A stretch of 64,000 nucleotides of DNA from Bacteroidales bacterium. Lineage in GTDB: Bacteria; Bacteroidota; Bacteroidia; Bacteroidales; UBA4417. The stretch covers positions 8,918 through 72,917 of the forward strand of contig JADJHD010000020.1 of assembly GCA_016707705.1 (NCBI GenBank), written 5' to 3'. Positions within the stretch are counted from its first letter, which is position 1. Each line of letters starts with the position of its first letter. Under the pieces are notes generated by a model. It saw only the letters and a program-made list of their open reading frames with translations. It ran no database searches and was not told where the DNA came from. Below are positions 1 through 64,000 of the stretch, one piece after another. A program made the position numbers and the translations under genes.

Positions 1-2223
1 TACCTGTGCTTTGCATGCCCCTCCGGTTCGTATGTAATGGAACGTGCACCTGCAGCCAGATCAAGATCCAAAACCGGATACCAACCCGCATAATTGAAAC
101 TTGCCTTAAATTGTCCGGTATTTCCTGAAAAATCCCAATCATAACCAAGAATGGTTGTTGCCGTACTTAAGTCGTTCTGTGACATGAATGACAGTCCGGC
201 ACCAGTTTCTGACAAGGGGTAATTAAAGTAAACCGGCGCCCAGCTATGGAAGCTGAATAAATGCGAAGATTTTCTGTAAGGCTTCGATTCATAAACTTTG
301 GTAGGCACAGACAATGAATCCAGCAAACCGGTTTCATCTTTAATTAAGTCTTTATATAGTCCAATTGAATTGTCACTAACATTTGAAACCGGAGTCCATT
401 GGGCTGGGTCAAAATCTGCTTCAACTATCCTGTATCCGAGGGAGTTATAATCAGAATACACAATCTTTCCAAGACTGGGATTAAAATCGGCGTTGCAGGC
501 CCCGAATGGTGCTGAGGTTACCTTATATAAATTTTTGGTGGTGGTATCGATGGAATAAACATTCTCAATACCAGAGTAAGGGCCATTGAACAGGATGTAT
601 TTGCCGGCATATGTTGGATTGGATATTTCAGCAAATGAAGGTTCCAGCATACAGGTATTTACCCGATCAGATATCGAGTACTGATAAATTCCTTTCCCGT
701 TTTTGCTGAGCTGCATGTAGATAAAATGATCTCCATCAGAAGACCATACCGGATTAATGTGAACGTCGGTCGGGGAAGACATAAGCGTTTCCAATTCATC
801 GCCAGTTTGTAAATCGAGCAATACCAATGATGAAACACTTTCAATACTTACTTTCACAGCCAGCAGTTTTGAACCATCCGGAGATATTGAAGGGGAAAAG
901 TACCGCGACTTGCTGGTCAGCCGGCGGATTTCACCAGTTTTGAAATCATAAATCCTTATTACTGAATAGTTTCTGTTTTGCCAGCGGGGATCGGTTTCAC
1001 GTTCGGTCCAGGCCATCAGTCCTTTACAAATCGACAGATTATCTGCGCTAAAGGCTCCGGGCTTGTTTCCTGATGAAAATGCCCCTGTTCCTATATTGAT
1101 AGAAAACACATCAGAGGAATAAAAGCCGGGGGGTACAGAGCACCTTCTCATTGCCAACATGGTCAAGAATAACAAAACGACTGATATCATCCAGACCAGA
1201 ACGTTCGGCAATAATCATGGAGTCGTTGGCGTAATGCGGATACTTGTATCTTCTGTATTCGCCGGATTCCTGAATTGTAACTGGTTTGTACGCTGTAAAA
1301 CTTTCTTTTGCGGCTTGTTGCTTCCACAAGCTATCGAGGGTCTTATAGATGTTTTTATAGAGCCCGGTTTTATTCATTCCTGTTGTTTGCTTTAATCCAA
1401 AATTCAGAGGAGTAATGGTAAACGGATATCTGGCAACATAGTCCATGGTTTTAATCCACTGCCTGTACCCATACTGTGATCTTGCCATGGCAACCAGTGG
1501 ATATCCAAAGGCATACTGGTCAGGCATATAATCCCGGTATGAACCAAAGACAGCCTTATCATAAGAGAAGAGCCCTTTTTCCATAATCTGAGCCCTGATT
1601 TCCATTTCGAAGGAAGGGATTCTGCCCCGTCCGGAATGGCTTAATGCAGTCTCAGCACAAACAGCATCACCTTCCATAAACCACATCGGGACAAAAAGAC
1701 CTGTAACTGCTGCTGTTGCCTGCTCGCCGACAATCCAAGTCATTGCGCGAGTGAATCCACGATTCATCATATCCATCTGCACCACGTGACGATATTCATG
1801 AATGGCAAGTTGCTCAAGCCAATCCTGGGCATAGGTATTTTGAGGGGGGCAGGTGTAGAGCTCAATTCTTTTGGGAGCCCAAAGAGTGAATGCATTGGGA
1901 ACAATATCCCGGTTATGAACAATGAGAGGAACCTTCGAAGGCTTGCAGCCCAGAGTGTGTGTACCGTGATCGTAAACGTAGGTGAACAGATTTATCAGCC
2001 TTTGGGCGTTACCCTCAAAGTCGGCAGGATAAATTAATTTAAAATGCTCTGTATTGATTTGGCGCCACCTGATATTGGAAGGATCCTGACCAAGATTATA
2101 ATATTGGGCACTTGAAAAAAAGAAGCAGCCCAAAAAGGCTACCAGAAGAAATATACGAAATGGAAAATGAGATATTGAATTCGATTTCCTGCACATAAAA
2201 TTTTGGCTGAATGATTCAACCAA
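1..2223 (-). pseudogene. Secreted HExxH (zinc-metalloprotease-like) protein joined to a TolB-like PD40 beta-propeller region. The frame is broken by a 1-nt shift at the G6 run 1128-1133. The 3' end runs off the window start.
   Basis: ORF 1111..2223 has a hydrophobic N-terminus and a HEYRH motif, and stops at 1111. My manual minus-strand translation from about 1133 down to base 1 in the adjacent frame has no stop (PPGFYSSDVFSINIGTGAFSSGNKPG ... SPSISPDGSKLLAV ... NPVWSSDGDHFIYM ...). That stretch shows PD40-type repeats. Confidence 0.6.
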
Positions 2224-2311
2224 AATTACCTAAAAAACTTATGCCTGATTAAATTTCAAGGGTGGCGTACAAGGAAAATAATTCAGTGAGTGTATTACTG
2301 TCAGGAATATT

Positions 2312-2716
2312 TTAGACCAGATTGAACTGATAGAACAGTGCATTAAACTCTTCGAAACTGAAGGGCTTCTGCGCATAACCGTCTACACCTGCCTCAATGC
2401 ATTCCTCCTTGTTAGGATTAGTGGTAATGGCAATGATTGTGGTATGACCGGCCTTTCTGTAATCCTCCTCAATTTTACGAATTTCCTTCACTGCCTGAAG
2501 ACCATCCATTTCCGGCATCTGAATATCCATGATGATGAGATCATACTGTTTATTTTGAAACATCATAATTGCCTCATGTCCATTTTTGGCGACTTCAACC
2601 TCATGGCCTATTCGCCTCAAATAAAAGGAGGTAATTTTTTCAATCATCTCATCATCTTCTGCTAGCAGAATATTTAACTTTTTCATACTGTCAGGCATAT
2701 ATTTTTCAAGTTTCAT
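2312..2716 (-). CDS. Single-domain response regulator (CheY-like receiver)
   Basis: Receiver motifs are present: LLAEDDE, IIMDIQMPEMDG, AITT, AQKPF. The listed 2821 start overlaps the upstream gene. In-frame ATGs at 2716, 2698 and 2686 are more plausible starts. Confidence 0.8.
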   Translation of the reverse strand: MKLEKYMPDSMKKLNILLAEDDEMIEKITSFYLRRIGHEVEVAKNGHEAIMMFQNKQYDLIIMDIQMPEMDGLQAVKEIRKIEEDYRKAGHTTIIAITTNPNKEECIEAGVDGYAQKPFSFEEFNALFYQFNLV

Positions 2717-2741
2717 TAGTTTTTCCTGGATGTTGGGCTGG

Positions 2742-4877
2742 TTAGTCGACGTAGATTTTGTGAGCATAACAAGTGTTTTTGGCAGATACTTTAACAACAT
2801 AAATTCCATGATTTCCTTCAAAAGGAATCATCAATCCTGAGTTGATGTAGCCATTGGTAAGAACTACCTGACGGCCATCAATCCCAATAACCTCTACCTG
2901 GCATTCCTGTTCAGTGTTTCCTGTGATGCTTATCATTCCTTCAACAACCTTTATTGAAGGCTTGTTAAGGTTGATTTCATCTGTTCCGGCAATTATATCG
3001 AAATGAAGAACAAAACGACTTGGATCTGCTGAAACTGAGTTCTGGAAAGTATAAACTGAATCGGAGCGAAGATCAATAACATTTCCAGTAAGCTTATCCT
3101 CAAGGAAGAGAGGGTACCTGAATCCGAACTGATTGGCACCTTCAACACTAAGTTTGAGCTGGGATTCATTATTGAAACTGATTCCGATTGGAATATCAAG
3201 GGAAGATGAAAGAGAAGGCATTGTATTTACTGCCATTTTAACTCCATCCTGTTCTTCTGTATAGATTGAAGGAGCATTTCCTGTTCCTTCCATTTTAACA
3301 GCGTCAAAATCGTCATCGAAGGAGAATGTAGAAGCAGCGTCAAACCTGATAACTGACTCATCAGTGAAACCTGCTCCTTCCAGTTTGAACTTCAGTGCAG
3401 TATTTTGCAGGGAAGCAACCGGGTTCTCAGTCTGGGTAGCAATGGCATTCCTGTTAACCTTAACAACTCCTGATTGACGAGCTTTCACGAAAAAGCCCTG
3501 CATTGGAGCAATAAAGCGGCTGCCATTATTAATTGAAATATCTTCAGATCCAGGCAGATAAACAGAATAGTTTCCTGAACCTGCAGGATCCGGATAGTAG
3601 ATAGCCTTCGAGATTGAACTCCTTTGCCATGCCATTCCGGAAGCATCTTCAGCTTTCCAGTCAATATAGCATGTGTAAGGATTGCCGATCAGGTTCCAGC
3701 CCTCATTAAGTGATGTAATGGATTGAGAGACTTCGCCTGTATTTGGAGTACCTTCAAAAACGCGGGTATCATTATAAGGAGAATACAACTCATAACCTTT
3801 CATGCTTCCCAGTGAAACATTGGTTGGAACAATATATTCACCCCAGTTTGACTGAGCTTCGTCAAAGGCGCGGAGATACATATTGATGAATACTCCTGAC
3901 TGAGCTTCAGCAACAGGAGAAGCAACAAAAACTTTCTGATCCTTTTGAACAGCAATTTCTGATTTGATTTTTCCAATGACTTCACCCAATACTATAAGTG
4001 AACAACGCTGGGTACTGGTATTGATAACATGAAGATCAGCAGATTCTTCAATTTCAAGATTCCTGTCAATTGAAAGCATCCCTCCATTGGTAAGAGTTAA
4101 TTTGCTGTCAGGACTCAAGAGAACTGAGTGTGCAAATGCTTGTTCTTCAATTATTGGAGAATTAGCTACTGCAAGTATTGAAATATTGTCAAGTGAAGTT
4201 GGCACTATGTTCAATGACCAGTTTCCAGCTTCGTTCCATTTGTAATCAACAGCACCTGTCCAGTTATTTACTGAAAGATATGAATTAACAGGGAGGCTGC
4301 CGGCTGCCATGTTTACAATCATGCCAACTCCGGAATAATACTGTGAGCGGATGCTTCCTTCGCCGATAACCTGTGCAGTATTGACTCCAGCATCAGCCCT
4401 GTAAGTTCCCTGAACAATTAACTTTCCGTAAACTGACATTGCTATCTGGGAATTAGCTACCAAATCTCCGGAAACTATAAGATTACTTCCTGATAAAATT
4501 TCAAGTGAAGATGATTCATTAAATTCCAGCTGGCCTACCTGAACTGATCCTGAAATCTGCATGGAAGAGCTACCAAGACCTTTAATAGAGAATGAATGTC
4601 CCTTTAACTGACTTCCTGCAGAAACAATTAACTGTCCATTGCCAGCTAACTGGAAATTGGTATTAAGTATAACGTTGCTTTCAACTATAATGGTGTCATT
4701 CGACTGGGGGATAAAACCACATGAACTGCCACCGGATGCTCTTGACCAGGAAGAAGCGGAATTCCATGGAATATTGTTACCAATAGAAAATAACTTCACT
4801 CCTTCCCTTCCAAAAGCAACAGAAACTGCAGCCAGAAGGAGACATGTGATAGTAATATTTCTCAGGTAAGTGTTCAT
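2742..4877 (-). CDS. Large secreted surface protein with a T9SS C-terminal sorting domain
   Basis: Has an N-terminal signal peptide and a beta-rich Ser/Gly/Asn-rich body. The C-terminal ~80 aa have the Por-secretion-tail pattern (…GIYVVKVSAKNTCYAHKIYVD). Confidence 0.7.
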   Translation of the reverse strand: MNTYLRNITITCLLLAAVSVAFGREGVKLFSIGNNIPWNSASSWSRASGGSSCGFIPQSNDTIIVESNVILNTNFQLAGNGQLIVSAGSQLKGHSFSIKGLGSSSMQISGSVQVGQLEFNESSSLEILSGSNLIVSGDLVANSQIAMSVYGKLIVQGTYRADAGVNTAQVIGEGSIRSQYYSGVGMIVNMAAGSLPVNSYLSVNNWTGAVDYKWNEAGNWSLNIVPTSLDNISILAVANSPIIEEQAFAHSVLLSPDSKLTLTNGGMLSIDRNLEIEESADLHVINTSTQRCSLIVLGEVIGKIKSEIAVQKDQKVFVASPVAEAQSGVFINMYLRAFDEAQSNWGEYIVPTNVSLGSMKGYELYSPYNDTRVFEGTPNTGEVSQSITSLNEGWNLIGNPYTCYIDWKAEDASGMAWQRSSISKAIYYPDPAGSGNYSVYLPGSEDISINNGSRFIAPMQGFFVKARQSGVVKVNRNAIATQTENPVASLQNTALKFKLEGAGFTDESVIRFDAASTFSFDDDFDAVKMEGTGNAPSIYTEEQDGVKMAVNTMPSLSSSLDIPIGISFNNESQLKLSVEGANQFGFRYPLFLEDKLTGNVIDLRSDSVYTFQNSVSADPSRFVLHFDIIAGTDEINLNKPSIKVVEGMISITGNTEQECQVEVIGIDGRQVVLTNGYINSGLMIPFEGNHGIYVVKVSAKNTCYAHKIYVD

Positions 4878-5316
4878 TATTGACTTTAAGTTGTGTGCGC
4901 GTTCTGATTTGGGAAATAATAATTCTTTAACCTTTAATTCATTCAGATTTTAATCATCTGATATCTAACCTTTTGTATCTGTGTATTTCCGTATGCTTCT
5001 TCTTTGGCCTATCCTATGAATCAGCATGCCAGAATAAAAACAAAATATATGCCCCAAATAGCTTATAATTGATTATCAATGCATTAAAACACCTGAGTAG
5101 AATACTGATCAGATTAATTTGTCCGTTTTTGGGAATGAATACAACAATAATATCAAAAATGGAACAGTTTTTCTAGAATTGGAAAATCCGGCCAAAGCCT
5201 TCAAATAGCAGAATACCTTTCAACGGTCTGATGTTGACAAAATAAAGGCCATGAAATTTTTCAGAAAACTAACTCAGGGAGAGAAAACCGCTTCTGCTAT
5301 TCGCCATTAATTGGCA

Positions 5317-6036
5317 TTAAATGGATGCGAAATGGTTCCAGACAGCATCATTTGGCGGAGTCGCAATGACACTGACTGGCTCCTTACGAACAGGATGAAT
5401 AAAGTCGATTTGTCTGGCATGCAGGTGAATTGAGCCATCTGCATTGGAACGTGCAAAACCGTATTTGAGGTCTCCCTTGATAGGGCAGCCCATGCCCGCA
5501 AGTTGCGCCCTGATCTGATGATGGCGGCCAGTTTTGAGATCAACCTCAAGCAAATAGTAATTATCGCTTTTTGCAAGAAGTTTATAGGACAATTCAGCTA
5601 ACTGAGCATTTCCGGTTTTAGTCCGGACCACAAAAGACTTGTTTTTTGCTTCATCACGGCGAAGGTAATCAATCAATGTACCTTCAGGAGAAGGAGGTGG
5701 ATTCTTGACAACGGCCCAGTATTTTTTCTGCCATTCATGCTGCTTGAGCATCTCGTTAAGACGAGAGAGTGCCTTGCTTGTTTTAGCAAACATTATCGCC
5801 CCGCTGACGGGTCTGTCGAGCCTGTGCACAACGCCTATAAATGCGTCCCCCGGCTTATTCCAGCGAAGCCGCAAATATTCAGCAACCAGTTCCGACAATG
5901 GCCTGTCACCGGTTTTATCGCCCTGCACAATTTGCGAAGGCAACTTATTAATTACAATAATATGATTGTCCTCATAAAGGATTTGCGAAGCAACAGGCAG
6001 TGCTGTATAATCCTGATCAGTATTGCTCACGCTCAT
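5317..6036 (-). CDS. RluA-family pseudouridine synthase
   Basis: Catalytic motif [16 protein letters not shown] and [11 protein letters not shown] are present; 239 aa; ATG start. Confidence 0.85.
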
Positions 6037-6829
6037 TGGGGAACTCTAAACTCTTGACATCAGAAATATATCTTTCTACCGAATCAATAATTTCTTCACT
6101 CAAATCAAGATACCTTCTGAGGAATCTGGGTGAGAATTCAGTGGTAATGCCAAGCATATCATGCAATACCAGCACCTGTCCATCCACCTTGGCCCCCGCT
6201 CCTATTCCAATGATAGGGATTCTGGCATTTTTTGCAACTTCTTCTCCCAGTTTGGCGGGTATTTTCTCCAGAACAAGGCTGAAGCAGCCAGCCTTCTCCA
6301 ACAATAAGGAATCTTCAACAAGTTTCTTGGCTTCTGCCTCCTGTGTTGCCCTAACCACATAGGTACCGAACTTATGAATTGACTGCGGAGTCAATCCAAG
6401 ATGGCCCATTACCGGGATTCCGGCTGAAAGTATGCGTTCAACAGATTCAATAACTTCTACCCCACCCTCAAGTTTAACGGCATCGGCTCCTGACTCTTTC
6501 ATAATCCTGATTGCAGACTGAAGTGCTTCCTTCCAGTTCCCCTGATAGGTACCAAAGGGCATATCAACAACTACCAAAGCCCTGCTGACACCCCTGACTA
6601 CCGAAGAAGCATGATAAATCATCTGGTCCAGGGTAATCGGTAAGGTACTGGTATGGCCAGCCATTACATTGGATGCCGAATCACCAACAAGGATTACATC
6701 AATTCCGGCCCTGTCGAGAAGGCGGGCCATTGAAAAATCATAAGCTGTGAGCATGGCAATTTTTACACCCTTCAGCTTCATTTCCTGCAAAACATGCGTC
6801 GTTACTTTTGTCACAGTTCCGGTTTTCAT
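6017..6829 (-). CDS. panB: 3-methyl-2-oxobutanoate hydroxymethyltransferase
   Basis: Collinear with PanB from [34 protein letters not shown] through GIGAG. The listed start at 6859 is TTG; the ATG at 6829 gives a typical length. Confidence 0.88.
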
Positions 6830-7088
6830 GAAAGTTAGTTTAGTGAACACTGTTCTCAAAGCCTTTCAGTTTCCTGATAAACAATTTGAAGACTGTTCCT
6901 TTGGGACAACAAAACTACGAAGAATTGTCAGGGAGTGCTAAAATAAACCTTGATAATACGGGACGCAGCACAAAATATGGCTATTTTTGCAGATGCAATG
7001 ATTTCATTGATAAGCCTGTCAACTTTGATTCCAGCATTCAATGAAGGCAAATTCTTCACAAAACCATTCTGACAAGAATACTATTATA

Positions 7089-8093
7089 ATGAAAAGAATT
7101 CCGCTCATTTTCCTTTTACTGCCAGCCCTTATCCTGTTATTCAATGCCTGTAAAACAGATTTTGATGTAACATCTGACTATAAGGAGATAGCAATCGTCT
7201 ATGGAGTGTTGAATCAGAAGGACAATGTTCATTACCTGAGAGTAAACAAGGCTTTTCTGGGACAGGGCAATGCTGTGATTTATTCCCAGATACCGGATTC
7301 AAGTTCTTATGGCAATGATATTGAAGTGTTTATCAACGAATTAAAAGGCACTCAGCTCATCCGGAAAATATTCTTCGATACTGTAACCATTCATGATAAG
7401 GATACAGGTTTCTTTTATTTCCCTGACCAGCTCATGTACAAGGCATCAGCAACACTCGATTCAAGCATGAATTATGAAATGAAGGTTGTGAATAAGAAAA
7501 CCGGATATGAAGTGAGTTCAATTACAAATCTTATTTCAGGAATAAGGATTGTAAAGCCTATCTCCGGGTCTAAATTCATTGACTTCAAACGTTCGCTCAC
7601 AAATACACAGTCTTTTGAATGGGAATCTGCAAAAAATGGAAGAAGATATCAGCCAACGCTAAGATTCTATTTCTTTGAAGTCGGACAAAACTATGACACT
7701 ACCTCCCGTTATATTGACTGGGAATTATCGGCTTATAAAACTGAAAGGTTAACCGGTGGTGAGAAAATGTTCTTTTACTATCAGAATGAAGAGTTTTTCA
7801 GGCTCTGTGAAACCAAGATTCCATACACTGATACAGAAAAGGAAAACAACCTTGGAAGGGTTGTTGACCACTTTGAATTATTTCTCACTGCAGTAGGTGA
7901 TGAATATTCTACCTATCTGGATGTAAACGGTCCATCAACAGGGCTGCTGCTTGAAAAACCCAACTATTCAAATATCAACAATGGCATTGGCATGTTTTCG
8001 TGCAGATATACATGGGTAAAAAGCTATAAAGTTGGAGAGAATGCAAAAACTGACCTCCAGAGCAAAACCAATCTGCATTTCGTTGTGAACTAA
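7089..8093 (+). CDS. Hypothetical lipoprotein
   Basis: MKRIPLIFLLLPALILLFNAC is a lipoprotein signal with a lipobox Cys. I recognise no catalytic motif. Confidence 0.6.
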   Translation: MKRIPLIFLLLPALILLFNACKTDFDVTSDYKEIAIVYGVLNQKDNVHYLRVNKAFLGQGNAVIYSQIPDSSSYGNDIEVFINELKGTQLIRKIFFDTVTIHDKDTGFFYFPDQLMYKASATLDSSMNYEMKVVNKKTGYEVSSITNLISGIRIVKPISGSKFIDFKRSLTNTQSFEWESAKNGRRYQPTLRFYFFEVGQNYDTTSRYIDWELSAYKTERLTGGEKMFFYYQNEEFFRLCETKIPYTDTEKENNLGRVVDHFELFLTAVGDEYSTYLDVNGPSTGLLLEKPNYSNINNGIGMFSCRYTWVKSYKVGENAKTDLQSKTNLHFVVN

Positions 8094-8317
8094 GCCAGCC
8101 CTGACACATTAGTCTTTCTGGCGAGTTACAAATTTCTGCCGTTTTGTCACAATTTTTCTTTAATAAATGCTTTATTGTCTGACAATGGACAAAAGCATAA
8201 CTTATATACATTATCATTTTTATACTATTGATATTCAGCTATTTAAAATACATAATTATGAATAATCCATTCAATTTCCGATAGTATTCTGTCCAGGGAA
8301 TTCTTAAAAAATAATAT

Positions 8318-8332
8318 TGGCACAATGCTTGA
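8318..8332 (+). promoter_or_regulatory. Sigma-54-like -24/-12 element TGGCAC-N5-TTGA upstream of dnaK
   Basis: Sequence is TGGCACAATGCTTGA. The GG to -12 G spacing is exactly 12 nt, as in the TGGCACG-N4-TTGC consensus. The -12 box reads GA instead of GC. It lies 59 nt upstream of the dnaK ATG. Confidence 0.3.
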
Positions 8333-8351
8333 CAAACAGAGCCTGTCATAG

Positions 8352-10299
<1,948 letters not shown>

Positions 10300-10346
10300 T
10301 CTGAACCCTGATTTTAGAATCAGTTCGCACTATACTTTAATGATTG

Positions 10347-10380
10347 AAAATGCGGCCTGAACAGGCCGCATTTTCTTTAT
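10347..10380 (+). terminator. Rho-independent terminator after dnaK
   Basis: 12-bp stem AAAATGCGGCCT / AGGCCGCATTTT with a GAAC loop and a T-rich tail. Confidence 0.8.
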
Positions 10381-10480
10381 ATTTTGTTGATAAATAAGTC
10401 TCTCAAAATGACTGAGCAGCAGTAATATTTGCAATATTTGCACCTCTCAAAATGAAACCCAAATTTTAACACAATACATC

Positions 10481-12307
10481 ATGAAAAAAATTCTACCATT
10501 ACTTTTCCTGTTTCTTGCCATCACTTGGGGCCGTAGTGTTTCAGCCCAGGCCTATTCATTTGTTGCAGGTCAGTTAACCTATACTGAAACCTTCGATGCA
10601 ATGGGCTCAGCTGGCACCAACTTCCTTCCGGGATGGACCGGAATTCGCTTTGCAGGTACCGGAACTGTCGGAGCTGTTCTGACCATGGCAGTAACCGATG
10701 GTTCTGCAACCTCCGGAAATGTTTACAATGTAGGAGCCAGCGCCTCCGAAGAACGCGCTTTTGGCACATTGGGATCAGGCACAACTGTTCCTCAGTTTGG
10801 AGCTTCATTCTTTAACAACACAGGTTCAGGCATCGTTCAGGTTAGCCTCACCGGAGTTATGGAGCAATGGCGTTCAGGCTCAAATGCTACTGCTAACGAA
10901 ACTGTTATTTTTGAATACAGTCTGGATGCAACTGATCTCACAACCGGCACCTGGGCTCCCCTTACCACCTTTGACCTTGTTGAAAAACTCACCGGATCAG
11001 CAACAGCTGCCGCAGTTGATGGAAACCTTACAGAAAACAAGACAGCCATCTCAGGCACAATTGCAAGCATCAGCTGGGCTCCGGGTGCAAGCATGTGGAT
11101 TCGCTGGACTGATGCCAATGACTTTGGCTCAGATGCTATCCTTGCCATTGATGATTTCAATATGACAGTTACCACTGGTACTGTAGTTACAAAACCTGAA
11201 CCAACCAATTATCCTACCGTTCTGAGTGGTCATGGTCCCGGATTGAACATTAATACTACATGGACTGATGCTACAGGGGCACAACTTCCTGATGGATATC
11301 TGGTTAAGATCTCCTCAACTGACAATATCACCACTCCTGTTGACGGAACCTACACAAATGACGAATTGGATCTGTCAGATGGCAAAGCCTCCAAGAATGT
11401 GCTGCAGGGAGTTCAGCAATACAGCTTCAACGGTTTATCAGAAGGAACCACCTATTACATTAAAATATTCCCTTACACCAATGGAGGATCATTGGTTGAT
11501 TACAAGACTGATGGCACTATCCCTTCAGTTTCTGCGAAAACACAGGTTATTCTCAATCGCCAGAATTTTGAAACCAGTCTTACCCCCTGGACTCAGTTCA
11601 GTTCTGCTGGTGAACAGACATGGGTAGTTGACAGTATTCATGGTATTGATGGCACCCGTTGCATTAAGATGACCGGATTTGTTGATACAACTTCAACCAT
11701 TGCCAATAATGACTGGCTGATTTCTCCCTCCATTTCAATCCCCGGCGGTAGTGAACCAGTTATTGAATTTGTTAGTGCAATGAAATTTGGTACCGGCATC
11801 GAAGGTATCGAGATCTTTGCATCCAACGATTATGAAGGTGGAGATCCTGAAACAAACGGTTCATGGACCGATTTGACTGATCAGGCTGTCTTCTCCGCAG
11901 GAAACTGGGCATGGCAAAATTCAGGCTTTGTAGATCTGTCAGCATTCACCGGAATCAATTTCCACATTGCCTTCAGGTACACCTGCGGCACAGCCAATGC
12001 ACCTACCTGGGAGCTTGACAATATTGTCCTGACCAATAATACTGGTGTAGGAATGAAGGAGAATACAATCAGCAGGAATACCAGCATTGGACCAAATCCT
12101 TGCAGCGACTGGTTTAGCATCCAGAGCAAGCAAACAAGCAACTGGAATGTAAATGTTTATAATGTAGTTGGCAAACTGGTTCTTTCAACCAAAGCAACTT
12201 CATCCGAACATATATCAGTATCAGGACTGTCCACAGGACTCTATTCTGTAATCCTTACCAATCCTGCAAATCATATTCAGGAAACGCATAAACTTATTGT
12301 TGAATAA
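10481..12307 (+). CDS. T9SS-sorted secreted protein with a choice-of-anchor-J-like domain
   Basis: Has a signal peptide. The NNDWLISPSISIPGG...IEIFASNDYEGG...WELDNIVLT block is typical of choice-of-anchor J. The C-terminal sorting domain reads NPCSDWFSIQS...GLYSVILTN...KLIVE. Confidence 0.7.
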   Translation: MKKILPLLFLFLAITWGRSVSAQAYSFVAGQLTYTETFDAMGSAGTNFLPGWTGIRFAGTGTVGAVLTMAVTDGSATSGNVYNVGASASEERAFGTLGSGTTVPQFGASFFNNTGSGIVQVSLTGVMEQWRSGSNATANETVIFEYSLDATDLTTGTWAPLTTFDLVEKLTGSATAAAVDGNLTENKTAISGTIASISWAPGASMWIRWTDANDFGSDAILAIDDFNMTVTTGTVVTKPEPTNYPTVLSGHGPGLNINTTWTDATGAQLPDGYLVKISSTDNITTPVDGTYTNDELDLSDGKASKNVLQGVQQYSFNGLSEGTTYYIKIFPYTNGGSLVDYKTDGTIPSVSAKTQVILNRQNFETSLTPWTQFSSAGEQTWVVDSIHGIDGTRCIKMTGFVDTTSTIANNDWLISPSISIPGGSEPVIEFVSAMKFGTGIEGIEIFASNDYEGGDPETNGSWTDLTDQAVFSAGNWAWQNSGFVDLSAFTGINFHIAFRYTCGTANAPTWELDNIVLTNNTGVGMKENTISRNTSIGPNPCSDWFSIQSKQTSNWNVNVYNVVGKLVLSTKATSSEHISVSGLSTGLYSVILTNPANHIQETHKLIVE

Positions 12308-12330
12308 TTTCAGCAACTAAATTCAGAAAG

Positions 12331-12357
12331 AGCAGCCCCTAAAGGCTGCTTTTTTTG
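12331..12357 (+). terminator. Rho-independent terminator
   Basis: AGCAGCC / GGCTGCT stem followed by T7. Confidence 0.7.
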
Positions 12358-12416
12358 TTTAATCATACTAATCCCTGCATTTAATTGTTATAATTTTGAA
12401 GTATCAAAGGCTCGTC

Positions 12417-14048
12417 ATGAAAAGAACCACTCTCATAATAATTGTAAACCTGTTTTTTCTAGCTCTTGCATGGAGTCAATCCGGACAGCCACTCAGAGTT
12501 GAAATCCCGGTTCGTTCAGGGTCGAATCCATTTAATTATATTCCTTTTGGCGATAAAGGACTATGCCTGTTCTATCCCACCATCAATGATGCAGGTAAGG
12601 ATAGTGTAAGCTGGTCTTTTGTTATGCTCGACAGAAACCTTAAGGAACAATGGAGAAAACTACTTCCTATACAGGAAGATGTGAATTACTTGCAGGGATT
12701 AAGCAGAAATGGAGCAATCTACCTTCTTTTTCACGATACAAGGAAGAATGCTGAAGAGAATATCCATGTCTTCTTCATCTATCCCGATAAGCAAATCATC
12801 ACTGAACACAGAAGTGCAATTCCTGAAAAAGCTGATATTGTCGACTTTGATATCCTTAACGACAATGCACTCATTGGCTATAACCTCCGCAAGGGTACTC
12901 CCGGAATCCTGGGCTTCTCCCTTGTTAATGGTGAAAAAAGGAATTTCACCATCGATGACAAGGATGACGCTCTGCTACTGGACATTTTCGCCGACACTAC
13001 CTATAAAGATGTTTATACTGTTTACAAGGTACAGCCCTCTTCAAGCAAAAACCTTCTTAAACTCAATCAGTACAATAGCTCTTCAGCGCTCAGGAGAACA
13101 ATAAACTTCTCCAATTTGCAGGAAAGAAGAATTCTGAATTCTGCACAGTTTGTTTCAACCGCAGAGGGGAAAGGCATCATTTCCGGAACTTACGGTCCAG
13201 GGAACAGGAGCAAGAGAAACTATGACTACTACAATGACTATTACAATTATTACTATTACAATTCCTTCTACCGCAGGCAGATGAATCAGGATGCCAATCG
13301 TGACAATACCCCTGTTTCCGATGGTTACTTTGTCGCTACTGTGGGAAGCACCGAAACAGGGAATATTCAGTATTTCAACTTCATTGATTTCAACAATGCA
13401 CAGAAATACATGAATGATCCTGAGGCCTTGCGTACAAAACGCAAATCGGACATTAAAAAAGGGAATGACGAAAAGGCAGGGGATTCTGATAAAAACTATT
13501 CCCTTGAATACCATCTGATAAGCCATCCCGTTGAGGTGGACAATGGAAGCTACATTTTGCTTTCAGAGGCTTATGTCCCGGAATATCACACCATGACACA
13601 AATGGTATACGATTATTACGGAAGAGCCATACCTTCCACATATTCCGTTTTTGATGGATACAGGTACACCAATGCATTCATAGCTGCCTTCGACAGTGCC
13701 GGGAACATGAAATGGAATAATGGGATGGAGATGCGGGGAATCCTGACCAATTACCTGAACAGGAAAATGAACTTCTATTCTGATAGTTCAGAAATGCTGC
13801 TATTCTACAATGCCAATCACAAATTGGGATATAAGGCTATCAAAGGATCTGAAATCATTGAGAATACGAACTTCACTCCTATTGCGCCAAAACGTACTAC
13901 CGACCAGTTCATGAGCGAATATCTGGGTACCGCTGAACATTGGTATGGCAATTACTTCCTGATGAGTGGTTATGTAACACTCAGGAATAGCACCATGGAT
14001 GAAAGCAAAAGGAATGTATTCTATCTTAACAAGATGGAATTCAAATAG
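12417..14048 (+). CDS. Hypothetical secreted protein with a Tyr/Asn low-complexity insert
   Basis: The ATG at 12417 gives the signal peptide MKRTTLIIIVNLFFLALAWSQ; the listed start at 12396 is TTG. I recognise no family. Confidence 0.55.
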   Translation: MKRTTLIIIVNLFFLALAWSQSGQPLRVEIPVRSGSNPFNYIPFGDKGLCLFYPTINDAGKDSVSWSFVMLDRNLKEQWRKLLPIQEDVNYLQGLSRNGAIYLLFHDTRKNAEENIHVFFIYPDKQIITEHRSAIPEKADIVDFDILNDNALIGYNLRKGTPGILGFSLVNGEKRNFTIDDKDDALLLDIFADTTYKDVYTVYKVQPSSSKNLLKLNQYNSSSALRRTINFSNLQERRILNSAQFVSTAEGKGIISGTYGPGNRSKRNYDYYNDYYNYYYYNSFYRRQMNQDANRDNTPVSDGYFVATVGSTETGNIQYFNFIDFNNAQKYMNDPEALRTKRKSDIKKGNDEKAGDSDKNYSLEYHLISHPVEVDNGSYILLSEAYVPEYHTMTQMVYDYYGRAIPSTYSVFDGYRYTNAFIAAFDSAGNMKWNNGMEMRGILTNYLNRKMNFYSDSSEMLLFYNANHKLGYKAIKGSEIIENTNFTPIAPKRTTDQFMSEYLGTAEHWYGNYFLMSGYVTLRNSTMDESKRNVFYLNKMEFK

Positions 14049-14065
14049 AAAACCTTACTGTATTC

Positions 14066-15565
14066 TTATTTGATTGACTTAATCTCAACTCTCCTGTTGA
14101 GTGTCATTCCAGCAGCTGTTGAATTGTCGGCAGCTGGCTTGGTTTCACCAAAGAAAGCTTTAACAATCCGGCTCTTATCAATTCCCCTGTCGGTGAAGAA
14201 CTTGATAACATAGTCAGCACGTTTTTCTGACAGTTGCATATTGTAGTTCTTGCTTTCCCTTGAATCTGTATGTCCTTCTACAGAAATGCGAATTCCGGGA
14301 TTATCCTTAAGAGTTTCAGATATCTTGTTTAGTAACTGGTTATAGGAGGCAATCACTATTGCGTTATCGGTATTAAAGTACACAACTTCATTAACCAAAA
14401 CCTTTTCTTCAACCGGACAACCATTATTTGCCAGTGAACCAGCAACTTCAGGACATTTATCCAGGTAATCAGCTACACCATCACCATCCTTGTCAGGGCA
14501 ACCTTCGAGGGCTGTAAGTCCAGCAATATCAGGACACTTATCTTGCTTATCAGCAATTCCATCTCCATCCTTGTCAGGACAACCATTAAGTTCCTTTTTA
14601 CCGGAAACATCAGGGCATTTATCGTCTTTATCAGCAATACCATCACGGTCCTGATCGGGACAACCCTTCATATCCTTATTTCCGGATGCATCCGGACAAG
14701 CATCATCCTTATCGGGAATACCGTCGCCATCTTTATCAGGACAGCCTTTAAACTCTACTTTACCAGCAACTTCCTGACAATCATCCTGGTCATCAGCTAC
14801 TCCATCATTATCCTTGTCGGGACAACCAGCCAATTCAACCTTACCGGCACGATCAGGGCAATAATCTTCCTTATCCTTAACACCATCACCGTCAGTATCC
14901 TTAGGTCCTCCGAATTTGAAATTCACTCCAAAAGAAGCATAACTGTACTGATCCCTGGATTTGGAGGCTGCAAAGAAATCAAGCTTTTCATCACTGAAGG
15001 TGATCCTGTCACCATACTCAATATTTAATCCAAGTTTTTTGCTTATCTTGAATTCCAGTCCGGCTCCTACCGGCACTATAGGACCATTTTGCCTGCTCCC
15101 ACTGTTGTTGAGTTCTACTTCAGTGTCCAGATTTTCAGTAACAGAAGTAAAGGATGTGATTCCGAAACCAGTGAAGATGTAAAGATTGACAAAACGGTTG
15201 GGATTATACTTCCCAAAAAGTTCATTGATATTTATAGTTGGCTGTAAGCTGGCATCCCAAAGATCAGTTGAAAGCTTGATAGCTTTATCCTTATGTTCAC
15301 TGTAAAGAGATCCGGTGAAGAATTGGCCTCTAACACCAAAAACAGGACTGAACTGGTAGCCGAGTGCTCCACCAAATCCTGGTTTGAATTTGCTGTTAAA
15401 CAGATTATCTTTATTCAGGTCACCAAAATACTGGGTAATTCCACCATTGATCTGGACATTCCAATGACCAAGAAATATAGGAGCCTGAACGGTTTCCTGA
15501 GCTATTGACTTAACTGAAAAGAATCCACAAAGGATAATCAAAACCAACAAATACCTCGATTTCAT
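14066..15565 (-). CDS. OmpA-family outer membrane protein with thrombospondin type-3 (Ca-binding) repeats
   Basis: N-terminal signal plus a beta-barrel-like region. Six D-x-D-x-D-G-x-x-D-x-x-D-x-C-P units follow. The C-terminal OmpA peptidoglycan-binding domain ends NRRVEIKSIK. Confidence 0.85.
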   Translation of the reverse strand: MKSRYLLVLIILCGFFSVKSIAQETVQAPIFLGHWNVQINGGITQYFGDLNKDNLFNSKFKPGFGGALGYQFSPVFGVRGQFFTGSLYSEHKDKAIKLSTDLWDASLQPTININELFGKYNPNRFVNLYIFTGFGITSFTSVTENLDTEVELNNSGSRQNGPIVPVGAGLEFKISKKLGLNIEYGDRITFSDEKLDFFAASKSRDQYSYASFGVNFKFGGPKDTDGDGVKDKEDYCPDRAGKVELAGCPDKDNDGVADDQDDCQEVAGKVEFKGCPDKDGDGIPDKDDACPDASGNKDMKGCPDQDRDGIADKDDKCPDVSGKKELNGCPDKDGDGIADKQDKCPDIAGLTALEGCPDKDGDGVADYLDKCPEVAGSLANNGCPVEEKVLVNEVVYFNTDNAIVIASYNQLLNKISETLKDNPGIRISVEGHTDSRESKNYNMQLSEKRADYVIKFFTDRGIDKSRIVKAFFGETKPAADNSTAAGMTLNRRVEIKSIK

Positions 15566-15633
15566 AACTATCGTTTTAGTTAATACAGAAGAAGATTGTG
15601 CACAAAATCTTAAGCAGATTTCACACCTTTATG

Positions 15634-15641
15634 CAAATATA
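15634..15641 (-). promoter_or_regulatory. Bacteroidota-type -7 box (TAnnTTTG) for the OmpA-family gene
   Basis: Minus strand reads TATATTTG, 69 nt upstream of the ATG. Confidence 0.35.
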
Positions 15642-15719
15642 AACTAAAATGTGGACAATTCGCAGATTTGACCGCAGATCTGCCTGAAAGAGATGAGGAA
15701 AGATACCATTTCCCAAAGG

Positions 15720-16268
15720 CTATTTAGCCCTCATTTCATGATTTAATGACTTCAGATAGAAATCCCAGATCACAATCCCGGCAGTTACTGATACATTCAT
15801 TGAATGCTTTGTCCCGAATTGTGGAATTTCAATGCAGGCATCAACCTGAGCCATAACTTCATCGCCTACACCCATGACTTCATTCCCAAAGATTAATGCA
15901 ATTTTCTGTCCTTCAGCAGGTTGAAAATTGTTCAATGGAATACTTCCAGCAGCTTGTTCAACAGCGACTATCAGATAGGATTCTGTTTTAAGTTTTTTAA
16001 TAGCTGCAAGAATATCCTCTTCATACTCCCATGTCATTGACTCAGTTGAGCCTAAAGCCGTTTTCTGAATTTCACGGTTTGGCGGAGTTGCAGTGATGCC
16101 GCAGAGTACAATTTTCTCAAGCCTGAAAGCATCAGAAGTCCTGAAAATAGAGCCAATATTATGCTGCGACCGAATGTTATCAAGAATAATTATGAGAGGA
16201 CTTTTGTCTGAATCCCTGAAAGCATCCACGCTTAAGCGATTCAGTTCATCCATCTGCAGTTTTCGCAT
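15720..16268 (-). CDS. TrmH/SpoU-family RNA 2'-O-methyltransferase
   Basis: SpoU motifs are present: NIGSIFRTSDAF, LIFGNEVMGV, IEIPQFGTKHSMNVSVTAGIVIW. Confidence 0.8.
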   Translation of the reverse strand: MRKLQMDELNRLSVDAFRDSDKSPLIIILDNIRSQHNIGSIFRTSDAFRLEKIVLCGITATPPNREIQKTALGSTESMTWEYEEDILAAIKKLKTESYLIVAVEQAAGSIPLNNFQPAEGQKIALIFGNEVMGVGDEVMAQVDACIEIPQFGTKHSMNVSVTAGIVIWDFYLKSLNHEMRAK

Positions 16269-16287
16269 AAAGAATTATTTGAGTGTG

Positions 16288-16295
16288 CAAAGGTA
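16288..16295 (-). promoter_or_regulatory. -7 box (TAnnTTTG) for the trmH-family gene
   Basis: Minus strand reads TACCTTTG, 20 nt upstream of the ATG. Confidence 0.35.
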
Positions 16296-16345
16296 AAAAT
16301 TATCAACAGCACGGGGTAGAAGGACTGAGGATCGGCAGATAATTC

Positions 16346-16353
16346 TAAATTTG
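16346..16353 (+). promoter_or_regulatory. -7 box (TAnnTTTG) for mutS
   Basis: TAAATTTG lies 23 nt upstream of the GTG start. Confidence 0.35.
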
Positions 16354-16375
16354 TGAATCAGATACTCAAACAGAA

Positions 16376-19012
16376 GTGGCAAAAGAGAAAGAACAAAAGG
16401 ATCCAGCCCTTACCCCATTAATGAAGCAATACAACACCATCAAGGCGAAATACCCTGATGCAATACTATTATTCAGGGTGGGGGATTTTTATGAAACCTT
16501 TGGTGAGGATGCAATCAAGGCTTCTGAAATCCTAGGAATAATACTAACCAGAAGGGCTAACGGTTCTGCGCAGTATATTGAACTTGCAGGATTTCCTCAT
16601 CATTCTCTGGATACCTATTTGCCAAAACTGGTTCGGGCTGGCTTCCGGGTTGCAATTTGCGATCAGCTTGAAGACCCGAAACTTACCAAGACTATTGTTA
16701 AAAGAGGAGTTACCGAACTTGTAACACCCGGAGTATCATACAATGATAAAATTCTGGATAATAAGGAGAATAATTTCCTTGCATCCATTCACCTTCTGCC
16801 AAAGTCATCAGGAATAGCCTTTCTGGATATCTCGACAGGAGAATTCATGCTGGCTCAGGGCTCTAACGACTATATTGATAAGCTCCTTCAGACCTTTAAA
16901 CCCTCCGAGGTAATTGTCCAGAAAAACAAGAGGCAGCAGTTTACCGAAGGTTTTGGAGACCTGTTCTACCTCTCCTATTTTGAAGACTGGGTATTCACCT
17001 ATGATTTTGCCCATGATTTGCTGAAGAAGCACTTTGGCACCACTTCCTTGAAGGGATTTGGCATTTCTGAACTGGATAATGCTGTAATAGCAGCCGGTGT
17101 TGCCTTGCATTACCTGTCGGAAACACAGCATGATAAGGTTCAGCATATCTGCAAACTATCCCGCATAGAGGAAGATCATTATGTGTGGCTCGACAGGTTC
17201 ACAATCCGGAACCTTGAGCTGGTTCATTCACCCAATGATCCATCTGCAACTTTACTATCCGTTCTGGATAAGACCATCTCGCCCATGGGCTCAAGGTTGA
17301 TGAGGAGGTGGCTGATGCTGCCACTCAAGGATCGGAAACCTGTGAAGGAGCGACACGAAATGGTGGAAGATCTTATAAACACACCACAACTCGCAGGAGA
17401 ACTTGAACACAATATCAAAATCATTGGAGATCTTGAAAGGCTCATCTCCAAAGTAGCAGTGGGAAGGGTTAGTCCAAGGGAAGTGCTGCAAATCAGGCGT
17501 GCACTTGAGGCGATTGTTCCAATTAAGGAAGCTTGTGGAAATTTTGCACATGAGGCAATGAAGCATCTTGGCGGACAACTGAATCCGTGTGAACTGATTG
17601 CAGAGCAAATAGGCAAAACCATCAAGCCGGATCCACCTGCCATGGTTTCAAAGGGAATGGTAATAGAGGAAGGTATTTCACCCGAACTGGATGAACTCAG
17701 AAAAATGGCCTTTTCTGGCAAGGATTACCTGATCCAGATGCAGCAGCGTGAAATTGAGCGTACTGGTATCAGCTCCTTAAAAGTGGGGTTTAATAATGTT
17801 TTCGGTTATTTTCTGGAAGTCACCAATTCGCATAAGGATAAAGTTCCCGAGGAGTGGATTCGCAAGCAAACTCTCGTGAATGCTGAACGTTACATCACAG
17901 AGGAACTGAAGGATTACGAGCAAAAAATACTTGGAGCAGAAGAGAAAATACTGGAGATAGAAAGCCGGCTTTTCAATGAGCTGGTCTTAAAGCTTGCTGA
18001 TTATGTGCAGCCCATTCAGTTGAATTCACAACTGATTGCGCGGCTTGACTGCCTTCTGTCACTTGCACGTGTAGCCGTTGAAAATCGCTACACAAGGCCG
18101 GAAATCAATGATTCGTTCAGGATTGACATTAAACAGGGACGGCATCCGGTAATTGAAAAGCGGCTGCCAACCGGTGAAGAGTATATCGCCAATGATGTCA
18201 GCCTCGACAATGAAGATCAGCAGATTATTATGCTGACAGGCCCCAATATGTCAGGAAAATCAGCACTTCTGCGACAAACTGCTTTGATTGTCCTGATGGC
18301 TCAGGTTGGGAGTTTTGTCCCGGCAGAATCAGCCAAAATTGGGATTGTCGACAAGATTTTTACACGTGTAGGTGCTTCCGATAACATTGCATCCGGTGAA
18401 TCTACCTTTATGGTGGAGATGAATGAAACAGCCAGCATCCTGAATAATATTTCGAATCGCAGTCTTATCCTGCTTGATGAAATCGGGCGTGGTACGAGTA
18501 CTTACGACGGCATTTCCATTGCATGGGCGATTGCTGATTACCTTCATGAGCATCCATTATACAAAGCCAAGGTGTTGTTTGCCACCCATTATCATGAATT
18601 GAATGAGATGGCATCCAGTCATTCAAGAATCCGGAACTATCATATTTCGGTGAAGGAAATTGGCAATAAAGTAATTTTTCTTCGCAAGCTAACACCGGGT
18701 GGAAGCGAGCACAGCTTTGGTATCCATGTAGCACGAATGGCAGGAATGCCTGGAAGTCTGCTGAATAAGGCCGAACTTATGCTTGGATTGCTTGAAAAGA
18801 AGCATGGAGTTGAAAATCTTGGTCCTGCAGCTATGACCAAAAAAACCGATCAGAAGCAGCAGGATCAGTTCCAATTAAGCTTTTTCCAGCTTGATGATCC
18901 TTTATTGGAACGTATCAGGGATGACATCAAGTTGCTTGACATTGACACCCTTACGCCGGTTGAGGCACTGATGAAGCTAAATGAGATTAAAAAAATGTTG
19001 CAAAAATATTAG
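16376..19012 (+). CDS. mutS: DNA mismatch repair protein MutS
   Basis: TPLMKQY N-terminus, Walker A GPNMSGKS, and the STFMVEMNE and [14 protein letters not shown] motifs; 878 aa; GTG start as listed. Confidence 0.93.
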
Positions 19013-19040
19013 CGGTTTTTTTGCAATTTAAAAATAGTTG

Positions 19041-19048
19041 TATATTTG
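19041..19048 (+). promoter_or_regulatory. -7 box (TAnnTTTG) for tRNA-Gly, with TTTG about 17 nt upstream
   Basis: TATATTTG at 19041-19048 and TTTG at 19020-19023. The tRNA starts at 19071. Confidence 0.45.
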
Positions 19049-19070
19049 CACTCCCAAACACAATACTCCT

Positions 19071-19143
19071 GCGGAAGTAGCTCAGTTGGTAGAGCACAAC
19101 CTTGCCAAGGTTGGGGTCGCGAGTTCGAGTCTCGTTTTCCGCT
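19071..19143 (+). tRNA. tRNA-Gly (anticodon GCC)
   Basis: Manual cloverleaf fold. Acceptor GCGGAAG/TTTCCGC, D arm GCTC..GAGC, anticodon arm CAACC-TTGCCAA-GGTTG, T arm GCGAG-TTCGAGT-CTCGT. Length 73 nt; no encoded CCA. Confidence 0.9.
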
Positions 19144-19156
19144 CAGATGATGAAAG

Positions 19157-19188
19157 CCTCCTGTTATTCTGACATGGAGGTTTTTTTT
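19157..19188 (+). terminator. Hairpin plus T8 between the two tRNA genes
   Basis: CCTCCTGT ... ACA(T)GGAGG stem with one bulge, followed by TTTTTTTT. Confidence 0.6.
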
Positions 19189-19197
19189 CAGACCAGT

Positions 19198-19285
19198 GCC
19201 CGGATGGTGAAACTGGTAGACACGAAGGACTTAAAATCCTTTGGCCATTGCGGCCATGCCGGTTCGATTCCGGCTCCGGGTACCA
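19198..19285 (+). tRNA. tRNA-Leu (anticodon TAA), CCA encoded
   Basis: GCCCGGATGGTGAAACTGGTAGACAC...anticodon loop CTTAAAA...long variable arm...GGTTCGATTCCGGCTCCGGGTACCA. Closely resembles E. coli tRNA-Leu(UAA), including the G1-U72 pair. Confidence 0.9.
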
Positions 19286-19297
19286 ATACAAAAGCAA

Positions 19298-19339
19298 AAT
19301 GCAAGGTTCAAATTTTTACCATTTGAATCTTGCATTTTT
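19298..19339. terminator. Strong, probably bidirectional terminator between tRNA-Leu and the convergent DoxX operon
   Basis: 16-bp stem AATGCAAGGTTCAAAT / ATTTGAATCTTGCATT with one G-U pair. An A-run lies 5' and a T-run lies 3'. Confidence 0.75.
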
Positions 19340-19378
19340 CGTTTCTGACAACGCTCTACTGTCTTTGTAATTGATTCC

Positions 19379-19741
19379 TTAAAACCTGTTCAACGCCACA
19401 AAAACAGACAATCCGAGAAAAATAATTGTAGCCGGAATATCTTTGAATTCTTTTTTCCTGATATGATATCCCATAGCCAGAATCATAATTGTTGCTATGC
19501 CACATGCAGCTATGGGAGTCAGAACAGGAAGAATGTTCAGGAATAAGGGAAGGATCAGACCAAAAGCCCCGGCAATCTTTGAGGAGCAGATGAAATAACG
19601 TAACCAGTTTGGGAATTCCTTTACCCAGGAAAGTTTAGGTGCTAATTTTTCTTTCGGCATCAATAGTATGATTAATCCGGAAGAGAAGAAGACAATGGCA
19701 AGAATGCCTTGAATAATCCATAATGTTGTGTTCATGATCAT
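19379..19741 (-). CDS. DoxX-like small membrane protein
   Basis: 120 aa with 4 predicted TM helices and a DoxX-like pattern (WIIQGILAIVFFSSGL...KIAGAFGLILP). Confidence 0.65.
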   Translation of the reverse strand: MIMNTTLWIIQGILAIVFFSSGLIILLMPKEKLAPKLSWVKEFPNWLRYFICSSKIAGAFGLILPLFLNILPVLTPIAACGIATIMILAMGYHIRKKEFKDIPATIIFLGLSVFVALNRF

Positions 19742-19755
19742 TGGTTTTTAGTTAT

Positions 19756-20412
19756 TTAATGGTTTGTTATTATTTCAATTGTTGCATTATTGTTAAATAC
19801 CAGGGATTTTGAATATCCAAGACCTTCCTTTGCTGCGAATTCTTTCAACCAGTTTTGTCTTTGCCATTTCCGCCCACTTTGTGAAGTAGCAATGCGCCAA
19901 ACAGGGAATGTCCAGTTAAAGGAAGATGCAGGAAAGGTGGACATTTCAATAAATGCCGAAATGAATGACCGTTGTCCGGTAGGTGTCAGAACAATTAATT
20001 TCCCTCCCGGCTTGAGCACCCTCAGAGCTTCGCACATTAACTGTGATTTCGTAGAGTCATCAACAAGGAACAGAACTGAGCAAAGAGTCACCACATCAAA
20101 AGCATCTGTCAGAAATTCAAGAGGGGCATTTCTTTTTTGATAGAAGAATGAGATGTTCTCTGATTTCAGATTTCTCCTTGCCTCGTCAATTAAAGCGATA
20201 TTTATATCAATTCCTGTGACTAGAAGACTGGCATCCTGAGAATTCAGTAGTTCGGGCAATCTTCCCGGACCGGTTCCTATATCAAGCATTCTTTTGCTTG
20301 AAGAGTCGTTTATGATATTTTCCACCACAGGCATTAAAAATTCCCGATACCAGGAGCTTTGGGTTGCTTTTAAAAAGAGAGACATGTCATGAATCTTATG
20401 AATGAGTTGCAA
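19756..20412 (-). CDS. Class I SAM-dependent methyltransferase
   Basis: Motif I MLDIGTGPGRL and the post-I/II motifs VLKPGGKLIV are present. Confidence 0.8.
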   Translation of the reverse strand: MQLIHKIHDMSLFLKATQSSWYREFLMPVVENIINDSSSKRMLDIGTGPGRLPELLNSQDASLLVTGIDINIALIDEARRNLKSENISFFYQKRNAPLEFLTDAFDVVTLCSVLFLVDDSTKSQLMCEALRVLKPGGKLIVLTPTGQRSFISAFIEMSTFPASSFNWTFPVWRIATSQSGRKWQRQNWLKEFAAKEGLGYSKSLVFNNNATIEIITNH

Positions 20413-20467
20413 TGTTATTTATTAATTATTCTTAATATGTTGTTTATTTAGTTTAGGATAAAAAAAA

Positions 20468-20887
20468 TTATGAGTCAAGTATATCCTTCAGGGTTGTTCT
20501 CTGTAATTCAGCCTTCATAACCTCTTCTACCCTCATTAGCCTGTCGGTTACAGCTTTCTTTACTGAATCGGGCCTTTGTCCGGCAGCTTTAATTTCAAAA
20601 TTGGTTTGAAACAATGATTTTTGATTTTCCATGGCAAGCAGAATATCAAGAAGATTAATCTGCTCATTGCTCTTGGCGAAGCGCACTCCCCCATTAATTC
20701 CTTCCTTCGATTCCAGGATTCCAGCTCTGATGAGATTATTAAAAATCACTGTTAACGTAGGCTTGGGAATATCCAGTAATTCCGAAATTACTTTAGTGGA
20801 AATATATTCGGTTTCTCCCCTTCTGATCTTATCGGAGATAAAAACCAGAACCAGAATTGATTTGGAAAAGGAGAGTGAGTATGCCAT
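20468..20887 (-). CDS. Rrf2-family transcriptional regulator
   Basis: Winged-helix segment ISTKVISELLDIPKPTLTVIFNNLIRAGILESKEGINGGVRFAK; 139 aa. Confidence 0.75.
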   Translation of the reverse strand: MAYSLSFSKSILVLVFISDKIRRGETEYISTKVISELLDIPKPTLTVIFNNLIRAGILESKEGINGGVRFAKSNEQINLLDILLAMENQKSLFQTNFEIKAAGQRPDSVKKAVTDRLMRVEEVMKAELQRTTLKDILDS

Positions 20888-20914
20888 AACTAAATATTCT
20901 CAATATTGAGTTTG

Positions 20915-20922
20915 CAAATATA
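20915..20922 (-). promoter_or_regulatory. -7 box (TAnnTTTG) for the Rrf2-MTase-DoxX operon
   Basis: Minus strand reads TATATTTG, 28 nt upstream of the ATG. Confidence 0.4.
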
Positions 20923-21027
20923 CACCAGTTTTTCTGTTTTCCTATTTTATTTCATTTTTTCTCCAGAAGTATTGAAATTTAATTCAGATGAGAAAGCTGT
21001 CTAAAAACCGATTTCACTAATTAGACT

Positions 21028-21035
21028 TACCTTTG
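21028..21035 (+). promoter_or_regulatory. -7 box (TAnnTTTG) for the helicase gene
   Basis: TACCTTTG overlaps the listed TTG start at 21033, which argues for the ATG at 21057. Confidence 0.35.
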
Positions 21036-21056
21036 CCACCTACCCACACACTGCAG

Positions 21057-22361
21057 ATGATACAAAGAATACTTGAGAACCTGAAGATTGCAGCACTCAA
21101 TGAAATGCAGCTGGCGTCAATTGAAGCCAATAAAGCCGGAACTGATATTGTTCTGCTCTCCCCTACCGGATCAGGTAAAACCCTGGCATTTCTATTGCCT
21201 GTTGTAAGTCAGCTCGACAACTCCATCCCAACAGTTCAGGTTATGATTCTGGCTCCTTCAAGGGAACTGGCCATCCAGATTGAGCAGGTATTTCGCTCAA
21301 TGGGGACTGAATTCAAGGTGAATTGCTGCTATGGTGGACACCCTATGAAAGTTGAAATCAATAATCTCAAACATCCGCCTGCAGTCCTGATTGGCACTCC
21401 CGGAAGAATTGCCGACCATATGCGGCGGGGCACTTTTGACACTGATACAATACAGACTATTATTCTGGATGAATTCGACAAATCCCTGGAATTCGGATTT
21501 CAGGAGGAGATGTCGTTTATAATCAGCGAGCTTTACAATCTAAAAAAGCGCATTCTGACTTCTGCTTCTGAAGCTATCGCTATTCCAGAATTTGCTGGGG
21601 TTACATCCCCTCTCAGAATTAACTATTTATCTGACTCTCAACCTAAAGGACTTAAACTGAAAGCCGTCACCAGCGAAGGCCGGGATAAACTGGAAGCTCT
21701 TTTCTCACTCATTTGTCATTTAGGTAACTCTACAACCCTGATTTTCTGCAATCACAGGGAAGCCGTGGAGCGAATCAGCGAATTGTTGTATGACAAGGGC
21801 CTTGTCCATGGAATATATCATGGCGGATTGGAGCAGGAAGAACGTGAACGTGCTCTGATCAAGTTCCGTAATGGCAGCCACCAAATCCTGATTACAACAG
21901 ACCTTGCCTCGCGCGGACTGGATATTCCTGAAATTGAAAATGTCATCCATTATCAGTTCCCCACAACTGCTGACGCATACATGCACCGCAATGGCCGCAC
22001 AGCCCGCATGCATGCCGAAGGAACCGCCTATCTTATCATGGGAGAAGGCGATCATCTGCCTGCATTCCTCAAAGAAAAGCCCGAATATGTCAAACTGGAC
22101 GCCATCCCCCTATTGCCTGAAAATTCAAAATGGGATACCCTTTTCGTTGCAGCTGGAAAAAAGGATAAGATCAATAAGACAGATATTGTCGGACTCCTGA
22201 TACAAAAGGGGAAACTGCATAAGGATGAAATCGGATTGATTGAAGTGCTTGATTATTCATCTTTTGTAGCAGTGAAGCGTGAAAAGATCAATAAGGTAGT
22301 CCAGTTGCTGCGTTTTGAGAAAATCAAGAAGAAATCGGTGAAGATTGAGGTTTCGATATAA
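21057..22361 (+). CDS. DEAD-box-family ATP-dependent RNA helicase with a DbpA-like C-terminal RNA-binding domain
   Basis: Helicase motifs: I SPTGSGKT, Ia PSRELA, Ib GTPGRI, II DEFD (variant of DEAD), III SAS, V SRGLDI, VI HRNGRTAR. The C-terminal ~70 aa look DbpA-like. Confidence 0.85.
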   Translation: MIQRILENLKIAALNEMQLASIEANKAGTDIVLLSPTGSGKTLAFLLPVVSQLDNSIPTVQVMILAPSRELAIQIEQVFRSMGTEFKVNCCYGGHPMKVEINNLKHPPAVLIGTPGRIADHMRRGTFDTDTIQTIILDEFDKSLEFGFQEEMSFIISELYNLKKRILTSASEAIAIPEFAGVTSPLRINYLSDSQPKGLKLKAVTSEGRDKLEALFSLICHLGNSTTLIFCNHREAVERISELLYDKGLVHGIYHGGLEQEERERALIKFRNGSHQILITTDLASRGLDIPEIENVIHYQFPTTADAYMHRNGRTARMHAEGTAYLIMGEGDHLPAFLKEKPEYVKLDAIPLLPENSKWDTLFVAAGKKDKINKTDIVGLLIQKGKLHKDEIGLIEVLDYSSFVAVKREKINKVVQLLRFEKIKKKSVKIEVSI

Positions 22362-22684
22362 GCAAGCTGAATCCAACAGCAATTAGTTTGTTTCAAATAT
22401 CAGTCTCTTTTTATGAATTAAGCAAAGATTCATTCTCAATTCCTGCAGATTGAGTTATATCGTGCATGGCAGATTAGCCGTGGATCTCAAAGATTTGTAT
22501 ATTGAATTGGCACAGGTATAATTCATCTCTGTCTCATCTTTCAATTTGGGAAGTAATCCATATCCTGAAAATGCTCATCCAGGCTGGAATCAAGAACTGC
22601 GGCTTTCACTACATTTTGCAATTATATCACGGGGAAAGGTCAAATTGACTACTTTTTTCAATTATCTGATTTGGAATATTAGAA

Positions 22685-22692
22685 TACATTTG
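22685..22692 (+). promoter_or_regulatory. -7 box (TAnnTTTG) for the ECF sigma gene
   Basis: TACATTTG lies 17 nt upstream of the ATG. Confidence 0.35.
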
Positions 22693-22708
22693 TGTAAAAG
22701 AGAGTGAC

Positions 22709-23299
22709 ATGTCCGATTTAATGGCTTCGTACGAAAAAATACTGATCGGAAAGCTTATCAACAGTGATCAGACAGCCTTTACCATCATCTTCAAGCGGTA
22801 CTATGAAGACCTTGTTCGTTTCTCATTTGGGATTACAAGACATCAGGATTCATCAGAAGAAATTGTTCAGGATGTATTCCTGAAACTTTGGGAGAATCGC
22901 TCTAAACTGGAGATACACTACTCACTTAAATCTTACCTTTTAAAGTCGGTCCAGAACAAGAGCATAGATAACCTCCGTCATGCAAGCATTACCAATGCCT
23001 ATGCTTCAATTATGCTGGAGCATCCGGTCCTATTTGAGAACGACACAGAGAATTATGTTTTTTTCAGTGAGTTGGCGAATAACTTCCAACAAGCCATGGA
23101 AAAAATCCCGGCTCAATATGCTGAAGTTTTCAGGATGAGCCGCCTTGAGTCACTTAACTATCAGGAAATAGCTACCAAACTGGGAATCTCCGTCCGCACG
23201 GTAGAGGTTCGTATTAGCAAAGCGATTTCTCTGCTTCGAAATGAATTAAAGGATTTTCTTATTGCCTTATTTATTATTCTTCAATTATTTCATTATTAA
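22709..23299 (+). CDS. ECF-type RNA polymerase sigma-70 family factor
   Basis: Region 2 (EEIVQDVFLKLWE) and region 4 (LNYQEIATKLGISVRTVEVRISKA) are present. It sits upstream of FecR and SusC. Confidence 0.85.
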   Translation: MSDLMASYEKILIGKLINSDQTAFTIIFKRYYEDLVRFSFGITRHQDSSEEIVQDVFLKLWENRSKLEIHYSLKSYLLKSVQNKSIDNLRHASITNAYASIMLEHPVLFENDTENYVFFSELANNFQQAMEKIPAQYAEVFRMSRLESLNYQEIATKLGISVRTVEVRISKAISLLRNELKDFLIALFIILQLFHY

Positions 23300-23399
23300 C
23301 TCATTAAACATAAACAAGATCAAGTCAGCCGACAATTTTTCGATAAAAAGAAAAATAATGTCAGAAACCAATGTGGTTTGCAAACCCTAAAACGTCTTT

Positions 23400-24458
23400 A
23401 TGTTGACAGAAAGAAATATGAATACATCAGGTTCGGATCAAATTGACCAGTTAATTGCCAGGTTTCTGGGTGGACAGTCCACTGCTGAAGAAATCCAGCA
23501 GCTCGAACTATGGATCAAGGAATCAGACAACAATCGCAAGTATTTCCTTCAGATGAAAAACCTTTGGGATGCCTCAGTTCAGATACCAGTCTCAACTGAT
23601 AAAGCATTAAATAAGGTTATACAGAAAATCAAGCCTGAGCCAACACGAATAAGTATATGGCAATTCATGCAGAAAGTTGCGGCTATTCTATTTATCCCTT
23701 TGCTAATCACAGCAATTTGGATGGGTTTGTCAAAAAGCTCTGATAATAATAGTTCTGCCTTAAGCTACCATCAGGTTGTTGCTGCATTTGGCACATTCTC
23801 CAAGGTAGATTTGCCTGATGGCTCGAAAGTGTGGCTAAATTCAGGGAGCAGTCTGAGATATCCTGAAAAATTCAATACCAGCAATCGGGTAGTATACCTG
23901 ATCGGGGAAGGCTATTTCGAGGTAAATGCCAATAAATCCGTTCCATTTCTTGTAACTACCCCATACTTTACTGTAAAGGCTACAGGTACAAAATTCAATA
24001 TCAGGGCTGAAAGGAACTTCAGGTCACCTTCAGTCACTTTGGTTGAAGGGACTGTCGCCATACAAAAAAATGTTGCCGGGCAACCCAAGGATTTGATCAC
24101 CTATCTAAAGCCAAGTCAACATCTGAGTTATGATACACTGACCGGTCACTTCAATATTCAAACGGAGGATACTTATAAGCATTTTGCCTGGATAGATGGC
24201 AAGCTGGTCTTCAGAAATGACAATATCAGTGAGGTTGCGCGAAGGATAAGCCTTCAGTACAATGTTGACATTGAAATAAGAGGAAACGAAATAAAAAAAT
24301 ACCGTTACAGGGCTACCTTTGAGAGCGAACCTCTCGGCGAACTCCTCAGACTCCTTAAAATCTCTTCCCCTATCGATTATCTTGAAGTAAAGCCAAAAGC
24401 ATTACCTGATGGAACTTTTTCCAGAAGAAAAATCATCATATTCTCTTCAACCAATTGA
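23400..24458 (+). CDS. FecR-family anti-sigma factor
   Basis: N-terminal anti-sigma segment, one TM helix (VAAILFIPLLITAIWMGL) and a periplasmic FecR-type domain. It lies between the ECF sigma and the SusC-like gene. Confidence 0.85.
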   Translation: MLTERNMNTSGSDQIDQLIARFLGGQSTAEEIQQLELWIKESDNNRKYFLQMKNLWDASVQIPVSTDKALNKVIQKIKPEPTRISIWQFMQKVAAILFIPLLITAIWMGLSKSSDNNSSALSYHQVVAAFGTFSKVDLPDGSKVWLNSGSSLRYPEKFNTSNRVVYLIGEGYFEVNANKSVPFLVTTPYFTVKATGTKFNIRAERNFRSPSVTLVEGTVAIQKNVAGQPKDLITYLKPSQHLSYDTLTGHFNIQTEDTYKHFAWIDGKLVFRNDNISEVARRISLQYNVDIEIRGNEIKKYRYRATFESEPLGELLRLLKISSPIDYLEVKPKALPDGTFSRRKIIIFSSTN

Positions 24459-24673
24459 TTGATTAATCGTGCCAATACCACTGTCCTTTTAAACCTAAGC
24501 ACAGATAACTGTCGAATACAGCATTAGGTTTAAAAATACCGGACTAAACAAAAGCAAACTCGATTAATAATCAATCAATTCTGAATGCAAGATTAAGTTG
24601 AGTTTTCTCTAACTGGAAATTGAAGTCATAAGGAATCACTTCATCGTTTTTCATACCTAAAACTAACCAGTTT

Positions 24674-27600
24674 ATGAGAATACTTCTACTTAATGGATTA
24701 TTCCTGCTTCTCTTTCTTTTACCATCACATCTGGATGCACAGTCTACCAAAATCACATTGAATCTGGTAAATGTCCCACTGAATGATGTTTTGAATGAAA
24801 TTGAGAAAAATAGTGACTACACCTTTTTAGTTAATCAGGAGGTTGTTGATGTAAACAGAAAGGTTGATGCTGTCTTTGCAAATACATCGATCAAGGATAT
24901 CCTGGATCAGATATTCAAAGGTGCTCAGATTAAATATGTCACGAGTGATCACCAGATCATTATTACGCCAACCAATGGTAAAGGCGGGGATTTTCAATCA
25001 AAAAAAGTCACAGGAAGGGTAACTGATGAAAAAACCGGTGAAACTCTTGTTGGTGTCGCTATTCAAGTAAAGGGCACCACCTCAGGTACAACAACTTCCG
25101 TCGACGGCACATACTCTATTGAATTTCAAACTGAAAAAGCAGTCTTAGTATTTTCCTATCTGGGCTATGAACCCAAAGAAATCCCTGTTGGTGAATCCCT
25201 TATAGTCAATATTGCCTTAAAGCCGGTTGCAACCCAGCTTGAAAGCATTGTAGTCACTGCGCTTGGAATCAAGCGTGAAGAAAAAGCATTAGGTTACGCT
25301 GTCCAAAAAGTTGATGGAAAAGGCCTGCAGACGGTCAGAACTGTTGATGTCGGAACCTCACTCACCGGAAAGATTGCAGGTCTTTCGGTTTTAAACAGCA
25401 CTGAATTTGGTGAAGCTCCTGAATTGTATATCCGTGGAGAAAAGCCAATTCTTGTTATTGACGGTGTGCCCTATGGAAACATGACACTGAGGGATATTCC
25501 ACCTGATGATATTGAAAGCATCAGCGTTCTTAAGGGTGCGACAGCTTCGTCCCTTTATGGATATCGGGGAGGCAGCGGAGCCATTATGGTAACAACCAAA
25601 AAGGGAAACAATGAAAAGGGAATAACAGTGTCAATCAACAGCAGCACCATGTTTGCTGCTGGATATCTGGCAATTCCTGAATCACAGTCTACCTATGGCC
25701 GGGTAGTAAATACAGCTACCAATACTGCAGTTACCAATGGAGATGGAGCCTGGGGGCCTCCACTTGAAGGGCAGGAAGTTATCCAATGGGATCCTATTTC
25801 AAGGACAATGAAAGCAATGCCCTGGCTGGCTGTTGGAAAGGATAATTTCAAGAACTTTCTGGAACCGGGCTATGTTTTGAACAACAACTTGAATATAGTG
25901 CAGCAGGGTGAATTCGGAAGCTTCAGAGCATCTGCAAGTTGGGTAAAAAACAAGGGGCAGTATCCAAATTCAATGTTTGACAAATATTCCTATACCATCG
26001 GAGGAGACATCAAACTCAAAAAACTAACCTTATCTTCAAGTATTTCCTACAATAAGCAATCTTCGCCAAATATTGGATTTAACGGATATACAGGATATGA
26101 TCCGATGTATTCCATGTTGATTTGGTCTTCACCTGACTGGAATGTTTTGGATTACCAGAACTATTGGGTTGTTCCAAATGAAAGTCAGAATACAAGTTAT
26201 ACCGATACAAACAATAATCCTTTCTTTGATAGAAATGAGAGAACACACAGCTTGAATAAGGATATTTTTAATGGTACCTTTTCATTGAACTATGATCTTT
26301 TCTCCTGGCTCAAGGCAACAATCCGCTCTGGCTTTGACACATATAGCAACCGACAGGTAATTCAGATTTCCAAAGGCTCCCTGGTAAGTGCTGGATCTGC
26401 AACCGTAATTGAGAACGGCGGACAAGTTTGGGGAGAAAGCAAGTTAGGATCATACAATTTAGGACTTGGCAGAGGATATAGTTTCAATAATGATTTTTTA
26501 CTCGCAGCAAATCAGAAGATTGAGAAATTTACAGTAGATGGAGTTGTTGGTGGAACCATATTTTACCGTCAGGATGAAGGAACGGATTCCCGTACACAGG
26601 GAGGTCTCTCAATCCCCGGCTTCTACTCACTAAAGGCCTCTGTATTACCGGCTTATGTTGCTTCAAGTTTAAGCAGGCAACAGGTAAACAGTCTTTACGG
26701 CCGACTGGCATTATCGTGGAACAGTCTTATTTATGCAGAAGGAACAATGCGAAATGACTGGAGTTCTACTTTGTCAGCAGCAACCCGTTCTTACCTCTAC
26801 CCTTCTGTTGCAGGTAGCTTAATTGTTTCAGAACTTTTACCTGAGATGAATTGGCTATCCTTATGGAAAGTAAGAGGATCATGGACTTCCTCAAAAACGC
26901 CTGCAGGAATTTACGATATTAATCAGGTATTCAACATCACCAATAATGCCTGGACCAATCTAACTTCTGCCTCTCTACCGGCAACAATTTACAGTAGTGA
27001 TGTTTTTCCGGAATCAGCATCAACCTGGGAAGTAGGCACGGCCGTAAATCTGTTTACCAACAGAGCGTCATTTGACATCGCCTACTACAGCAAGCGCATG
27101 TTCGACTTCCTTCAGGAAGCTGAGATATCACCAGCAACCGGATATTATAACAGTTATATTAACATTGACGAAGAAATTACCCGCAAAGGACTGGAGGTGA
27201 CTTTGAATGGAACACCTGTCAAGAACAATGATTGGCAGTGGGACATCTCACTAAACTGGTCAAAATATGCAAGGTTCTATACAAAACTGGATTCAACCTA
27301 TTCAGCTGATAAACCCTGGATTAACGTTGGTGAAAGAGCAGATCCATTTGTCCTTTATGATTTCCAAAGAGATCCTGAAGGAAACCTAATTCATAAAAAC
27401 GGAGTGCCACTCTATTCGGCTTATGCTACAAAATATGGAAACTATGATCCTGATTGGATTTGGGGTATAAATACCACCTTAAAGTACAAAAGCTGGATTT
27501 TATATGCATCTGTCGACGGCAGGGTTGGCGGATTAGCCCAAACCACAACAGAGATGTATATGTGGAGATCTGGCTCACATCCCAATTCAGTTACCGAAGC

Positions 27601-28039
27601 CAGGTATCTTGATGCTACTGTGGAAGGTTCGAAAAACTACACAGGAGAGGGCGTGAAAGTTGTTTCAGGGTCTGCAACCTATGACACCTATGGAAATATC
27701 ACCAGCGATGACAGGGTTTATGCTCCAAATGATGTAGCCGTAACCTATGAATCGTACATCAACACCATACATAGTGGAACAGCCTGGGGTGGATCACCTT
27801 CACCACTAGAAACCTATAGTACGACATTTTTCAAAATCAGGGAAGTATCCCTATCCTATGCTCTGCCAAAAGAGATTTGTACAAAGTTCAACTCATCAGG
27901 AGTTTCTGTTTCTGCCGTTGGACAGAATATGTTCCTTTGGTCAAAACAGTTCAAATATTCTGACCCGGATGGAGGATATGAAAATTTCAGTGACCCTTCT
28001 ATTCGCTATGTAGGATGTAACTTAAAGTTCAATTTTTAA
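24674..28039 (+). CDS. SusC/RagA-family TonB-dependent outer membrane transporter with an N-terminal signalling (STN) extension
   Basis: Signal peptide, STN-like segment, carboxypeptidase-regulatory-like domain (GRVTDEKTGETLVGVAIQVKGT), plug and a large barrel. The C-terminus ends in F; 1121 aa. Confidence 0.9.
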   Translation: MRILLLNGLFLLLFLLPSHLDAQSTKITLNLVNVPLNDVLNEIEKNSDYTFLVNQEVVDVNRKVDAVFANTSIKDILDQIFKGAQIKYVTSDHQIIITPTNGKGGDFQSKKVTGRVTDEKTGETLVGVAIQVKGTTSGTTTSVDGTYSIEFQTEKAVLVFSYLGYEPKEIPVGESLIVNIALKPVATQLESIVVTALGIKREEKALGYAVQKVDGKGLQTVRTVDVGTSLTGKIAGLSVLNSTEFGEAPELYIRGEKPILVIDGVPYGNMTLRDIPPDDIESISVLKGATASSLYGYRGGSGAIMVTTKKGNNEKGITVSINSSTMFAAGYLAIPESQSTYGRVVNTATNTAVTNGDGAWGPPLEGQEVIQWDPISRTMKAMPWLAVGKDNFKNFLEPGYVLNNNLNIVQQGEFGSFRASASWVKNKGQYPNSMFDKYSYTIGGDIKLKKLTLSSSISYNKQSSPNIGFNGYTGYDPMYSMLIWSSPDWNVLDYQNYWVVPNESQNTSYTDTNNNPFFDRNERTHSLNKDIFNGTFSLNYDLFSWLKATIRSGFDTYSNRQVIQISKGSLVSAGSATVIENGGQVWGESKLGSYNLGLGRGYSFNNDFLLAANQKIEKFTVDGVVGGTIFYRQDEGTDSRTQGGLSIPGFYSLKASVLPAYVASSLSRQQVNSLYGRLALSWNSLIYAEGTMRNDWSSTLSAATRSYLYPSVAGSLIVSELLPEMNWLSLWKVRGSWTSSKTPAGIYDINQVFNITNNAWTNLTSASLPATIYSSDVFPESASTWEVGTAVNLFTNRASFDIAYYSKRMFDFLQEAEISPATGYYNSYINIDEEITRKGLEVTLNGTPVKNNDWQWDISLNWSKYARFYTKLDSTYSADKPWINVGERADPFVLYDFQRDPEGNLIHKNGVPLYSAYATKYGNYDPDWIWGINTTLKYKSWILYASVDGRVGGLAQTTTEMYMWRSGSHPNSVTEARYLDATVEGSKNYTGEGVKVVSGSATYDTYGNITSDDRVYAPNDVAVTYESYINTIHSGTAWGGSPSPLETYSTTFFKIREVSLSYALPKEICTKFNSSGVSVSAVGQNMFLWSKQFKYSDPDGGYENFSDPSIRYVGCNLKFNF

Positions 28040-28130
28040 AATTATGCCAATGAGTTAGTCACATAAAAATTAACTCAATGGCAAGAAAAAAATCATTTTG
28101 AAACCTGAACTAAAAAAGACAACTATTCCC

Positions 28131-29654
28131 ATGAAAAACAAGAACAGATATATCACGATAATTGCTGCAATTTTGCTAATATCCTTTACCGGTTGCAGCA
28201 AATTTGAAGAAATAAATACCAACCCTGATACAACTACTCAGGTTCCTGCATCGATGGAATGCACTAATGTCATCCTCAGCATGCTCGAACATGGTGGCGA
28301 TGCAATGAGCTTTATTTCAATGAATGCACTACCCAAATATGTTGGCTTTACAATTCTGGGTAAAAACAGTTCGCAATACAATAACACCGGAAGCGGTGGA
28401 TTTGGATCGATGACCATCCTTCCAAATATCGATGCAATGCTAAAAGCAGCAGAAGGAAGTGTTATGGAAGATTCGTACAAGGGAGTTGGCAGTTTTGCAA
28501 AAGCTGTAACTTTCTATAGAATGACGATGTGGATGGGAGATATACCTTACAGTGAAGCCGGCAAAGGTGCTGAAGGACTTTTTGAACCTAAATACGACAC
28601 TCAGGAAGAAATCTTTATTGGCATACTCAATGACCTGAAGGCTGCTGATCAGTATTTTGCCAATGGCGCCAATTTCACTGGTGACCCCAGTCCGTATAAT
28701 GGAGATCCGAAGAAATGGAGGAGGGCTGTAAATGCATTTACACTGAAAGTATTGATGAGCCTGAGCAAAAAAGAAGGTCTGGCAACTTTGGATATTAAGA
28801 ATCGATTTGCTGAGATTGTAAACAGTGGCAATCTATTGGAAAGTACAACAGGTTATTGGGGACTGGCATTTTCAACTCAAAATAAGCATCCGCTCAGTGC
28901 AAGCACCATGTTCGCCACCAAAACCATTGTAAGCAGCCTTGTCATTGAGAACCTCAAACTCTTGAATGACCGTCGCCTGTTTTACTACTGTGAACCTGCA
29001 GCAGCAGAAATTGCAGCAGGAAAGCTTCAAACAGATACAGCAGCATATGTAGGCGTAGACGTTTCAATGGATTACGATCTCATGAATCAGGAATACAAGG
29101 CAAACAAATTCTCTGTAATTAATCTCAGGTACCTTAAAGAGGATGCATGTGAGCCCAATCAGCTGATGACATTTGCTGAACAGCAATTAACAATTGCTGA
29201 GGCAAGAGTTAGGGGCTGGATTTCAACCGGCACAGCACAGGAATACTATGAATCTGGAGTGAAGGCTGCATTGGCCGATAAAATGGCTACAAAGGCAAGC
29301 TATGCCCATACTCTTGCAATTGATCAGGCATATATTGACGGATATTTCACAGGAGAGGCATCATTTAAATCAACCGCAGAAGAGCAACTAAAACAAATCT
29401 GGATGCAGGAGTATTTGCTGCGTTTTATGCAGGATGGAGATTTCAGCTATTTTGAATACAGAAGAAATACCTACCCTGAGTTCCCGATCAATCCGGCATC
29501 GAGCCTTAATGAGAATAATACCTCTGCCATACCTATGCGCTGCCTGTATCCGGGATCTGAGTCCAATTACAACCGAAAAAATCTTACTGATGCCCTCAAC
29601 AGACAGTATGATGGTTATGATGAAATCAATAAGATCATGTGGTTATTAAAATAG
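28131..29654 (+). CDS. SusD/RagB-family nutrient-binding lipoprotein
   Basis: Lies immediately downstream of SusC. Lipoprotein signal ...ISFTGC. The size and helical/TPR-like composition fit SusD. ATG at 28131. Confidence 0.85.
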   Translation: MKNKNRYITIIAAILLISFTGCSKFEEINTNPDTTTQVPASMECTNVILSMLEHGGDAMSFISMNALPKYVGFTILGKNSSQYNNTGSGGFGSMTILPNIDAMLKAAEGSVMEDSYKGVGSFAKAVTFYRMTMWMGDIPYSEAGKGAEGLFEPKYDTQEEIFIGILNDLKAADQYFANGANFTGDPSPYNGDPKKWRRAVNAFTLKVLMSLSKKEGLATLDIKNRFAEIVNSGNLLESTTGYWGLAFSTQNKHPLSASTMFATKTIVSSLVIENLKLLNDRRLFYYCEPAAAEIAAGKLQTDTAAYVGVDVSMDYDLMNQEYKANKFSVINLRYLKEDACEPNQLMTFAEQQLTIAEARVRGWISTGTAQEYYESGVKAALADKMATKASYAHTLAIDQAYIDGYFTGEASFKSTAEEQLKQIWMQEYLLRFMQDGDFSYFEYRRNTYPEFPINPASSLNENNTSAIPMRCLYPGSESNYNRKNLTDALNRQYDGYDEINKIMWLLK

Positions 29655-29830
29655 TGAAGAAGGGGTATCATTACTTACTCTATGAAATTTGCTGGTAATG
29701 AATCAGGTTTTAACTTTCAGAAAGGATTTCACTCAAATCACAGCTAATCTAAATCTCTCAATTGTACAAGAAAACCAAATACATAATAACAAGCAACCAA
29801 TTAGATCAATAACCTTAAAACAAATTAATT

Positions 29831-32602
29831 ATGAAAAAAACTTTACTAAGTTTAGTCATAATACTAGCTTTTGCCAGTTTCGCAAACGCCCAGGTACCTG
29901 ACAGAACTGGATGGTGGAAATTTGATGATGCCCTGGATATGCTGAAGGCAGAAACTGGTCTGGCACTTTCACTAACAGGAACACAGACTTCAGTTCCAGG
30001 TCCTGTAGAAGGAAATCTGGCTACCCAGATTTCGCTTGGGAGCTACCTTTCCATGGCTCATGGGATTTCTGCCAATGGAGGTGGAGATTCAGTGAATGAA
30101 TACACAATCCAAATTGATTTCTCCCTGCCTGAAATTGACAAATGGCATGCATTTATTCAAACTGATCCTGCAAATGGCGGAGATGCGGATTTATTTACAA
30201 AAGCCAGCAATAACACTATCGGAACAGCTGCCACGGGTTATTCCACAAATGCTGTAGCCGTTGACACCTGGTACAGGATGCTGATTTCTGTAAAGAATGA
30301 AGAGGTCTTCAATATTTATCTCAACGGAGAACTCTGGTTAACCGGTACTCCACAAGCTATTGATGGAAGATGGGCACTTGTAAATGAGCTTCTGATATTC
30401 GCAGACGATGATGGCGATGATGCAACGATAAATTGCTCTGAATTGGGAATTTGGAATGTTGCTCTATCCGCATCACAAGCCGCTGAATTGGGAGATGCTA
30501 CAACAATTCCACTGGTAGCCAGAAAGGGTTGGTGGAAATTTGATGATGCAGCCGACATGCTAAAAGCTGAGATTGGCCTGCCATTGGCATTATCAGGAAC
30601 ACAGACATCGGTAAACGGTCCAGAAGAAGGTAATCTTGCAACATTGGTGCCTCTCGGAAGCTATTTGACTATGTCCCACAATATTGCCGCCAACGGTGGA
30701 GGGGACTCTGTAAATGAATATTCAGTGCAAATCGACTTCTCTGTTCCTGAAATCGGAAAATGGCATGCATTCTTCCAGACTAATCCCGCAAATTCCGGTG
30801 ATGCTGATTTGTTTACCAAAGCAAGCGATAACACTATCGGAACATCTGCCACAGGATATTCTACCAACTCTGTCCTCATGAATACCTGGTACAGAATGAT
30901 AATCTCGGTAAAAAACGGTGAATTCTTTAACGTATACCTGAATGGTGAAATCTGGCTTACAGGAACTCCACAGGATATTGATGGAAGATGGGCCCTGGTA
31001 AATGACTTGCTCATTTTTGCTGATGATGATGGGGATGATGCTGAAATTAACTGCGCTGAACTTGCAATTTGGGATGTCGCATTATCAGCAGCTGAAGCAG
31101 CTCAACTTGGAGGATTTGCCGGAAATATTCTGGTGACACAGATCAATGTCACTGGCACCGATGGTGTAAATGTGATTGACACTCAAAGCGGAACCTTGCA
31201 GATGCTCGCAGAAGTACTTCCAATTGATGCAACTGACAAGACTATTACATGGTCAGTAACCAATGACAGTGGTGAAGCAACCATCGGCACCGACGGATTG
31301 CTTACAGCTGTTAAAAATGGCACTGTAACTGTAATTGCAACTGCAAATGATGGAAGCAATATTACAGGAAGCATGGAGGTTACAATCTCGAATCAGGCAG
31401 TTATTGCTGTTACTTCCATTACCGTTACTACCGAAAGTGGGGCAACAAGCATTAGCACTAAAGGCGGGACTCTGCAGATGATAGCCACAATAGCACCAGA
31501 GAATGCTACAGAAAAGAGCGTCACCTGGTCAGTTTCCAAAGTATCGGGAGATGCAACCATAACTACTGATGGAGTGCTTGCTGCAGTTAGCGATGGAACT
31601 GTTACAGTTATTGCTACAGCAACTGATGGAAGCAATGTATTTGGAAGTATTGGAATCACAATATCCAATCAGACAACAGTTCGTGAAAGGAAAGGATGGT
31701 GGAAATTTGATGATGCCACTGACATGGTTAAGGCAACCATTGGCGAACCTCTGGTTTTGAGTGGCACACAAACGTCAGTTACTGGTCCGATTGCCGGAAA
31801 TCTTGCTACATTGGTACCACTGGGAAGCTACCTTGATATGAATCACGGAATTGCACCTAATGGAGGTGGCACTTTAGTTAACGAATGGACTGTACAAATC
31901 GATTTTTCAGTACCCCAAATTGACACGTGGTATGCCTTCTTCCAGACGCTTGACGGTGATGCAGACCTCTTCGTTGCAAAAACAGAAGCTCCGGATATAG
32001 GCCGCGTTCCAAACAGTATTGGTTGTGGATCGACCAGATATACTGAAGCTACAATTACAGCAGAAACATGGTACAGAATGCTTGTTTCGGTAAAGAATGG
32101 TGAATTCTTCAGAATCTATATGGATGGAACACTATGGTTGGATGCAGAGCCGCAGGCAATTGATGGCAGGTACGGACTAAGCCCATTATTCCAAATTTTC
32201 CAGGATGATGATGGTGATGATGGAGATATCAACTGCTCTGAACTGGGAATTTGGGATGTTGCTCTAACTGAAGCTGAAGCCATTGCTTTGGGAGATGCAA
32301 CTAAAGATCCAAATGGCATCAATAATCTGGCATCCAGCAAGCATTCTGCCCTGGGTGTAAATTATCCGAATCCATTTACCACAAGCACCACATTCCCTTA
32401 TCACCTGACTGAATCCGGGTCAGTATCTTTCAGAATATTTGATATTACAGGAACTGAAATGGTAAGCCTTAACGAAGGTGTGTTATCACCTGGTGATTAC
32501 ACATTAAATTTAACATCAGAAAATCTAAAGAGTGGAGTTTATACAATTCACATGATTACCAATGGACAAACGAGTGTTCAGAAAATGATTGTGTTGAAAT
32601 AA
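29831..32602 (+). CDS. T9SS-sorted surface protein: three LamG/concanavalin-like modules, two Big_2 Ig-like domains and a C-terminal sorting domain
   Basis: The ~206-aa module (R)xGWWKFDD...GSYL.M.HGI..NGGG..VNEY..QIDF...WHAF.QT...DADLF...WYRM.ISVKN...DGRW.L...LLIFADDDGDD..INC.EL.IW occurs three times. Two VTWSV...TVTVIATA Big_2 units follow. The tail reads NYPNPF...GVYTIHMI. Confidence 0.75.
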   Translation: MKKTLLSLVIILAFASFANAQVPDRTGWWKFDDALDMLKAETGLALSLTGTQTSVPGPVEGNLATQISLGSYLSMAHGISANGGGDSVNEYTIQIDFSLPEIDKWHAFIQTDPANGGDADLFTKASNNTIGTAATGYSTNAVAVDTWYRMLISVKNEEVFNIYLNGELWLTGTPQAIDGRWALVNELLIFADDDGDDATINCSELGIWNVALSASQAAELGDATTIPLVARKGWWKFDDAADMLKAEIGLPLALSGTQTSVNGPEEGNLATLVPLGSYLTMSHNIAANGGGDSVNEYSVQIDFSVPEIGKWHAFFQTNPANSGDADLFTKASDNTIGTSATGYSTNSVLMNTWYRMIISVKNGEFFNVYLNGEIWLTGTPQDIDGRWALVNDLLIFADDDGDDAEINCAELAIWDVALSAAEAAQLGGFAGNILVTQINVTGTDGVNVIDTQSGTLQMLAEVLPIDATDKTITWSVTNDSGEATIGTDGLLTAVKNGTVTVIATANDGSNITGSMEVTISNQAVIAVTSITVTTESGATSISTKGGTLQMIATIAPENATEKSVTWSVSKVSGDATITTDGVLAAVSDGTVTVIATATDGSNVFGSIGITISNQTTVRERKGWWKFDDATDMVKATIGEPLVLSGTQTSVTGPIAGNLATLVPLGSYLDMNHGIAPNGGGTLVNEWTVQIDFSVPQIDTWYAFFQTLDGDADLFVAKTEAPDIGRVPNSIGCGSTRYTEATITAETWYRMLVSVKNGEFFRIYMDGTLWLDAEPQAIDGRYGLSPLFQIFQDDDGDDGDINCSELGIWDVALTEAEAIALGDATKDPNGINNLASSKHSALGVNYPNPFTTSTTFPYHLTESGSVSFRIFDITGTEMVSLNEGVLSPGDYTLNLTSENLKSGVYTIHMITNGQTSVQKMIVLK
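29903..31138 (+). repeat. Tandem intragenic duplication, two 618-nt units (29903-30520 and 30521-31138). Diverged copies lie at about 31688-32305 and in the next gene at about 32897-33514.
   Basis: Unit starts were located from the repeated AGA/AGG-xxx-GGx-TGG-TGG-AAA-TT(T/C)-GA codon string. By eye, units 1 and 2 are about 70-75% identical at the nucleotide level. Confidence 0.8.
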
Positions 32603-32819
32603 TTGAGGTTTAGTTCTTTGATTTCCAAGAGGATGCTTCATTTTCCGAGGCATCCTCTTTTACAATCAATCGCAATGATTTTGCAGTGCAAGATTGGTGT
32701 TGATTGAATCATGACTGAGAGACAAAGCCGCAAAAAGTTAATACTAACAATATCAGCATCAGCCTAATTACCCTGACCAAGAAAATTCGGCAAAAATCAA
32801 TTTACACTGATTCAAAGTG

Positions 32820-35324
32820 ATGAAAATTTCGAAACACTACACCCTCCTCCTATTCCTGTTTCTTATTAACTTACTAACCAATGCCACCGTGCCTGATAGA
32901 ACAGGCTGGTGGAAATTCGACATCCCCTCCAATCTGCAGAAAGCTGAGTCAGGCTATGGCGCTGACCTTATCCTTTCCGGTTCGCATTCTTCGGCTTCTG
33001 GTCCGGAGGCTGGAAATGGGGCTACAAAAATAGGAGCCGGAAGTTATTATAAGATGCAGCATCTGATTCCTGGCAATGGAGGTGGAAGCTTTGTAAATGA
33101 ATATACTCTTCAATTCGATTTTAAGGTATCATCAACAACAGCCTGGCACGCATTCTTCCAAACGTCTCAAGGCAACAGCAATGACGGAGACTTTTTTATT
33201 AATCCAAGCGGTAATATAGGTGTTGCTGCTGTAGGTTACAGTGCTTATTCGGTAAACCCAAATGAATGGTACCGACTGATTATATCAGTTAAAAACGGAA
33301 GTTTTTTTAATTGCTACCTTGACGGACAATTTCTTACAGTTGGTAATGTTCAGGATGTCGATGGACGTTTCTCCCTTGAAAATCTATTGCTCATTTTCGC
33401 TGATGATGATGGCGAAGATTCAGAAATATACTGTTCCGAACTTGCCATCTGGGATCAAGCCCTGAATACCGAACAAGTCAATGAATTAGGAGGCTTCGGA
33501 CATAACGCCGGACTCTTTCTGATGACCAGGATCCCCTATCTTCAAGCCCCTGGTAAAACCTCAATGACAGTTTGCTGGCATGATGTTGCTTCAACCAATA
33601 CCCGGGTGAGCTATGGAATAGATAGTACTCTGGGAACCGTAATAAATGGCACCAATGAACTCATTAGCGACCCATTTCGCTGGCATTCAGTCTCATTAAC
33701 TGGTCTTCAGGCAAATACCCGATATTATTACAAGGTTGGAAGCGGAGATGGAGAATCCGGAATCTATTCCTTTAAAACCTTGCCGGATAACACCTATAAT
33801 GGCAAGCTTCGTTTCATTCTCCTAAGCGATACACATGCCTCTGACACAACAATGGCGGGCAAGGTATTGAGAGCTGCCCGGCAAAAAATAATAGATTCCT
33901 ATGGCCCGGATATCGAAAATCATCTGAATGGAATACTACATTCCGGAGATATCGTTGTCAGTGGTGATGTACCAAAACAATATTCCATGCAGTATTTTCA
34001 GCCATTATCGGCATTATCAGCTAATGTCCCAACTATGGTTGTTGCCGGAAATCACGAACTGGAAAGTCCTTATTTCTATCAATACCTGAAAATGGATGAA
34101 TTATCGGCATTCCCACAGAATCCAGCTCTGAAAGAGAAAATCTGGCAGATTCAGTATGGGAATGCGCTGTTTATTGGCCTTAATACAAACATTTCTGATC
34201 AGTATGGAGAAACACAGGCAAACTGGCTTGACTCCAGGCTTAACGAAGCAGAAACTGATGCCAGTATTGATTTTGTATACATTTTCTTCCACCATCCCCC
34301 TATTTCAGAGCTATGGATTGTTGGAGGAACTGAATATGTAAATAGCAGATTACTACCTGTAATGAAAAAATACTCCAAGGTGCGGGAAATTCACTATGGT
34401 CATACCCATGGATATGAGAGAGGTACAGAAACATCTGAAATACCCGGCGGAGATATACGAATGATATGTAATGGAGGCGGTGGTGGCGGACTTGATCCAT
34501 GGGCTGCAGGTGAAAATCAGGACTATAATGATATCCATATCTGCATAAGCAACTATTTCTTTCAGCTGCTTGAAATAGATGTAGAAGATCATTCATACCA
34601 AAGTTCAATCTTTAGCCTAGGTACTCTATCTAAACCCAAGAACTCCGAACTAATCGACCAATGGCATAAGGTTAAAAATCAATCCAGGCCAACAAAACCA
34701 TCCATAGAAAGCATCACATCAACAGAAAATTACATTGAATTCACAAGCTCTGTATTCTCCGGAATTGACTCAATTATGTCTGTAAGGTTTCAAGTCATCG
34801 ACAGCAGCATGATTCAATCTGTTGCAATAGATTCCACAATAAACTGGACTAACACTTATGGTGTCGACTCTAATGGAAATCCGATAGACCTAAATAAGTA
34901 CATCAATCTTTATCAAAACAGAATTAACAAGTCGCAATTATCAGAATCGGGAAAATATTATTTAAGGGTTCAATACAGGGATCAAAATTTGAACTGGAGC
35001 AACTGGTCTGAGATGACTGCATTCAACCCACTTGGGGTGAAACAAAATCCAAAAGTGGAGCATGGCTATCTATTGGAACAGAACTACCCTAACCCCTTCC
35101 GTGAAAAAACTACCATTTTATACAGCCTGCCCAAAAGTGGTGACGTCAGTTTTTACATCTATGATATCAACAACAAGTTGATTGAGGTAATTCAGCAGGG
35201 TAAAAAGTCTAAGGGAACACATGAATTTATTTACTCACCCCGGAATCTTAATACTGAAACCTTGTTGTATGAAATGAAAGTCAACAACATCGTCATTTCA
35301 AGAAAAATGATTTGCTCAAAGTAA
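32820..35324 (+). CDS. T9SS-sorted fusion protein: LamG-like module, purple-acid-phosphatase-like metallophosphoesterase and a C-terminal sorting domain
   Basis: Has the same N-terminal module as the upstream gene. Metallophosphoesterase motifs follow: LLSDTHA, GDIV, GNHE, FFHHPP, GHTHGYER. The tail reads NYPNPFREKTTILYSL. Confidence 0.75.
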   Translation: MKISKHYTLLLFLFLINLLTNATVPDRTGWWKFDIPSNLQKAESGYGADLILSGSHSSASGPEAGNGATKIGAGSYYKMQHLIPGNGGGSFVNEYTLQFDFKVSSTTAWHAFFQTSQGNSNDGDFFINPSGNIGVAAVGYSAYSVNPNEWYRLIISVKNGSFFNCYLDGQFLTVGNVQDVDGRFSLENLLLIFADDDGEDSEIYCSELAIWDQALNTEQVNELGGFGHNAGLFLMTRIPYLQAPGKTSMTVCWHDVASTNTRVSYGIDSTLGTVINGTNELISDPFRWHSVSLTGLQANTRYYYKVGSGDGESGIYSFKTLPDNTYNGKLRFILLSDTHASDTTMAGKVLRAARQKIIDSYGPDIENHLNGILHSGDIVVSGDVPKQYSMQYFQPLSALSANVPTMVVAGNHELESPYFYQYLKMDELSAFPQNPALKEKIWQIQYGNALFIGLNTNISDQYGETQANWLDSRLNEAETDASIDFVYIFFHHPPISELWIVGGTEYVNSRLLPVMKKYSKVREIHYGHTHGYERGTETSEIPGGDIRMICNGGGGGGLDPWAAGENQDYNDIHICISNYFFQLLEIDVEDHSYQSSIFSLGTLSKPKNSELIDQWHKVKNQSRPTKPSIESITSTENYIEFTSSVFSGIDSIMSVRFQVIDSSMIQSVAIDSTINWTNTYGVDSNGNPIDLNKYINLYQNRINKSQLSESGKYYLRVQYRDQNLNWSNWSEMTAFNPLGVKQNPKVEHGYLLEQNYPNPFREKTTILYSLPKSGDVSFYIYDINNKLIEVIQQGKKSKGTHEFIYSPRNLNTETLLYEMKVNNIVISRKMICSK

Positions 35325-35495
35325 ATTAATTTACACTTCAATCAACTGATTAACTGTGTACTACAATTTCGCATACCTTCTATTCGGCAATTAAAACGCC
35401 ATTCTGGATATTAGAAACTAATTTGGGATTTTAGCTTGGTTGATAATCTTTCCAAAATTCAAACAAGTAACTCCCGTCTTAATTAAAACCTGAAT

Positions 35496-36266
35496 ATGAT
35501 GAAACATTTTTCGATTACTCTAGTCTTCTTCTTCCTTCTAATTGCAGTGAACCTGAATGCACAACCCAGGGAAGGATATAAATTGGTATGGGAAGATGAG
35601 TTTGACCGGCCTGCACTTGATTCATTATCATGGAGTCATGAACTGGCAGAACCCGGATGGGTGAACAACGAATTGCAGAGATATACGAATGAGAATATTG
35701 AGATTTCAGATGGTGCCCTTAAAATAATTTCAAGAAGGGAGAATAATGAATATACCTCTGCCAGATTAATTACCCGGGACAAACGAACTTTCACTTACGG
35801 TCTCTTTGAAATCAAGGCTAAACTTCCTGAAGGCACTGGCACATGGCCGGCACTATGGATGCTGGGTCAGAATATTGGCAAAGTAGGTTGGCCTGCATGC
35901 GGTGAATTGGATATCATGGAACACGTTGGGAAGCACCCTGATTTTATTCACTCTACTGTCCATAATCCTTCAGGATATGGTGCCACTCCATACACAGGAA
36001 TCATTCAGATTGAAGATCCCTTTAACACCTACCATATCTACAGCATGGAATGGACCAAGGATTTTGTTGATTTCTATACTGATGGTAAGCTAGTGTATCA
36101 TTATCAGCCTGAAATTAAAAATGCTGATAACTGGCCATTTGACAAACCCTGCTATTTCATTTTCAATATAGCCATAGGTGGAAACTGGGGTGGGCCAGTT
36201 GTTGACGACAAGATATTTCCGGTAACAATGACTGTTGATTGGATCAGAGCATTTGAGAAAAAATAA
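35496..36266 (+). CDS. GH16-family beta-glucanase (laminarinase-like)
   Basis: The GH16 catalytic signature E-x-D-x-x-E is present as GELDIMEHVG, with WPALWMLG upstream. Has a signal peptide; 256 aa. Confidence 0.85.
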   Translation: MMKHFSITLVFFFLLIAVNLNAQPREGYKLVWEDEFDRPALDSLSWSHELAEPGWVNNELQRYTNENIEISDGALKIISRRENNEYTSARLITRDKRTFTYGLFEIKAKLPEGTGTWPALWMLGQNIGKVGWPACGELDIMEHVGKHPDFIHSTVHNPSGYGATPYTGIIQIEDPFNTYHIYSMEWTKDFVDFYTDGKLVYHYQPEIKNADNWPFDKPCYFIFNIAIGGNWGGPVVDDKIFPVTMTVDWIRAFEKK

Positions 36267-36319
36267 GTGGCAGAATACAAATTTCGGAGTCCTTGATTTT
36301 GCTTAATCATGAATTGGAA

Positions 36320-37423
36320 ATGAATGCAGGAATCACAAAAAATCGTCGAATTGCATCAATTGATGCGTTAAGGGGATTTGATATGTTGTTTATCATATTT
36401 CTAGACCATCTTTTTAACTCAATCAATGTTGGAGCAGGATCACCCTTTACCAAAGCAGTAGCTCGCCAATTTGATCATCCTGAGTGGTTTGGTTCAACGA
36501 TTTATGATATCGTTATGCCGCTCTTCCTTTTCATCGTTGGTGCAGCTATTCCATTTTCTTTATCAAAATATGGGGAGAAAGGATCAAAATCGACTGGCAT
36601 TTACATGAAACTAATCCGGCGATTTATCATCCTGTTTATACTTGGATGGATAGTTCAGGGGCACTTACTCGATTTTAATATAGAGACCTTCAGTATCTTC
36701 AGCAATACGCTGCAAGCCATTGCAGTTGGCTACTTGTTTTCAGCACTTTTCTTCCTCCATTTCAAAAGAAATACTCGCCTCATAATATTCGCATCTTGTT
36801 TGATATTGTATGTTATGCTGCTCACCATTCCGAATGTACCCGGCGTTGGGCGGGGAGTATTATTGCCAAGCAGCAGCTTTGCATGGTATGTTGACCAGAT
36901 TGTATTTGGCAGATTTCAGGATGGCACACAGTACACCTGGTTTCTGAGCGGTTTGGGCTTTGTAGCTACAACCATGTCTGGAGTGTTTGCAGGCGAACTA
37001 ATCAAATCGGATCTTCCGGGAAAGAAGATTGCATTATACCTTTTTCTAATTGGATTAACTGGACTATTGCTGGGTATGTTTGCAGGTATCTGGCATCCAA
37101 TTATCAAAAAGCTCTGGACAAGTTCATTTGTGCTTGCCTCTTCCGGCGTATGTTTCATGCTGCTTGCACTCTTTTACTGGATAATTGATGTTAAGGGTAA
37201 AACCAGATGGGCCTATCCTCTCAGGGTAATTGGGATGAATGCCATCGTTGCCTACGTGCTTTCCCATGTATTCAATTTTCACCTGATAGCTGAACAGGTC
37301 CTCTTTGGACTGAAGCAGTATGTTGGCAATTTCAATTATCTGGTCCTGACAATCGGAGGCTTTGGGATACTCTATCTTATTCTTTGGTACATGTATAAGA
37401 ATAAAACTTTCATCAAGGTCTGA
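36320..37423 (+). CDS. Polytopic membrane protein, DUF5009 / heparan-alpha-glucosaminide N-acetyltransferase-like acyltransferase
   Basis: RIASIDALRGFDMLFIIF N-terminal motif and about 10 TM helices. ATG at 36320; the listed start is TTG. Confidence 0.6.
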   Translation: MNAGITKNRRIASIDALRGFDMLFIIFLDHLFNSINVGAGSPFTKAVARQFDHPEWFGSTIYDIVMPLFLFIVGAAIPFSLSKYGEKGSKSTGIYMKLIRRFIILFILGWIVQGHLLDFNIETFSIFSNTLQAIAVGYLFSALFFLHFKRNTRLIIFASCLILYVMLLTIPNVPGVGRGVLLPSSSFAWYVDQIVFGRFQDGTQYTWFLSGLGFVATTMSGVFAGELIKSDLPGKKIALYLFLIGLTGLLLGMFAGIWHPIIKKLWTSSFVLASSGVCFMLLALFYWIIDVKGKTRWAYPLRVIGMNAIVAYVLSHVFNFHLIAEQVLFGLKQYVGNFNYLVLTIGGFGILYLILWYMYKNKTFIKV

Positions 37424-37545
37424 TATCCGAAAAAGTTAAATTTTTGCTCAGAATGTCAGTTTGCAGGATAATGAGGTCCGGTTACTAAATCCAATTGAAT
37501 TAAATCACTCTTGAATTCTTCATGCATATTATAAACACAATTAAG

Positions 37546-38406
37546 ATGAGGAAAAGCATTATTCCCTTAATTACAATTCTTCTAACTGGTCTTTGTTCCT
37601 ATGCTCAGATTGAGATAAAACTTTACAACAATGGTGCTGAGGAGAATAACGGCATTATCGAAAAGGAAGAATTGCATGGTACCTCTTGGGTCACCAATGT
37701 TACTGAAGCAAGGATGTATGCCTATTTTGCACCAAAGGATATTAACACAGGAACGGCAGTACTGATCTGTCCCGGAGGTGGATATGGAGGACTGGCTGTA
37801 GAGCATGAAGGATCAATGGTTGCAAGTTGGTTGAATTCAATTGGAATTTCTGCATTTGTCCTTTATTATCGTATGCCAAACTTCCATTCTGAAATTCCTT
37901 TGAAAGATGCTCAAACAGCTATTGAACTTATTCGCAGCAATTCTGCAAAGTGGAGTATAGACACCATTAGAGTAGGAATATTAGGTTTCTCAGCAGGAGG
38001 ACATCTGGCATCTGTTGTGGGCACCTGTTTTGACAAGGAAAATCGTCCGGATTTTATGGTTCTTATCTATCCGGTAATCATGATGACTTTGGGGGACGGT
38101 ACCTGCAGAAACCTGCTGGGTGAAAATCCGACAGACCAGCAATTGAAAAAATTCTCAACCAATCTTCAGGTCAGTAAAACTACCCCTCCTACCTTTATTG
38201 TTGCGGCAATTGATGATGACGTAGTATCCATTGAACATAGCTATAAATTTTATCAGGCTTTGCAAGAGCAACATATCTTATCGGAGATACTGGCATTTCA
38301 ATCCGGTGGACATAGTTTTGGAATGAAGAAGAGAGGGCTGGAGACTGACAACTGGACCGAAATTCTGCACTCCTGGCTAAAGAAAAACAAATGGGCTGCA
38401 GAATGA
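37546..38406 (+). CDS. Secreted alpha/beta-hydrolase (acetyl-esterase-like)
   Basis: Signal peptide MRKSIIPLITILLTGLCSYAQ, oxyanion-type CPGGGYGG and the nucleophile elbow GFSAGGH. Confidence 0.75.
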   Translation: MRKSIIPLITILLTGLCSYAQIEIKLYNNGAEENNGIIEKEELHGTSWVTNVTEARMYAYFAPKDINTGTAVLICPGGGYGGLAVEHEGSMVASWLNSIGISAFVLYYRMPNFHSEIPLKDAQTAIELIRSNSAKWSIDTIRVGILGFSAGGHLASVVGTCFDKENRPDFMVLIYPVIMMTLGDGTCRNLLGENPTDQQLKKFSTNLQVSKTTPPTFIVAAIDDDVVSIEHSYKFYQALQEQHILSEILAFQSGGHSFGMKKRGLETDNWTEILHSWLKKNKWAAE

Positions 38407-38479
38407 TATTAAATCTGCAACCCAATGAAGTAGTTTTATTTAACGGGCCAAAATGGACCGGGCTTAAAGAGGTATGAGG

Positions 38480-39211
38480 CTACTTAACTTGTATCTCAGC
38501 ATCCTCCAAAATAATCTTAAAGAAATATCCTGCACCGAAATCCTTGTTCAGACTTACCTTGCCTTTAACAGTCAGAATCTGATCTAAAGAAGCTGTATCA
38601 TCGGTAGTAAAAGTAAGGTCAAAATTTCCTGAAAAATCACTTCCATCCTGAATATGAACCCAGTTCTTACCCATAATCATTGGGTTGTATTTAGTAACCT
38701 TACCTGATATGGTTACTACCTGATTTGCATATTGGGTATGATTTTCATAAAGTTCAGCAATTGTTATTCCTCCTTTGGCTTTTGGAACTGATGCATCAAT
38801 CTTTTCCGGGGCTTCCTGCTTTCTCTCTGCTGCAGGAGCAGCTGCGGTTTCATTGCCTGTTAATGGCTGATCACTGATATTCTGGACAAAAAATACGGTT
38901 TCGAAGGTCTTTCCAAGCTCCTTGCTTTCAAAGTTGTTCATCTCCAATGGGTTGGTGTAATAATAAACATCACCTTCCTTTGCTTCACGCTTTGTAACAG
39001 CAATCCAGCTTTCAGCTCCGCCTTCTTCCATCAACAGATAGGTATATTTGGTGGTTTGAAGAATTTCAACCACTTCACCTTTAAACACTCCTTCCGGAAG
39101 TTTTTCCTTTTCCGATTTCTTCTGTGAATTATTCCAGAACGGAACAGAAATAACTACGATACCGAAAACTATAAGTAAAATGGTTATGAGTTTTTTGGAG
39201 TTGATCTTCAT
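38480..39211 (-). CDS. Membrane-anchored protein with two OB-fold-like halves; paralogue of 50587..51360
   Basis: N-terminal TM helix. The C-terminal half ITIAELYENHTQYANQVVTISGKVTKYNPMIMGKNWVHIQDGS...KGKVSLNKDFGAGY aligns with 50587..51360. The pattern resembles bacterial OB-fold (YgiW-like) proteins, but this assignment is weak. Confidence 0.55.
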   Translation of the reverse strand: MKINSKKLITILLIVFGIVVISVPFWNNSQKKSEKEKLPEGVFKGEVVEILQTTKYTYLLMEEGGAESWIAVTKREAKEGDVYYYTNPLEMNNFESKELGKTFETVFFVQNISDQPLTGNETAAAPAAERKQEAPEKIDASVPKAKGGITIAELYENHTQYANQVVTISGKVTKYNPMIMGKNWVHIQDGSDFSGNFDLTFTTDDTASLDQILTVKGKVSLNKDFGAGYFFKIILEDAEIQVK

Positions 39212-39252
39212 TGTTTTCTTTTTATTTATTGACTTGATTAAAAAGTATAAAC

Positions 39253-40869
39253 CTAGAAACGCTTACTAAGGTTCACATAGACATTATTATAATTTTTCCC
39301 TTTTTCAAAAGTTCCTTCATAATTCAATGAACAGGAAAGCTTGCTCATGATGCGCCAGTTAAGTCCCAGTTCGCCCATATGCTGCCTTACAGCTGTTTCC
39401 TGACTTACAAAGGTATAATGTACCATTCTGTATCCCAGATCGGCATATACCTTGCCTTTGAAAATATCACGCGCAAACGACAACCCGTAAATATCACTGT
39501 TCAGATAGGAGGTTTCCATGATGGTCGCTGATAAGGTTGCAGAGGCATTCAGCCATGGGACTGCAGGAAATGTCAGATATCCATAGAGATTCTTACTGGC
39601 TCGTGAATCATTGGTACCGAGCCTGTATCCTCCATTGCATCCCACAGTGAAATGCTTTGTCCTGTAGTTTAACTGAGCATTGTAACCGGTTGTACTTGCA
39701 CTTTCCAGCAATCGCTGAATGAAATCCTTGTAGGTTTCATAGTAGATCACATTTTTTCTCTCGCTATACGACAGTGAAACACTAAATCTCTTTGTCACCC
39801 TGTATCTGACAGAAGCGTAGAGATTTGAGATCCTTGGTGATCTATCGTTCATCAGGATAGAATCCTGGCTGTTAAATACCTTATTATACAAATCCAACTC
39901 CATGGAACCAAAGAGTGTAATGTTCTTAACCGGTGTATTGGAATGCTGTATATAGGCAAATCTTCGGTCAGTGAGACCTGCATTTTTCTGTTCAACAAAT
40001 GCCAGAGATGTTTGGAAGGAACTCAATTTCCCAGAATGCTCATGATTGATATAGCCTCCGTACTGCAGCAAATTGAAGTTGAAACCATAATCCCTTGAAT
40101 CAGGACGACTCCCTGCTATAGCCCCAACAGTAAACTGACCAGCCTTGAATTCGTACTGAAGTCCATCTACTGCACCCATATTGGAAAGCCGTGGATTTAT
40201 TCTTCGTCCGATCCATATAGAGTTTTTGGGGTTGAGAGCATAATTAAAAGCCAGACTGTAGATCTTCAATCCGTTGAACAGATTCTGACTTATCAGATTC
40301 CAATCTCCCAATTTATGCGAGAATGTAACATAGGTTTCTGCGGAAAGCTTGCTCCCTCCAATATTCCTGTAATTGGAAACAAGAGTATAACGCAGCCGCT
40401 CCGATAAATCCGAATTGCTTGAAATACCAGTATAGGAGGCAACTGATAATCTTCCGGAAAAATCAGCTTTCTTTTTAGTTACCTGCACATCTGCTACTGA
40501 ATCCTTCACAATAAGTTTGGTCCTAGTCCCAGGAGTAACTTCTTCAGCAACACTTTCACTTGAAGTAGTAGGAACCAATCCTTTATGGGCCAATGTTTTA
40601 TCCCCAACTTTAAAGGTATTGCCATCCATGGGTGAACCAACACAGGAGATGGAAGATAGTTCTTCAACCTTGATACCGGGAACAAAACTTCCATTCTTAG
40701 AAATAAAGAGGGTATCCCCAGCTTTAAGGTTTTCAGTTGAAGTAAACTTGACATATACATGCTGACCGGTAACGAAAGTTACTGTTCCAACATTATCAGT
40801 ATCAAGTTCCTGGGAAAAGGCATAAACCCCAACCAGCATTAAGATGGCAAAAACTATTAAATGTTTCAT
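39253..40869 (-). CDS. Predicted outer-membrane beta-barrel protein, candidate porin partner of the cytochromes
   Basis: Signal peptide MKHLIVFAILMLVGVYAFSQ. Alternating hydrophobic beta-strand patterns run throughout. The C-terminus ...VYVNLSKRF ends in Phe. It starts 6 nt after the 960-aa cytochrome stops. Confidence 0.6.
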   Translation of the reverse strand: MKHLIVFAILMLVGVYAFSQELDTDNVGTVTFVTGQHVYVKFTSTENLKAGDTLFISKNGSFVPGIKVEELSSISCVGSPMDGNTFKVGDKTLAHKGLVPTTSSESVAEEVTPGTRTKLIVKDSVADVQVTKKKADFSGRLSVASYTGISSNSDLSERLRYTLVSNYRNIGGSKLSAETYVTFSHKLGDWNLISQNLFNGLKIYSLAFNYALNPKNSIWIGRRINPRLSNMGAVDGLQYEFKAGQFTVGAIAGSRPDSRDYGFNFNLLQYGGYINHEHSGKLSSFQTSLAFVEQKNAGLTDRRFAYIQHSNTPVKNITLFGSMELDLYNKVFNSQDSILMNDRSPRISNLYASVRYRVTKRFSVSLSYSERKNVIYYETYKDFIQRLLESASTTGYNAQLNYRTKHFTVGCNGGYRLGTNDSRASKNLYGYLTFPAVPWLNASATLSATIMETSYLNSDIYGLSFARDIFKGKVYADLGYRMVHYTFVSQETAVRQHMGELGLNWRIMSKLSCSLNYEGTFEKGKNYNNVYVNLSKRF

Positions 40870-40875
40870 AAGCCT

Positions 40876-43758
40876 TTAATCGATCCTGATATTGCCGGGT
40901 TTGAAATGATCGCTGTTACCATTAGGATGACAGTTCAGGCAGGCTGCACTGTTATAGGAATATCCGCTAACACCCTGATGATCGTTATTGGTTGATGATT
41001 GAGGGTGGCAGGATGTTGTACAGGTAAATTCTCCAAAATTTGATGGATTTGGATGGCAATCAGAACAAGTATTCCATTCACCGTTATGCTGCCCGGAATA
41101 AATCGGGAAATACTGTGAGTCATGATTGAAGGTCGATGGCTGCCAGGAAGATTGCGTATGGCAATCCTGACAGCTGGTAGGGAATTGAGCAGTTTGATGA
41201 TCAGGGTCGTTAGTCTGGTTATAATTGTTAATATGGCATCCTGCACAGGTGTTTGGAGTAGAATTGTAGTTGCCATTATGACAATCGCCGCATTGGTTTG
41301 CAATCGAAACGTGGGCTCCGGCCAAAACATAATAATTGTTGTGAATTGGGAAAGTAGCTGGTGCCCATCCCGGATTTGTAGTATGACAAGTTGCACATTG
41401 ATTCGGAATGCCTAATGCCTGATGATTGGGATTGGCACTTTGATTATAAGCCGACTGGTGACAACCCTCACAATTGGTAGGCGTATTCGCATAGCCATTC
41501 ACATGGCATAGGCTGCAGTTGGTTATGGAAGCATGAGCCCCGGTAAGTGGATAAACATTGTTATGATTGAATGTTGAAGGCACCCATGCAGTCTGTGAAT
41601 GGCAGCTTTGGCATTCAGTTGAAAACTGTGAAGTCTGATGATTAGGATTCGTGGTTTGGTTATAATCATCGGAATGACATCCAAAACAAGTATTTGGAGT
41701 ACTGGTATAATTCCCCTGATGGCAGGCAGCACAATTTGTAGCAATAGCTGTATGAGCTCCCTGAATGACGTAATAATTGCTGTGAGTCGGGAAACTTGCC
41801 GGCGTCCAGCCCGGACCAGTGGTATGACATTGTGCACAATCACTGGAAATGCCTATTCCATTATGATTTGGATTTGATGTTTGATTATAGTTATTAATAT
41901 GGCAATTGGCACAGACTGTTGTGGTGCCGCTGTACCCATTAGAATGACATGAAGCACAGTCATTGATAGCATGTCCTCCGGTTAATGGAAAATTCGAGCT
42001 TGAATGATTAAAGCTTCCTTCAGATGAACCTGTAGGATGACATTCAAAACAAGCCACACTGTTGTATGCATACCCTCCTACTCCCTGATGTTCATCATCG
42101 GTATCAGCCTGATTGTGTTCATGGCAATCAATGCAACTGTATAATGCATAGTTTGCAGGATTGGTATGACACTCAGAACAGCTGTTCCATTCACCATTGT
42201 GTTTCCCTGAATAAATTGGGAAATATTGTCCATCATGGTTAAAGGTTGAAGGCTTCCATGCTGTTGAATTATGGCAATCCTCACAGGTAGTAGGGAACTG
42301 AGCACTCACATGCGGAGGATCGGTTGATTGGGTAAAATCAGTCTCATGGCATGCAAAGCACGTATTTGGAGTGTTCTGATAATTACCATTATGGCATTTG
42401 GCGCATTCATTAGCTATGGTTAAATGTGCTCCCTCCAGGACATAATAATTGGCATGGGTTGGGAAACCAGCTGGTTTCCATCCCGGATCTGTGGTATGAC
42501 AAGCCTTGCAATCTTCAGAAATGCCGGCTGCTGCATGATTTGGATTTGAAGTTTGATTGAAGTTGTTAATATGACAACTTGAACACTCCATGGATGTGTT
42601 CGAATATCCATTGGTATGACAATCAGTGCATCTGACCGTTACATGTGCCCCGGTTAGCGGAAAATGGGTTGAACTATGATTGAAAGCCCCATCAGTTGAA
42701 CCTGTTGGATGACAAGCATAACATGCAAGTGAGTTGTAATCATACCCGCTTACTCCTCCGTGTTCATCGTCAACCTTGCTTTGCCTGTGTTCATGGCAAT
42801 CCGTACAGCTGAATTGTCCGTAGTCATTGGGATTGGTATGGCATTCTCCGCAACTTTCCCATTCTCCCTTATGATTCCCTGAATAAATCGGGAAATAGGA
42901 TGCATCATGGGTTGTAAAACTGGCTGGTTTCCAACCCGGATCAAGCGAATGGCATAATTTGCAGTCAGTTGAAAAATCAAGTGAAATATGATTGGGATTC
43001 TGTGCAGAAGCATAGTCAGGCTGGTGACAACTGATACATTCATTTGATAAGCCAGCGTATGTGCCAGATGTATGACATTTGGCGCAATCAGTTGTTTCGT
43101 GTCCACCGGTAAGCGGGAAAAAGTTATGGTTCACTCCTGCCCCAGTCCAGGTGAAAGCATTGATATTATGGCACTCTGTACAATTGGTCGAATACTGATT
43201 TGCTATATGATCAGGATGTTTGGCAGCTTCAAAGTTTTGCCTGTGGCAATCATAGCATTCTATTCCCAATGGATCAAATCTGAGTCCTGAGGCTGAGCCT
43301 CCTGCAGATGCAGCAGGAAAAAGGTTAGTGTGACAGCTCTTGCAGTCAGTTGCAGCATGTGCTCCCAACAGTGGAAACCTTCCCTGCTGATGAAGTTGGG
43401 TAACATTACTGACCACCCAGGAATTGGGTGTATGACAGCGGGAACAATCTGGTCCGACTGTCTGCTCATGTACATCAATATGGCACTTATTACATTCTGT
43501 TGGAGCATTTGTAAAATTCATTGCAGCGTGGCAATCCTTGCAGTTTGCTGACTTATGCTGCCCGATCAACGGGAAACTGGTGCTTGAATGATTGAATCCG
43601 ATGGATTTTGCATCCACTTTCCAACTGTCAGTTTTATGACAGTCCATGCAGCTCATCTTAAAGTTCTCACCATGCGGCGACTTCTGCGCAAACAGAGGTG
43701 CAGCTGTAAAAACCCAGCTCAGGATTAGCAGCAATACTAACGATGACAATCTTCGCAT
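40876..43758 (-). CDS. Giant multihaem c-type cytochrome, about 37 haem-binding sites
   Basis: Signal peptide MRRLSSLVLLLILSWVFTAAPLFAQ. I counted 36 CxxCH motifs plus one CxxxCH (CTTSCH) in 960 aa. Internal modules are repeated. Confidence 0.9.
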   Translation of the reverse strand: MRRLSSLVLLLILSWVFTAAPLFAQKSPHGENFKMSCMDCHKTDSWKVDAKSIGFNHSSTSFPLIGQHKSANCKDCHAAMNFTNAPTECNKCHIDVHEQTVGPDCSRCHTPNSWVVSNVTQLHQQGRFPLLGAHAATDCKSCHTNLFPAASAGGSASGLRFDPLGIECYDCHRQNFEAAKHPDHIANQYSTNCTECHNINAFTWTGAGVNHNFFPLTGGHETTDCAKCHTSGTYAGLSNECISCHQPDYASAQNPNHISLDFSTDCKLCHSLDPGWKPASFTTHDASYFPIYSGNHKGEWESCGECHTNPNDYGQFSCTDCHEHRQSKVDDEHGGVSGYDYNSLACYACHPTGSTDGAFNHSSTHFPLTGAHVTVRCTDCHTNGYSNTSMECSSCHINNFNQTSNPNHAAAGISEDCKACHTTDPGWKPAGFPTHANYYVLEGAHLTIANECAKCHNGNYQNTPNTCFACHETDFTQSTDPPHVSAQFPTTCEDCHNSTAWKPSTFNHDGQYFPIYSGKHNGEWNSCSECHTNPANYALYSCIDCHEHNQADTDDEHQGVGGYAYNSVACFECHPTGSSEGSFNHSSSNFPLTGGHAINDCASCHSNGYSGTTTVCANCHINNYNQTSNPNHNGIGISSDCAQCHTTGPGWTPASFPTHSNYYVIQGAHTAIATNCAACHQGNYTSTPNTCFGCHSDDYNQTTNPNHQTSQFSTECQSCHSQTAWVPSTFNHNNVYPLTGAHASITNCSLCHVNGYANTPTNCEGCHQSAYNQSANPNHQALGIPNQCATCHTTNPGWAPATFPIHNNYYVLAGAHVSIANQCGDCHNGNYNSTPNTCAGCHINNYNQTNDPDHQTAQFPTSCQDCHTQSSWQPSTFNHDSQYFPIYSGQHNGEWNTCSDCHPNPSNFGEFTCTTSCHPQSSTNNDHQGVSGYSYNSAACLNCHPNGNSDHFKPGNIRID

Positions 43759-45344
43759 TTGATTTGATCCAGTTTATAGAGTATGAAAGTAACACCTTGC
43801 TGTTCAACAGTTTTATGGCATTTCCCGCAAGGAAGCTTATTATGCTTTCCATCAAGCTTGAACCTGGTATTGTTGTGGTCAAAGCCATCAGCAGGAAGGA
43901 AGGAGGACTGATTATGGCACCTGCTGCAGTCAGAAGTACCATCAATAACAAATTGATTCTGATGTATATCTTTATGGCATGAACTGCAGGATGTCAATAA
44001 TCCGGAGAATCGCTGGCTGTCATGACCTTTTGCCTGCTTGTTGAAATGACAATCGCGGCAGGTCTTTTTCTGGTGGGCTCCCTTTAAGGCAAAACGTGTG
44101 CTGTCGTGATTAAATTGCACCAAACTCCATTTCGAGGGTGTATGGCAATTCTGGCAACCATTAACAGCATAGTACTTTTCACTGATCAAACCCTTGTGAA
44201 TATCGTCATGGCAATCAGCGCATACCTTTCCTATATTCTTGAATTTCCACTTATCGGTTTTCTTGTGACAAGCAAAACATGGTGTTGCAAGATGCGCGCC
44301 CTGCAAGGGATAAATAAGCTGGTGCTTCTCAATTGAATAGGATGATCCGGGAAATCCATTTACTGAGTGGCATTCGGAACAATCAGGTGAAATTTTATTG
44401 CGTGTGAACTGTCCTTCATGATAATCAACATGGCAATCCCTGCAGTTCTTATGATTCAACGGAGTTGTGAGTTTAAGCTTATGGCAGGATTTGCAGTTAG
44501 TATTCTGGTGTTTACCTTCGAGCTTAAAATCAGTTTTGTTATGATCAAATCCCTTTACTCCGCCACCTACAGCAAATGATTCTGTATTATGGCAATCAGC
44601 ACACTTTTGACCGAACTTATTATTATGGACATCCATATGGCAACTGGAGCAGGAGGAGAACTGCAAACCCTTGAACTCCTGATACTTTTGTCCATTCTTG
44701 TTCGAGATCTTATGACATTCAACGCAAGCCACTGACTGATGCTTGCCTGTCAGCTGATATTTTGCCTTCCGATGATCGAATTTGGGTGCAGGCTTAAATT
44801 TTTCGTTGTTATGGCAATCAGCACAATTCGAAGAGAGCGTCTTTTGATGATAATCGGCATGACAAGCCTGGCAATCGGTTTTCAATCCAAGGTAAGTTGT
44901 TTTCTTAGCTTTTAATTTAACATCCTGAATGAACTCCGGCTTATGACAATCCTCACATTTCTTTTTACTGTGAGCTCCGCTCAGGGTATAACCTGTTAAC
45001 TTATGATCAAATTTTGCTTTATCAAATTTAATGATCTGGAAATTAACCCCATGATGATCATTATGACATGCAGCACATTGTTTCGTTTTAACTCCTGCCG
45101 ACGAATGATACCCTTTGTTCTGGTCAATTCTTGTCTTGATGGCTGTATGACAGGCCAGACATTTTGCATTGGTAACTTTTTCGCCAAGTATATGACATTT
45201 CGTGCAGTTCGACATTCCCTCAAGGTGGGAATGCACTTTTGCAAGATCTCCCGGAGAAATCTGAGCAAGAAGTTTTTGATTAGCAATCAATGAGATGATT
45301 GCAATCAATGTAAACTTTAGGAATTTGCTTAAGATTGATTTCAT
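43737..45344 (-). CDS. Multihaem c-type cytochrome, 20 CxxCH
   Basis: Has a signal peptide. 20 CxxCH motifs in 535 aa, set in repeated F(D/N)H..H...L.G.H....C..CH units (c3/c7-like). Its 3' end overlaps the next gene's start by 22 nt. Confidence 0.9.
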   Translation of the reverse strand: MKSILSKFLKFTLIAIISLIANQKLLAQISPGDLAKVHSHLEGMSNCTKCHILGEKVTNAKCLACHTAIKTRIDQNKGYHSSAGVKTKQCAACHNDHHGVNFQIIKFDKAKFDHKLTGYTLSGAHSKKKCEDCHKPEFIQDVKLKAKKTTYLGLKTDCQACHADYHQKTLSSNCADCHNNEKFKPAPKFDHRKAKYQLTGKHQSVACVECHKISNKNGQKYQEFKGLQFSSCSSCHMDVHNNKFGQKCADCHNTESFAVGGGVKGFDHNKTDFKLEGKHQNTNCKSCHKLKLTTPLNHKNCRDCHVDYHEGQFTRNKISPDCSECHSVNGFPGSSYSIEKHQLIYPLQGAHLATPCFACHKKTDKWKFKNIGKVCADCHDDIHKGLISEKYYAVNGCQNCHTPSKWSLVQFNHDSTRFALKGAHQKKTCRDCHFNKQAKGHDSQRFSGLLTSCSSCHKDIHQNQFVIDGTSDCSRCHNQSSFLPADGFDHNNTRFKLDGKHNKLPCGKCHKTVEQQGVTFILYKLDQIKCEDCHR

Positions 45345-45367
45345 GATTATGTCGTCTCTTCTGGCTG

Positions 45368-46701
45368 TTAGTTATGCTTAAGCAAAGCTTCACCGTATTT
45401 GCGGGTGATGATAACCCCGGCCTTCTTTAGGAATTCAATAGGTAGTTCTCCTCCAGCAAATATGAATACCAGATCATTCTTAATCATTATCTCCTCTGCA
45501 TTCTTAATGCCTTTCAGCACTACCGATTCCTTTAGAATATTCACAGGCAAAGTTTCGAAGATGACCTTCAGCTTCCCATCATTCATAGCTTGCTTAATGT
45601 TCTCGGCATTTTTAGGCTTTAACCGGCTAAACACATCACCACGATAGGAAAGCGTAACCTTGTTTTGATCGCATAGCAAAAGTGCGGATTCAATGGCTGA
45701 GTCTCCTCCTCCAACAACCAGGACTTCCTTTCCAGAAATTTCTTCAGGTTCAAGTAAGCGGTATGCTACTTTCTCCATCATTTCTCCCGGGACTCCAAGT
45801 TTCCTGGGAGTTCCCCTTCTGCCTACTGCCAGTAAAACAGTATTTGATGTAAGGATCTTCCCATTTCCGGTTTCGACCCTAAAAACTCCGTTTTCCTGTG
45901 TAATAGACTCTACTTTTGAGTTTTCCCTGATATTAATCCCATTCTTCAATAGGGCTTCATTCCATAAATCGAGAAGCTCAGGTTTGGAGGTTTCAAACAG
46001 CTTAATCTTACCTATAAAGGAAGATCCATTGCTGAAGTCATTACAATTTTCTGCCTTGGGAAAGTGTACACAGTACCTCCAAGAGTATCCTGTTCAAGAG
46101 TGGTGAATCGAAGATTGTGCTTTTTTGCAGTCAGGGAGGCAGAGATTCCTGCAGGCCCCGCTCCCACTATGATGAGGTCAAACTCAGCATGATGGGGCAA
46201 TTTGTGATACTTTGCGATATTTTCAACAGCCTGTTTACCCTGCTCTACAGCATTCTTGATAAGGCCCATTCCTCCCAGTTCACCGGCGATATAAATGCCA
46301 TTGACGTTGGTCTCAAAATTCTGATTGACATGTGGAAGGTCTACACCTCTTTTCTCAGTTCCAATACACAAAGTGATGGCCTGAGTTGGACAAGCATGAA
46401 AGCAGGCTCCATGTCCTATGCATTTTGAGGCATTGATGGTAGTTGCCTTACCATCCTTGATTCCTATGATATCTTTCTCAGGGCAGGCTGACACGCATGC
46501 ACCGGTACGAATGCAGCTATTGATATCAATAACAGGATGAAGTGACACCGGTTCAAACAGGCCTTCCTGTTTCGCCTTATTAATTTTCTCTTCAACAATC
46601 TTCGATTCCCGCTTTTGCTTTCGGAGATATATCCACACAACGAGGATGCAAAAAAGCGCAACTCCTCCATAGATTGCAATTTGCTCAAGGGCAGATTCCA
46701 T
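45368..46701 (-). pseudogene. Membrane-anchored 2x[4Fe-4S] ferredoxin-domain / FAD-NAD(P) pyridine-nucleotide-disulfide-type oxidoreductase, split by a 1-nt frameshift near 46012-46022
   Basis: ORF 46012..46701 carries a TM helix, CIRTGACVSACP and CIGHGACFHACP, and the GxGxxG motif DLIIVGAGPAG. It stops after ...AMDLPL. The next frame reads FIGKIKLFETSKPELLDLWNEALLKNGINIRE and runs straight into ORF 45368..45949, which carries the second Rossmann motif LVVGGGDSAIESA. Confidence 0.8.
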
Positions 46702-46705
46702 AGTT

Positions 46706-47575
46706 TTAGAATATCCAGCGGTAACCGAAAGTAATGGTTACTGCTACGTGAATAATCATGATTACAAGCATTACAAGTGCAAATGGCAAATGAGCTACAT
46801 GCCAGTATTTGAATAAGTTTTGCATGGTGGTTAAACGCTCTATCCTATGATTCAGTGATATTTCCGATTTAACGGATTTAATAATGCTTTTCACCTGATC
46901 ATTGGGGACTTGCTTATCTCTAAGGAGTTTCCTGACATTTCGAAGGTTACGTCTCTCCTTTCCGTATTGACGAATTATCCGGACGAAAAAATTCTCATCC
47001 ATTCTCTTTATACCAACCTGAGTCAGTGCCTCTATTTGCCGGGCACTTTCTTCATCCACCTGAACTGCCATCTGAATGGTTGCATTCATTTCACCCTTAA
47101 GTTCACGGATCTCATTCAAACTCAGTGCACGTCCCTCTATACTTCTTGGTATCTGAATATAGATAAACCTTCCAATAATGCCACTGAGGAATACCGCAAC
47201 CATACTCCAGAAGCTAATGGCGACAATACCTCCAAACTTAAAGGAAGTATGGAACAAAACCAGAATCGGACCAAGAGTACAGAGAAAAATGTGAAACTCA
47301 AGCCAATGTTTCAGAATTCCAAGTCGGCCAAGGCGTCTGACTCTTTTTCTGACCATATAAATAAGGACGCCAAATATCATAAAGAGAGATCCAATAATTC
47401 CCACTCCATGTCCCAAACTTCCACTAGGTTTCAGTTCAGAATGGTCAGCGTGAAAGAATCTTTCTTCAAGTCCGGTATTGTAATAGGAGTAACCTTTCTG
47501 AATAAGCAGAAAGAGTGCCGTTGCTACGAGCAGCGACATAATGGCAATGTAAATACCGTGTGTTACCCTTGACAT
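46706..47575 (-). CDS. Polytopic membrane protein with intramembrane His pairs (possible b-haem binding), unknown family
   Basis: Five predicted TM helices. His residues lie inside TM3 (KHWLEFHIFL...LVLFH) and TM5 (WHVAHLPFALVMLVIMIIHV). A ~115-aa charged helical cytoplasmic loop separates them. It is the first gene of the operon. Confidence 0.55.
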   Translation of the reverse strand: MSRVTHGIYIAIMSLLVATALFLLIQKGYSYYNTGLEERFFHADHSELKPSGSLGHGVGIIGSLFMIFGVLIYMVRKRVRRLGRLGILKHWLEFHIFLCTLGPILVLFHTSFKFGGIVAISFWSMVAVFLSGIIGRFIYIQIPRSIEGRALSLNEIRELKGEMNATIQMAVQVDEESARQIEALTQVGIKRMDENFFVRIIRQYGKERRNLRNVRKLLRDKQVPNDQVKSIIKSVKSEISLNHRIERLTTMQNLFKYWHVAHLPFALVMLVIMIIHVAVTITFGYRWIF

Positions 47576-47629
47576 TTAACCGTATTTCGTTATATTAACA
47601 CTCAGCAATCAAAATCAACAATTTAGATA

Positions 47630-47637
47630 CAAAGTTA
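47630..47637 (-). promoter_or_regulatory. -7 box (TAnnTTTG) candidate for the cytochrome operon
   Basis: Minus strand reads TAACTTTG, 55 nt upstream of the ATG at 47575. Confidence 0.3.
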
Positions 47638-47909
47638 GAAGTAATCATAAAGACTACTTATTGCAGATTCTATTTAGAGCCATTCCAAATAATTAATCAT
47701 CAGATTTACAAAAAGTAACACTAAAAACACTATTAAAATTTAGCGTTAAGATTGGTGGTTGGTGAGGAGTATAACGTCAAATTCTTCCATGTTATTTCGA
47801 GAGATGCCCGAATATTATCTTTCTGCCTTAGGATTTGACATTTGCAATAGAAAATGGATAGATAAAACTATTCAATGGACTTGGATTCAATATTTCTTAA
47901 ATTTGCATC

Positions 47910-48209
47910 ATGAAAGAGAGAATCACAAAATCCTTCTCATATGCCATTATACTGCTGTCACTGCTAATGTGCATAGATGAGAGTTTATTGTTCTTCTCCG
48001 ACAATACGAACAATATCTGCTTAACCATTCCAGATTGCAATTCGAATGTTCATCATGATAACTCGGGCTCTCCCGAACATTTTTATCAAAAGAATTCCAT
48101 ACACTTGGATTCTTCCCATAAACTGATAGCAAAGCAAGGCCTCCTGCCTGATTATCCACTTATCAGTCAATATTCTGCCTCCATTTGGCAGCCACCAAAG
48201 GTTTCCTAG
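47910..48209 (+). CDS. Small hypothetical exported or membrane protein
   Basis: 99 aa with a hydrophobic N-terminus (FSYAIILLSLLMCI). The C-terminus ends ...SIWQPPKVS. I recognise no family. Confidence 0.4.
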   Translation: MKERITKSFSYAIILLSLLMCIDESLLFFSDNTNNICLTIPDCNSNVHHDNSGSPEHFYQKNSIHLDSSHKLIAKQGLLPDYPLISQYSASIWQPPKVS

Positions 48210-48289
48210 ATCACCCAGTTGAAGTTAATTCAGAATAATAAGCACATTAGCTTGTTATTCAATTATTTCACCATGCAAACCTTTGCAAT

Positions 48290-48664
48290 ATGGATATTTC
48301 CGAATTATTTGAAGATGGCCGGAGCCACAAGAAACATTATTCCAAAAAGTCTGATTACAGATATCATCAAAAGGATAATCACTTCACACCAGAACACCAT
48401 CATGAACATTATGATGACAACTACAGTCGACCTCATAATAAACATGGCTTTTCAGGTCACAGGAGCAATGACTTTTTGATGCGAGTTGCTCAGCATCTGA
48501 AAGCTAATCCCAGGCTTAGGTTGCTGATTATTGTAATCTGCCTCATCCTGGCAATTCTTATCATCGGACTAATAGTAATGATACTGCCCGCAATACTCTC
48601 TTTCCTTGAGCGATTGCTTTCAGGGGATTTGGTTAAGTCTTTTCAAAATCTTCTAAAAGACTAA
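48290..48664 (+). CDS. His-rich small membrane protein (putative metal-binding)
   Basis: The N-terminal 60 aa are rich in His, Lys and Asp (HKKHYSKK..YHQKDNHFTPEHHHEHYDD..HNKHGFSGH). A single C-terminal TM helix follows. It lies directly upstream of the CDF transporter. Confidence 0.55.
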   Translation: MDISELFEDGRSHKKHYSKKSDYRYHQKDNHFTPEHHHEHYDDNYSRPHNKHGFSGHRSNDFLMRVAQHLKANPRLRLLIIVICLILAILIIGLIVMILPAILSFLERLLSGDLVKSFQNLLKD

Positions 48665-48677
48665 TACCCGCTGAAAA

Positions 48678-49535
48678 ATGGAAAAAGAGAAAAAGTCCGT
48701 AGCAGGTTGGTCAGTGGTAGCAGCTGTGTTCCTTACAGGTTTCAAGCTTATTGTCGGGCTATTTACCGGAAGCTTGGGAATCCTGTCGGAAGCATTGCAT
48801 TCCGGCCTTGACCTGGTTGCAGCTGTTATAACCTATTTTTCTGTTAGAATCTCCGATAAACCAGCAGATATAAAACACCCATACGGACATGGAAAGGTTG
48901 AGAATCTTTCTGCCCTGCTCGAAACATTGCTATTGATAATTACATGCTTTTGGATAATCTATGAAGCTGTTGAGCGACTTGCGTCCGGGAAAACACATAT
49001 CGAGGTTAATATCTGGAGTTATATTGTTGTCGTGACATCCATCGTGGTGGACTATACCAGGTCCCGGGCATTGTACAGAACGGCCCGAAAATACAACAGT
49101 CAGGCTCTTGAAGCGGATGCATTGCATTTCTCAACAGATATCTGGAGCTCTTCCGTAGTATTGATAGGCCTGATCTGCGCCAACTTTGGCTACCATATAG
49201 CTGATCCAATTGCAGCACTAGGCGTTGCAGCAATAGTGCTGGTTGTTTCTTTCAAACTGGGAGAAAGAGCAGTAAATGTACTTTTAGATACAAGTCCAGC
49301 TCCGGCGAGGGAAGAAATAGCTGCTTTATTGGACGACACAACAGGAATATTAGCATACAATGACCTTAAAGTCAGGGTATCAGGTGCTGATACATTTGTA
49401 AATGTAACCCTGAAATTTGAACCTTCACTTAGCCTGGAAGCTGCACACAGGCTTTCTGATACTATTGAAGAACAGATTCATCAAAGGATTGAGCGCTGCA
49501 ATGTTCATATCCATTATGAACCAGCATCAAGTTAA
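48678..49535 (+). CDS. Cation diffusion facilitator (CDF) family divalent-metal efflux transporter
   Basis: Six TM helices with CDF motifs (SEALHSGLDL, HFSTDIWSS) and a C-terminal cytoplasmic domain; 285 aa. Confidence 0.8.
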   Translation: MEKEKKSVAGWSVVAAVFLTGFKLIVGLFTGSLGILSEALHSGLDLVAAVITYFSVRISDKPADIKHPYGHGKVENLSALLETLLLIITCFWIIYEAVERLASGKTHIEVNIWSYIVVVTSIVVDYTRSRALYRTARKYNSQALEADALHFSTDIWSSSVVLIGLICANFGYHIADPIAALGVAAIVLVVSFKLGERAVNVLLDTSPAPAREEIAALLDDTTGILAYNDLKVRVSGADTFVNVTLKFEPSLSLEAAHRLSDTIEEQIHQRIERCNVHIHYEPASS

Positions 49536-49562
49536 ATTTTTCGATAACTAAAATTCTGCAAA

Positions 49563-50270
49563 ATGAGAACTTACGTTTGGAGTCTGCCAACCAGAATATT
49601 TCATTGGTTGCTCGTAATTGGAGTTGTACTGGCTTATGTGCTTGGAGAGGAAGAGGAGCTTTTAAATCTGCATTCCTCCATCGGATATGCCCTGGGTATT
49701 TTAATGCTGTTCCGAATTCTTTGGGGTCTTGCAGGACCTTTATATTCAAGATTCCGGGATTTCCCCATCAGCTTGAAAAATCTGATGTTCTTTTTCAAAA
49801 CCTTAGGTAATAGAAAATCCGGGTTCATTGGTCATAATCCGGCAGCCTCACTGATCATGCTGGCAATTATACTGGATGTTTTGTGCATTGTTGGAACGGG
49901 AATAATAATGATGTCATCAAGAGGAGAAGGTCTCTTCGGAAATTTCACCCCGGGATTTGACCCTGAAACCTATAAGGAATTGCATGAAGTATTTGTCAAC
50001 TTCCTGATAATCATAATTATTATGCACCTTTTGGGACTGGCAACCGACTTCTTTTTCCATCCCAAGGACAGAACAATACTTTCAATGTTCAATGGTTATA
50101 AAAATCTTGAAGGACCTAAAGTAAAAGTGAACAGTATCCAATGGATACTTGCAATAATCGGAATAACTGCAGCATTTACAATAATACCCTATTCACTGCT
50201 AAACCAGCAAATCAATCCTGAAAATAACCAATCTGAACAGTCAGAATTTGAAGAAATGGATGAGGATTGA
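49563..50270 (+). CDS. Cytochrome b (b561 / Ni-Fe-hydrogenase b-type subunit family) membrane protein
   Basis: The N-terminus WSLPTRIFHWLLVIGVVLAYVLG is typical of this family. Four TM helices carry conserved His residues. Confidence 0.7.
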   Translation: MRTYVWSLPTRIFHWLLVIGVVLAYVLGEEEELLNLHSSIGYALGILMLFRILWGLAGPLYSRFRDFPISLKNLMFFFKTLGNRKSGFIGHNPAASLIMLAIILDVLCIVGTGIIMMSSRGEGLFGNFTPGFDPETYKELHEVFVNFLIIIIIMHLLGLATDFFFHPKDRTILSMFNGYKNLEGPKVKVNSIQWILAIIGITAAFTIIPYSLLNQQINPENNQSEQSEFEEMDED

Positions 50271-50335
50271 TTAACTGCATTACAATAGTGCAATCTTCAG
50301 GGAAACTTACAAACTTGTGGGATTGCTAACATTCT

Positions 50336-50374
50336 ACCGGTCAGAATTAATAGTGGATAATAATTCTGGCCGGT
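50336..50374 (+). terminator. Hairpin terminator candidate after the cytochrome b gene
   Basis: 14-bp stem ACCGGTCAGAATTA / TAATTCTGGCCGGT with one G-U pair and a 10-nt loop. The tail is T/A-rich. Confidence 0.55.
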
Positions 50375-50526
50375 TTAATTCAATGAAGGAACAGCGGCAT
50401 AGTATAGGCTGTCAGAAATTAGACCTGCGAAAATTGAGGTCAGGACATTTTGAGCACTCACCTTATTAATGAAATGCTAAAATCTTCCAGCCGACTTATC
50501 TAATATGTCACATATATAATACTGAC

Positions 50527-50534
50527 TATATTTG
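50527..50534 (+). promoter_or_regulatory. -7 box (TAnnTTTG)
   Basis: TATATTTG lies 53 nt upstream of the ATG at 50587. Confidence 0.4.
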
Positions 50535-50586
50535 CAGTTCTAAACCATGCTCATACTACTAATCCAATCAACTGCATACTTCTGCT

Positions 50587-51360
50587 ATGAAAACATCAGA
50601 AAAAAACAAGAGTCAAAATAAACGTATTTTACTGATAACCATGAGCCTGGCTTTAGTTATCCTTACATTTTCATGTAGTCATGGAAGTACCGCCTCAATC
50701 AATCTCAAGGAGAAGGGAATATTTCAGGCAACTGTTAGTGAAGTACTGCAATCAAAAGGATACACCTATTTGAAGGTTCAGGAGGAGAAAACGGAGAAAT
50801 GGCTTGTCGTTCCAACTATCAATATCAGCATCGCATCAAAGGTTTATTACAGAGAAGGTTTCAGGATGACAGAGTTTTCAAGCAAGGAGTTGAACAGGTC
50901 TTTCAGTGAGGTATACTTTCTTGAAACGATTGCAACCGATCCTGCACAATTATCAATTGATACTTTGCCTGTTCCCTCTAAATCTGTGCATCAGGAAATG
51001 AATTCGCCTGCAGCACAGGAAGATACTGTTATCAACAATCCGAATCAGGTTCCAATTTCTGACGGCAACAAGATTACTATTGAAAGTATATACAGAAATA
51101 AAGAAACTCTAAACGGTAAACTTGTGGTGATAAGTGGTAAAGTGACAAAATTCAATGAACGCATCATGGGAAAAAACTGGATCCATATTCAGGATGGCAG
51201 CAGCTTTGACAAATATAATGACCTCACTGTCACCACCAGGGAAACAGTAAAAGTCGGAGAAACCGTAAAACTCCAGGGGAAGTTGGTGTTAAACCAGGAT
51301 TTCGGATACGGATATTCCTATGAAATACTTCTCGAGGAAGCCATAATAATTACACAATAG
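50587..51360 (+). CDS. Lipoprotein with two OB-fold-like halves; paralogue of 38480..39211
   Basis: Lipobox ...LTFSC. Both halves align with 38480..39211, for example ISGKVTKFNERIMGKNWIHIQDGS...QGKLVLNQDFGYGY. Confidence 0.55.
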   Translation: MKTSEKNKSQNKRILLITMSLALVILTFSCSHGSTASINLKEKGIFQATVSEVLQSKGYTYLKVQEEKTEKWLVVPTINISIASKVYYREGFRMTEFSSKELNRSFSEVYFLETIATDPAQLSIDTLPVPSKSVHQEMNSPAAQEDTVINNPNQVPISDGNKITIESIYRNKETLNGKLVVISGKVTKFNERIMGKNWIHIQDGSSFDKYNDLTVTTRETVKVGETVKLQGKLVLNQDFGYGYSYEILLEEAIIITQ

Positions 51361-51409
51361 GTAGTCATATTCAACAATAAATCAATCCTTAAACTTTCAG
51401 TTCCATAAC

Positions 51410-52015
51410 ATGAGCAAACTATTAGGAATACTATCAGTAGCTGGCTTTTGTCTATTGATAGCAACACTTACTTCCTGTCAGGACAATAGTTCAGGTAAGA
51501 AGAACGATGTTGCAGATAATCAAAACGTTAAACAGCTTTCAACTCTTTCAGTCGAAAATCCCGAAGAAATGGAAAAAGCATTGGTTAATGACTCTCTTAA
51601 TACAGAAATAAGGTTAAGGCTAGCAGCCCATTACTATTCGGCCCAAGACCTGAATAAAGCATTATACCATAATTTAACCGTCAACAGGATTTCTCCCGAC
51701 AATATGGCTGCCACTTTTAACCTGGGCAATATTTATTATGATTTGAATCAGAATGAACCGGCTATCCGATTCTATGAGAAATTCCTGACTGTTGAGAAGA
51801 CCAATTGCAACGTTCGCTGCGATCTGGCAACCTGCTATATGAGATTAAACAAGCTGGATAAGGCAGAGAAATTGTTAAAGGAAAATACTTCAATTGATTT
51901 CAATCATCCCCAGTCACATTATAACCTGTCAATGGTACTAAAGCAGATGGGAAAAACTGCAGAAGCTGAAAAGGAAATGAAAATTTATCAGGATATGAGT
52001 TCGAAAAGCAATTGA
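51410..52015 (+). CDS. TPR-repeat lipoprotein
   Basis: Lipobox LTSC. It carries 3-4 TPR-like units (LGNIYYDLNQNEPAIRFYEKFL, LATCYMRLNKLDKAEKLL, NLSMVLKQMGKTAEAEKE). Confidence 0.7.
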   Translation: MSKLLGILSVAGFCLLIATLTSCQDNSSGKKNDVADNQNVKQLSTLSVENPEEMEKALVNDSLNTEIRLRLAAHYYSAQDLNKALYHNLTVNRISPDNMAATFNLGNIYYDLNQNEPAIRFYEKFLTVEKTNCNVRCDLATCYMRLNKLDKAEKLLKENTSIDFNHPQSHYNLSMVLKQMGKTAEAEKEMKIYQDMSSKSN

Positions 52016-52414
52016 TAAGCATCCTGAAATTGATGAGAACAGCCGACTCTCAGAAGCTGTAATAGGAATATAATTTAATCGGAACCATGTCTGCAAAGTA
52101 CCAAGGCCCTTCCGGACATTCTAACATCAAACCAAACCCATCGAACAAAGGGCTATGTTTCTGGCTCAGAGGTTCCTTAATGGGTTAGCTTATTGATGAA
52201 TCATGAAAACTGGTAAACTGCCTTTAAACTGTATCCCAACGATAATTATCCCTCCCTGTTGATCCCTTCAAAGTTCAAGAATGAAATAAACCTGCAATTC
52301 TGCCTGCCAGATAGCATTGGATTCAGCAGTACAACTGCTGCCAAATGGGATTTCACAATAAAACATGAATTATTATTATATTTATCTCGCTAATTGACAA
52401 ACACTTAACCTTTC

Positions 52415-52429
52415 TGGCGATTGATTTGA
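52415..52429 (+). promoter_or_regulatory. Sigma-54-like -24/-12 element TGGC-N7-TTGA upstream of the NHL / 12-haem genes
   Basis: TGGCGATTGATTTGA has correct -24/-12 spacing. It overlaps the listed TTG start at 52426, which argues for the ATG at 52516. Confidence 0.35.
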
Positions 52430-52515
52430 TAAATCGTAGCATGAAATTTGCACAATACCCTGAGCACTATAAAAAACTCATTACTACAAGTGTTTACTGC
52501 CCAACCTCAGAATAC

Positions 52516-53538
52516 ATGATCAAGTCATTGAAAATCATACTGGTAATAGCATTTGTTCTGGGTCTCCAGACACAGTATAGTTTGGCTCAAATAACTGACG
52601 AGCCGCCATTAAATGACTCAATTACTAAGGTTGATATAAAATGGACAGGCACCTGGCCTCCTGAAGACCAACCTGCCAAAGCCAGAAGCCTGAGAAACAG
52701 CTTCAATTCAATTGTGCTGGGAATGCAAACCCCAGAATTGGTAAACCCTGTAGCTATTCTGGCCAATAGTCCGGATGATTATCTGATTCTTGACCAGGCT
52801 AACCGAACAATTTTTCAGATCTCAGGAAAATTGGGTGATATCCCCCAATTTATGAAAAAGAACACCTATGATCTTGCCTCCCTGGTTGGCATTTGCTCAG
52901 GACCTAATTCCAGCGTACTATTCACTGACTCATATTCGGGACAGGTTTTTATAAAAAAGTCAGGTCACAAGCGGCCGGAACTGCTTAATGATTCACTAAA
53001 GTTGCAGCAACCTACAGGGATAGCTTATTTAGAGCAAGAGCATCAGATCTGGGTACTTGAAACCAAGGAGCATTCCATAGCAATACTTGATGAAAGTGGA
53101 AACAGAATTGGGAAAATTGGAAAAAGAGGAAATGCCAAAGGTGAATTTAACTTTCCAACACATATCTGGGCAGATGCTAAAGGCTTGGTTTACATAACCG
53201 ATGCCATGAATTTCAGGGTACAGGTTTTCAATTCGAATGGTGAAGTAGTTTCTGTATTCGGACAGGTTGGAGATGCTTCAGGATTTATGGCAAGGCCTAA
53301 GGGAATAGCAACTGATTCACATGGAAACATTTATGTAGTGGATGCTTTATTCCATACTGTTCAGGTATTTGACCTGAATGGAAGATTGCTCATCAGTTTT
53401 GGAAATCAGGGTCATGGGAACGCTGAGTTCTGGATGCCTACCGGAATTTTTATTGACAAACAGGACCATATTTTTGTCGCAGACACCTATAATTCAAGAG
53501 TACAGATTTTTCAAATAACTCACGAAGACAGAAAATGA
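52516..53538 (+). CDS. NHL-repeat beta-propeller protein (secreted)
   Basis: Signal peptide MIKSLKIILVIAFVLGLQTQYSLAQ. It carries NHL units (GEFNFPTHIWADAKGLVYITDAMNFRVQVF, ARPKGIATDSHGNIYVVDALFHTVQVF, WMPTGIFIDKQDHIFVADTYNSRVQIF). Confidence 0.8.
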   Translation: MIKSLKIILVIAFVLGLQTQYSLAQITDEPPLNDSITKVDIKWTGTWPPEDQPAKARSLRNSFNSIVLGMQTPELVNPVAILANSPDDYLILDQANRTIFQISGKLGDIPQFMKKNTYDLASLVGICSGPNSSVLFTDSYSGQVFIKKSGHKRPELLNDSLKLQQPTGIAYLEQEHQIWVLETKEHSIAILDESGNRIGKIGKRGNAKGEFNFPTHIWADAKGLVYITDAMNFRVQVFNSNGEVVSVFGQVGDASGFMARPKGIATDSHGNIYVVDALFHTVQVFDLNGRLLISFGNQGHGNAEFWMPTGIFIDKQDHIFVADTYNSRVQIFQITHEDRK

Positions 53539-55208
53539 AAAAACTCGAACTGCTAATTATACTGACCATCATAGGCGCTTTATCAACTCAGGCGCAATCT
53601 GTTGTTAACACCAAGCACAACCTTTCCATAAGTGGACCCGGATCTGTTAAGGCAATTTCAGAGGATGAAATCTGTGTGTTTTGCCATACTCCTCATAACA
53701 GCCGTCCTGTTGCTCCACTTTGGAACAGGAATGATCCTGGTACCACCTACACTTTATATGCGAGTTCCACCTTACAGGCTTTGCCCGGACAACCTGATGG
53801 CTCCTCCATTCTGTGTCTTTCATGCCATGACGGCACAGTTGCTCTCGGCAGCGTCATAAGCAGACCTTCCACCATACCTATGAATGGTGGAAATTTTATG
53901 CCTGCCGGTGTAGGAAATCTGGGAAACAACCTTAAAAACGACCACCCCATATCATTCAGTTACACATCCGCCCTGGCTGCAGCTGACGGACAGCTAAAAA
54001 CTCCTGCCAGCATTACACCTCCTGTGAATCTCAGGAATGGCAAGGTCCAATGTACTTCCTGCCATGAACCTCATAAAAACCTGTACTCTGATTTTCTGCT
54101 GGCCAGTACACAAAACTCCAACCTCTGCAATAGTTGCCATCAAAGAACCTACTGGACAACCAGTTCGCATAATACTTCTGTAAAAACATGGAATGGAACC
54201 GCACCGGATCCATGGCCCTATTCACCCTGGACAACAGTAGCTGAAAATGGTTGTGAGAATTGTCATAATCCTCATAATTCAAACAGCACCAAATTGTTGT
54301 TGAAATACTCCACTGAAGAAAACAATTGCCTCGATTGTCACAATGGAAATGCATCTACAAAAAACATTGCGGCTCAGTTTGCCAAGGCATATAAGCACAA
54401 TATTACCAGTTATAATGGTATTCATGACGCCAATGAAGCCGCACAGATAACAAATATGCATTCGGAATGTGTTGATTGCCATAATCCTCATGCAGCAAGA
54501 AACCAGGCTGCAACAGCACCTGCCGTCAACGGATTCCTGCTGGGGGTTAAGGGAATCAATCAGAGTGGCACAGCTGTTAACCCGGCAACCAACTCCTATG
54601 AAATCTGCTACCGCTGCCATGCAGGTAGTGCAGGTGCACCTGCAGCTTCAACCCCAAGGGTCATTGTTCAAAACAATGTCAGGCTTGAATTTGCACCAGG
54701 CAACCCCTCCTATCATTCAGTTGCTGCTGTTGGCGTGAACACTACCGTTCCCAGTCTTATTGCACCCTGGACAACCAGCAGCAGGATGTATTGTACTGAC
54801 TGCCATGCAAGTGATGGCACTGGCTCACCAGCCGGCCCTCATGGCTCCATCTACCCGCATATCCTGAAAAGGCAGAACAATACAACTGATAACACCGCGG
54901 AATCCGCTGCAGCTTATGCCTTATGCTATGGATGTCATAATCGCACCTCCATTCTTGGAGATATATCTTTCAAAGAGCATTCCAAGCATATTGTGGGCGA
55001 AAGAACACCCTGTATTACCTGCCATGACCCGCATGGAATCAGCAGCACCCAGGGAAACAGTACCAATAACTCAAATCTGATAAACTTTTGGACAACAGTT
55101 GTAACCAACAGTTCCGGCGGAATCCGTAGATTTGATGATCAGGGAAATTTTAAGGGAAGATGCTATCTCACCTGCCATGGAGAGAACCATAATCCGCTGA
55201 GTTACTAA
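53535..55208 (+). CDS. Multihaem c-type cytochrome, 12 sites (11 CxxCH + 1 CxxxCH)
   Basis: Has a signal peptide. The CxxCH(T/N/E/D)PH motif recurs. The N-terminal ~200 aa are paralogous to 58510..59130. Its ATGA start overlaps the NHL gene's stop. Confidence 0.88.
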   Translation: MKKLELLIILTIIGALSTQAQSVVNTKHNLSISGPGSVKAISEDEICVFCHTPHNSRPVAPLWNRNDPGTTYTLYASSTLQALPGQPDGSSILCLSCHDGTVALGSVISRPSTIPMNGGNFMPAGVGNLGNNLKNDHPISFSYTSALAAADGQLKTPASITPPVNLRNGKVQCTSCHEPHKNLYSDFLLASTQNSNLCNSCHQRTYWTTSSHNTSVKTWNGTAPDPWPYSPWTTVAENGCENCHNPHNSNSTKLLLKYSTEENNCLDCHNGNASTKNIAAQFAKAYKHNITSYNGIHDANEAAQITNMHSECVDCHNPHAARNQAATAPAVNGFLLGVKGINQSGTAVNPATNSYEICYRCHAGSAGAPAASTPRVIVQNNVRLEFAPGNPSYHSVAAVGVNTTVPSLIAPWTTSSRMYCTDCHASDGTGSPAGPHGSIYPHILKRQNNTTDNTAESAAAYALCYGCHNRTSILGDISFKEHSKHIVGERTPCITCHDPHGISSTQGNSTNNSNLINFWTTVVTNSSGGIRRFDDQGNFKGRCYLTCHGENHNPLSY

Positions 55209-55235
55209 ACTTGGGTCAAATAAGGAATAATCAGG

Positions 55236-56681
55236 ATGAAGTCCTTTAGTTTCAGGGTTAAGATAATTGGAATGATTGTAATAGTGGTAACGCTGTTTTC
55301 GGTTATCTCATTTACAGTATTCAATTTTTACCTGAAGGACAAACTTATCACCCATACAGAGGAGACTTACAATCACATGAATCTCCTTCGTGATCAGTAT
55401 TACTTTACAATCAGCCAGCATGATGGTAAGGTTATCCGGTCCATGCTTAAAAATCTGGAACAGGATCCTGATGTACTCAGAACTTTCCTTATTAATAGCA
55501 AACGGAAACTTGTCTATCCCAAAAACCATAAGACTCCGGGTATTGATTCAGCAAATGTTGAACAGTACTTCAGCAGCCGGAAAGATATATCCATTGTCTC
55601 ATTCAGCAAGGAAAATCCTCCTTATTCCAGAGTTTTCATCCGACTGCAGAACATTGAGTCATGTCAGGAGTGCCATAACCCTTCGACCAAAGCACTTGGT
55701 TTGATTGTCATGGATCTTTCAAACCATGAAACTCAAAGCATAGTAAACCTGACCAAAAATTTCAGCATTTTCTATACCATTGCCATTCTGCTGGCCATCT
55801 TTACAATGGTAGCCTATCTTCACTTTAAGTATATCCGGAAAAGCATGCAGCAATTCCGGGCTGCCATTAGACGAATAAACAAAGGCGATCTGGAAAAACG
55901 TCTTGATATACCTGAAGTAAGGGAACTGGGAAGTCTGGGAAGGGATTTCAATGAAATGATGGCGACATTTGAAAGAACACAGTACCAGCTTCGGGAGTAT
56001 CATGAAAAGGAGCTTCAGAATACGCAGAAACTAGCTACAATAGGTGAAATGTCGGCAAGAATTGCTCACGAAATCAGAAATCCGGTCACCGGAATTGCCA
56101 GAGCAATGGAGGTCATTATAACTGAAATGAAGGATTCAGCCAATAAGCCGATTCTTGAAGAAATCCAGCGACAGGCAAATCGGGTCAATCAGGCAATTAC
56201 CAATCTATTGCGTTTCTCCAGGACAAAGGAACTGATACTGGAAAAAGGGAATATTAATGACATCCTGAAGTCTGTAACCTTCTTCCTTCAAAACCAATCA
56301 CTTGAAAAATCAGTGAGATTTGAGCTTCAAACAGATGATCTGCTTCCAAAAGTTTCATTTGATCACGAACAATTAGAGAATGTAATCATGAATTTGATTA
56401 TCAACTCAATACAATCTATTCAGGAGGAGGGAGTTATCATCATAAAATCATCTTTCATCGATAAAAAGAACAAGGTACTGATCTCTATTTCTGATAATGG
56501 CAAAGGGATTCCGGAGGAAGCAGCAGCTGAAATATTCAAGCCATTTTTTACGACGAGAACTAAGGGAACAGGACTGGGACTTGCAATCAGCAAGGATATT
56601 ATTCAGAAGCACGAAGGAGAAATATGGTTTAAAAATAATGAGGATTCAGGCTGTACCTTCTTCTTAACTTTACCTGCCTGA
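55236..56681 (+). CDS. Sensor histidine kinase with a periplasmic domain carrying one CxxCH (putative c-haem sensor), HAMP, HisKA and HATPase
   Basis: Two TM helices flank a ~145-aa loop containing SCQECHNPS. HAMP follows (INKGDLEKRLDIP), then the H-box ARIAHEIRNP and G-boxes DNGKGIP / GTGLGLAI. Confidence 0.85.
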   Translation: MKSFSFRVKIIGMIVIVVTLFSVISFTVFNFYLKDKLITHTEETYNHMNLLRDQYYFTISQHDGKVIRSMLKNLEQDPDVLRTFLINSKRKLVYPKNHKTPGIDSANVEQYFSSRKDISIVSFSKENPPYSRVFIRLQNIESCQECHNPSTKALGLIVMDLSNHETQSIVNLTKNFSIFYTIAILLAIFTMVAYLHFKYIRKSMQQFRAAIRRINKGDLEKRLDIPEVRELGSLGRDFNEMMATFERTQYQLREYHEKELQNTQKLATIGEMSARIAHEIRNPVTGIARAMEVIITEMKDSANKPILEEIQRQANRVNQAITNLLRFSRTKELILEKGNINDILKSVTFFLQNQSLEKSVRFELQTDDLLPKVSFDHEQLENVIMNLIINSIQSIQEEGVIIIKSSFIDKKNKVLISISDNGKGIPEEAAAEIFKPFFTTRTKGTGLGLAISKDIIQKHEGEIWFKNNEDSGCTFFLTLPA

Positions 56682-56719
56682 AAAAGAGATTGAATTGATT
56701 TAAAAACTGCTTAAGATAG

Positions 56720-58132
56720 ATGAAACAGTTAAAAATCCTGGTAATTGATGATGAGAAGCTGATTCGCTGGTCACTCGAAAAACATTTGAGTGCAAAGGGA
56801 TACCAGGCAATTGGAGCGGAATCAGGTGAAGAAGGAATTAAAATATTTGAGCAGAATCATCCTGAAATAGTTCTGGTGGATAATAAATTACCTGGAATTC
56901 AAGGACTTGAAGTAATAAAAAAAATCAAGTCCCTTGATGAAGAGGCTGTTATAGTATTCATGACAGCATATGGTTCCATTGAGACAGCAGTAGAAGCAAT
57001 GAAATCAGGAGCTACTGAATATATCAACAAGCCCTTTGCCTTTGAGGAGGTTGAAGTCATCCTTGATAACATCAAGAACAAGCTAAAGATAATCAAGGAA
57101 ATACAAGTTCTAAAGAGACAACAAAAAGACATAGTAACCTTTGATCACATTATTGGAGAATCAGTTCAGTTTAAGCAAATTGTACACTTAGCCCGAAAAA
57201 TTGCCCGGACTAAAACAACAACGATACTTCTTTTAGGTGAAAGTGGAACCGGAAAGGATATGTTTGCCCATGCTATTCACAATGACAGCACCAGACATGA
57301 TAAGCCATTCATAACAATAAACTGTTCTTCATTACCGGAAACTCTCCTTGAAAGCGAACTGTTCGGACATGAAAAAGGAGCTTTTACAGATGCAAAGCAA
57401 ATGAAAAAGGGATTGTTTGAACTTGCTGAAGGAGGGACTGTATTTCTGGATGAAATTGGTGAAATAAATGCTGCAACACAGATAAAATTGCTTGGTGTGC
57501 TGGAAAACAGGGTAGTAAGACGAATAGGAGGCACCCAGAGTATTCCTGTGGATATACGAATCATCGCCGCAACCAACCGGGATCTGAAAAGAGCAATTGA
57601 TGATAAGTCCTTCAGAGAGGATCTCTATTACAGGCTAAAAGTCTTCCAGATTATCCTGCCACCTCTTCGTGAGAGACGTGATGATATTCCATTAATAGCA
57701 AACCATTTCATTACCCATTACAATAGCCAGTTCCAGAAGAATGTGAGCCATCTGAATGAAGGTGTCCGGGCTATGTTTCTTGAGTATAACTGGCCAGGAA
57801 ACATAAGAGAACTCCGGAACGTAATTGAAAGGGCTGTGATTTTGGAAACTATGACTAGCTTACAACCAGATAACCTTCCAAATGAGATGATTGGAAAAAT
57901 CGAGCAAGCCGATAATTCATCAAAAGAAAATTACACCCAAGGCAACATAGGAACTTCAGGATCAATTGTTGAATTTAATATTCCAAATGAAGGTTTTTCA
58001 TTATATGAAATTGAAAAACAACTCATTATTCATGCTTTGAAAAAATCTGACAATAACCAGACACGGACTTCAAAGATGCTGGGAATTTCAAGAGACACAT
58101 TACGATATAAAATGAAAAAATATAAACTTTAA
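56720..58132 (+). CDS. Sigma-54-dependent response regulator (NtrC family enhancer-binding protein)
   Basis: Receiver domain (VLVDNKLPG), AAA+ domain with GESGTGKD, the GAFTDA variant of GAFTGA, and ESELFGHEKG. A C-terminal Fis-type HTH is present (QTRTSKMLGISRDTLRYKMKKY). Confidence 0.9.
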   Translation: MKQLKILVIDDEKLIRWSLEKHLSAKGYQAIGAESGEEGIKIFEQNHPEIVLVDNKLPGIQGLEVIKKIKSLDEEAVIVFMTAYGSIETAVEAMKSGATEYINKPFAFEEVEVILDNIKNKLKIIKEIQVLKRQQKDIVTFDHIIGESVQFKQIVHLARKIARTKTTTILLLGESGTGKDMFAHAIHNDSTRHDKPFITINCSSLPETLLESELFGHEKGAFTDAKQMKKGLFELAEGGTVFLDEIGEINAATQIKLLGVLENRVVRRIGGTQSIPVDIRIIAATNRDLKRAIDDKSFREDLYYRLKVFQIILPPLRERRDDIPLIANHFITHYNSQFQKNVSHLNEGVRAMFLEYNWPGNIRELRNVIERAVILETMTSLQPDNLPNEMIGKIEQADNSSKENYTQGNIGTSGSIVEFNIPNEGFSLYEIEKQLIIHALKKSDNNQTRTSKMLGISRDTLRYKMKKYKL

Positions 58133-58448
58133 ACACCCTGGGTTATTTCACCCACAATCAATTGGGTCATATAGCCCAGTCTTTATCCATTTTTTTAAGG
58201 GAATCTGCAGAATAATCTTCAAACAGGGTCCAATAACTTTATAAAAGCAATTGCGAATAACCTCTGAAACACCTATTGGCAAAAGAAAAATGCTGAAACG
58301 CCTTTTTCTGCTTTCAAATTCTATTCAAGTCAAAGGTCAAATGCAGCTTTAAAGGCAACAGTCAAAAAACAGCTAATTTTATTTGAACGCTACATACAAT
58401 GTACGTATATAAACCATAAGAACTTAATTGTTAATCACATACATTTTG

Positions 58449-58463
58449 TGGCATATAATTTGA
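58449..58463 (+). promoter_or_regulatory. Sigma-54-like -24/-12 element TGGCAT-N5-TTGA upstream of the tetrahaem gene
   Basis: TGGCATATAATTTGA has correct spacing and lies 47 nt upstream of the ATG at 58510. It sits directly downstream of the sigma-54 activator gene. Confidence 0.4.
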
Positions 58464-58509
58464 AAACAGCAGGCAACAACGCTAGTATCTCTCCTAAAAA
58501 CCTCACACA

Positions 58510-59130
58510 ATGAAAAAAATTAATTGCCTCTTACTCGTTATTGCTTTCGCAACTCTGTCACAATTTGGGTTTGCACAGATTGCAGGAACAGGACATGACT
58601 TTTCAGGTCAGAGCTGGAACACTACAACTGAAATCTGCATTGTTTGCCACACTCCGCACAATGCTGACAATACAGTTGCAAATGCTCCCCTTTGGAATCA
58701 CAGCCTTTCAAATGTTGCTGCCTACTCAATTTATTCAGGTGCAACAATGAATGCAACTGTTGGTCAACCTGATGGAAGTTCAAAACTCTGTCTCAGCTGC
58801 CATGACGGAACTGTAGCTCTTGAAAACTTTGGTGGTGTTACCACCGGAACCAACCCCATGACTGGTAATGCCAATATGGGAACCGATTTAAGCAATGACC
58901 ATCCTGTTTCATTTACCTATGATGCAGCTTTGGCTTCAACTGATGGTGGATTGTTCAATCCAACCACTACTCAGTCAGGTTTGGGTGGAACCATCACAAA
59001 CACCATGCTTATCTCTGGCAAGATGCAATGTTCATCATGCCATGATGTGCACAATAGCGCCAATATCAACGGCCTGCTGCTGAAATCAAACTCAGCCAGC
59101 GCACTTTGCCTTACCTGCCATAACAAGTAA
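58510..59130 (+). CDS. Small secreted tetrahaem c-type cytochrome
   Basis: Has a signal peptide and 4 CxxCH motifs (CIVCHTPHN, CLSCHDG, CSSCHDVHN, CLTCHNK-stop); 206 aa. Confidence 0.88.
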   Translation: MKKINCLLLVIAFATLSQFGFAQIAGTGHDFSGQSWNTTTEICIVCHTPHNADNTVANAPLWNHSLSNVAAYSIYSGATMNATVGQPDGSSKLCLSCHDGTVALENFGGVTTGTNPMTGNANMGTDLSNDHPVSFTYDAALASTDGGLFNPTTTQSGLGGTITNTMLISGKMQCSSCHDVHNSANINGLLLKSNSASALCLTCHNK

Positions 59131-59152
59131 GCTAAGCTTTAAAAAAATCTTT

Positions 59153-59182
59153 AAAAGGGCGAAGTTTCCTTCGCCCTTTTTT
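59153..59182 (+). terminator. Strong rho-independent terminator after the tetrahaem gene
   Basis: GGGCGAAG-TTTC-CTTCGCCC stem-loop flanked by AAAA and TTTTTT. Confidence 0.85.
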
Positions 59183-59254
59183 ACGATGACAATACCTGGT
59201 CATCATTCAATCGGAATGCTCATTGTTTAGGTTCCGCTCCAATCCAAGGAAAAC

Positions 59255-60376
59255 ATGCTCAGAATACTGATCCCTGCTTTAATTGCTGCCATTTTTCTTC
59301 AATCCTGCGCCAAAAAAGTCATTACGGGGCAGGATAGTTTAGTTATTTATCCTTCCCCTCCCGACACTGCAAGGATTCAATTCCTGACCAGGATCAGCAG
59401 CTCTCATGATGTTACAGGTGACCGGAATCCATTTTCTAGGTTAATTCTTGGAGAGGATGAGGATATCGCCATCAATAAACCATATGGTGTTGCAGTGTCT
59501 GGCGATAAGATCTTTATCTGTGATACTTTCATTCATGGACTGGACGTAATTGACATGAAGGATAATTCCTTCGAACAATTCATTCCAACAGGAAAGGGTG
59601 AACTAAAGCAACCTATCAATTGTACAGTGGATAGTCTGGGAAATGTTTACGTAGCAGACTCAGAACGCAAGCAGGTAGTTATTTTTGACAATGAAGGCAA
59701 TTATACTGGAAGCTTCGGAGACCCTGAATCCTTTAAACCTGTTGACGTTGCCGTTAAATATGGCAAAATATGGGTTACCAATCTGGCACAGCATCAGGTA
59801 ATGGTCTTCAGTTGTGATTCTTCACATGAATTACTGTCGGTTTGGCCGGAATTTGATAAATCAAACCCTTCCAGCCTGTTCTCCCCAACAAACCTGTATA
59901 TTTCTGACAACAAGGTTTATGTCACTGACTTTGGGGACTTCAAGATTAAGGAATATACCCTTGACGGTGAATTTATTACTTCATTAGGTACTTACGGACA
60001 AAATCCGGGGCAGTTCGTTCGTCCAAAGGGACTCGCAGTTGATAAGGATGAAAATCTGTACGTAGTTGATGCCGGATTTGAGAATGTTCAGATATTCAAT
60101 CCGGATGGAAAACTACTGATGTTCTTCGGAGGTAATTATAAAGGCCCCGGTGATATGTGGCTTCCGGCAAAAGTGACTGTTGATTACAATCATACTGCCT
60201 ATTTTGAAAAATATGTGGATCCATCCTACCATCTGAAGTATGTTATCCTTGTTTCAAATCAATTCGGCCCCGATAAGTTAAATATCTATGGAGCGATTGA
60301 ACCGGTTCGTCCCGGCCAAAAAGGTGGTTTGAGGAATCTTGAAAAAAAAGGTAAAAGAAAGCCTCCTATGTTCTGA
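59255..60376 (+). CDS. NHL-repeat / six-bladed beta-propeller lipoprotein
   Basis: Lipobox FLQSC. It carries NHL-like units (PYGVAVSGDKIFICD, GNVYVADSERKQVVIFDNEG, RPKGLAVDKDENLYVVDAGFENVQIFNPDG). Confidence 0.75.
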   Translation: MLRILIPALIAAIFLQSCAKKVITGQDSLVIYPSPPDTARIQFLTRISSSHDVTGDRNPFSRLILGEDEDIAINKPYGVAVSGDKIFICDTFIHGLDVIDMKDNSFEQFIPTGKGELKQPINCTVDSLGNVYVADSERKQVVIFDNEGNYTGSFGDPESFKPVDVAVKYGKIWVTNLAQHQVMVFSCDSSHELLSVWPEFDKSNPSSLFSPTNLYISDNKVYVTDFGDFKIKEYTLDGEFITSLGTYGQNPGQFVRPKGLAVDKDENLYVVDAGFENVQIFNPDGKLLMFFGGNYKGPGDMWLPAKVTVDYNHTAYFEKYVDPSYHLKYVILVSNQFGPDKLNIYGAIEPVRPGQKGGLRNLEKKGKRKPPMF

Positions 60377-60412
60377 TTACAGTCTCTGCCATAAAACTCA
60401 CAATACACTACA

Positions 60413-61000
60413 ATGACCTGTAACAACTATTTCCATCACAAACAACTGCACAGATTCCTTTTGATTCTGATGGCCGGGATAATTGTGTTTGGAGTTACAG
60501 CATGTTCTTCATCCTATAAACATAAAGTATTATCATTCTTTTTCGATGGGGTGCCTGAAGTTTCAAGCTCTGAAACTCCTGTAGCTGCATCCGAAACAAA
60601 AGTAGATTCCTCAATTATTGCAACTCCATCCCTTGCAGCAGTAGCAATGAATGTACACCCTCCGTATCAGGATAAACAATGCCATTCATGCCATGATCCC
60701 GGGAAAATGGGCAAACTGATTATAGCCCAGCCGATGGTTTGCTATGCATGCCATGATGACTTCTCAAAAAAATACAAAAACACTCACGGTCCTGTTGAAG
60801 GCGGACAATGTACCATGTGCCATCAGCCACATCAGTCAGGGAATGAGCATCTCCTCACCCGCAAGGGTTCACTTGTTTGCCAGTATTGTCATGAATCTGA
60901 TGACCTGAGTACTATCAGTGAACATCAGGATCCTGAGAATTCTTCCTGTATGACCTGCCATGACCCACATGGAGGCGATAATCCTTATTTTATCAAATAA
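60413..61000 (+). CDS. Pentahaem c-type cytochrome lipoprotein
   Basis: Lipobox GVTAC, a Ser/Thr/Ala-rich linker and 5 CxxCH motifs; 195 aa. Confidence 0.85.
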   Translation: MTCNNYFHHKQLHRFLLILMAGIIVFGVTACSSSYKHKVLSFFFDGVPEVSSSETPVAASETKVDSSIIATPSLAAVAMNVHPPYQDKQCHSCHDPGKMGKLIIAQPMVCYACHDDFSKKYKNTHGPVEGGQCTMCHQPHQSGNEHLLTRKGSLVCQYCHESDDLSTISEHQDPENSSCMTCHDPHGGDNPYFIK

Positions 61001-61002
61001 CC

Positions 61003-62988
61003 ATGAACAGGGCATTCCGACATATAATCGTATTGTTGGCCTTGTGCATTTCCGGCCTGCATGCTTCTGCATATTATGGCAAGTATGGTAAGTCGAAGCA
61101 GAAGCAGTTCTATTTCTGTAAGCTTGACTATCTTACCGGAGAAGTGCGATTCTCGAGTCTCTATCGGGAACAGGAAAGAATTGGTATCAGTATAAATGAA
61201 CACCAGAACAGTAAGTATTTTTCAGGAGGGCTGGTAATCCGATCGAGCAGTTCGATAATCCATAAAAACTTTCTGGTGCTGGACCTTGATGCAGCCTACC
61301 TGCCTGAATCCAATAAGGACAACTTTTTAGTCATACCAGACCAGTCAGAGGTTCGATCAACTAAAAAGCTTGACCTCACAGCATCCTTCTTCAAGGAAAA
61401 AGACTTCAACCTTAGTTTATTCGGCAACTACGATGAAAGCTATTCCACCCGCGAAAACCTGACCAATATACGCACCAATAACCAGCACCTGGGGGCATCA
61501 ATGGGTTATAACAACCTTTTTGTTCCGTTCAGGCTTGATGTTCATCAGCGTTTCTGGAATGAAGAAGAAATTGGTGGAAGCCGATCATACAAATTTGACC
61601 AGTTCTCAGTCGGCGCCACTTTTAACAAATCCTTCAGGCAGTCCGACCGTTCCGAACTAAGACTCAACCACGACAGGAATATCAGCATCAATCAGTATCA
61701 ATTCAGAATTGCCAATACTTTGAATACTCTGGATTTCCACAACTCCATACACCTCGACAAGGGCCAGAGATACAATCTTATAACAAGTGTCAATGGAATC
61801 GATCAATTCGGGAATCTTAACATGCGCAGGATTCAAGCCATGGAATTGTTGAATTTCAAGCTGTCAGAAAATCTGAATTTCCTCACAAATTACACATTCC
61901 AGTCTACACGTCAGGATTCAGCAAGGCTAAAGCAGAATGGTTTCAGTACAACCCTTCAGCATACACTCTTCAGCAGTCTGCGTACTTCAATTCATTTCGA
62001 CTATGACAGATTGAAACATACCGCTTTCAGGGAAGTAAACAGAAAAACCGGAATCGAATTGAACTATACCAAGAAAATTCCCGGAGGCCATCTTAACATT
62101 GTATACAAACTTGATACCTACAGGCAGGATCACACATCCGGTTCGATTGATCTTAGAACTCTTGGTGAAGAATACACCCTCTCAGATAACCGGATTACAT
62201 TGTTGAAACTTCCTTATATTATTCTTAGTTCTGTTGTTGTCAGGGATATTTCCGGAACATTAATTTATGAAGCCGGACTTGATTATATGCTCATCCAGCA
62301 AAATACCTTTATCGAAATCAGGCGAATTCCGGGCGGTGCTATTCCGAATGAGGGAATTGTTCTGGTGGATTACACTGCTACCCGACCCGGAGATTACAGG
62401 TATGATGCAATTACCAATGCAGTTAATGTAAACCTGTATCTGTTTAAAAACCATCTGTCAGTCTATTACAGGTTCTCGAATCAGGATTACTTCGGACTTC
62501 ATACCACTGATTTTGTGACCCTGAATTACTTTACACAGAACATGGCCGGACTTAGGCTTGATTTAGGTGTTGTAAGTTTGGGAGCGGAGCATGAAGACTA
62601 TCAAAGCTCAATTCTCCCCTACCGCATGACACGTTATTATGTAAACTATCAGCAAAACCTTGGTGAACGGCTAATATTGCTCCTGAATGGAAATTTGCAG
62701 GATTATGTAATGCTAAATGATGACGAATCAAGAAATCAACGATATATTGATGTATCCGGCAAGGTATCCTACAATGTTTTCCGCCAGACCAATCTGAATA
62801 TGGATATTATGTACAGGAACCAATCCGGAAGGGGAATTGACCTTGACTTGTTTACTGGCCGCGCCGAGGTAACCTCTACTATAAACAGGCTATACCTTGC
62901 GGGTGGTGTGGAAGTTTACAGACGAAATTACATTGGTGAAAAAATCAATTTCAAGGGAGCCTATATCAAGCTTATCCGTAAATTCTGA
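61003..62988 (+). CDS. Predicted outer-membrane beta-barrel protein (porin-like partner)
   Basis: Has a signal peptide, pervasive amphipathic beta-strand patterns and no Cys-haem motifs. The C-terminus ...YIKLIRKF ends in Phe. It is separated from both flanking cytochrome genes by 2 nt. Confidence 0.65.
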   Translation: MNRAFRHIIVLLALCISGLHASAYYGKYGKSKQKQFYFCKLDYLTGEVRFSSLYREQERIGISINEHQNSKYFSGGLVIRSSSSIIHKNFLVLDLDAAYLPESNKDNFLVIPDQSEVRSTKKLDLTASFFKEKDFNLSLFGNYDESYSTRENLTNIRTNNQHLGASMGYNNLFVPFRLDVHQRFWNEEEIGGSRSYKFDQFSVGATFNKSFRQSDRSELRLNHDRNISINQYQFRIANTLNTLDFHNSIHLDKGQRYNLITSVNGIDQFGNLNMRRIQAMELLNFKLSENLNFLTNYTFQSTRQDSARLKQNGFSTTLQHTLFSSLRTSIHFDYDRLKHTAFREVNRKTGIELNYTKKIPGGHLNIVYKLDTYRQDHTSGSIDLRTLGEEYTLSDNRITLLKLPYIILSSVVVRDISGTLIYEAGLDYMLIQQNTFIEIRRIPGGAIPNEGIVLVDYTATRPGDYRYDAITNAVNVNLYLFKNHLSVYYRFSNQDYFGLHTTDFVTLNYFTQNMAGLRLDLGVVSLGAEHEDYQSSILPYRMTRYYVNYQQNLGERLILLLNGNLQDYVMLNDDESRNQRYIDVSGKVSYNVFRQTNLNMDIMYRNQSGRGIDLDLFTGRAEVTSTINRLYLAGGVEVYRRNYIGEKINFKGAYIKLIRKF

Positions 62989-62990
62989 CC

Positions 62991-63908
62991 ATGAACAACT
63001 CTTCATTTCTATATATCCTCCTGCCTTTCCTTTCTCTTCTGATGTTTTGGGAAAGCAGCAGGCTGCCTGAAAATGAATCTGGCAGAAATCCGATCAGCGC
63101 ACCCACCCAGTGCATAGATTGCCACAGTGATCTGATTGAAAGCCCCAATCAGCATAAACCTGCCGCTGAATCCTGTGGAAAATGCCACACCGTTGACTTT
63201 GTAGCTCACACCGAAAATGGTGCAAGAGGTCTTAATCTGAATTTTGAAATGCCTTTTCTTTGCCTTAATTGTCATGAGGATACCAAACAGAGCATCGAAA
63301 CAGTAAAGACACCTCACCTTGCTCTAAATACTGAAAAGAAATGTGCCAACTGCCATTCCCCCCATTCATCCGATCAAAAAGCCCTTCTGGTCTCTGAAGA
63401 GAAAAAACTATGCCTTTCCTGCCACAACAAAGATGTCACACTCGAAGGCAAACCTGCCGTAAACATCAAGAAACTGTTGTCAGTCAGCAAGGTAGTTCAC
63501 CCACCTGTTGAAAAAGGATGCAAGGTATGTCATCAGCCTCATGGTTCCGATAATAATTACCTGCTGATCAGTGCTTTTCCACGGACAAAATATCTGCCTG
63601 CTGTTCAGGACTCCTTTGCCTTTTGCTGGGAATGCCACGACAGCGATCTGCTCTCACTAGAAAAGACAACCACCTCCACTAATTTCAGGGATGGAGACCG
63701 CAACCTGCATTTTGTGCATATGAATGGAAAAAGGTCAAGATCATGCATAATGTGCCATAACGTACATGCAGCTCCCAATGAACATCTTATTGAGGATAAG
63801 GTTAAGTACGGCAAATGGGAACTGCCGATTAAATACACTGCAAATGAAAAGGGTGGTTCATGTTTCCCTGGATGCCATTCAGCAAAGCAATACAGCAGAC
63901 CTGAATGA
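62991..63908 (+). CDS. Multihaem c-type cytochrome, 9 sites (8 CxxCH + 1 CxxxCH)
   Basis: Hydrophobic N-terminus. Motifs are CIDCH, CGKCH, CLNCH, CANCH, CLSCH, CKVCH, CWECH, CIMCH and CFPGCH; 305 aa. Confidence 0.88.
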   Translation: MNNSSFLYILLPFLSLLMFWESSRLPENESGRNPISAPTQCIDCHSDLIESPNQHKPAAESCGKCHTVDFVAHTENGARGLNLNFEMPFLCLNCHEDTKQSIETVKTPHLALNTEKKCANCHSPHSSDQKALLVSEEKKLCLSCHNKDVTLEGKPAVNIKKLLSVSKVVHPPVEKGCKVCHQPHGSDNNYLLISAFPRTKYLPAVQDSFAFCWECHDSDLLSLEKTTTSTNFRDGDRNLHFVHMNGKRSRSCIMCHNVHAAPNEHLIEDKVKYGKWELPIKYTANEKGGSCFPGCHSAKQYSRPE

Positions 63909-64000
63909 AATTGAATCATTTTATAATTGAACAAGGCTTTTATAATCCTGTTTTATTTTAACTCGTTAACCCAGAATGTAGAACAAAATGCTGATTCCCG

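Follow-up and report, generated by a model that had tools for sequence, protein, structure and literature searches.

A probable OmcE/Uet-family extracellular electron-transfer cluster with embedded sigma-54 regulation in a Bacteroidales genome

A 64,000-nucleotide stretch of Bacteroidales DNA (contig JADJHD010000020.1; hereafter the window) harbors, at positions 51410 to 63908, what is probably an OmcE/Uet-family extracellular electron-transfer cluster. The window holds the minimal omcE gene set plus a uet-like pair composed of an NHL protein and an OmcE fusion. Petersen et al. (bioRxiv 10.1101/2025.10.22.684050) count OmcE, a large barrel and two each of multihaem cytochromes and beta-propeller lipoproteins as the minimal omcE cluster; the correspondence of the window set to this definition argues for our assignment, as does the similar component logic of the uet literature (tetrahaem and undecahaem cytochromes, two NHL proteins and a 28-strand barrel). 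Their paper lists five phyla, Bacteroidota not among them, and our reading would extend the Geobacter-style OmcE "nanowire" machinery to a phylum unlisted there. An earlier note on this DNA had proposed a regulated extracellular electron-transfer-type module in an FCB-group genome, and both proposals are supported, the host being assigned to Bacteroidota by a SusC/SusD pair and T9SS sorting domains elsewhere in the window and by its nearest homologues, all of which come from Bacteroidales, Lentimicrobiaceae or Bacteroidota MAGs. All ten plus-strand open reading frames of that note were recovered at the same coordinates, save for one revised start, and a recount of haem sites (12 + 4 + 5 + 9) returns its total of 30, with one further CXXCH, outside the 30, in the periplasmic loop of the sensor kinase. 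Pfam confirms TPR, NHL (twice), HAMP/HisKA/HATPase_c and REC + Sigma54_activat + HTH_8 domains in the cluster, and finds Paired_CXXCH_1 in four cytochromes (E 5e-12 to 3.5e-32). Lipoboxes were read from the sequences of the TPR protein (LTSC), the second NHL protein (LQSC) and the 5-haem protein (VTAC). T9SS sorting domains are absent from all cluster cytochromes but present in other window proteins, which is also consistent with the OmcE/Uet assignment.

The central component is a 206-residue tetrahaem cytochrome (58510 to 59130, plus strand) with a Sec signal peptide and four CXXCH motifs. It matches over its full length the OmcE filament (PDB 7tfs, E 4.7e-27) and the Desulfuromonas soudanensis OmcE bundle (9yuq, E 3.7e-26), with the four CXXCH motifs and four distal histidines in register, and on these sequence grounds is a homologue of the OmcE filament subunit; the earlier haem count was correct, and this homology had been overlooked. 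Identity is 64 to 98% to Bacteroidota-type proteins and ≈28 to 40% to those of Geobacter and Desulfuromonas. We predict that the protein is a filament subunit, a prediction weakened by a ninth conserved histidine in the Bacteroidota OmcE-like proteins (PLWNH where OmcE has PLWNR), since an OmcE-like protein with nine histidines for four haems (9-His/4-haem) might, as Petersen et al. (bioRxiv 10.1101/2025.10.22.684050) suggest, be a self-satisfied, nonpolymerizing stopper. Such a histidine, able to satisfy all four haems inside one monomer, would fit a porin-cytochrome conduit that forms no polymer, along the lines of the Mtr, Pcc or original Uet models: the 5-, 9- or 12-haem protein would sit inside the barrel as a trans-membrane wire, and the OmcE-like protein would be a monomeric surface or periplasmic cytochrome. 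In the models of the Uet authors, UetJ and UetA are monomers outside the cell, and polymerization is raised as a possibility. We nonetheless consider this conduit unlikely: both solved members of the OmcE sequence family are filaments, the OmcE-like protein keeps the module length and all eight canonical ligands, and a propeller and barrel context is the criterion used in the literature to pick out nanowire-competent OmcE homologues. A filament subunit remains our preferred prediction, the physiological importance of OmcE filaments being itself disputed, Geobacter included.

A second OmcE homologue is found in the UetJ-like 12-haem cytochrome (53535 to 55208, plus strand; 557 residues), which carries 11 CXXCH motifs and one CX3CH motif, the cysteines and histidine of the latter being invariant in 49 homologues. 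Here too the earlier haem count stands, and what had been missed is that residues 1 to 204 constitute an OmcE module with four haems, fused to an 8-haem extension. Residues 2 to 204 match 7tfs (E 7e-39) and 9yuq (E 6e-26), a profile comparison gives E 6e-44, and all eight OmcE haem-ligand histidines are kept. That both the 206-residue and 12-haem proteins are OmcE-homologous, with every haem ligand retained, is a principal ground for the OmcE/Uet reading. Homologues sharing 44 to 49% identity are found in Acidobacteriota, Betaproteobacteria, a Desulfobulbaceae MAG and a 'delta proteobacterium' MAG, with one at 36% in a Myxococcota MAG, and the 11-haem proteins of Uet-like loci in Gallionellaceae and Gammaproteobacteria MAGs share 30 to 35%. 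An AlphaFold2 model (pLDDT 38.8) gave no usable geometry for the fusion.

The gene immediately upstream encodes NHL1 (52516 to 53538, plus strand), a secreted, six-bladed-type NHL beta-propeller of 340 residues (Pfam NHL, E 1e-24; DUF5128). The gene itself is as previously described, with its start moved from TTG 52426 to what is almost certainly ATG 52516: the shorter frame gains a signal peptide and fits the 337- to 343-residue length of the orthologues, and a conserved intergenic element falls inside the longer one. This element, TAGCATGAAATTTGCA (52437 to 52452, plus strand), lies 64 to 79 bp upstream of the NHL1 ATG and resembles a sigma-54 promoter, with a canonical −12 TTGCA and a −24 of AG where GG is expected; the identical 16-mer occurs in the TPR–NHL1 spacer of related locus L081, and we regard its sigma-54 role as a candidate one. 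An NHL1-type gene stands immediately 5′ of the 12-haem homologue in L026, L046, L056, L081, L082, L085, L086 and L088, an NHL1 match adjoins that homologue in L077, and in L084 the two proteins are fused in a single open reading frame. We pair NHL1 with the 12-haem protein, and the recurrence of this pairing across phyla, together with the fusion, further supports the OmcE/Uet reading. The first gene of the cluster encodes a 201-residue TPR lipoprotein (51410 to 52015, plus strand; Pfam TPR_2/TPR_8/TPR_19), which has an orthologue at the matching position in L081 only and is absent from L082 and L085 to L088; it is a lineage-specific accessory part.

The OmcE-like gene is followed, in conserved order, by genes for NHL2, a pentahaem lipoprotein, the barrel and a 9-haem cytochrome, with which it is predicted to be co-transcribed. 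NHL2 (59255 to 60376, plus strand) is a 373-residue NHL beta-propeller lipoprotein (Pfam NHL, E 3e-17) whose gene lies directly 3′ of the OmcE-like gene in L046, L065, L081, L082 and L084 to L088; in Geobacter L001 and Acidobacteriota L026 a gene for an NHL lipoprotein instead stands immediately 5′ of it. NHL2 is the partner of the OmcE-like gene. The window NHL proteins share 22 to 30% identity with the Geobacter propeller. The pentahaem lipoprotein (60413 to 61000, plus strand; 195 residues; Paired_CXXCH_1, E 2e-22) has a linker of roughly 55 residues and is a predicted periplasm-side electron relay; its orthologues by position carry 5 to 9 haems. The 9-haem cytochrome (62991 to 63908, plus strand; 305 residues; eight CXXCH and one CX3CH) is a predicted periplasmic or in-barrel conduit, and its residues 41 to 303 share 39% identity (E 5e-50) with the first Geobacter omcE-cluster cytochrome (L001, 6457 to 7467). 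Homology of the 9-haem and NHL proteins to Geobacter counts toward the OmcE/Uet reading. The 5-haem (6r2q_A, E 9e-9) and 9-haem proteins also carry weakly MtrA-like repeats, as a conduit of the Mtr type would have, but NCBIfam scores for the DmsE-family, OmcA/MtrC and GSU2203 models fall far under cut-offs.

The outer-membrane barrel candidate of the earlier note (61003 to 62988, plus strand; 661 residues with a signal peptide) is corroborated by AlphaFold2, which predicts a large, plug-less beta-barrel of about 28 to 30 strands (mean pLDDT 90.1) with a conserved insert of ≈57 residues (394 to 450). The protein has no Pfam or NCBIfam match. A family-specific HMM finds its gene in every related locus, plus L046 and L065, and the family has 2452 representatives in metagenomes. 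This confident fold, in a barrel family tied to these clusters, argues for the OmcE/Uet reading, which is in turn weakened by the lack of detectable homology to the Geobacter omcE-cluster barrel (no BLASTP match; hhalign probability 6.6%) and by Foldseek matches to generic large barrels only (TM 0.3 to 0.4), including LptD, the FimD usher and MtrB, the last of which is a point for the conduit.

Regulation is embedded in the cluster, the kinase and activator genes sitting between the NHL1/12-haem and OmcE-like units. The sensor histidine kinase (55236 to 56681, plus strand) has two transmembrane segments, a periplasmic domain with a single CXXCH (C143) and a HAMP-HisKA-HATPase core (Pfam). This motif is kept across phyla, in the kinases of L082, L042 and L056, which adds to the case for the OmcE/Uet reading, and the 45% identical L087 kinase also has one. 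The NtrC/AtoC-type activator (56720 to 58132, plus strand; REC, AAA+ and HTH_8; Sigma54_activat, E 6e-69) has a GESGTGK Walker A motif and a sigma-54 contact loop reading GAFTDA rather than GAFTGA; the substitution counts against the main reading, and GAFTDA is kept in five orthologues. Downstream lie two palindromic sites, TGGGTTATTTCACCCA and TGGGTCATATAGCCCA (58139 to 58178, unstranded; 24 bp center to center), a candidate enhancer (UAS) for the activator. They rank first among the window's matches (one and two mismatches); two weaker matches (two to three mismatches) fall within the NHL1 gene, and the window has eight, both strands counted, versus 1.9 expected by chance. A −24/−12 promoter, TGGCAT-N5-TTGAA (58449 to 58464, plus strand), lies 46 to 61 bp upstream of the OmcE-like ATG, its −12 TTGA rather than TTGC again counting against the main reading. 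It recurs at an equal position in L081 (TGGCATGTATTTTGCT), L082, L086, L087 and L084 (TGGCACGGGCGTTGCT), and comparable sites between the activator and OmcE-like genes occur as pairs in L081, L082 and L086 and as one scored site with a degenerate second copy in L087. Promoter and sites are thus both present in all five activator-bearing loci; in the three loci where no activator gene adjoins, L084 keeps the promoter only, whereas L085 and L088 lack both elements before the OmcE-like gene. This co-occurrence with the regulator supports a regulated cluster. The rpoN gene was not found within the window.

The order OmcE-like, NHL, small cytochrome, barrel, cytochrome is conserved at seven other loci (barrel identity 24 to 55%), with synteny kept in these Bacteroidota-type genomes. 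The earlier suggestion that the cluster runs past the window end is plausible from the genes next in line in relatives, namely a 988- to 1145-residue TPR protein in the closest, L081 and L086, and a 5-haem OmcE paralogue in L085 and L087; an ATG at 63988 may mark the start of the following gene. That note's further suggestion, recent acquisition from Desulfuromonadia-like donors, finds no support. Horizontal movement of electron-transfer modules is known from the literature, and Geobacter clusters supply the best foreign match of one component only, the 9-haem protein; for the OmcE-like, 12-haem and barrel proteins, the nearest versions outside Bacteroidota come from Pseudomonadota and Acidobacteriota MAGs. 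A recently transferred Desulfuromonadia island is highly improbable, since the cluster matches the rest of the window in composition (GC3 0.405 versus 0.397) and codon usage (RSCU correlation 0.94, versus 0.92 between two halves of the rest), every component is closer to many Bacteroidota genomes with synteny kept, the barrel is unrelated to that of Geobacter, and no mobile-element genes flank the cluster.

In the mechanism that we propose for an OmcE/Uet-family cluster, the kinase would sense periplasmic redox state via its c-haem and phosphorylate the activator, which would bind the two palindromic sites and fire the sigma-54 promoter. Sec-exported, haem-loaded subunits would be held in the periplasm by their cognate propellers and then passed through the barrel, or mounted on it, in chaperone-usher fashion; Petersen et al. 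(bioRxiv 10.1101/2025.10.22.684050) favor a porin-mounted assembly model. Outside the cell, OmcE-like subunits would polymerize via inter-subunit His-haem ligation, and the 5- and 9-haem proteins would supply the filament base with periplasmic electrons. Through its OmcE module, the 12-haem protein may enter the filament as an end subunit, at base or tip, its eight extra haems reaching the barrel lumen or the substrate. Because multihaem chains are reversible, sequence does not fix the direction of flow; in an anaerobic Bacteroidales, electrons likely leave the cell for Fe(III)/Mn(IV) minerals, humics, conductive particles or partner cells. Run in reverse, this machinery would take up electrons from Fe(II) minerals, cathodes or partner cells as proposed for Uet, a reading that seems to us rather improbable. 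The UetI/UetJ-like NHL and OmcE-fusion pair, homologous clusters in Gallionellaceae, Rhodocyclales and Sedimenticola-type genomes, and a Lutibacter cluster (L085) that abuts an NrfD/4Fe–4S quinone-interacting complex and monohaem cytochromes c speak for uptake; yet Pfam finds none of the uet-specific trihaem c7, cupredoxin and PPIase proteins in the window, and the 9-haem protein falls with the cytochromes of Geobacter omcE clusters. The nearest described relatives, the Lentimicrobiaceae, which are anaerobic fermenters or candidate syntrophic acetate oxidizers, are linked to conductive particles as donors of electrons rather than recipients.

Among known systems, the omcE nanowire and uet clusters match the window better than the Pcc/Ext or omcS neighborhoods with which it was originally compared. 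MtrCAB, Pcc and Ext likewise place a large barrel gene beside periplasmic and lipoprotein multihaem cytochromes, and the haem repeats of the window's 5- and 9-haem proteins are weakly MtrA-like, but the window lacks an MtrB/PioB-family barrel and an MtrC/OmcA-type decahaem lipoprotein, and NHL propellers and OmcE modules are foreign to those systems. The osc cluster of Geobacter sulfurreducens resembles the window by description, pairing a filament cytochrome with factors proposed to act in folding (OscH), secretion (OscE/F/G) and morphology (OscD), and large barrels are common in OmcS regions; OmcS, however, is hexahaem and without sequence similarity to OmcE. A link of NHL, TPR and barrel genes to cytochrome-filament biogenesis, which the earlier note raised for NHL and TPR proteins, agrees with both the omcE and osc literature. 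The uetABCDEFGHIJ cluster, known from 'Ca. Tenderia electrophaga' and from Gallionella, has by its description these parts in common with the window: tetrahaem and 11/12-haem 'doubled CXXCH' cytochromes, the latter encoded immediately after one NHL gene, another NHL gene, a barrel of ≈28 strands, and TPR and cytochrome-maturation genes in association. In place of the PPIase (UetB), trihaem c7 proteins (UetD/E/G) and cupredoxin (UetF), the window has 5- and 9-haem MtrA-like proteins, and Uet is proposed for uptake in aerobic autotrophs, whereas the window host is of an anaerobic Bacteroidales type. Relative to the omcE clusters of G. sulfurreducens (GSU0618 region; 7tfs) and D. soudanensis (DSOUD_2954; 9yuq), the window differs in gene order, in host phylum (Bacteroidota), in its barrel (another sequence family, 661 versus ≈746 residues), in having only one lipoprotein among its two propellers, in lacking a glycosylation island, in the ninth conserved histidine of its subunit, and in adding a 12-haem OmcE fusion that has a propeller to itself, as well as a haem-sensor kinase and a sigma-54 activator embedded among the genes. 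It shares with them a full-length homologous tetrahaem subunit with all haem ligands kept, NHL beta-propeller(s), a large barrel and two multihaem cytochromes, the 9-haem one homologous to the first Geobacter cluster cytochrome; cytochrome-maturation genes adjoin related loci (ResB/CcsA in L085 and L086), as they do in Geobacter (resB/ccsB).

The ten plus-strand ORFs that the earlier note described at 51410–63908 are present and encode, in order, a TPR lipoprotein, a first NHL-repeat protein (NHL1), a 12-haem cytochrome (557 residues; 53535–55208), a sensor kinase, a sigma-54 activator, an OmcE-like tetrahaem protein (206 residues; 58510–59130), a second NHL protein (NHL2), a 5-haem cytochrome, a 661-residue barrel (61003–62988) and a 9-haem cytochrome. 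Pfam and NCBIfam recognize the TPR protein, both NHL propellers, four "doubled CXXCH" cytochromes, a HAMP/HisKA/HATPase kinase and an activator composed of REC, sigma-54 AAA+ and HTH_8 domains, and return no match for the barrel. The 30 haem sites previously counted are distributed over the four cytochromes as 12, 4, 5 and 9: the 12-haem protein harbors 11 CXXCH motifs and one CX3CH that is invariant across 49 homologues, the 9-haem protein harbors eight CXXCH and one CX3CH, and the kinase carries one additional haem motif. Lipoboxes are evident from the sequences of the TPR protein, the 5-haem protein and, of the two NHL proteins, NHL2 only. NHL1 most likely starts at ATG 52516 and not at TTG 52426: the later start yields a signal peptide and a protein as long as its orthologues, and a conserved noncoding element occupies 52437–52452. 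The cluster probably extends beyond the window, as had been suspected, since an ATG at 63988 (63988–64000), 79 bp after the 9-haem stop codon, may begin a further gene; the related clusters in L081 and L086 do continue past this point. A SusC/SusD pair and proteins bearing T9SS sorting domains are encoded in the window as well, and the closest homologues of all cluster proteins derive from Bacteroidales, Lentimicrobiaceae and Bacteroidota MAGs; the assignment to an FCB-group host therefore holds.

Sequence comparison places an OmcE module in two of the four cytochromes. The OmcE-like protein, which has more than 7800 database relatives, aligns over its full length (residues 10–206) with residues 12–232 of Geobacter sulfurreducens OmcE (7tfs; E 4.7e-27) and also matches the Desulfuromonas soudanensis OmcE bundle (9yuq; E 3.7e-26), these being the only two solved OmcE filament subunits. 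Residues 1–204 of the 12-haem protein are, by the same homology argument, a second OmcE module, with residues 2–204 matching 7tfs (E 7e-39) and 9yuq (E 6e-26) and returning an E value of 6e-44 in a profile search. The remainder of this protein gives a single weak match, to OcwA, a surface cytochrome of Thermincola (6i5b; E 0.002), and an AlphaFold2 model of the whole chain from a 49-sequence alignment is unusable (pLDDT 38.8). Four CXXCH motifs and four distal His are invariant in an alignment of both window modules, the Geobacter and Desulfuromonas OmcEs and five homologues; this ligand set, conserved in register, corresponds to bis-His ligation of four haems, as found in OmcE-family filament cytochromes. 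In OmcE filaments eight His serve the four haems, and the haem left unsatisfied in the monomer is completed by a His from the neighboring subunit. A ninth conserved His (His64, in PLWNH) is found in the OmcE-like protein and its Bacteroidota homologues, at a position occupied by Arg (PLWNR) in Geobacter and Desulfuromonas OmcE and in the fused module of the 12-haem protein; this ninth His could render the OmcE-like protein self-satisfied and nonpolymerizing.

The layout of the cluster is conserved. All seven other Bacteroidota-type loci in our synteny sample (a Lentimicrobiaceae MAG, Lutibacter sp., a "Chlorobi bacterium" and four others) keep the order OmcE-like protein, NHL protein, small cytochrome, ≈650-residue barrel and cytochrome, and all seven encode nearby a pair consisting of an NHL protein and a ≈540- to 560-residue cytochrome. 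In the synteny comparison with known extracellular electron-transfer clusters proposed in the earlier note, the window cluster matches the omcE component set and adds to it a uet-like pair. At L084, in a distant GC-rich genome, the NHL1-type and 12-haem proteins are encoded as one 864-residue ORF (12352–14946), and this fusion argues that NHL1 and the 12-haem protein work together. The L084 cluster adjoins ccm genes, and ResB/CcsA or ccm maturation genes adjoin several of the seven loci. The gene 3′ of the last cytochrome encodes a TPR protein of 988 to 1145 residues in the closest relatives; L085 (13099–13785) and L087 (10210–10878) carry at this position a five-haem OmcE paralogue 47 to 49% identical to the OmcE-like protein, of a class flagged by Petersen et al. 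(bioRxiv 10.1101/2025.10.22.684050) as a possible new "leaky" nanowire family. In Lutibacter sp. (L085 1–3980), the cluster, here without kinase and activator, lies directly 3′ of NrfD/4Fe–4S genes resembling alternative complex III and two monohaem cytochromes c, an arrangement suggestive of an inner-membrane electron entry point.

The barrel was examined as a possible generic porin. The AlphaFold2 model is confident (pLDDT 90.1) and comprises 18 strands, a conserved insert of ≈57 residues (394–450) and ≈12 further strands, for a total of ≈28 to 30, with no plug. A Foldseek search of the PDB retrieves generic large barrels only (TonB receptors, LptD, MtrB, the FimD usher and SlpA) at TM scores of 0.2 to 0.4 (0.3 to 0.4 for LptD, MtrB and FimD), which do not discriminate function, and a profile search against PDB sequences gives no match. 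The family comprises 2452 representatives (E ≤ 1e-3), of which all named members come from Bacteroidota-type genomes, and its HMM recognizes positional equivalents in one betaproteobacterial and one other Pseudomonadota locus. No link to the barrel of the Geobacter omcE cluster emerges from BLASTP, hhalign (probability 6.6%) or reciprocal HMMs. From these family, HMM and structural comparisons, we therefore judge the protein to be a cluster-specific large barrel, and neither a generic porin nor an orthologue of the Geobacter omcE barrel.

The kinase and activator form an NtrB/NtrC-type pair, in which a HisKA kinase adjoins an activator of REC, sigma-54 AAA+ and HTH domains (NCBIfam AtoC/NtrC-like, E 2e-138). 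The kinase spans the membrane twice and carries in its periplasmic domain (residues ≈33–175) one CXXCH, a motif kept in the kinases of clusters from Bacteroidota, Desulfuromonadales and a "delta proteobacterium" MAG. Residues 220 to 225 of the activator read GAFTDA rather than the canonical GAFTGA, as in all five orthologues checked. Just 3′ of the activator gene (58139–58178) lie paired palindromes, TGGGTTATTTCACCCA and TGGGTCATATAGCCCA, which are candidate activator sites and the two best matches to their motif in the window; the only other matches are weaker and fall inside NHL1. A predicted −24/−12 element, TGGCAT-N5-TTGA, follows on the plus strand at 58449, 46 to 61 bp 5′ of the OmcE-like ATG. 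Scanning the entire window for the sigma-54 consensus gives 66 matches against 57 expected, which is not an enrichment over chance, and the 58449 promoter is singled out solely by comparison with orthologous loci: it recurs at equal distance in four other activator-bearing loci, with canonical TTGC in L081 and L082. Candidate sites occur as pairs in L081, L082 and L086 and as one scored and one degenerate copy in L087, such that promoter and sites coexist in five of five activator-bearing loci. Three loci lack an adjacent activator: L085 and L088 show neither promoter nor sites, and in L084 a canonical TTGC promoter stands without sites. A further conserved element, TAGCATGAAATTTGCA, is found 5′ of NHL1 in the window and in L081, with a noncanonical −24. 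No rpoN gene was found within the 64-kb window.

The earlier note had also suggested acquisition from Desulfuromonadia-like donors, and here the evidence points elsewhere. The GC content, GC3 and RSCU of the cluster match those of the rest of the window, a comparison that gives no sign of horizontal transfer and speaks against a recent event, and no mobile-element genes are found at the cluster borders. The components belong to deep, Bacteroidota-wide families with mosaic affinities, the 9-haem protein being closest to Geobacter versions and the OmcE-like protein, 12-haem protein and barrel closest to those of Pseudomonadota and Acidobacteriota. Composition, borders, family depth and affinities taken together thus indicate that any transfer is old and not specifically from Desulfuromonadia.

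Several features of the neighboring DNA deserve mention. A first cytochrome cluster on the minus strand (38480–45344) encodes a 960-residue protein with 36 CXXCH and one CX3CH, a 535-residue 20-haem protein, a 538-residue barrel-like protein with no Pfam match and no sequence relation to the 661-residue barrel, and a 243-residue protein. This cluster resembles the "gigantic porin-multiheme cytochrome cluster" of a Lentimicrobium MAG, which has 61 and 20 haems and no synteny to known PCCs (PMC13013709). The 243-residue protein (38480–39211, minus strand) and a 257-residue paralogue (50587–51360, plus strand; 36% identity, E 2e-48), both secreted or membrane anchored and without a Pfam family, each stand at the edge of one cytochrome cluster. 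Two adjacent minus-strand ORFs (45368–45949 and 46012–46701) look like halves of one 4Fe–4S ferredoxin and pyridine-nucleotide-disulfide oxidoreductase, an appearance that a frameshift, a split gene or an assembly error could explain; next to them lies a 289-residue multipass membrane protein of no family (46706–47575). The stretch between the two cytochrome clusters (48290–50270) encodes a CDF-type cation-efflux transporter and a cytochrome b561, preceded by a His-rich 124-residue protein. The same CDF–b561 pair lies 3′ of the homologous cluster in L082 (17350–19205), which suggests a conserved association.

What is shown are the family assignments, the predicted fold of the barrel, and the conservation of operon structure and regulatory elements; beyond these, we propose the following mechanism. 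The haem-c kinase would report the periplasmic redox state to the activator, which would in turn switch on the OmcE-like operon. The NHL propellers may act as subunit-specific periplasmic partners, the barrel may export or anchor the polymer, the 5- and 9-haem proteins may supply it with electrons, and the 12-haem protein may dock at one filament end via its OmcE module. We favor outward electron flow, because the lineage is anaerobic and organotrophic and because Lentimicrobium has been reported to be enriched on conductive particles; Uet-like electron uptake through the same cluster is a possible alternative, and even in Geobacter the part that OmcE filaments play in physiology is contested. 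A more ambitious joint reading, which we consider rather unlikely, goes further. The 12-haem protein would be a dedicated terminal subunit, inserted in the OmcE-like polymer by its OmcE module and leaving its eight extra haems as a base inside the barrel or as a reactive tip; every protein with an OmcE module would be chaperoned in the periplasm by an NHL propeller of its own; the ≈30-strand barrel would act as an usher; and omcE and uet would be two reduced versions of one ancestral chaperone–usher-like nanowire machine that is abundant in Bacteroidota. If this is true, the cluster may show by what means cytochrome nanowires start and how they are anchored or capped.

Structures of cytochrome nanowires are available from Geobacter, Desulfuromonas and two archaea; how a cell secretes and anchors such filaments, and how it starts and stops them, are acknowledged in the literature as open questions, on which this cluster bears. 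It adds Bacteroidota, usually regarded as a fermentative phylum, to the hosts of OmcE-type systems, links the omcE and uet clusters via shared parts, and bears on Lentimicrobium-type persistence on conductive particles in methanogenic consortia. Its interest lies mainly in the fused OmcE-module protein, which is a concrete terminal- or adaptor-subunit candidate; in the one-propeller-per-subunit pattern, which is testable; and in a tractable regulatory switch, since the compact predicted circuit of haem-sensor kinase, activator, candidate sites and promoter could serve to switch the system on, whether in culture or in a heterologous host. We found no paper in the literature on such a cluster in Bacteroidota.

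Of the known systems, the MtrCAB/DmsE-type complex (MtrA/DmsE decahaem, MtrB/PioB barrel and MtrC/OmcA decahaem lipoprotein) does not fit the cluster: the window cytochromes score 50 to 66 bits with TIGR03508 against a cut-off of 192, no cluster protein matches TIGR03507 significantly, and similarity to MtrA in the PDB is weak (E 9e-9 and 1.5e-5). The minimal omcE cluster of Petersen et al. (bioRxiv 10.1101/2025.10.22.684050) consists of OmcE, two multihaem cytochromes, two β-propeller (lipo)proteins and a large β-barrel, and is complete in the window as the OmcE-like protein, the 5- and 9-haem proteins, NHL1 and NHL2, and the 661-residue barrel. These authors favor a porin-mounted assembly and report OmcE homologues with such neighbors in five phyla, Bacteroidota not included; in the Desulfuromonadia OmcE operons that they examined, they sought an OmcE-like protein bearing additional exposed haems and found none. 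When genomes were scanned with G. sulfurreducens OmcE as the query, 80 loci were returned. Geobacter loci read resB, ccsB, a cytochrome of 9+2 haems, a cytochrome of eight haems, an NHL lipoprotein, OmcE, a 746-residue barrel and glycosyltransferases. The 9-haem protein is 39% identical to the first of these cytochromes (E 5e-50), the window NHL proteins are 22 to 30% identical to the propeller (E 1e-21 to 2e-30), the OmcE-like protein is ≈28 to 40% identical to Geobacter OmcE homologues, and the 5-haem protein shows generic haem-repeat similarity only.

Relative to this minimal set, the window contains in addition a UetI/UetJ-like pair of NHL protein and OmcE fusion. Full-length homologues of the 12-haem protein (44 to 49% identity) are found in Acidobacteriota, Betaproteobacteria, a Desulfobulbaceae MAG and a "delta proteobacterium" MAG, where they adjoin NHL1-type, OmcE-like and NHL2-type genes and a barrel; versions in Myxococcota and Nitrospirae MAGs are more distant or split. 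The uet cluster of Ca. Tenderia electrophaga and Gallionella encodes tetrahaem UetA, undecahaem UetJ, two NHL proteins, the 28-strand barrel UetC, three trihaem proteins, a cupredoxin, a PPIase, ccsAB and a TPR protein. The 12-haem protein is 30 to 35% identical to 11-haem proteins encoded 3′ of NHL genes in five Gallionellaceae and gammaproteobacterial loci of Uet-like layout (L055, L071, L072, L073 and L079), a comparison made with these loci and not with the Tenderia proteins themselves; one of the five, L071, additionally carries four trihaem genes, in the manner of Uet. The window cluster shares with uet the NHL gene ahead of such a cytochrome, a tetrahaem protein and a barrel of about 28 strands (here ≈28 to 30). 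Domains corresponding to the PPIase UetB, the trihaem c7 proteins UetD/E/G and the cupredoxin UetF are absent from the ten window ORFs. Read against these systems, the regulated electron-transfer module proposed in the earlier note stands, with its Desulfuromonadia origin removed, and is by homology and gene order an OmcE/Uet-family nanowire-type cluster equipped with its own predicted haem-sensor and sigma-54 circuit.

Follow-up and report, generated by a model that had tools for sequence, protein, structure and literature searches.

To our knowledge, the cytochrome nanowires solved so far come only from Desulfuromonadia and from two archaea. The OmcE filament of Geobacter sulfurreducens is represented by PDB entry 7TFS (Wang et al. 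2022), and entry 9YUQ, with its 16 chains and a length of 218 aa, is very probably the OmcE bundle of Desulfuromonas soudanensis; the two solved filament subunits are about 40% identical to each other (40-41%). The OmcE fold has a chain of alternately stacked and T-shaped haems. OmcS is another filament cytochrome, with inter-subunit ligation by histidine, and according to published work the haems of OmcE can be superposed on the first four of OmcS. For DSOUD_2954 of D. soudanensis WTL, which forms bundled filaments, it was reported by the authors that the bundling loops are conserved in no homologue (bioRxiv 10.1101/2025.10.22.684050). What cytochrome filaments do in the physiology of the cell is itself a matter of dispute (PMC11077965).

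OmcE-like tetrahaem cytochromes are very widespread, and not all of them need be nanowires; only the members that have the right genomic context were considered nanowire candidates by Petersen et al. 2025. These authors took as a criterion the presence of four CXXCH motifs and four additional conserved histidines that coordinate the haems, and described the omcE cluster as consisting of multihaem cytochromes, beta-propeller lipoproteins and a large beta-barrel.

A tetrahaem cytochrome of the OmcE family

The window analysed here, i.e., the whole stretch of 64,000 nucleotides, comes from a host that belongs to the Bacteroidota. A gene located at 58510..59130 on the plus strand encodes a c-type cytochrome of 206 aa that was assigned to the OmcE family from its sequence, a PDB search and an alignment. 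The protein has an N-terminal signal peptide (aa 1-22/23, MKKINCLLLVIAFATLSQFGFAQ) and exactly four CXXCH motifs, CIVCH, CLSCH, CSSCH and CLTCH, which start at aa 43, 94, 174 and 200; its conserved distal histidines are H29, H50, H131 and H181, and the total number of histidines is nine. The initial annotation had described a secreted protein with four haem sites, which is borne out by the open reading frame, the signal peptide and the CXXCH motifs, and the stretches that it quoted (GHDF, CIVCHTPHN, SKLCLSCHDG, QCSSCHDVHN and ALCLTCHNK followed by the stop codon) are all there as written. The Bacteroidetes O-glycosylation motif D-(S/T)-(A/I/L/V/M/T) was not seen when the cytochrome was inspected by eye. 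A model of the protein obtained with AF2 from a 55-sequence alignment and without haems reached a pLDDT of 45.6 and was unusable; so low a confidence is not surprising for a multihaem protein rich in coil when the haems are left out of the model.

A phmmer search of the PDB with the 206-aa sequence retrieved 7TFS (E=4.7e-27) and 9YUQ (E=3.7e-26) over aa 3/10-206, and besides these two entries no match had an E-value below 0.27; likewise, a profile of the clade retrieved 7TFS (6.2e-39) and 9YUQ (9e-37), with no further match at E<=10. The identity of the protein is 41% to Geobacter OmcE and 37% to the Desulfuromonas OmcE (9YUQ). All eight cysteines, the four histidines of the CXXCH motifs and the four distal histidines are invariant in a five-way alignment and among 55 clade members. 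To judge from these alignments, the homology with the tetrahaem OmcE, which forms filaments, extends over the full length of the protein.

The protein shares with OmcE of G. sulfurreducens the tetrahaem character, a size of ~200-230 aa, the Sec signal peptide, the order of the four CXXCH and of the distal-His motifs, i.e., xHD/N (N-terminal), CHTPH, NDHP and CHxxH, and a C-terminus that lies two residues past the last CXXCH. It differs in that the host is a member of the Bacteroidota instead of the Thermodesulfobacteriota, in the sequence PLWNH, which reads PLWNR in OmcE, and in a shorter loop from the second CXXCH to NDHP; furthermore, OmcE is a demonstrated filament former, whereas the 206-aa protein is a candidate. 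The same eight cysteines and eight histidines are found in DSOUD_2954, where the residue that follows WN is Arg and not His. The ninth histidine, H64, is a clade-specific basic residue that aligns with Arg in the Geobacter-type proteins and with Lys in betaproteobacterial proteins; because Arg or Lys occupies the aligned position in other subtypes, H64 is probably a basic contact and not an iron ligand.

It had been initially proposed that the spacing of the haem motifs resembles that of OmcS, a likeness that was lost in these comparisons: neither the sequence nor the profile matched OmcS (6EF8) in the PDB at E<=10, and the same searches gave no match at E<=10 to the archaeal PcECN (8E5F) and AvECN (8E5G), and none to OmcZ. 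When compared directly with an OmcS sequence 100% identical to 6EF8, BLASTP aligned 48 residues around a paired-CXXCH motif (E=5e-4), and hhalign gave a probability of 78% over 37 columns of the same generic motif; this local match is out of register, since haems 3-4 of the query are placed on haems 1-2 of OmcS. A relationship with OmcS was thus rejected at the sequence level, and of the alignments suggested at the outset, against OmcS, OmcE and the archaeal proteins, the one with OmcE holds over the full length.

The genes that surround the cytochrome

All genes described below are encoded on the plus strand. Upstream, the region 52426..53538 (likely true start at ATG 52516) encodes an NHL-repeat beta-propeller (Pfam NHL, 1e-24) that has a signal peptide without lipobox, is syntenic in relatives, and matches in BLASTP the NHL lipoprotein that adjoins omcE in G. 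hydrogenophilus (E=9e-43). A second NHL-repeat beta-propeller, a lipoprotein with the lipobox FLQSC, is located downstream of the cytochrome at 59255..60376 and matches the NHL lipoprotein of the G. hydrogenophilus omcE cluster with E=8e-25. It is followed by a five-haem lipoprotein cytochrome (60413..61000, lipobox VTAC), which is similar to the Geobacter omcE-cluster cytochrome G_6312 (E=5e-19), and, after the barrel gene, by a cytochrome with eight CXXCH and one CX3-4CH motifs (62991..63908). The latter is 37% identical over 267 aa (BLASTP E=1.6e-53) to the nine-haem cytochrome of the G. hydrogenophilus omcE cluster (L002 6312-7367), of which it is likely the orthologue, and shows a similarity to the DmsE family that stays below the family cut-off.

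The large outer-membrane beta-barrel of 661 aa (61003..62988) has ~30 predicted strands, an inserted domain and a C-terminal Phe, and was modelled by AF2 with a pLDDT of 88.7. In Foldseek this model matched LptD, FimD and MtrB, the best TM-score being 0.46, with MtrB. When the barrel was compared with that of the Geobacter omcE cluster, BLASTP found nothing and hhalign gave a probability of 6.8%; in contrast, hhalign reached 96.9% (E=1.3e-10) with barrels that adjoin OmcE homologues in loci from Acidobacteriota and Nitrospirota. The link between the barrel and its Geobacter counterpart is only transitive, by way of the Acidobacteriota/Nitrospirota barrels.

As in the case of omcE, the gene of the 206-aa cytochrome has as neighbours the genes of multihaem cytochromes, of a large barrel and of a lipoprotein with an NHL beta-propeller, and the signature of the omcE cluster is complete, with multihaem cytochromes, two propellers (one with a lipobox) and a barrel; this synteny is kept in many metagenome loci as well as in a MAG of the Bacteroidales, GCA_963853285.1. 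In comparison with the Geobacter cluster, the locus has a barrel of another subfamily and also encodes a haem-sensor kinase, a sigma-54 activator and a 12-haem protein that contains an OmcE module of its own, and no glycosyltransferase block is found downstream up to position 64000, where the window ends; in one relative (L083) a large TPR gene occupies the place of this block. In this respect the locus resembles the D. soudanensis cluster, which is of the minimal type without glycosylation genes.

The same subtype of cytochrome, characterized by the sequence WNH, and a homologous barrel are present in five loci of Acidobacteriota/Nitrospirota MAGs (L025, L028, L029, L039 and L046), which, like the locus described here, are known from their genes alone; two of them (L028 and L029) also carry the 12-haem protein with the N-terminal OmcE module, whereas the arrangement of kinase, activator, promoter and terminator is established only for loci of the Bacteroidota and of the Chlorobi type. 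A large barrel gene that adjoins DmsE/MtrA-like multihaem cytochromes is also a feature of the MtrAB/MtrCAB conduits; nevertheless, no family cut-off is reached here, and the likeness is that of a generic large-barrel fold.

Putative control of the expression of the cytochrome gene

Two regulatory genes precede the cytochrome. A sensor histidine kinase with HAMP, HisKA and HATPase domains (55236..56681) carries a single periplasmic CXXCH at aa 143-147 that is kept in 6/6 of the orthologues checked; it is a putative haem-c sensor. The second gene (56720..58132), directly upstream of the promoter region of the cytochrome, encodes an NtrC-type response regulator, i.e., a sigma-54 enhancer-binding protein with receiver, AAA+ and HTH_8 domains (Sigma54_activat 6e-69; AtoC/NtrC-like in NCBIfam).

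The canonical sigma-54 element has GG at -24 and GC at -12 (TGGCAC-N5-TTGC). A -24/-12 element of this type, TGGCATATAATTTG, was identified by pattern at 58449..58462 on the plus strand, 61 nt 5' of the ATG of 58510..59130; it reads TGGCAT-N5-TTGA, so that the GG at -24 is kept and TTGA replaces TTGC at -12. The pattern occurs three times in the window versus 2.3 expected, i.e., it is not enriched above chance, and the case for the element rests on its conservation in relatives: 15 loci with otherwise divergent flanks have TGGCAY-N5-TTG at a distance of 57-94 nt from the ATG, and the base after TTG is variable (two of the listed relatives have C).

Between the activator gene and this element there are two further sites. 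One is the palindrome TGGGTTATTTCACCCA (58139..58154), an exact TGGGT-N6-ACCCA that starts 7 nt past the stop codon of the activator gene, and the other, TGGGTCATATAGCCCA (58163..58178), lies 24 bp from the first and has one mismatch to the same pattern. With up to one mismatch, TGGGT-N6-ACCCA occurs seven times in the window versus 1.8 expected, and none of 100 shuffled sequences reached this number. In related loci such palindromes are found as pairs 23-24 bp apart, located 110-410 nt 5' of the sigma-54 element, and the paired 16-bp palindromes are kept in 13/15 loci; they are putative binding sites of the cognate sigma-54 activator.

Downstream of the gene, an intrinsic terminator was detected at 59153..59182 on the plus strand, with a GC stem formed by 59157-59164 and 59169-59176 (GGGCGAAG/CTTCGCCC, 59157-59176), the loop TTTC and a run of six T (59177-59182). 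It folds with an energy of -19.3 kcal/mol (z = -4.3), a stability that none of 200 shuffled sequences attained. A hairpin with a T-run is found 22-37 nt past the stop codon in 17/22 loci (the window and 21 relatives), and while its position is kept, the stem sequences vary from one locus to another. The early description of a lone gene placed between a sigma-54-like element and a very strong terminator agrees with these results, since both elements were found and the layout is kept in relatives.

The 12-haem protein and the tandem modules

The gene at 53535..55208 (plus strand) encodes a cytochrome with 11 CXXCH and one CX3-4CH motifs, in which an OmcE module (aa 1-204) is followed by an eight-haem extension. 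Residues 1-204 match OmcE (7TFS) with E=7.4e-39, and this module is 44% identical to the 206-aa protein, with NDHPISFSY against NDHPVSFTY, in keeping with the earlier suggestion that the start of the 12-haem protein is a paralogue that shares NDHP(I/V)SF(S/T)Y. A histidine located 9-11 aa past the last CXXCH of this module (here His218, in SSHNTS) is conserved across phyla.

Public databases also contain proteins with two to five OmcE modules in tandem, joined by linkers of 6-9 residues (18 in one case), and the ninth histidine is present in every one of their modules. In the 206-aa subunit, the C-tail of two residues and the N-terminal arm of six residues add up to eight, and 125/134 single-module relatives end exactly two residues past the last CXXCH. 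The tandem fusions and the fixed two-residue C-tail point to a head-to-tail packing of the modules, and such natural fusions may report on the geometry of the interface between subunits.

Proposed function and alternative explanations

From homology and context we infer that the 206-aa cytochrome could function as a filament subunit. In our opinion the more probable account is that a Bacteroidales-like bacterium has here an OmcE-type system under redox regulation, whose free-standing, polymerising subunit is the product of this gene. The idea of a filament subunit had been put forward initially with low confidence, as a candidate of the OmcE or OmcS kind in an FCB-group organism; the homology with OmcE, the conserved ligands, the cluster and the Bacteroidota host now support it much better, the resemblance to OmcS does not, and we infer rather than observe polymerisation, extracellular location and high expression, so that the idea is partly supported.

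According to this model, the haem-c sensor kinase (55236..56681) would sense the redox state of the periplasm and phosphorylate the NtrC-type activator (56720..58132), which would bind the two palindromes (58139-58178) and open the sigma-54 promoter at 58449. The strong terminator (59157-59182) would make the transcript of the cytochrome essentially monocistronic, and therefore the cell could produce far more of the subunit than of the proteins encoded by the downstream assembly genes. The tetrahaem cytochrome would be exported via Sec, its haems would then be attached, and the 661-aa barrel would, with the help of the NHL beta-propellers, receive the protein or serve as its anchor. As in OmcE, subunits would polymerise head to tail, with a histidine of one completing the haem coordination of its neighbour; the product would be a wire of insulated haems that serves the transfer of electrons outside the cell and is fed by the remaining cytochromes of the cluster, and the 12-haem protein, through its own OmcE module, may join the end of the filament to the conduit.

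The 2025 study of D. soudanensis asked anew how nanowires are exported, initiated and brought to an end, and the cluster encodes a candidate for a filament-end or adaptor protein. The free arm histidine of the 12-haem module (TKHNLS) could plug into the last subunit, and the place meant for the arm of the next subunit would be taken, in cis, by the histidine 9-11 residues past the fourth CXXCH of the module; in this way the 12-haem protein would stop the growth of the filament and connect it with the conduit of the barrel and with eight additional haems, and the metagenome proteins with two to five modules would be covalently joined segments of the wire. The whole of this more extended proposal, i.e., Bacteroidota OmcE nanowires under the control of a haem-c kinase and sigma-54, with the 12-haem protein as a terminator or base adaptor and the tandem proteins as "pre-polymerised" segments, is speculative and we consider it improbable in all its parts together.

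A rather unlikely alternative, still one that deserves attention, is that the protein is a monomeric tetrahaem carrier, periplasmic or at the cell surface, that shuttles electrons to or from a conduit of the porin-cytochrome type formed by the barrel and the neighbouring multihaem cytochromes. The OmcE-like sequence family is very large, with at least 5208 representative clusters at E<=1e-3, and Petersen et al. 2025 urge caution regarding context; Pfam and NCBIfam detect in the cytochrome of the locus only generic similarity to Paired_CXXCH, cytochrome c7 and DmsE, the best TM-score of the barrel was obtained with MtrB, and the protein has nine histidines, so that a single chain might in principle ligate all of its haems. 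However, the protein and the second proven filament former are equally near to Geobacter OmcE, the protein keeps all the ligands, its cluster is of the nanowire type, and the ninth histidine, where other proteins have Arg or Lys, is an unlikely ligand. A monomer also fits less well with the head-to-tail packing to which the fusions and the fixed C-tail point, and with a single gene insulated by promoter and terminator, an arrangement suited to a subunit made in excess. If the protein were monomeric, it would mark a limit of sequence-based nanowire prediction, for which an identity of 41% and the context of the cluster would then be insufficient.

It seems far less probable that the protein is a cap, a stopper or a minor subunit, and that the main polymer is formed by another OmcE-like protein or that the 12-haem protein is the functional unit. 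Petersen et al. 2025 predicted a stopper to be an OmcE-like, non-polymerising protein with four haems and nine histidines, ideally encoded in the cluster; the 206-aa protein has precisely nine, and the 12-haem module is nearer to Geobacter OmcE than the 206-aa protein (E=7.4e-39 versus 4.7e-27). The association of nine histidines with a stopper is nevertheless weakened, given that the additional residue is a subtype-wide replacement of Arg or Lys that appears even in every module of the tandem fusions; moreover, the 206-aa gene is the only free-standing gene of OmcE size in the cluster and has its own strong promoter and terminator, and the 12-haem protein would be unable to extend a homopolymer on its C-terminal side, because it is fused there to eight more haems. 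As for a homology with OmcS or with the archaeal filament cytochromes, it is hardly credible: OmcS and the protein have in common the local motifs CxxCHxxHN and ALCxxCH (C-terminal), the short BLASTP and hhalign matches around paired CXXCH and, according to published work, OmcS has a haem arrangement in common with OmcE, but the only local match is out of register, 6EF8, 8E5F and 8E5G were not retrieved at E<=10, and OmcS has six haems in 407 aa versus four in 206 aa, without collinear similarity.

Distribution in the Bacteroidota

Bacteroidota are abundant in sediments, digesters and wastewater and are usually scored as fermentative; likewise, Bacteroidales and Lentimicrobiaceae-like anaerobes are usually regarded as fermenters. 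A polymerising OmcE-type subunit in this group, if true, would extend long-range extracellular electron transfer to the Bacteroidota, and the locus would offer a defined putative switch, in which a haem-sensor kinase and a sigma-54 activator would act through two palindromic sites on the promoter. The clusters listed for omcE belong to five phyla, and the Bacteroidota are absent from this list (bioRxiv 10.1101/2025.10.22.684050). In the literature searched, no report of an OmcE-type cluster in Bacteroidota or Ignavibacteria was found, and likewise no data from isolates or proteomics; PMC6344600 mentions in general terms that MAGs of Bacteroidetes carry putative genes for porin-cytochromes and for multihaem cytochromes at the surface. 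As judged from gene content and synteny, the Bacteroidota, a new host phylum, have kept the omcE-type cluster complete, and it occurs widely among them, which suggests that these bacteria may also build cytochrome "nanowires". More than 100 members of the clade have an identity above 60% with the 206-aa protein, and the clade-specific barrel has 93 matches, which include proteins named as from Lentimicrobiaceae, Bacteroidales, Lutibacter (WP_457618283.1) and Chlorobi.

Identification of an OmcE-family cytochrome in Bacteroidota

The open reading frame at 58510..59130 (+) had been described in the initial annotation as a monocistronic gene for an OmcS-like tetrahaem cytochrome and, with low confidence, as a candidate filament subunit. 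The reading frame is genuine; its product of 206 residues begins with a typical signal peptide, carries four CXXCH sites and contains all the motifs quoted in that annotation. Pfam and NCBIfam searches with this protein returned generic calls only, i.e., Paired_CXXCH_1, cytochrome c7 and a DmsE-like assignment below the cut-off. When it was compared with all PDB sequences, the sole real matches, both full-length, were 7TFS_A (E=4.7e-27) and 9YUQ_N (E=3.7e-26); a profile built from 55 clade members recovered the same entries with E-values of 6.2e-39 and 9e-37, respectively, and no third match at E<=10. 7TFS is the OmcE filament of G. sulfurreducens (PMC12954529), and 9YUQ, with 218 residues, 16 chains and the annotation 'putative multiheme cytochrome c', appears to correspond to the OmcE bundle reported by Petersen et al. 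2025 for D. soudanensis. A five-way alignment gave the 206-residue protein identities of 41% with Geobacter OmcE and 37% with the Desulfuromonas protein; these two, both proven filament formers, share 40% identity; the eight Cys, the four proximal His and four further His (H29, H50, H131 and H181) are invariant. We have hardly any doubt that this protein is an OmcE-family cytochrome located in an omcE-type cluster.

The resemblance to OmcS was not sustained. With an OmcS sequence 100% identical to that of 6EF8, BLASTP and hhalign comparisons using the query or its profile yielded only a paired-CXXCH match of 37–48 residues, which is out of register and places haems 3–4 of the query on haems 1–2 of OmcS. 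OmcS, OmcZ and the archaeal filament cytochromes were not among the PDB matches in the sequence and clade-profile searches. OmcS was rejected as a homologue; the relative is OmcE. The motif-level impression reflects a published finding (eLife 2022), namely that OmcS and OmcE arrange their haem ligands with a common geometry although their sequences are not similar; the kind of protein had been recognized correctly, but the wrong relative was named.

A SusC/SusD pair is also encoded in the window, as are sorting domains for type IX secretion, and the closest named homologues come from Bacteroidales, Lentimicrobiaceae, Bacteroidota, MAGs labelled as Chlorobi, and Lutibacter. The phyla given by Petersen et al. 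2025 are Thermodesulfobacteriota, Pseudomonadota, Aquificota, Campylobacterota and Nitrospirota; Bacteroidota is nowhere mentioned in that work, and this omcE-type cluster was not encountered in our literature searches. The cytochrome is known in kind, has notable variant features, and comes from a phylum not so far reported to carry it.

Gene cluster and beta-barrel

The gene for the OmcE homologue is preceded by those for an NHL beta-propeller (52426..53538), a 12-haem cytochrome (53535..55208), a sensor kinase (55236..56681) and a sigma-54 activator (56720..58132), and it is followed by those for an NHL lipoprotein (59255..60376), a 5-haem lipoprotein cytochrome (60413..61000), a 661-residue protein with no Pfam hit (61003..62988) and a cytochrome with eight CXXCH and one CX3-4CH motif (62991..63908). 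The Bacteroidales MAG GCA_963853285.1 keeps the entire gene order, as do several metagenome loci. A genome scan with Geobacter OmcE provided the G. hydrogenophilus omcE locus (L002) for comparison: its nine-haem cytochrome is matched by the window cytochrome at 62991..63908 (E=1.6e-53), and its NHL lipoprotein by both window NHL proteins (E=9e-43 and 8e-25). In the Bacteroidales MAG (locus L083, 132-3287) the first NHL gene is separated from a TPR gene by a 1051-residue ResB-CcsB fusion, for haem attachment in system II cytochrome maturation, which the corresponding window position (52015-52426) lacks. Geobacter omcE clusters are likewise positioned after resB and ccsB.

A beta-barrel with about 30 strands was predicted for the 661-residue protein (pLDDT 88.7), and Foldseek matched this model to LptD, the FimD usher and MtrB. 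The profile of its family did not match the Geobacter-type barrel of 750 residues (probability 6.8%); it did match the barrels encoded directly 3' of OmcE homologues in Acidobacteriota/Nitrospirota loci (96.9%, E=1.3e-10, 346 columns), and these barrels themselves match those of the Geobacter type (94.4%) and of betaproteobacteria (96.0%).

Regulatory region

A sigma-54-type element, TGGCATATAATTTG, is present at 58449-58462, and a terminator, with its stem at 59157-59164 / 59169-59176 and a T6 run ending at 59182, closes the unit; both coincide with the limits that the initial annotation had set. In the window the motif TGGCAY-N5-TTG occurs at chance frequency (3 matches versus 2.3 expected), the other two copies lying at 8318-8331 and 21184-21197. 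In 15 loci it sits 57–94 nt 5' of the ATG, with variable flanks. Related loci carry, 110–410 nt upstream of this element, paired 16-bp palindromes (TGGGT-N6-ACCCA) 23–24 bp apart; those of the window are at 58139-58154 and 58163-58178, the first beginning 7 nt past the activator stop codon. The terminator hairpin has a folding energy of -19.3 kcal/mol (z = -4.3), and a GC-rich hairpin with a T-run is found 22–37 nt 3' of the stop codon in 17 of the 22 loci scanned, with stem sequences that vary by locus. The sequence architecture of the regulatory region is conserved. The histidine kinase (55236-56681) has a single CXXCH in its periplasmic loop (residues 143–147), kept in all six orthologues examined, and it is probably a haem-c redox sensor; such a sensor would drive sigma-54 transcription of the single-gene unit.

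Possible polymerisation and the 12-haem paralogue

The OmcE-like family is very large, with 5208 representatives in an exhaustive representative search, 512 of them at E<=1e-30; membership by itself is no proof of filament formation. The same search revealed public metagenome proteins with 2–5 tandem OmcE modules (P0121, P0122, P0123, P0125 and P0126), the first of which has five modules in 1400 residues. Successive modules are separated by 6–9 residues (18 in one case), counted between the final CXXCH His and the 'HD' His that follows; in the free protein the C-terminal tail (NK) and the mature N-terminal arm (QIAGTG) add up to 8 residues, and in 125 of 134 single-module relatives the C-terminus lies exactly two residues past the last CXXCH. 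These tandem proteins look like covalently joined wire segments; some have Ig-like or propeller-like domains after the OmcE modules. An AF2 model of the 206-residue cytochrome was unusable (pLDDT 45.6). The evidence on polymerisation is indirect throughout; we favour, with moderate confidence, that the protein forms filaments.

It could instead be a self-satisfied 'stopper', since it has a ninth His, H64, in the motif PLWNH. However, Geobacter-type homologues have Arg at this position and those of betaproteobacteria have Lys, and therefore a basic, non-ligand role is more likely for H64. Among the OmcE homologues of loci L001-L123, the residue after the conserved W-N/D defines three subtypes (Arg, His and Lys) that parallel three barrel groups, i.e., Geobacter-type, Bacteroidota/Acidobacteriota/Nitrospirota and betaproteobacterial; this parallel suggests that the subunit and the neighbouring barrel co-evolve.

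The 12-haem protein had been proposed as a paralogue, and indeed its residues 1–204 match OmcE (E=7.4e-39). Proteins of this type consist of an N-terminal OmcE module followed by about 7–8 more haems, and they adjoin OmcE homologues in loci of Acidobacteriota, beta- and gammaproteobacteria, Desulfobulbaceae and Myxococcota (L028, L029, L033, L045, L047, L048, L054, L057, L072 and others); none was found in Geobacter-type loci. Several Pseudomonadota matches scored as OmcE homologues are the N-terminal modules of such proteins. Because they retain the N-terminal arm T-K/R-H-N-L-S, and have a conserved His 9–11 residues past the last CXXCH of the module, a spacing like that between fused modules, the 12-haem protein may hypothetically act as a filament-end adaptor.

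A second multihaem cluster lies on the - strand at 39253-45344, and encodes a 535-residue protein with 20 CXXCH (43737-45344), a 960-residue protein with 36 CXXCH (40876-43758) and a 538-residue protein without a Pfam match whose C-terminus reads LSKRF, as in an outer-membrane barrel (39253-40869). Between both cytochrome clusters, at 48678-50270, are genes for a cation-efflux (CDF) transporter and for a protein similar to the Ni/Fe hydrogenase b-type cytochrome subunit.

Follow-up and report, generated by a model that had tools for sequence, protein, structure and literature searches.

The DNA analysed here is a 64,000-nt stretch (the window) of contig JADJHD010000020.1 from a Bacteroidales bacterium. 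It encodes a cluster of cytochrome, β-propeller, barrel and regulatory genes whose features are, in order:

52426..53538, + strand: second NHL β-propeller (PF01436 at E 1e-24)
53535..55208, + strand: 12-haem cytochrome (MHC557-type), 11 CxxCH and 1 CxxxCH
55236..56681, + strand: sensor histidine kinase with HAMP, HisKA and HATPase_c domains, its periplasmic domain containing one CxxCH motif (CQECH)
56720..58132, + strand: sigma-54-dependent response regulator, identified from its translation and from homologues in two of the compared loci (L001, L002)
58449..58463, + strand: candidate sigma-54 -24/-12 element TGGCATATAATTTGA, 47-61 nt ahead of the start codon of the OmcE-like gene
58510..59130, + strand: OmcE-like tetrahaem cytochrome, first gene of the block and candidate filament subunit
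59255..60376, + strand: NHL-repeat β-propeller lipoprotein with lipobox FLQS/C, between the OmcE-like gene and lipo5
60413..61000, + strand: lipo5, pentahaem lipoprotein cytochrome of 195 aa with lipobox GVTA/C and 5 CxxCH
61003..62988, + strand: outer-membrane β-barrel of 661 aa with signal peptide and C-terminal Phe
62991..63908, + strand: cyt9, predicted periplasmic 9-haem cytochrome of 305 aa, 8 CxxCH and CFPGCH

The last three genes (the triad) had been singled out in a preliminary description, and the features listed there were all recovered: the lipobox, low-complexity linker and five CxxCH motifs of lipo5; the signal peptide, terminal Phe (...RKF) and complete lack of CxxCH of the barrel; the hydrophobic N-terminus, eight CxxCH motifs and CFPGCH (CxxxCH) of cyt9; and the 2-nt intergenic gaps flanking the barrel gene, both of which consist of the dinucleotide cc. 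The barrel-to-cyt9 gap also measures 2 nt in many Lentimicrobiaceae-like loci, so that the tight spacing is kept in relatives. The predicted features of the triad are far beyond chance, given the PF09699 matches of both cytochromes and the large family of barrel homologues.

In lipo5, the predicted lipidated Cys is C31, and the haem domain, which contains exactly five CxxCH motifs, matches Paired_CXXCH_1 (PF09699) at E 1.7e-22 in a Pfam search. A FFFDGVP motif is located at residues 42-48, approximately 10 residues from the lipid anchor; in the lipo5 family alignment (A5), C31 and D45 are invariant and the remainder of the motif is near-invariant. The low-complexity linker that follows (approximately residues 49-80) is predicted to be disordered (AF2 pLDDT <50), and the AF2 model of lipo5 is poor overall (pLDDT 57). 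The haem domain aligns over 137 aa (33% identity, E 6e-18) with the second cytochrome encoded at the Geobacter sulfurreducens omcE locus, in the C-terminal part of that protein. Surface lipoproteins of Bacteroidota carry an acidic export signal after the lipidated Cys. The corresponding stretch of lipo5 is rich in S/T/K/Y, and the acidic signal is absent in lipo5 and in most of its homologues, which leaves the earlier placement of this lipoprotein outside the cell unsupported.

For the second protein of the triad, AF2 predicts (pLDDT 90.8, pTM 0.70) a barrel of about 30 strands, 30 being the DSSP count of the model, so that the protein is expected to be neither soluble nor non-barrel. The Cα-Cα diameter computed from geometry for 30 strands is 56-65 Å, and cytochrome nanowires have been published as 4-6 nm wide (PMC12954529). 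The barrel family is most strongly conserved in a β-rich insert of 57 aa (residues 394-450) between strands 18 and 19, assigned by strand parity to a periplasmic turn; all other loops of the model are short on both faces (2-9 aa). Foldseek searches with the model returned generic large outer-membrane barrels only (TM ≤0.37), with MtrB (6r2q_B) highest by TM (~0.36) and with FimD among the matches, ushers being no closer than other large barrels (TM ~0.28). Pfam and NCBIfam searches gave no match for the window protein, Pfam searches across 49 of its homologues gave nothing consistent and MtrB_PioB in none, and searches of PDB sequences, including a profile search, gave no match. The MtrB/PioB family (PF11854, TIGR03509) was rejected as an assignment on the missing Pfam and NCBIfam match and a Foldseek TM of 0.36. 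A word-indexed search retrieved 93 barrel homologues, and an exhaustive profile search retrieved 2,446 clusters (50% identity) at E ≤1e-3.

Cyt9, which lacks a lipobox, matches PF09699 at E 5e-30 in a Pfam search and aligns over 283 aa with the first cytochrome encoded at the omcE locus of G. sulfurreducens (33% identity, E 4e-51), with which it has the C-terminal CxxxCH in common. Some of its relatives carry a C-terminal OmpA peptidoglycan-binding domain, and some are enlarged to 15-26 haem motifs. The DmsE/MtrA decahaem family (TIGR03508) was rejected for both cytochromes, cyt9 reaching 66 bits and lipo5 50 bits against a cut-off of 192, with nine and five haem motifs, respectively.

The OmcE-like cytochrome encoded upstream of the triad aligns over its full length with 7tfs_A, the OmcE nanowire subunit (PDB 7TFS; E 4.7e-27), and also matches 9yuq_N (E 3.7e-26), and its four CxxCH motifs together with H29, H50, H131 and H181 are invariant with Geobacter OmcE (alignment A4). 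The adjacent NHL lipoprotein matches PF01436 (E 3e-17) and its NHL lipoprotein counterpart at the omcE locus of G. sulfurreducens (27% identity, 305 aa, E 5e-30). The true start of the second NHL gene is likely the ATG at 52516, yielding a signal peptide, and its stop overlaps the 12-haem gene by 4 nt. Residues 6-204 of the 12-haem cytochrome constitute an OmcE-like domain (7tfs_A at E 7e-39), and a second, partial OmcE-like module was detected in its C-terminal part (hhalign probability 96.8%). These two genes are paired in related loci and fused in one of them (L065). Searches for extracellular sorting signals (T9SS C-terminal domain, acidic lipoprotein signal) found none on any protein of the cluster.

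The gene neighbourhood was compared with 61 related loci, all from MAGs, in which the system is known from its genes alone. A block encoding the OmcE-like tetrahaem cytochrome, the NHL propeller lipoprotein, the lipoprotein cytochrome, the barrel and the 9-haem cytochrome is conserved across these loci, is syntenic across Bacteroidota and Ignavibacteriota, and is accompanied in related loci by the pair of NHL and OmcE-domain 12-haem genes. The lipoprotein cytochrome adjoins the barrel in 45/45 loci, including those with a permuted gene order; the NHL lipoprotein gene is present in 43 of 45, and the OmcE-like gene precedes the barrel in 44 of 45. The barrel has a cyt9-like gene on its downstream side in 54 of 55 loci, and a MHC557-like 12-haem gene no more than 10 kb away in 30 of 32. 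In loci of the Phycisphaerales and Omnitrophota type, the OmcE-like, NHL, lipoprotein and barrel genes are adjacent, but the 9-haem gene is not. Among loci with enough flank, the triad was never found standing alone. The "minimal conduit" of three genes put forward in the preliminary description thus turns out to be embedded in a larger block of OmcE-like, NHL, lipoprotein, barrel and cytochrome genes across the 61 loci.

Regarding the regulatory genes, the CxxCH haem motif of the kinase is kept in 19 of 20 homologous kinases, and the regulator homologues in L001 and L002 contain Response_reg, Sigma54_activat and HTH_8 domains. The candidate sigma-54 element by itself is not above chance within the window. 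Ten further loci have a similar element upstream of their OmcE-like gene, and nine of these encode the regulator; among the loci without a detected regulator, only two have it there. Expression of the cluster would probably be driven by a sigma-54 promoter under the control of the haem-containing sensor kinase and its regulator.

The omcE cluster has been described as comprising two multihaem cytochromes, two β-propeller lipoproteins, OmcE and a large barrel; in G. sulfurreducens, omcE is GSU0618, and GSU0615 and GSU0616 are listed as cytochromes (bioRxiv 10.1101/2025.10.22.684050). What OmcE filaments do physiologically is a matter of dispute. With this cluster, represented in our comparisons by the G. 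sulfurreducens locus (L066), the Bacteroidales locus shares an OmcE-type tetrahaem protein (four CxxCH, four additional His), NHL β-propeller lipoprotein(s) (the window has two NHL proteins, the one at 59255..60376 with a lipobox), and two multihaem cytochromes, cyt9 and lipo5 being homologous to the pair upstream of omcE. Sequence comparison thereby establishes four of the five block components as homologues of G. sulfurreducens omcE-locus proteins. A large Pfam-less barrel ending in Phe is likewise present in both, but its common descent is without support: the comparison with the Desulfuromonadia omcE-cluster barrel gave -1.8 bits in hmmsearch and a probability of 1.5% in hhalign, with no detectable relationship, and the protein measures 661 aa here versus 713-765 aa in Desulfuromonadia. 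Because no sequence relationship is detectable, the functional analogy between the two barrels is one of genomic context only. The gene order also differs, and the Geobacter counterpart of lipo5 has neither a lipobox nor FFFDGVP and possesses another N-terminal domain. Unlike the omcE cluster, the window cluster adds the OmcE-domain 12-haem protein, many of its related loci include the haem-sensor kinase and sigma-54 regulator, and no glycosylation genes follow it. Its hosts, Bacteroidota, Ignavibacteriota, Phycisphaerales and Omnitrophota, lie outside the five phyla of bioRxiv 10.1101/2025.10.22.684050, and the OmcE-type cluster is thereby extended to them.

[quoted passage not shown] 2018, PMC6148476). 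These parts correspond, respectively, to cyt9 as predicted from its sequence, to the AF2 barrel with its signal peptide and C-terminal Phe, and to lipo5 with its predicted lipobox, five CxxCH and family-invariant Cys. To this extent the conduit reading of the triad holds, but not its autonomy, nor a surface location of the lipoprotein. MtrCAB of Shewanella (PDB 6R2Q) has the same combination of barrel, periplasmic multihaem protein and lipoprotein cytochrome; both cytochromes of the triad show weak MtrA-like similarity (6r2q_A; E 1.5e-5 for cyt9 and 9e-9 for lipo5), and MtrB has the top Foldseek TM. MtrCAB differs in having 26 strands versus about 30 here, and 10 and 10 haems versus 5 and 9. 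The Geobacter conduits ExtABCD, ExtEFG, ExtHIJKL and OmbB-OmaB-OmcB also share the three-element definition, and Ext and OmcB components have no homology with each other (PMC6148476). By description, these clusters carry no OmcE or NHL genes. Ext barrels are predicted at 18-21 strands versus about 30 here (PMC6148476). The pentahaem lipoproteins among the Ext proteins are ExtC and ExtF, and ExtK is described as periplasmic, not as a lipoprotein (PMC6148476). The likeness to ExtC/ExtF/ExtK initially proposed for lipo5 is unsupported, given the location of ExtK and the strand numbers, and the demonstrable homologues are the proteins of the G. sulfurreducens omcE locus. OmcS is a hexahaem cytochrome unrelated to OmcE. 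Its nanowires are served by the osc (omcS-companion) cluster (Shen et al. 2025, as summarised in PMC13194489). Compared by description, the Desulfovibrio ferrophilus clusters DFE_0448-0451 and DFE_0461-0465 likewise place multihaem cytochromes beside NHL-repeat β-propellers, but they have no apparent porin, and their deletion gave no Fe(III) oxide phenotype (PMC9769857).

The reading that we favour, with some reservation, is that the triad belongs to an OmcE-type filament system, for which it forms the outer-membrane conduit and probably also the anchor or export pore, and that it is no autonomous Mtr/Ext-like unit. The topology of the three proteins is drawn from sequence features and structural models. 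Cyt9 would be exported by the Sec pathway and then matured in the periplasm, where OmpA would tether it to peptidoglycan in some relatives; it would take electrons from periplasmic or inner-membrane carriers and hand them to lipo5. The latter would be lipid-anchored at the inner leaflet beside the periplasmic rim of the barrel, docked via FFFDGVP, and would extend into the barrel lumen by its flexible linker, its five haems being sufficient to span the membrane. Outside, the haem chain would go on into OmcE-like subunits or the OmcE-domain 12-haem adaptor. Since this cargo would have to pass the outer membrane pre-folded with haem, the unusually wide barrel, with its short loops and its plug-like periplasmic insert, would probably also act as export pore and anchor for it. 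The omcE-cluster barrel has been called "secretion or anchor", and the same authors looked in vain for a filament adaptor among Geobacter operons (bioRxiv 10.1101/2025.10.22.684050).

Alternatively, the triad could be a self-sufficient Mtr/Ext-type conduit, with cyt9 threaded through the barrel, lipo5 as the surface terminal reductase, and the OmcE-like and NHL proteins as accessories. Such an arrangement would account for the presence of all three operational elements and for the weak MtrA/DmsE-like similarity of cyt9 and lipo5 (TIGR03508 below cut-off); nine haems could span the barrel, as in MtrA, and the 2-nt gaps suggest co-translation. We nevertheless consider it unlikely, given that the triad never occurs alone in loci with enough flank, that in the versions from Phycisphaerales and Omnitrophota the cyt9 gene does not adjoin the others, and that most lipo5 homologues lack the acidic surface-export signal. 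Furthermore, cyt9 relatives with 15-26 haem motifs or an OmpA domain fit a periplasm-spanning wire better, and a barrel of about 30 strands exceeds the width needed for one MtrA-like wire.

The barrel might also be purely an usher-like export and assembly pore with the insert as its gating plug, both cytochromes serving as periplasmic carriers or chaperones outside the membrane. The conserved insert is reminiscent of the usher plug. Holo-cytochromes have to pass the outer membrane in folded form, the very wide barrel has minimal loops and a single conserved β-rich insert at a periplasmic turn, FimD appears among the Foldseek matches, and a porin or usher-like export route has been proposed for the omcE system (bioRxiv 10.1101/2025.10.22.684050). 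The position of lipo5 beside the barrel in all 45 loci and its invariant anchor-proximal motif argue instead for a stoichiometric barrel partner, and in Foldseek the ushers score no higher than other large barrels, which makes this option improbable. Most improbable of all is an inward-working gate for electron uptake or Fe(II) oxidation (MtoAB/PioAB-like), or a module for redox chemistry or detoxification in the periplasm with a monomeric OmcE-like protein. In its favour, sequence cannot reveal the direction of electrons, two-component systems of barrel and cytochrome without a surface cytochrome exist, and no cluster protein carries either a T9SS C-terminal domain or a lipoprotein signal of the acidic type. 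Against it, OmcE filaments complete their haem ligation with four distal His, which are invariant here; the same set of components is found in clusters of organisms with imaged OmcE filaments; and the barrel lacks a MtrB/PioB signature.

Within the favoured reading of the triad as part of an OmcE-type filament system, we tentatively raise a more far-reaching possibility, for which the odds are against rather than in favour: the barrel family, Pfam-less and with about 30 strands and a conserved plug-like insert, would be a dedicated nanowire export and anchoring pore that arose independently of the Geobacter barrel, with lipo5 as its electrical feed-through, in uncultured hosts that build OmcE-type nanowires. 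If true, the OmcE-domain 12-haem protein, which is NHL-fused in one lineage, would be the base or tip adaptor of the filament, and uncultured Bacteroidota, Ignavibacteriota, Phycisphaerales and Omnitrophota would make OmcE-type nanowires.

The triad comprises three genes, and the dinucleotide cc forms both of its intergenic gaps:

60413..61000, + strand: lipo5, a pentahaem lipoprotein of 195 aa with lipobox GVTAC, a low-complexity linker and 5 CxxCH motifs
61003..62988, + strand: barrel, a protein of 661 aa with a signal peptide, zero haem motifs and a C-terminal RKF
62991..63908, + strand: cyt9, a 9-haem cytochrome of 305 aa with 8 CxxCH motifs plus CFPGCH

This agrees with the preliminary description in coordinates, lipobox, haem motif counts, signal peptide and 2-nt gaps. 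Both lipo5 (E 2e-22) and cyt9 (E 5e-30) belong to the Paired_CXXCH_1 family. Their likeness to DmsE/MtrA decahaem cytochromes is sub-threshold only, and the MtrA protein of the MtrCAB structure (PDB 6R2Q) is matched weakly by lipo5 (E 9e-9) and cyt9 (E 1.5e-5).

The gene at 58510..59130 encodes a tetrahaem protein homologous over its full length to the nanowire subunit OmcE (PDB 7tfs_A, E 4.7e-27); another filament-type entry, 9yuq_N, was matched as well. For comparisons, the OmcE sequence was reconstructed from the PDB alignment, and the G. sulfurreducens omcE locus (L066) was used. The four CxxCH motifs and four additional His residues of the tetrahaem protein are invariant with respect to Geobacter OmcE. 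Furthermore, cyt9 shares 33% identity over 283 aa with the first cytochrome of L066 (E 4e-51), including the C-terminal CxxxCH, while the haem domain of lipo5 matches the second L066 cytochrome (E 6e-18) and the NHL lipoprotein of the window (59255..60376) matches its L066 counterpart (E 5e-30). In G. sulfurreducens, omcE carries the number GSU0618, and c-type cytochromes are listed under GSU0615 and GSU0616; from gene order, the two L066 cytochromes would be GSU0615/GSU0616. The Geobacter omcE locus contains cytochromes and propellers as in the window cluster, but the very wide barrel of the window is unrelated by sequence to the Geobacter barrel, and the lipid-anchored pentahaem partner is a feature of the window cluster. 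We consider it reasonably likely that the triad forms the outer-membrane part of a filament cluster of OmcE type.

The preliminary description had proposed a barrel flanked by two cytochromes, and we analysed the middle protein with an AlphaFold2 model built on a 49-sequence alignment, with strands assigned by DSSP. The model was confident (pLDDT 90.8, pTM 0.70) and revealed about 30 strands in total, of which 18 long ones precede a 57-residue insert (residues 394-450) and 12 follow it. The strands average 15 residues, and all connecting loops except the insert are 2-9 residues long. Foldseek searches of this model against the PDB retrieved generic outer-membrane barrels of 22-30 strands only (TM 0.2-0.37), among them TonB-dependent receptors, LptD, FimD, MtrB and SlpA, with MtrB nominally top by TM. 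Strand count and fold search thus uphold the barrel assignment and do not point to a soluble or non-barrel protein. Conservation within the family peaks in the insert, whose pattern is VVVKD..G.IIY..DY.LIERN.Y.EI.RIPGG, and strand parity in the model would place the insert on the periplasmic side. Geometry gives a circular 30-strand barrel an approximate diameter, from Ca to Ca, of 56-65 A, in rough agreement with the published nanowire width of 4-6 nm (PMC12954529).

Several known systems were considered as relatives of this barrel or of the whole cluster. The barrel of the Geobacter omcE cluster, encoded at 10863-13121 of L066, was rejected as a homologue, as it appeared unrelated in a single-sequence comparison (-1.8 bits) and a profile of five Desulfuromonadia-type barrels gave an hhalign probability of 1.5%. 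Membership in the MtrB/PioB family was likewise rejected: the 661-aa protein had no match in Pfam, NCBIfam or PDB sequences (phmmer), the 49-sequence profile had none among PDB sequences, a Pfam scan of all 49 aligned homologues yielded no family link, and the Foldseek matches, none above TM 0.37, included no specific structural relative in the PDB. In addition, MtrB has 26 strands and Ext barrels have 18-21 predicted strands (PMC6148476), as against about 30 in the window barrel. The NHL-cytochrome clusters of D. ferrophilus, compared by description, have no porin and were for this reason dismissed as the nearest known system (PMC9769857). A Lentimicrobium MAG carries a 'gigantic' porin-cytochrome cluster (PMC13013709, 2026), which is a different cluster from that of the triad.

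The gene context of the barrel was examined in relatives' loci, with counts restricted to those having sufficient flank. A lipoprotein cytochrome adjoins the barrel in 45/45 loci, also in permuted gene orders; a tetrahaem protein of roughly 206 aa and an NHL propeller are encoded upstream in 44/45 and 43/45 loci, respectively, and a cyt9-like gene lies downstream in 54/55. Moreover, a pair encoding an NHL protein and a multihaem protein of roughly 560 aa is located at most 10 kb away in 30 of 32 loci. Loci from Phycisphaerales/Omnitrophota retain the genes for the OmcE-like protein, the NHL protein, the lipoprotein and the barrel together with the NHL/multihaem pair, which is a single fused protein in L065, and no cyt9 gene is adjacent to their barrel. 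Given this wider conserved block and the absence of an adjacent cyt9 in those loci, the triad does not stand alone and is not the smallest unit to be conserved. The earlier interpretation is partly supported: the barrel stands, the minimal conduit does not, and the outward-facing lipoprotein lacks support. Among relatives (L002, 11970..13349; also L022 and L023), some cyt9 homologues have a fused C-terminal OmpA peptidoglycan-binding domain, and others are enlarged to 10+1, 14+1, 18+1 or 25+1 haem motifs; the OmpA fusions and the forms with 15-26 motifs would fit a wire spanning the periplasm.

The outward placement of lipo5 was assessed from its family alignment, which shows an invariant Cys, a near-invariant FFFDGVP 8-11 residues after it, a disordered linker and then the haem domain. 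Surface lipoproteins of Bacteroidota are marked by an acidic export signal after the lipidated Cys. In the lipo5 family, residues +2 to +6 are S/T/P/K/Y-rich, and among 33 lipobox-bearing homologues acidic residues are absent from these positions in 18, whereas 13 carry a single one and 2 carry two. Since the acidic export signal is lacking, the default prediction is a periplasm-facing anchor. An AlphaFold2 model of lipo5 (29-sequence alignment) reached a pLDDT of 57, too poor for a fold search. In L054, the lipoprotein cytochrome partner has a 706-aa form. Loci of Marinilabiliales/Salinivirgaceae type (L056, L058, L060 and L064) encode a 9-haem FFDGVP lipoprotein downstream of the barrel, with acidic residues directly after the Cys (CVTEDN or CVTEEN); unlike the others, this protein might be surface-exposed.

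The remaining part of the cluster contains a further OmcE-like protein and a putative regulatory system:

52426..53538, + strand: second NHL propeller, with a 4-nt overlap with the following gene
53535..55208, + strand: MHC557, a 557-aa cytochrome with 12 haem motifs and an N-terminal full OmcE-like module (7TFS, E 7e-39)
55236..56681, + strand: sensor histidine kinase whose periplasmic domain carries the c-type haem motif CQECH
56720..58132, + strand: sigma-54 response regulator paired with the kinase
58449..58463, + strand: sigma-54-like -24/-12 element TGGCATATAATTTGA, upstream of the OmcE-like gene

MHC557 holds a second, partial OmcE-like module after the N-terminal one, and is a candidate adaptor for the base or tip of an OmcE-type filament; a preprint on OmcE reports that Geobacter OmcE operons encode no protein of this type (bioRxiv 10.1101/2025.10.22.684050). 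The regulator gene lies where the cluster's two halves meet, and the kinase CxxCH motif is kept in 19 of 20 homologues. The element has the form TGGCA(C/T)-N5-TTG(A/C), and similar elements occur at the same position in 10 other loci, of which 9 encode the regulator; a sigma-54 consensus search over the whole window was not above chance, and the element derives its weight only from this positional conservation. Regulation of the cluster probably involves the haem-motif kinase, the sigma-54-dependent regulator and the sigma-54-like element.

Other redox-related features were observed elsewhere in the window:

38480..45344, - strand (opposite to the triad): second multihaem cluster
38480..39211, - strand, and 50587..51360, + strand: paralogous Pfam-less pair (36% identity, E 2e-48)
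45368..46701, - strand: pyridine-nucleotide-disulphide oxidoreductase, seemingly split into two adjacent ORFs
48678..50270, + strand: cation-efflux (CDF) transporter, then a cytochrome b561/Ni_hydr_CYTB membrane protein

The second multihaem cluster encodes a 960-aa protein (36 CxxCH and 1 CxxxCH), a 535-aa protein (20 CxxCH), a 538-aa protein with no Pfam family and a C-terminal KRF, and then a 243-aa protein. The 538-aa protein is possibly another barrel, unrelated to the family of the triad barrel, and the cluster may be the counterpart of the 'gigantic porin-multiheme cluster' of the Lentimicrobium MAG (PMC13013709). One paralogue of the Pfam-less pair borders each of the two cytochrome clusters, and the 257-aa member has a lipoprotein-like N-terminus (...LTFSC). 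The oxidoreductase ORFs encode 229 aa (4Fe-4S dicluster and start of the FAD domain) and 193 aa (the remainder), a split that suggests a frameshift or sequencing error. The CDF and b-type cytochrome pair is also found near the cluster in L002, and the latter protein could provide an inner-membrane quinol link.

Barrel homologues were numerous. A word-indexed search retrieved 93, unnamed or 'hypothetical', and an exhaustive profile search, with sequences clustered at 50% identity, retrieved 2,446 clusters at E<=1e-3, 913 of them at E<=1e-30. A scan of one genome per species, using 14 closer sequences, identified 61 carriers, all but one labelled as MAGs and none a named isolate. These belong to Bacteroidota (Lentimicrobiaceae, Bacteroidales, Rikenellaceae, Marinilabiliales, Flavobacteriaceae and Saprospiraceae) and Chlorobiota/Ignavibacteria; remoter family members are labelled Phycisphaerales and Omnitrophota. 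Bacteroidota are not among the five phyla given for OmcE clusters (bioRxiv 10.1101/2025.10.22.684050), and our literature search found no description of OmcE-type clusters in this phylum. Compared with the Geobacter cluster, the distinct barrel family, the lipidated pentahaem partner, the putative OmcE-domain adaptor and the additional host phyla are new.

In the proposed mechanism, electrons would pass from cyt9 to lipo5, at or within the barrel, and lipo5 would hand them on, outside, to a polymer of OmcE-like subunits or to the adaptor with the OmcE domain. The barrel would additionally export and anchor the folded holo-subunits, and the OmcE cluster barrel has been termed a putative secretion pore or anchor (bioRxiv 10.1101/2025.10.22.684050). 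How important OmcE filaments are physiologically is disputed. It is an acknowledged open question how nanowire subunits, already folded and loaded with haem, pass through the outer membrane and become attached to it (bioRxiv 10.1101/2025.10.22.684050); this locus, with its conserved gene order, would represent a second solution, and comparing the Geobacter and window systems should reveal the essential parts. The OmcE-type machinery would thereby extend to Bacteroidota, including the Lentimicrobiaceae, a family common in sediments and anaerobic digesters, and to three more phyla unlisted for OmcE.
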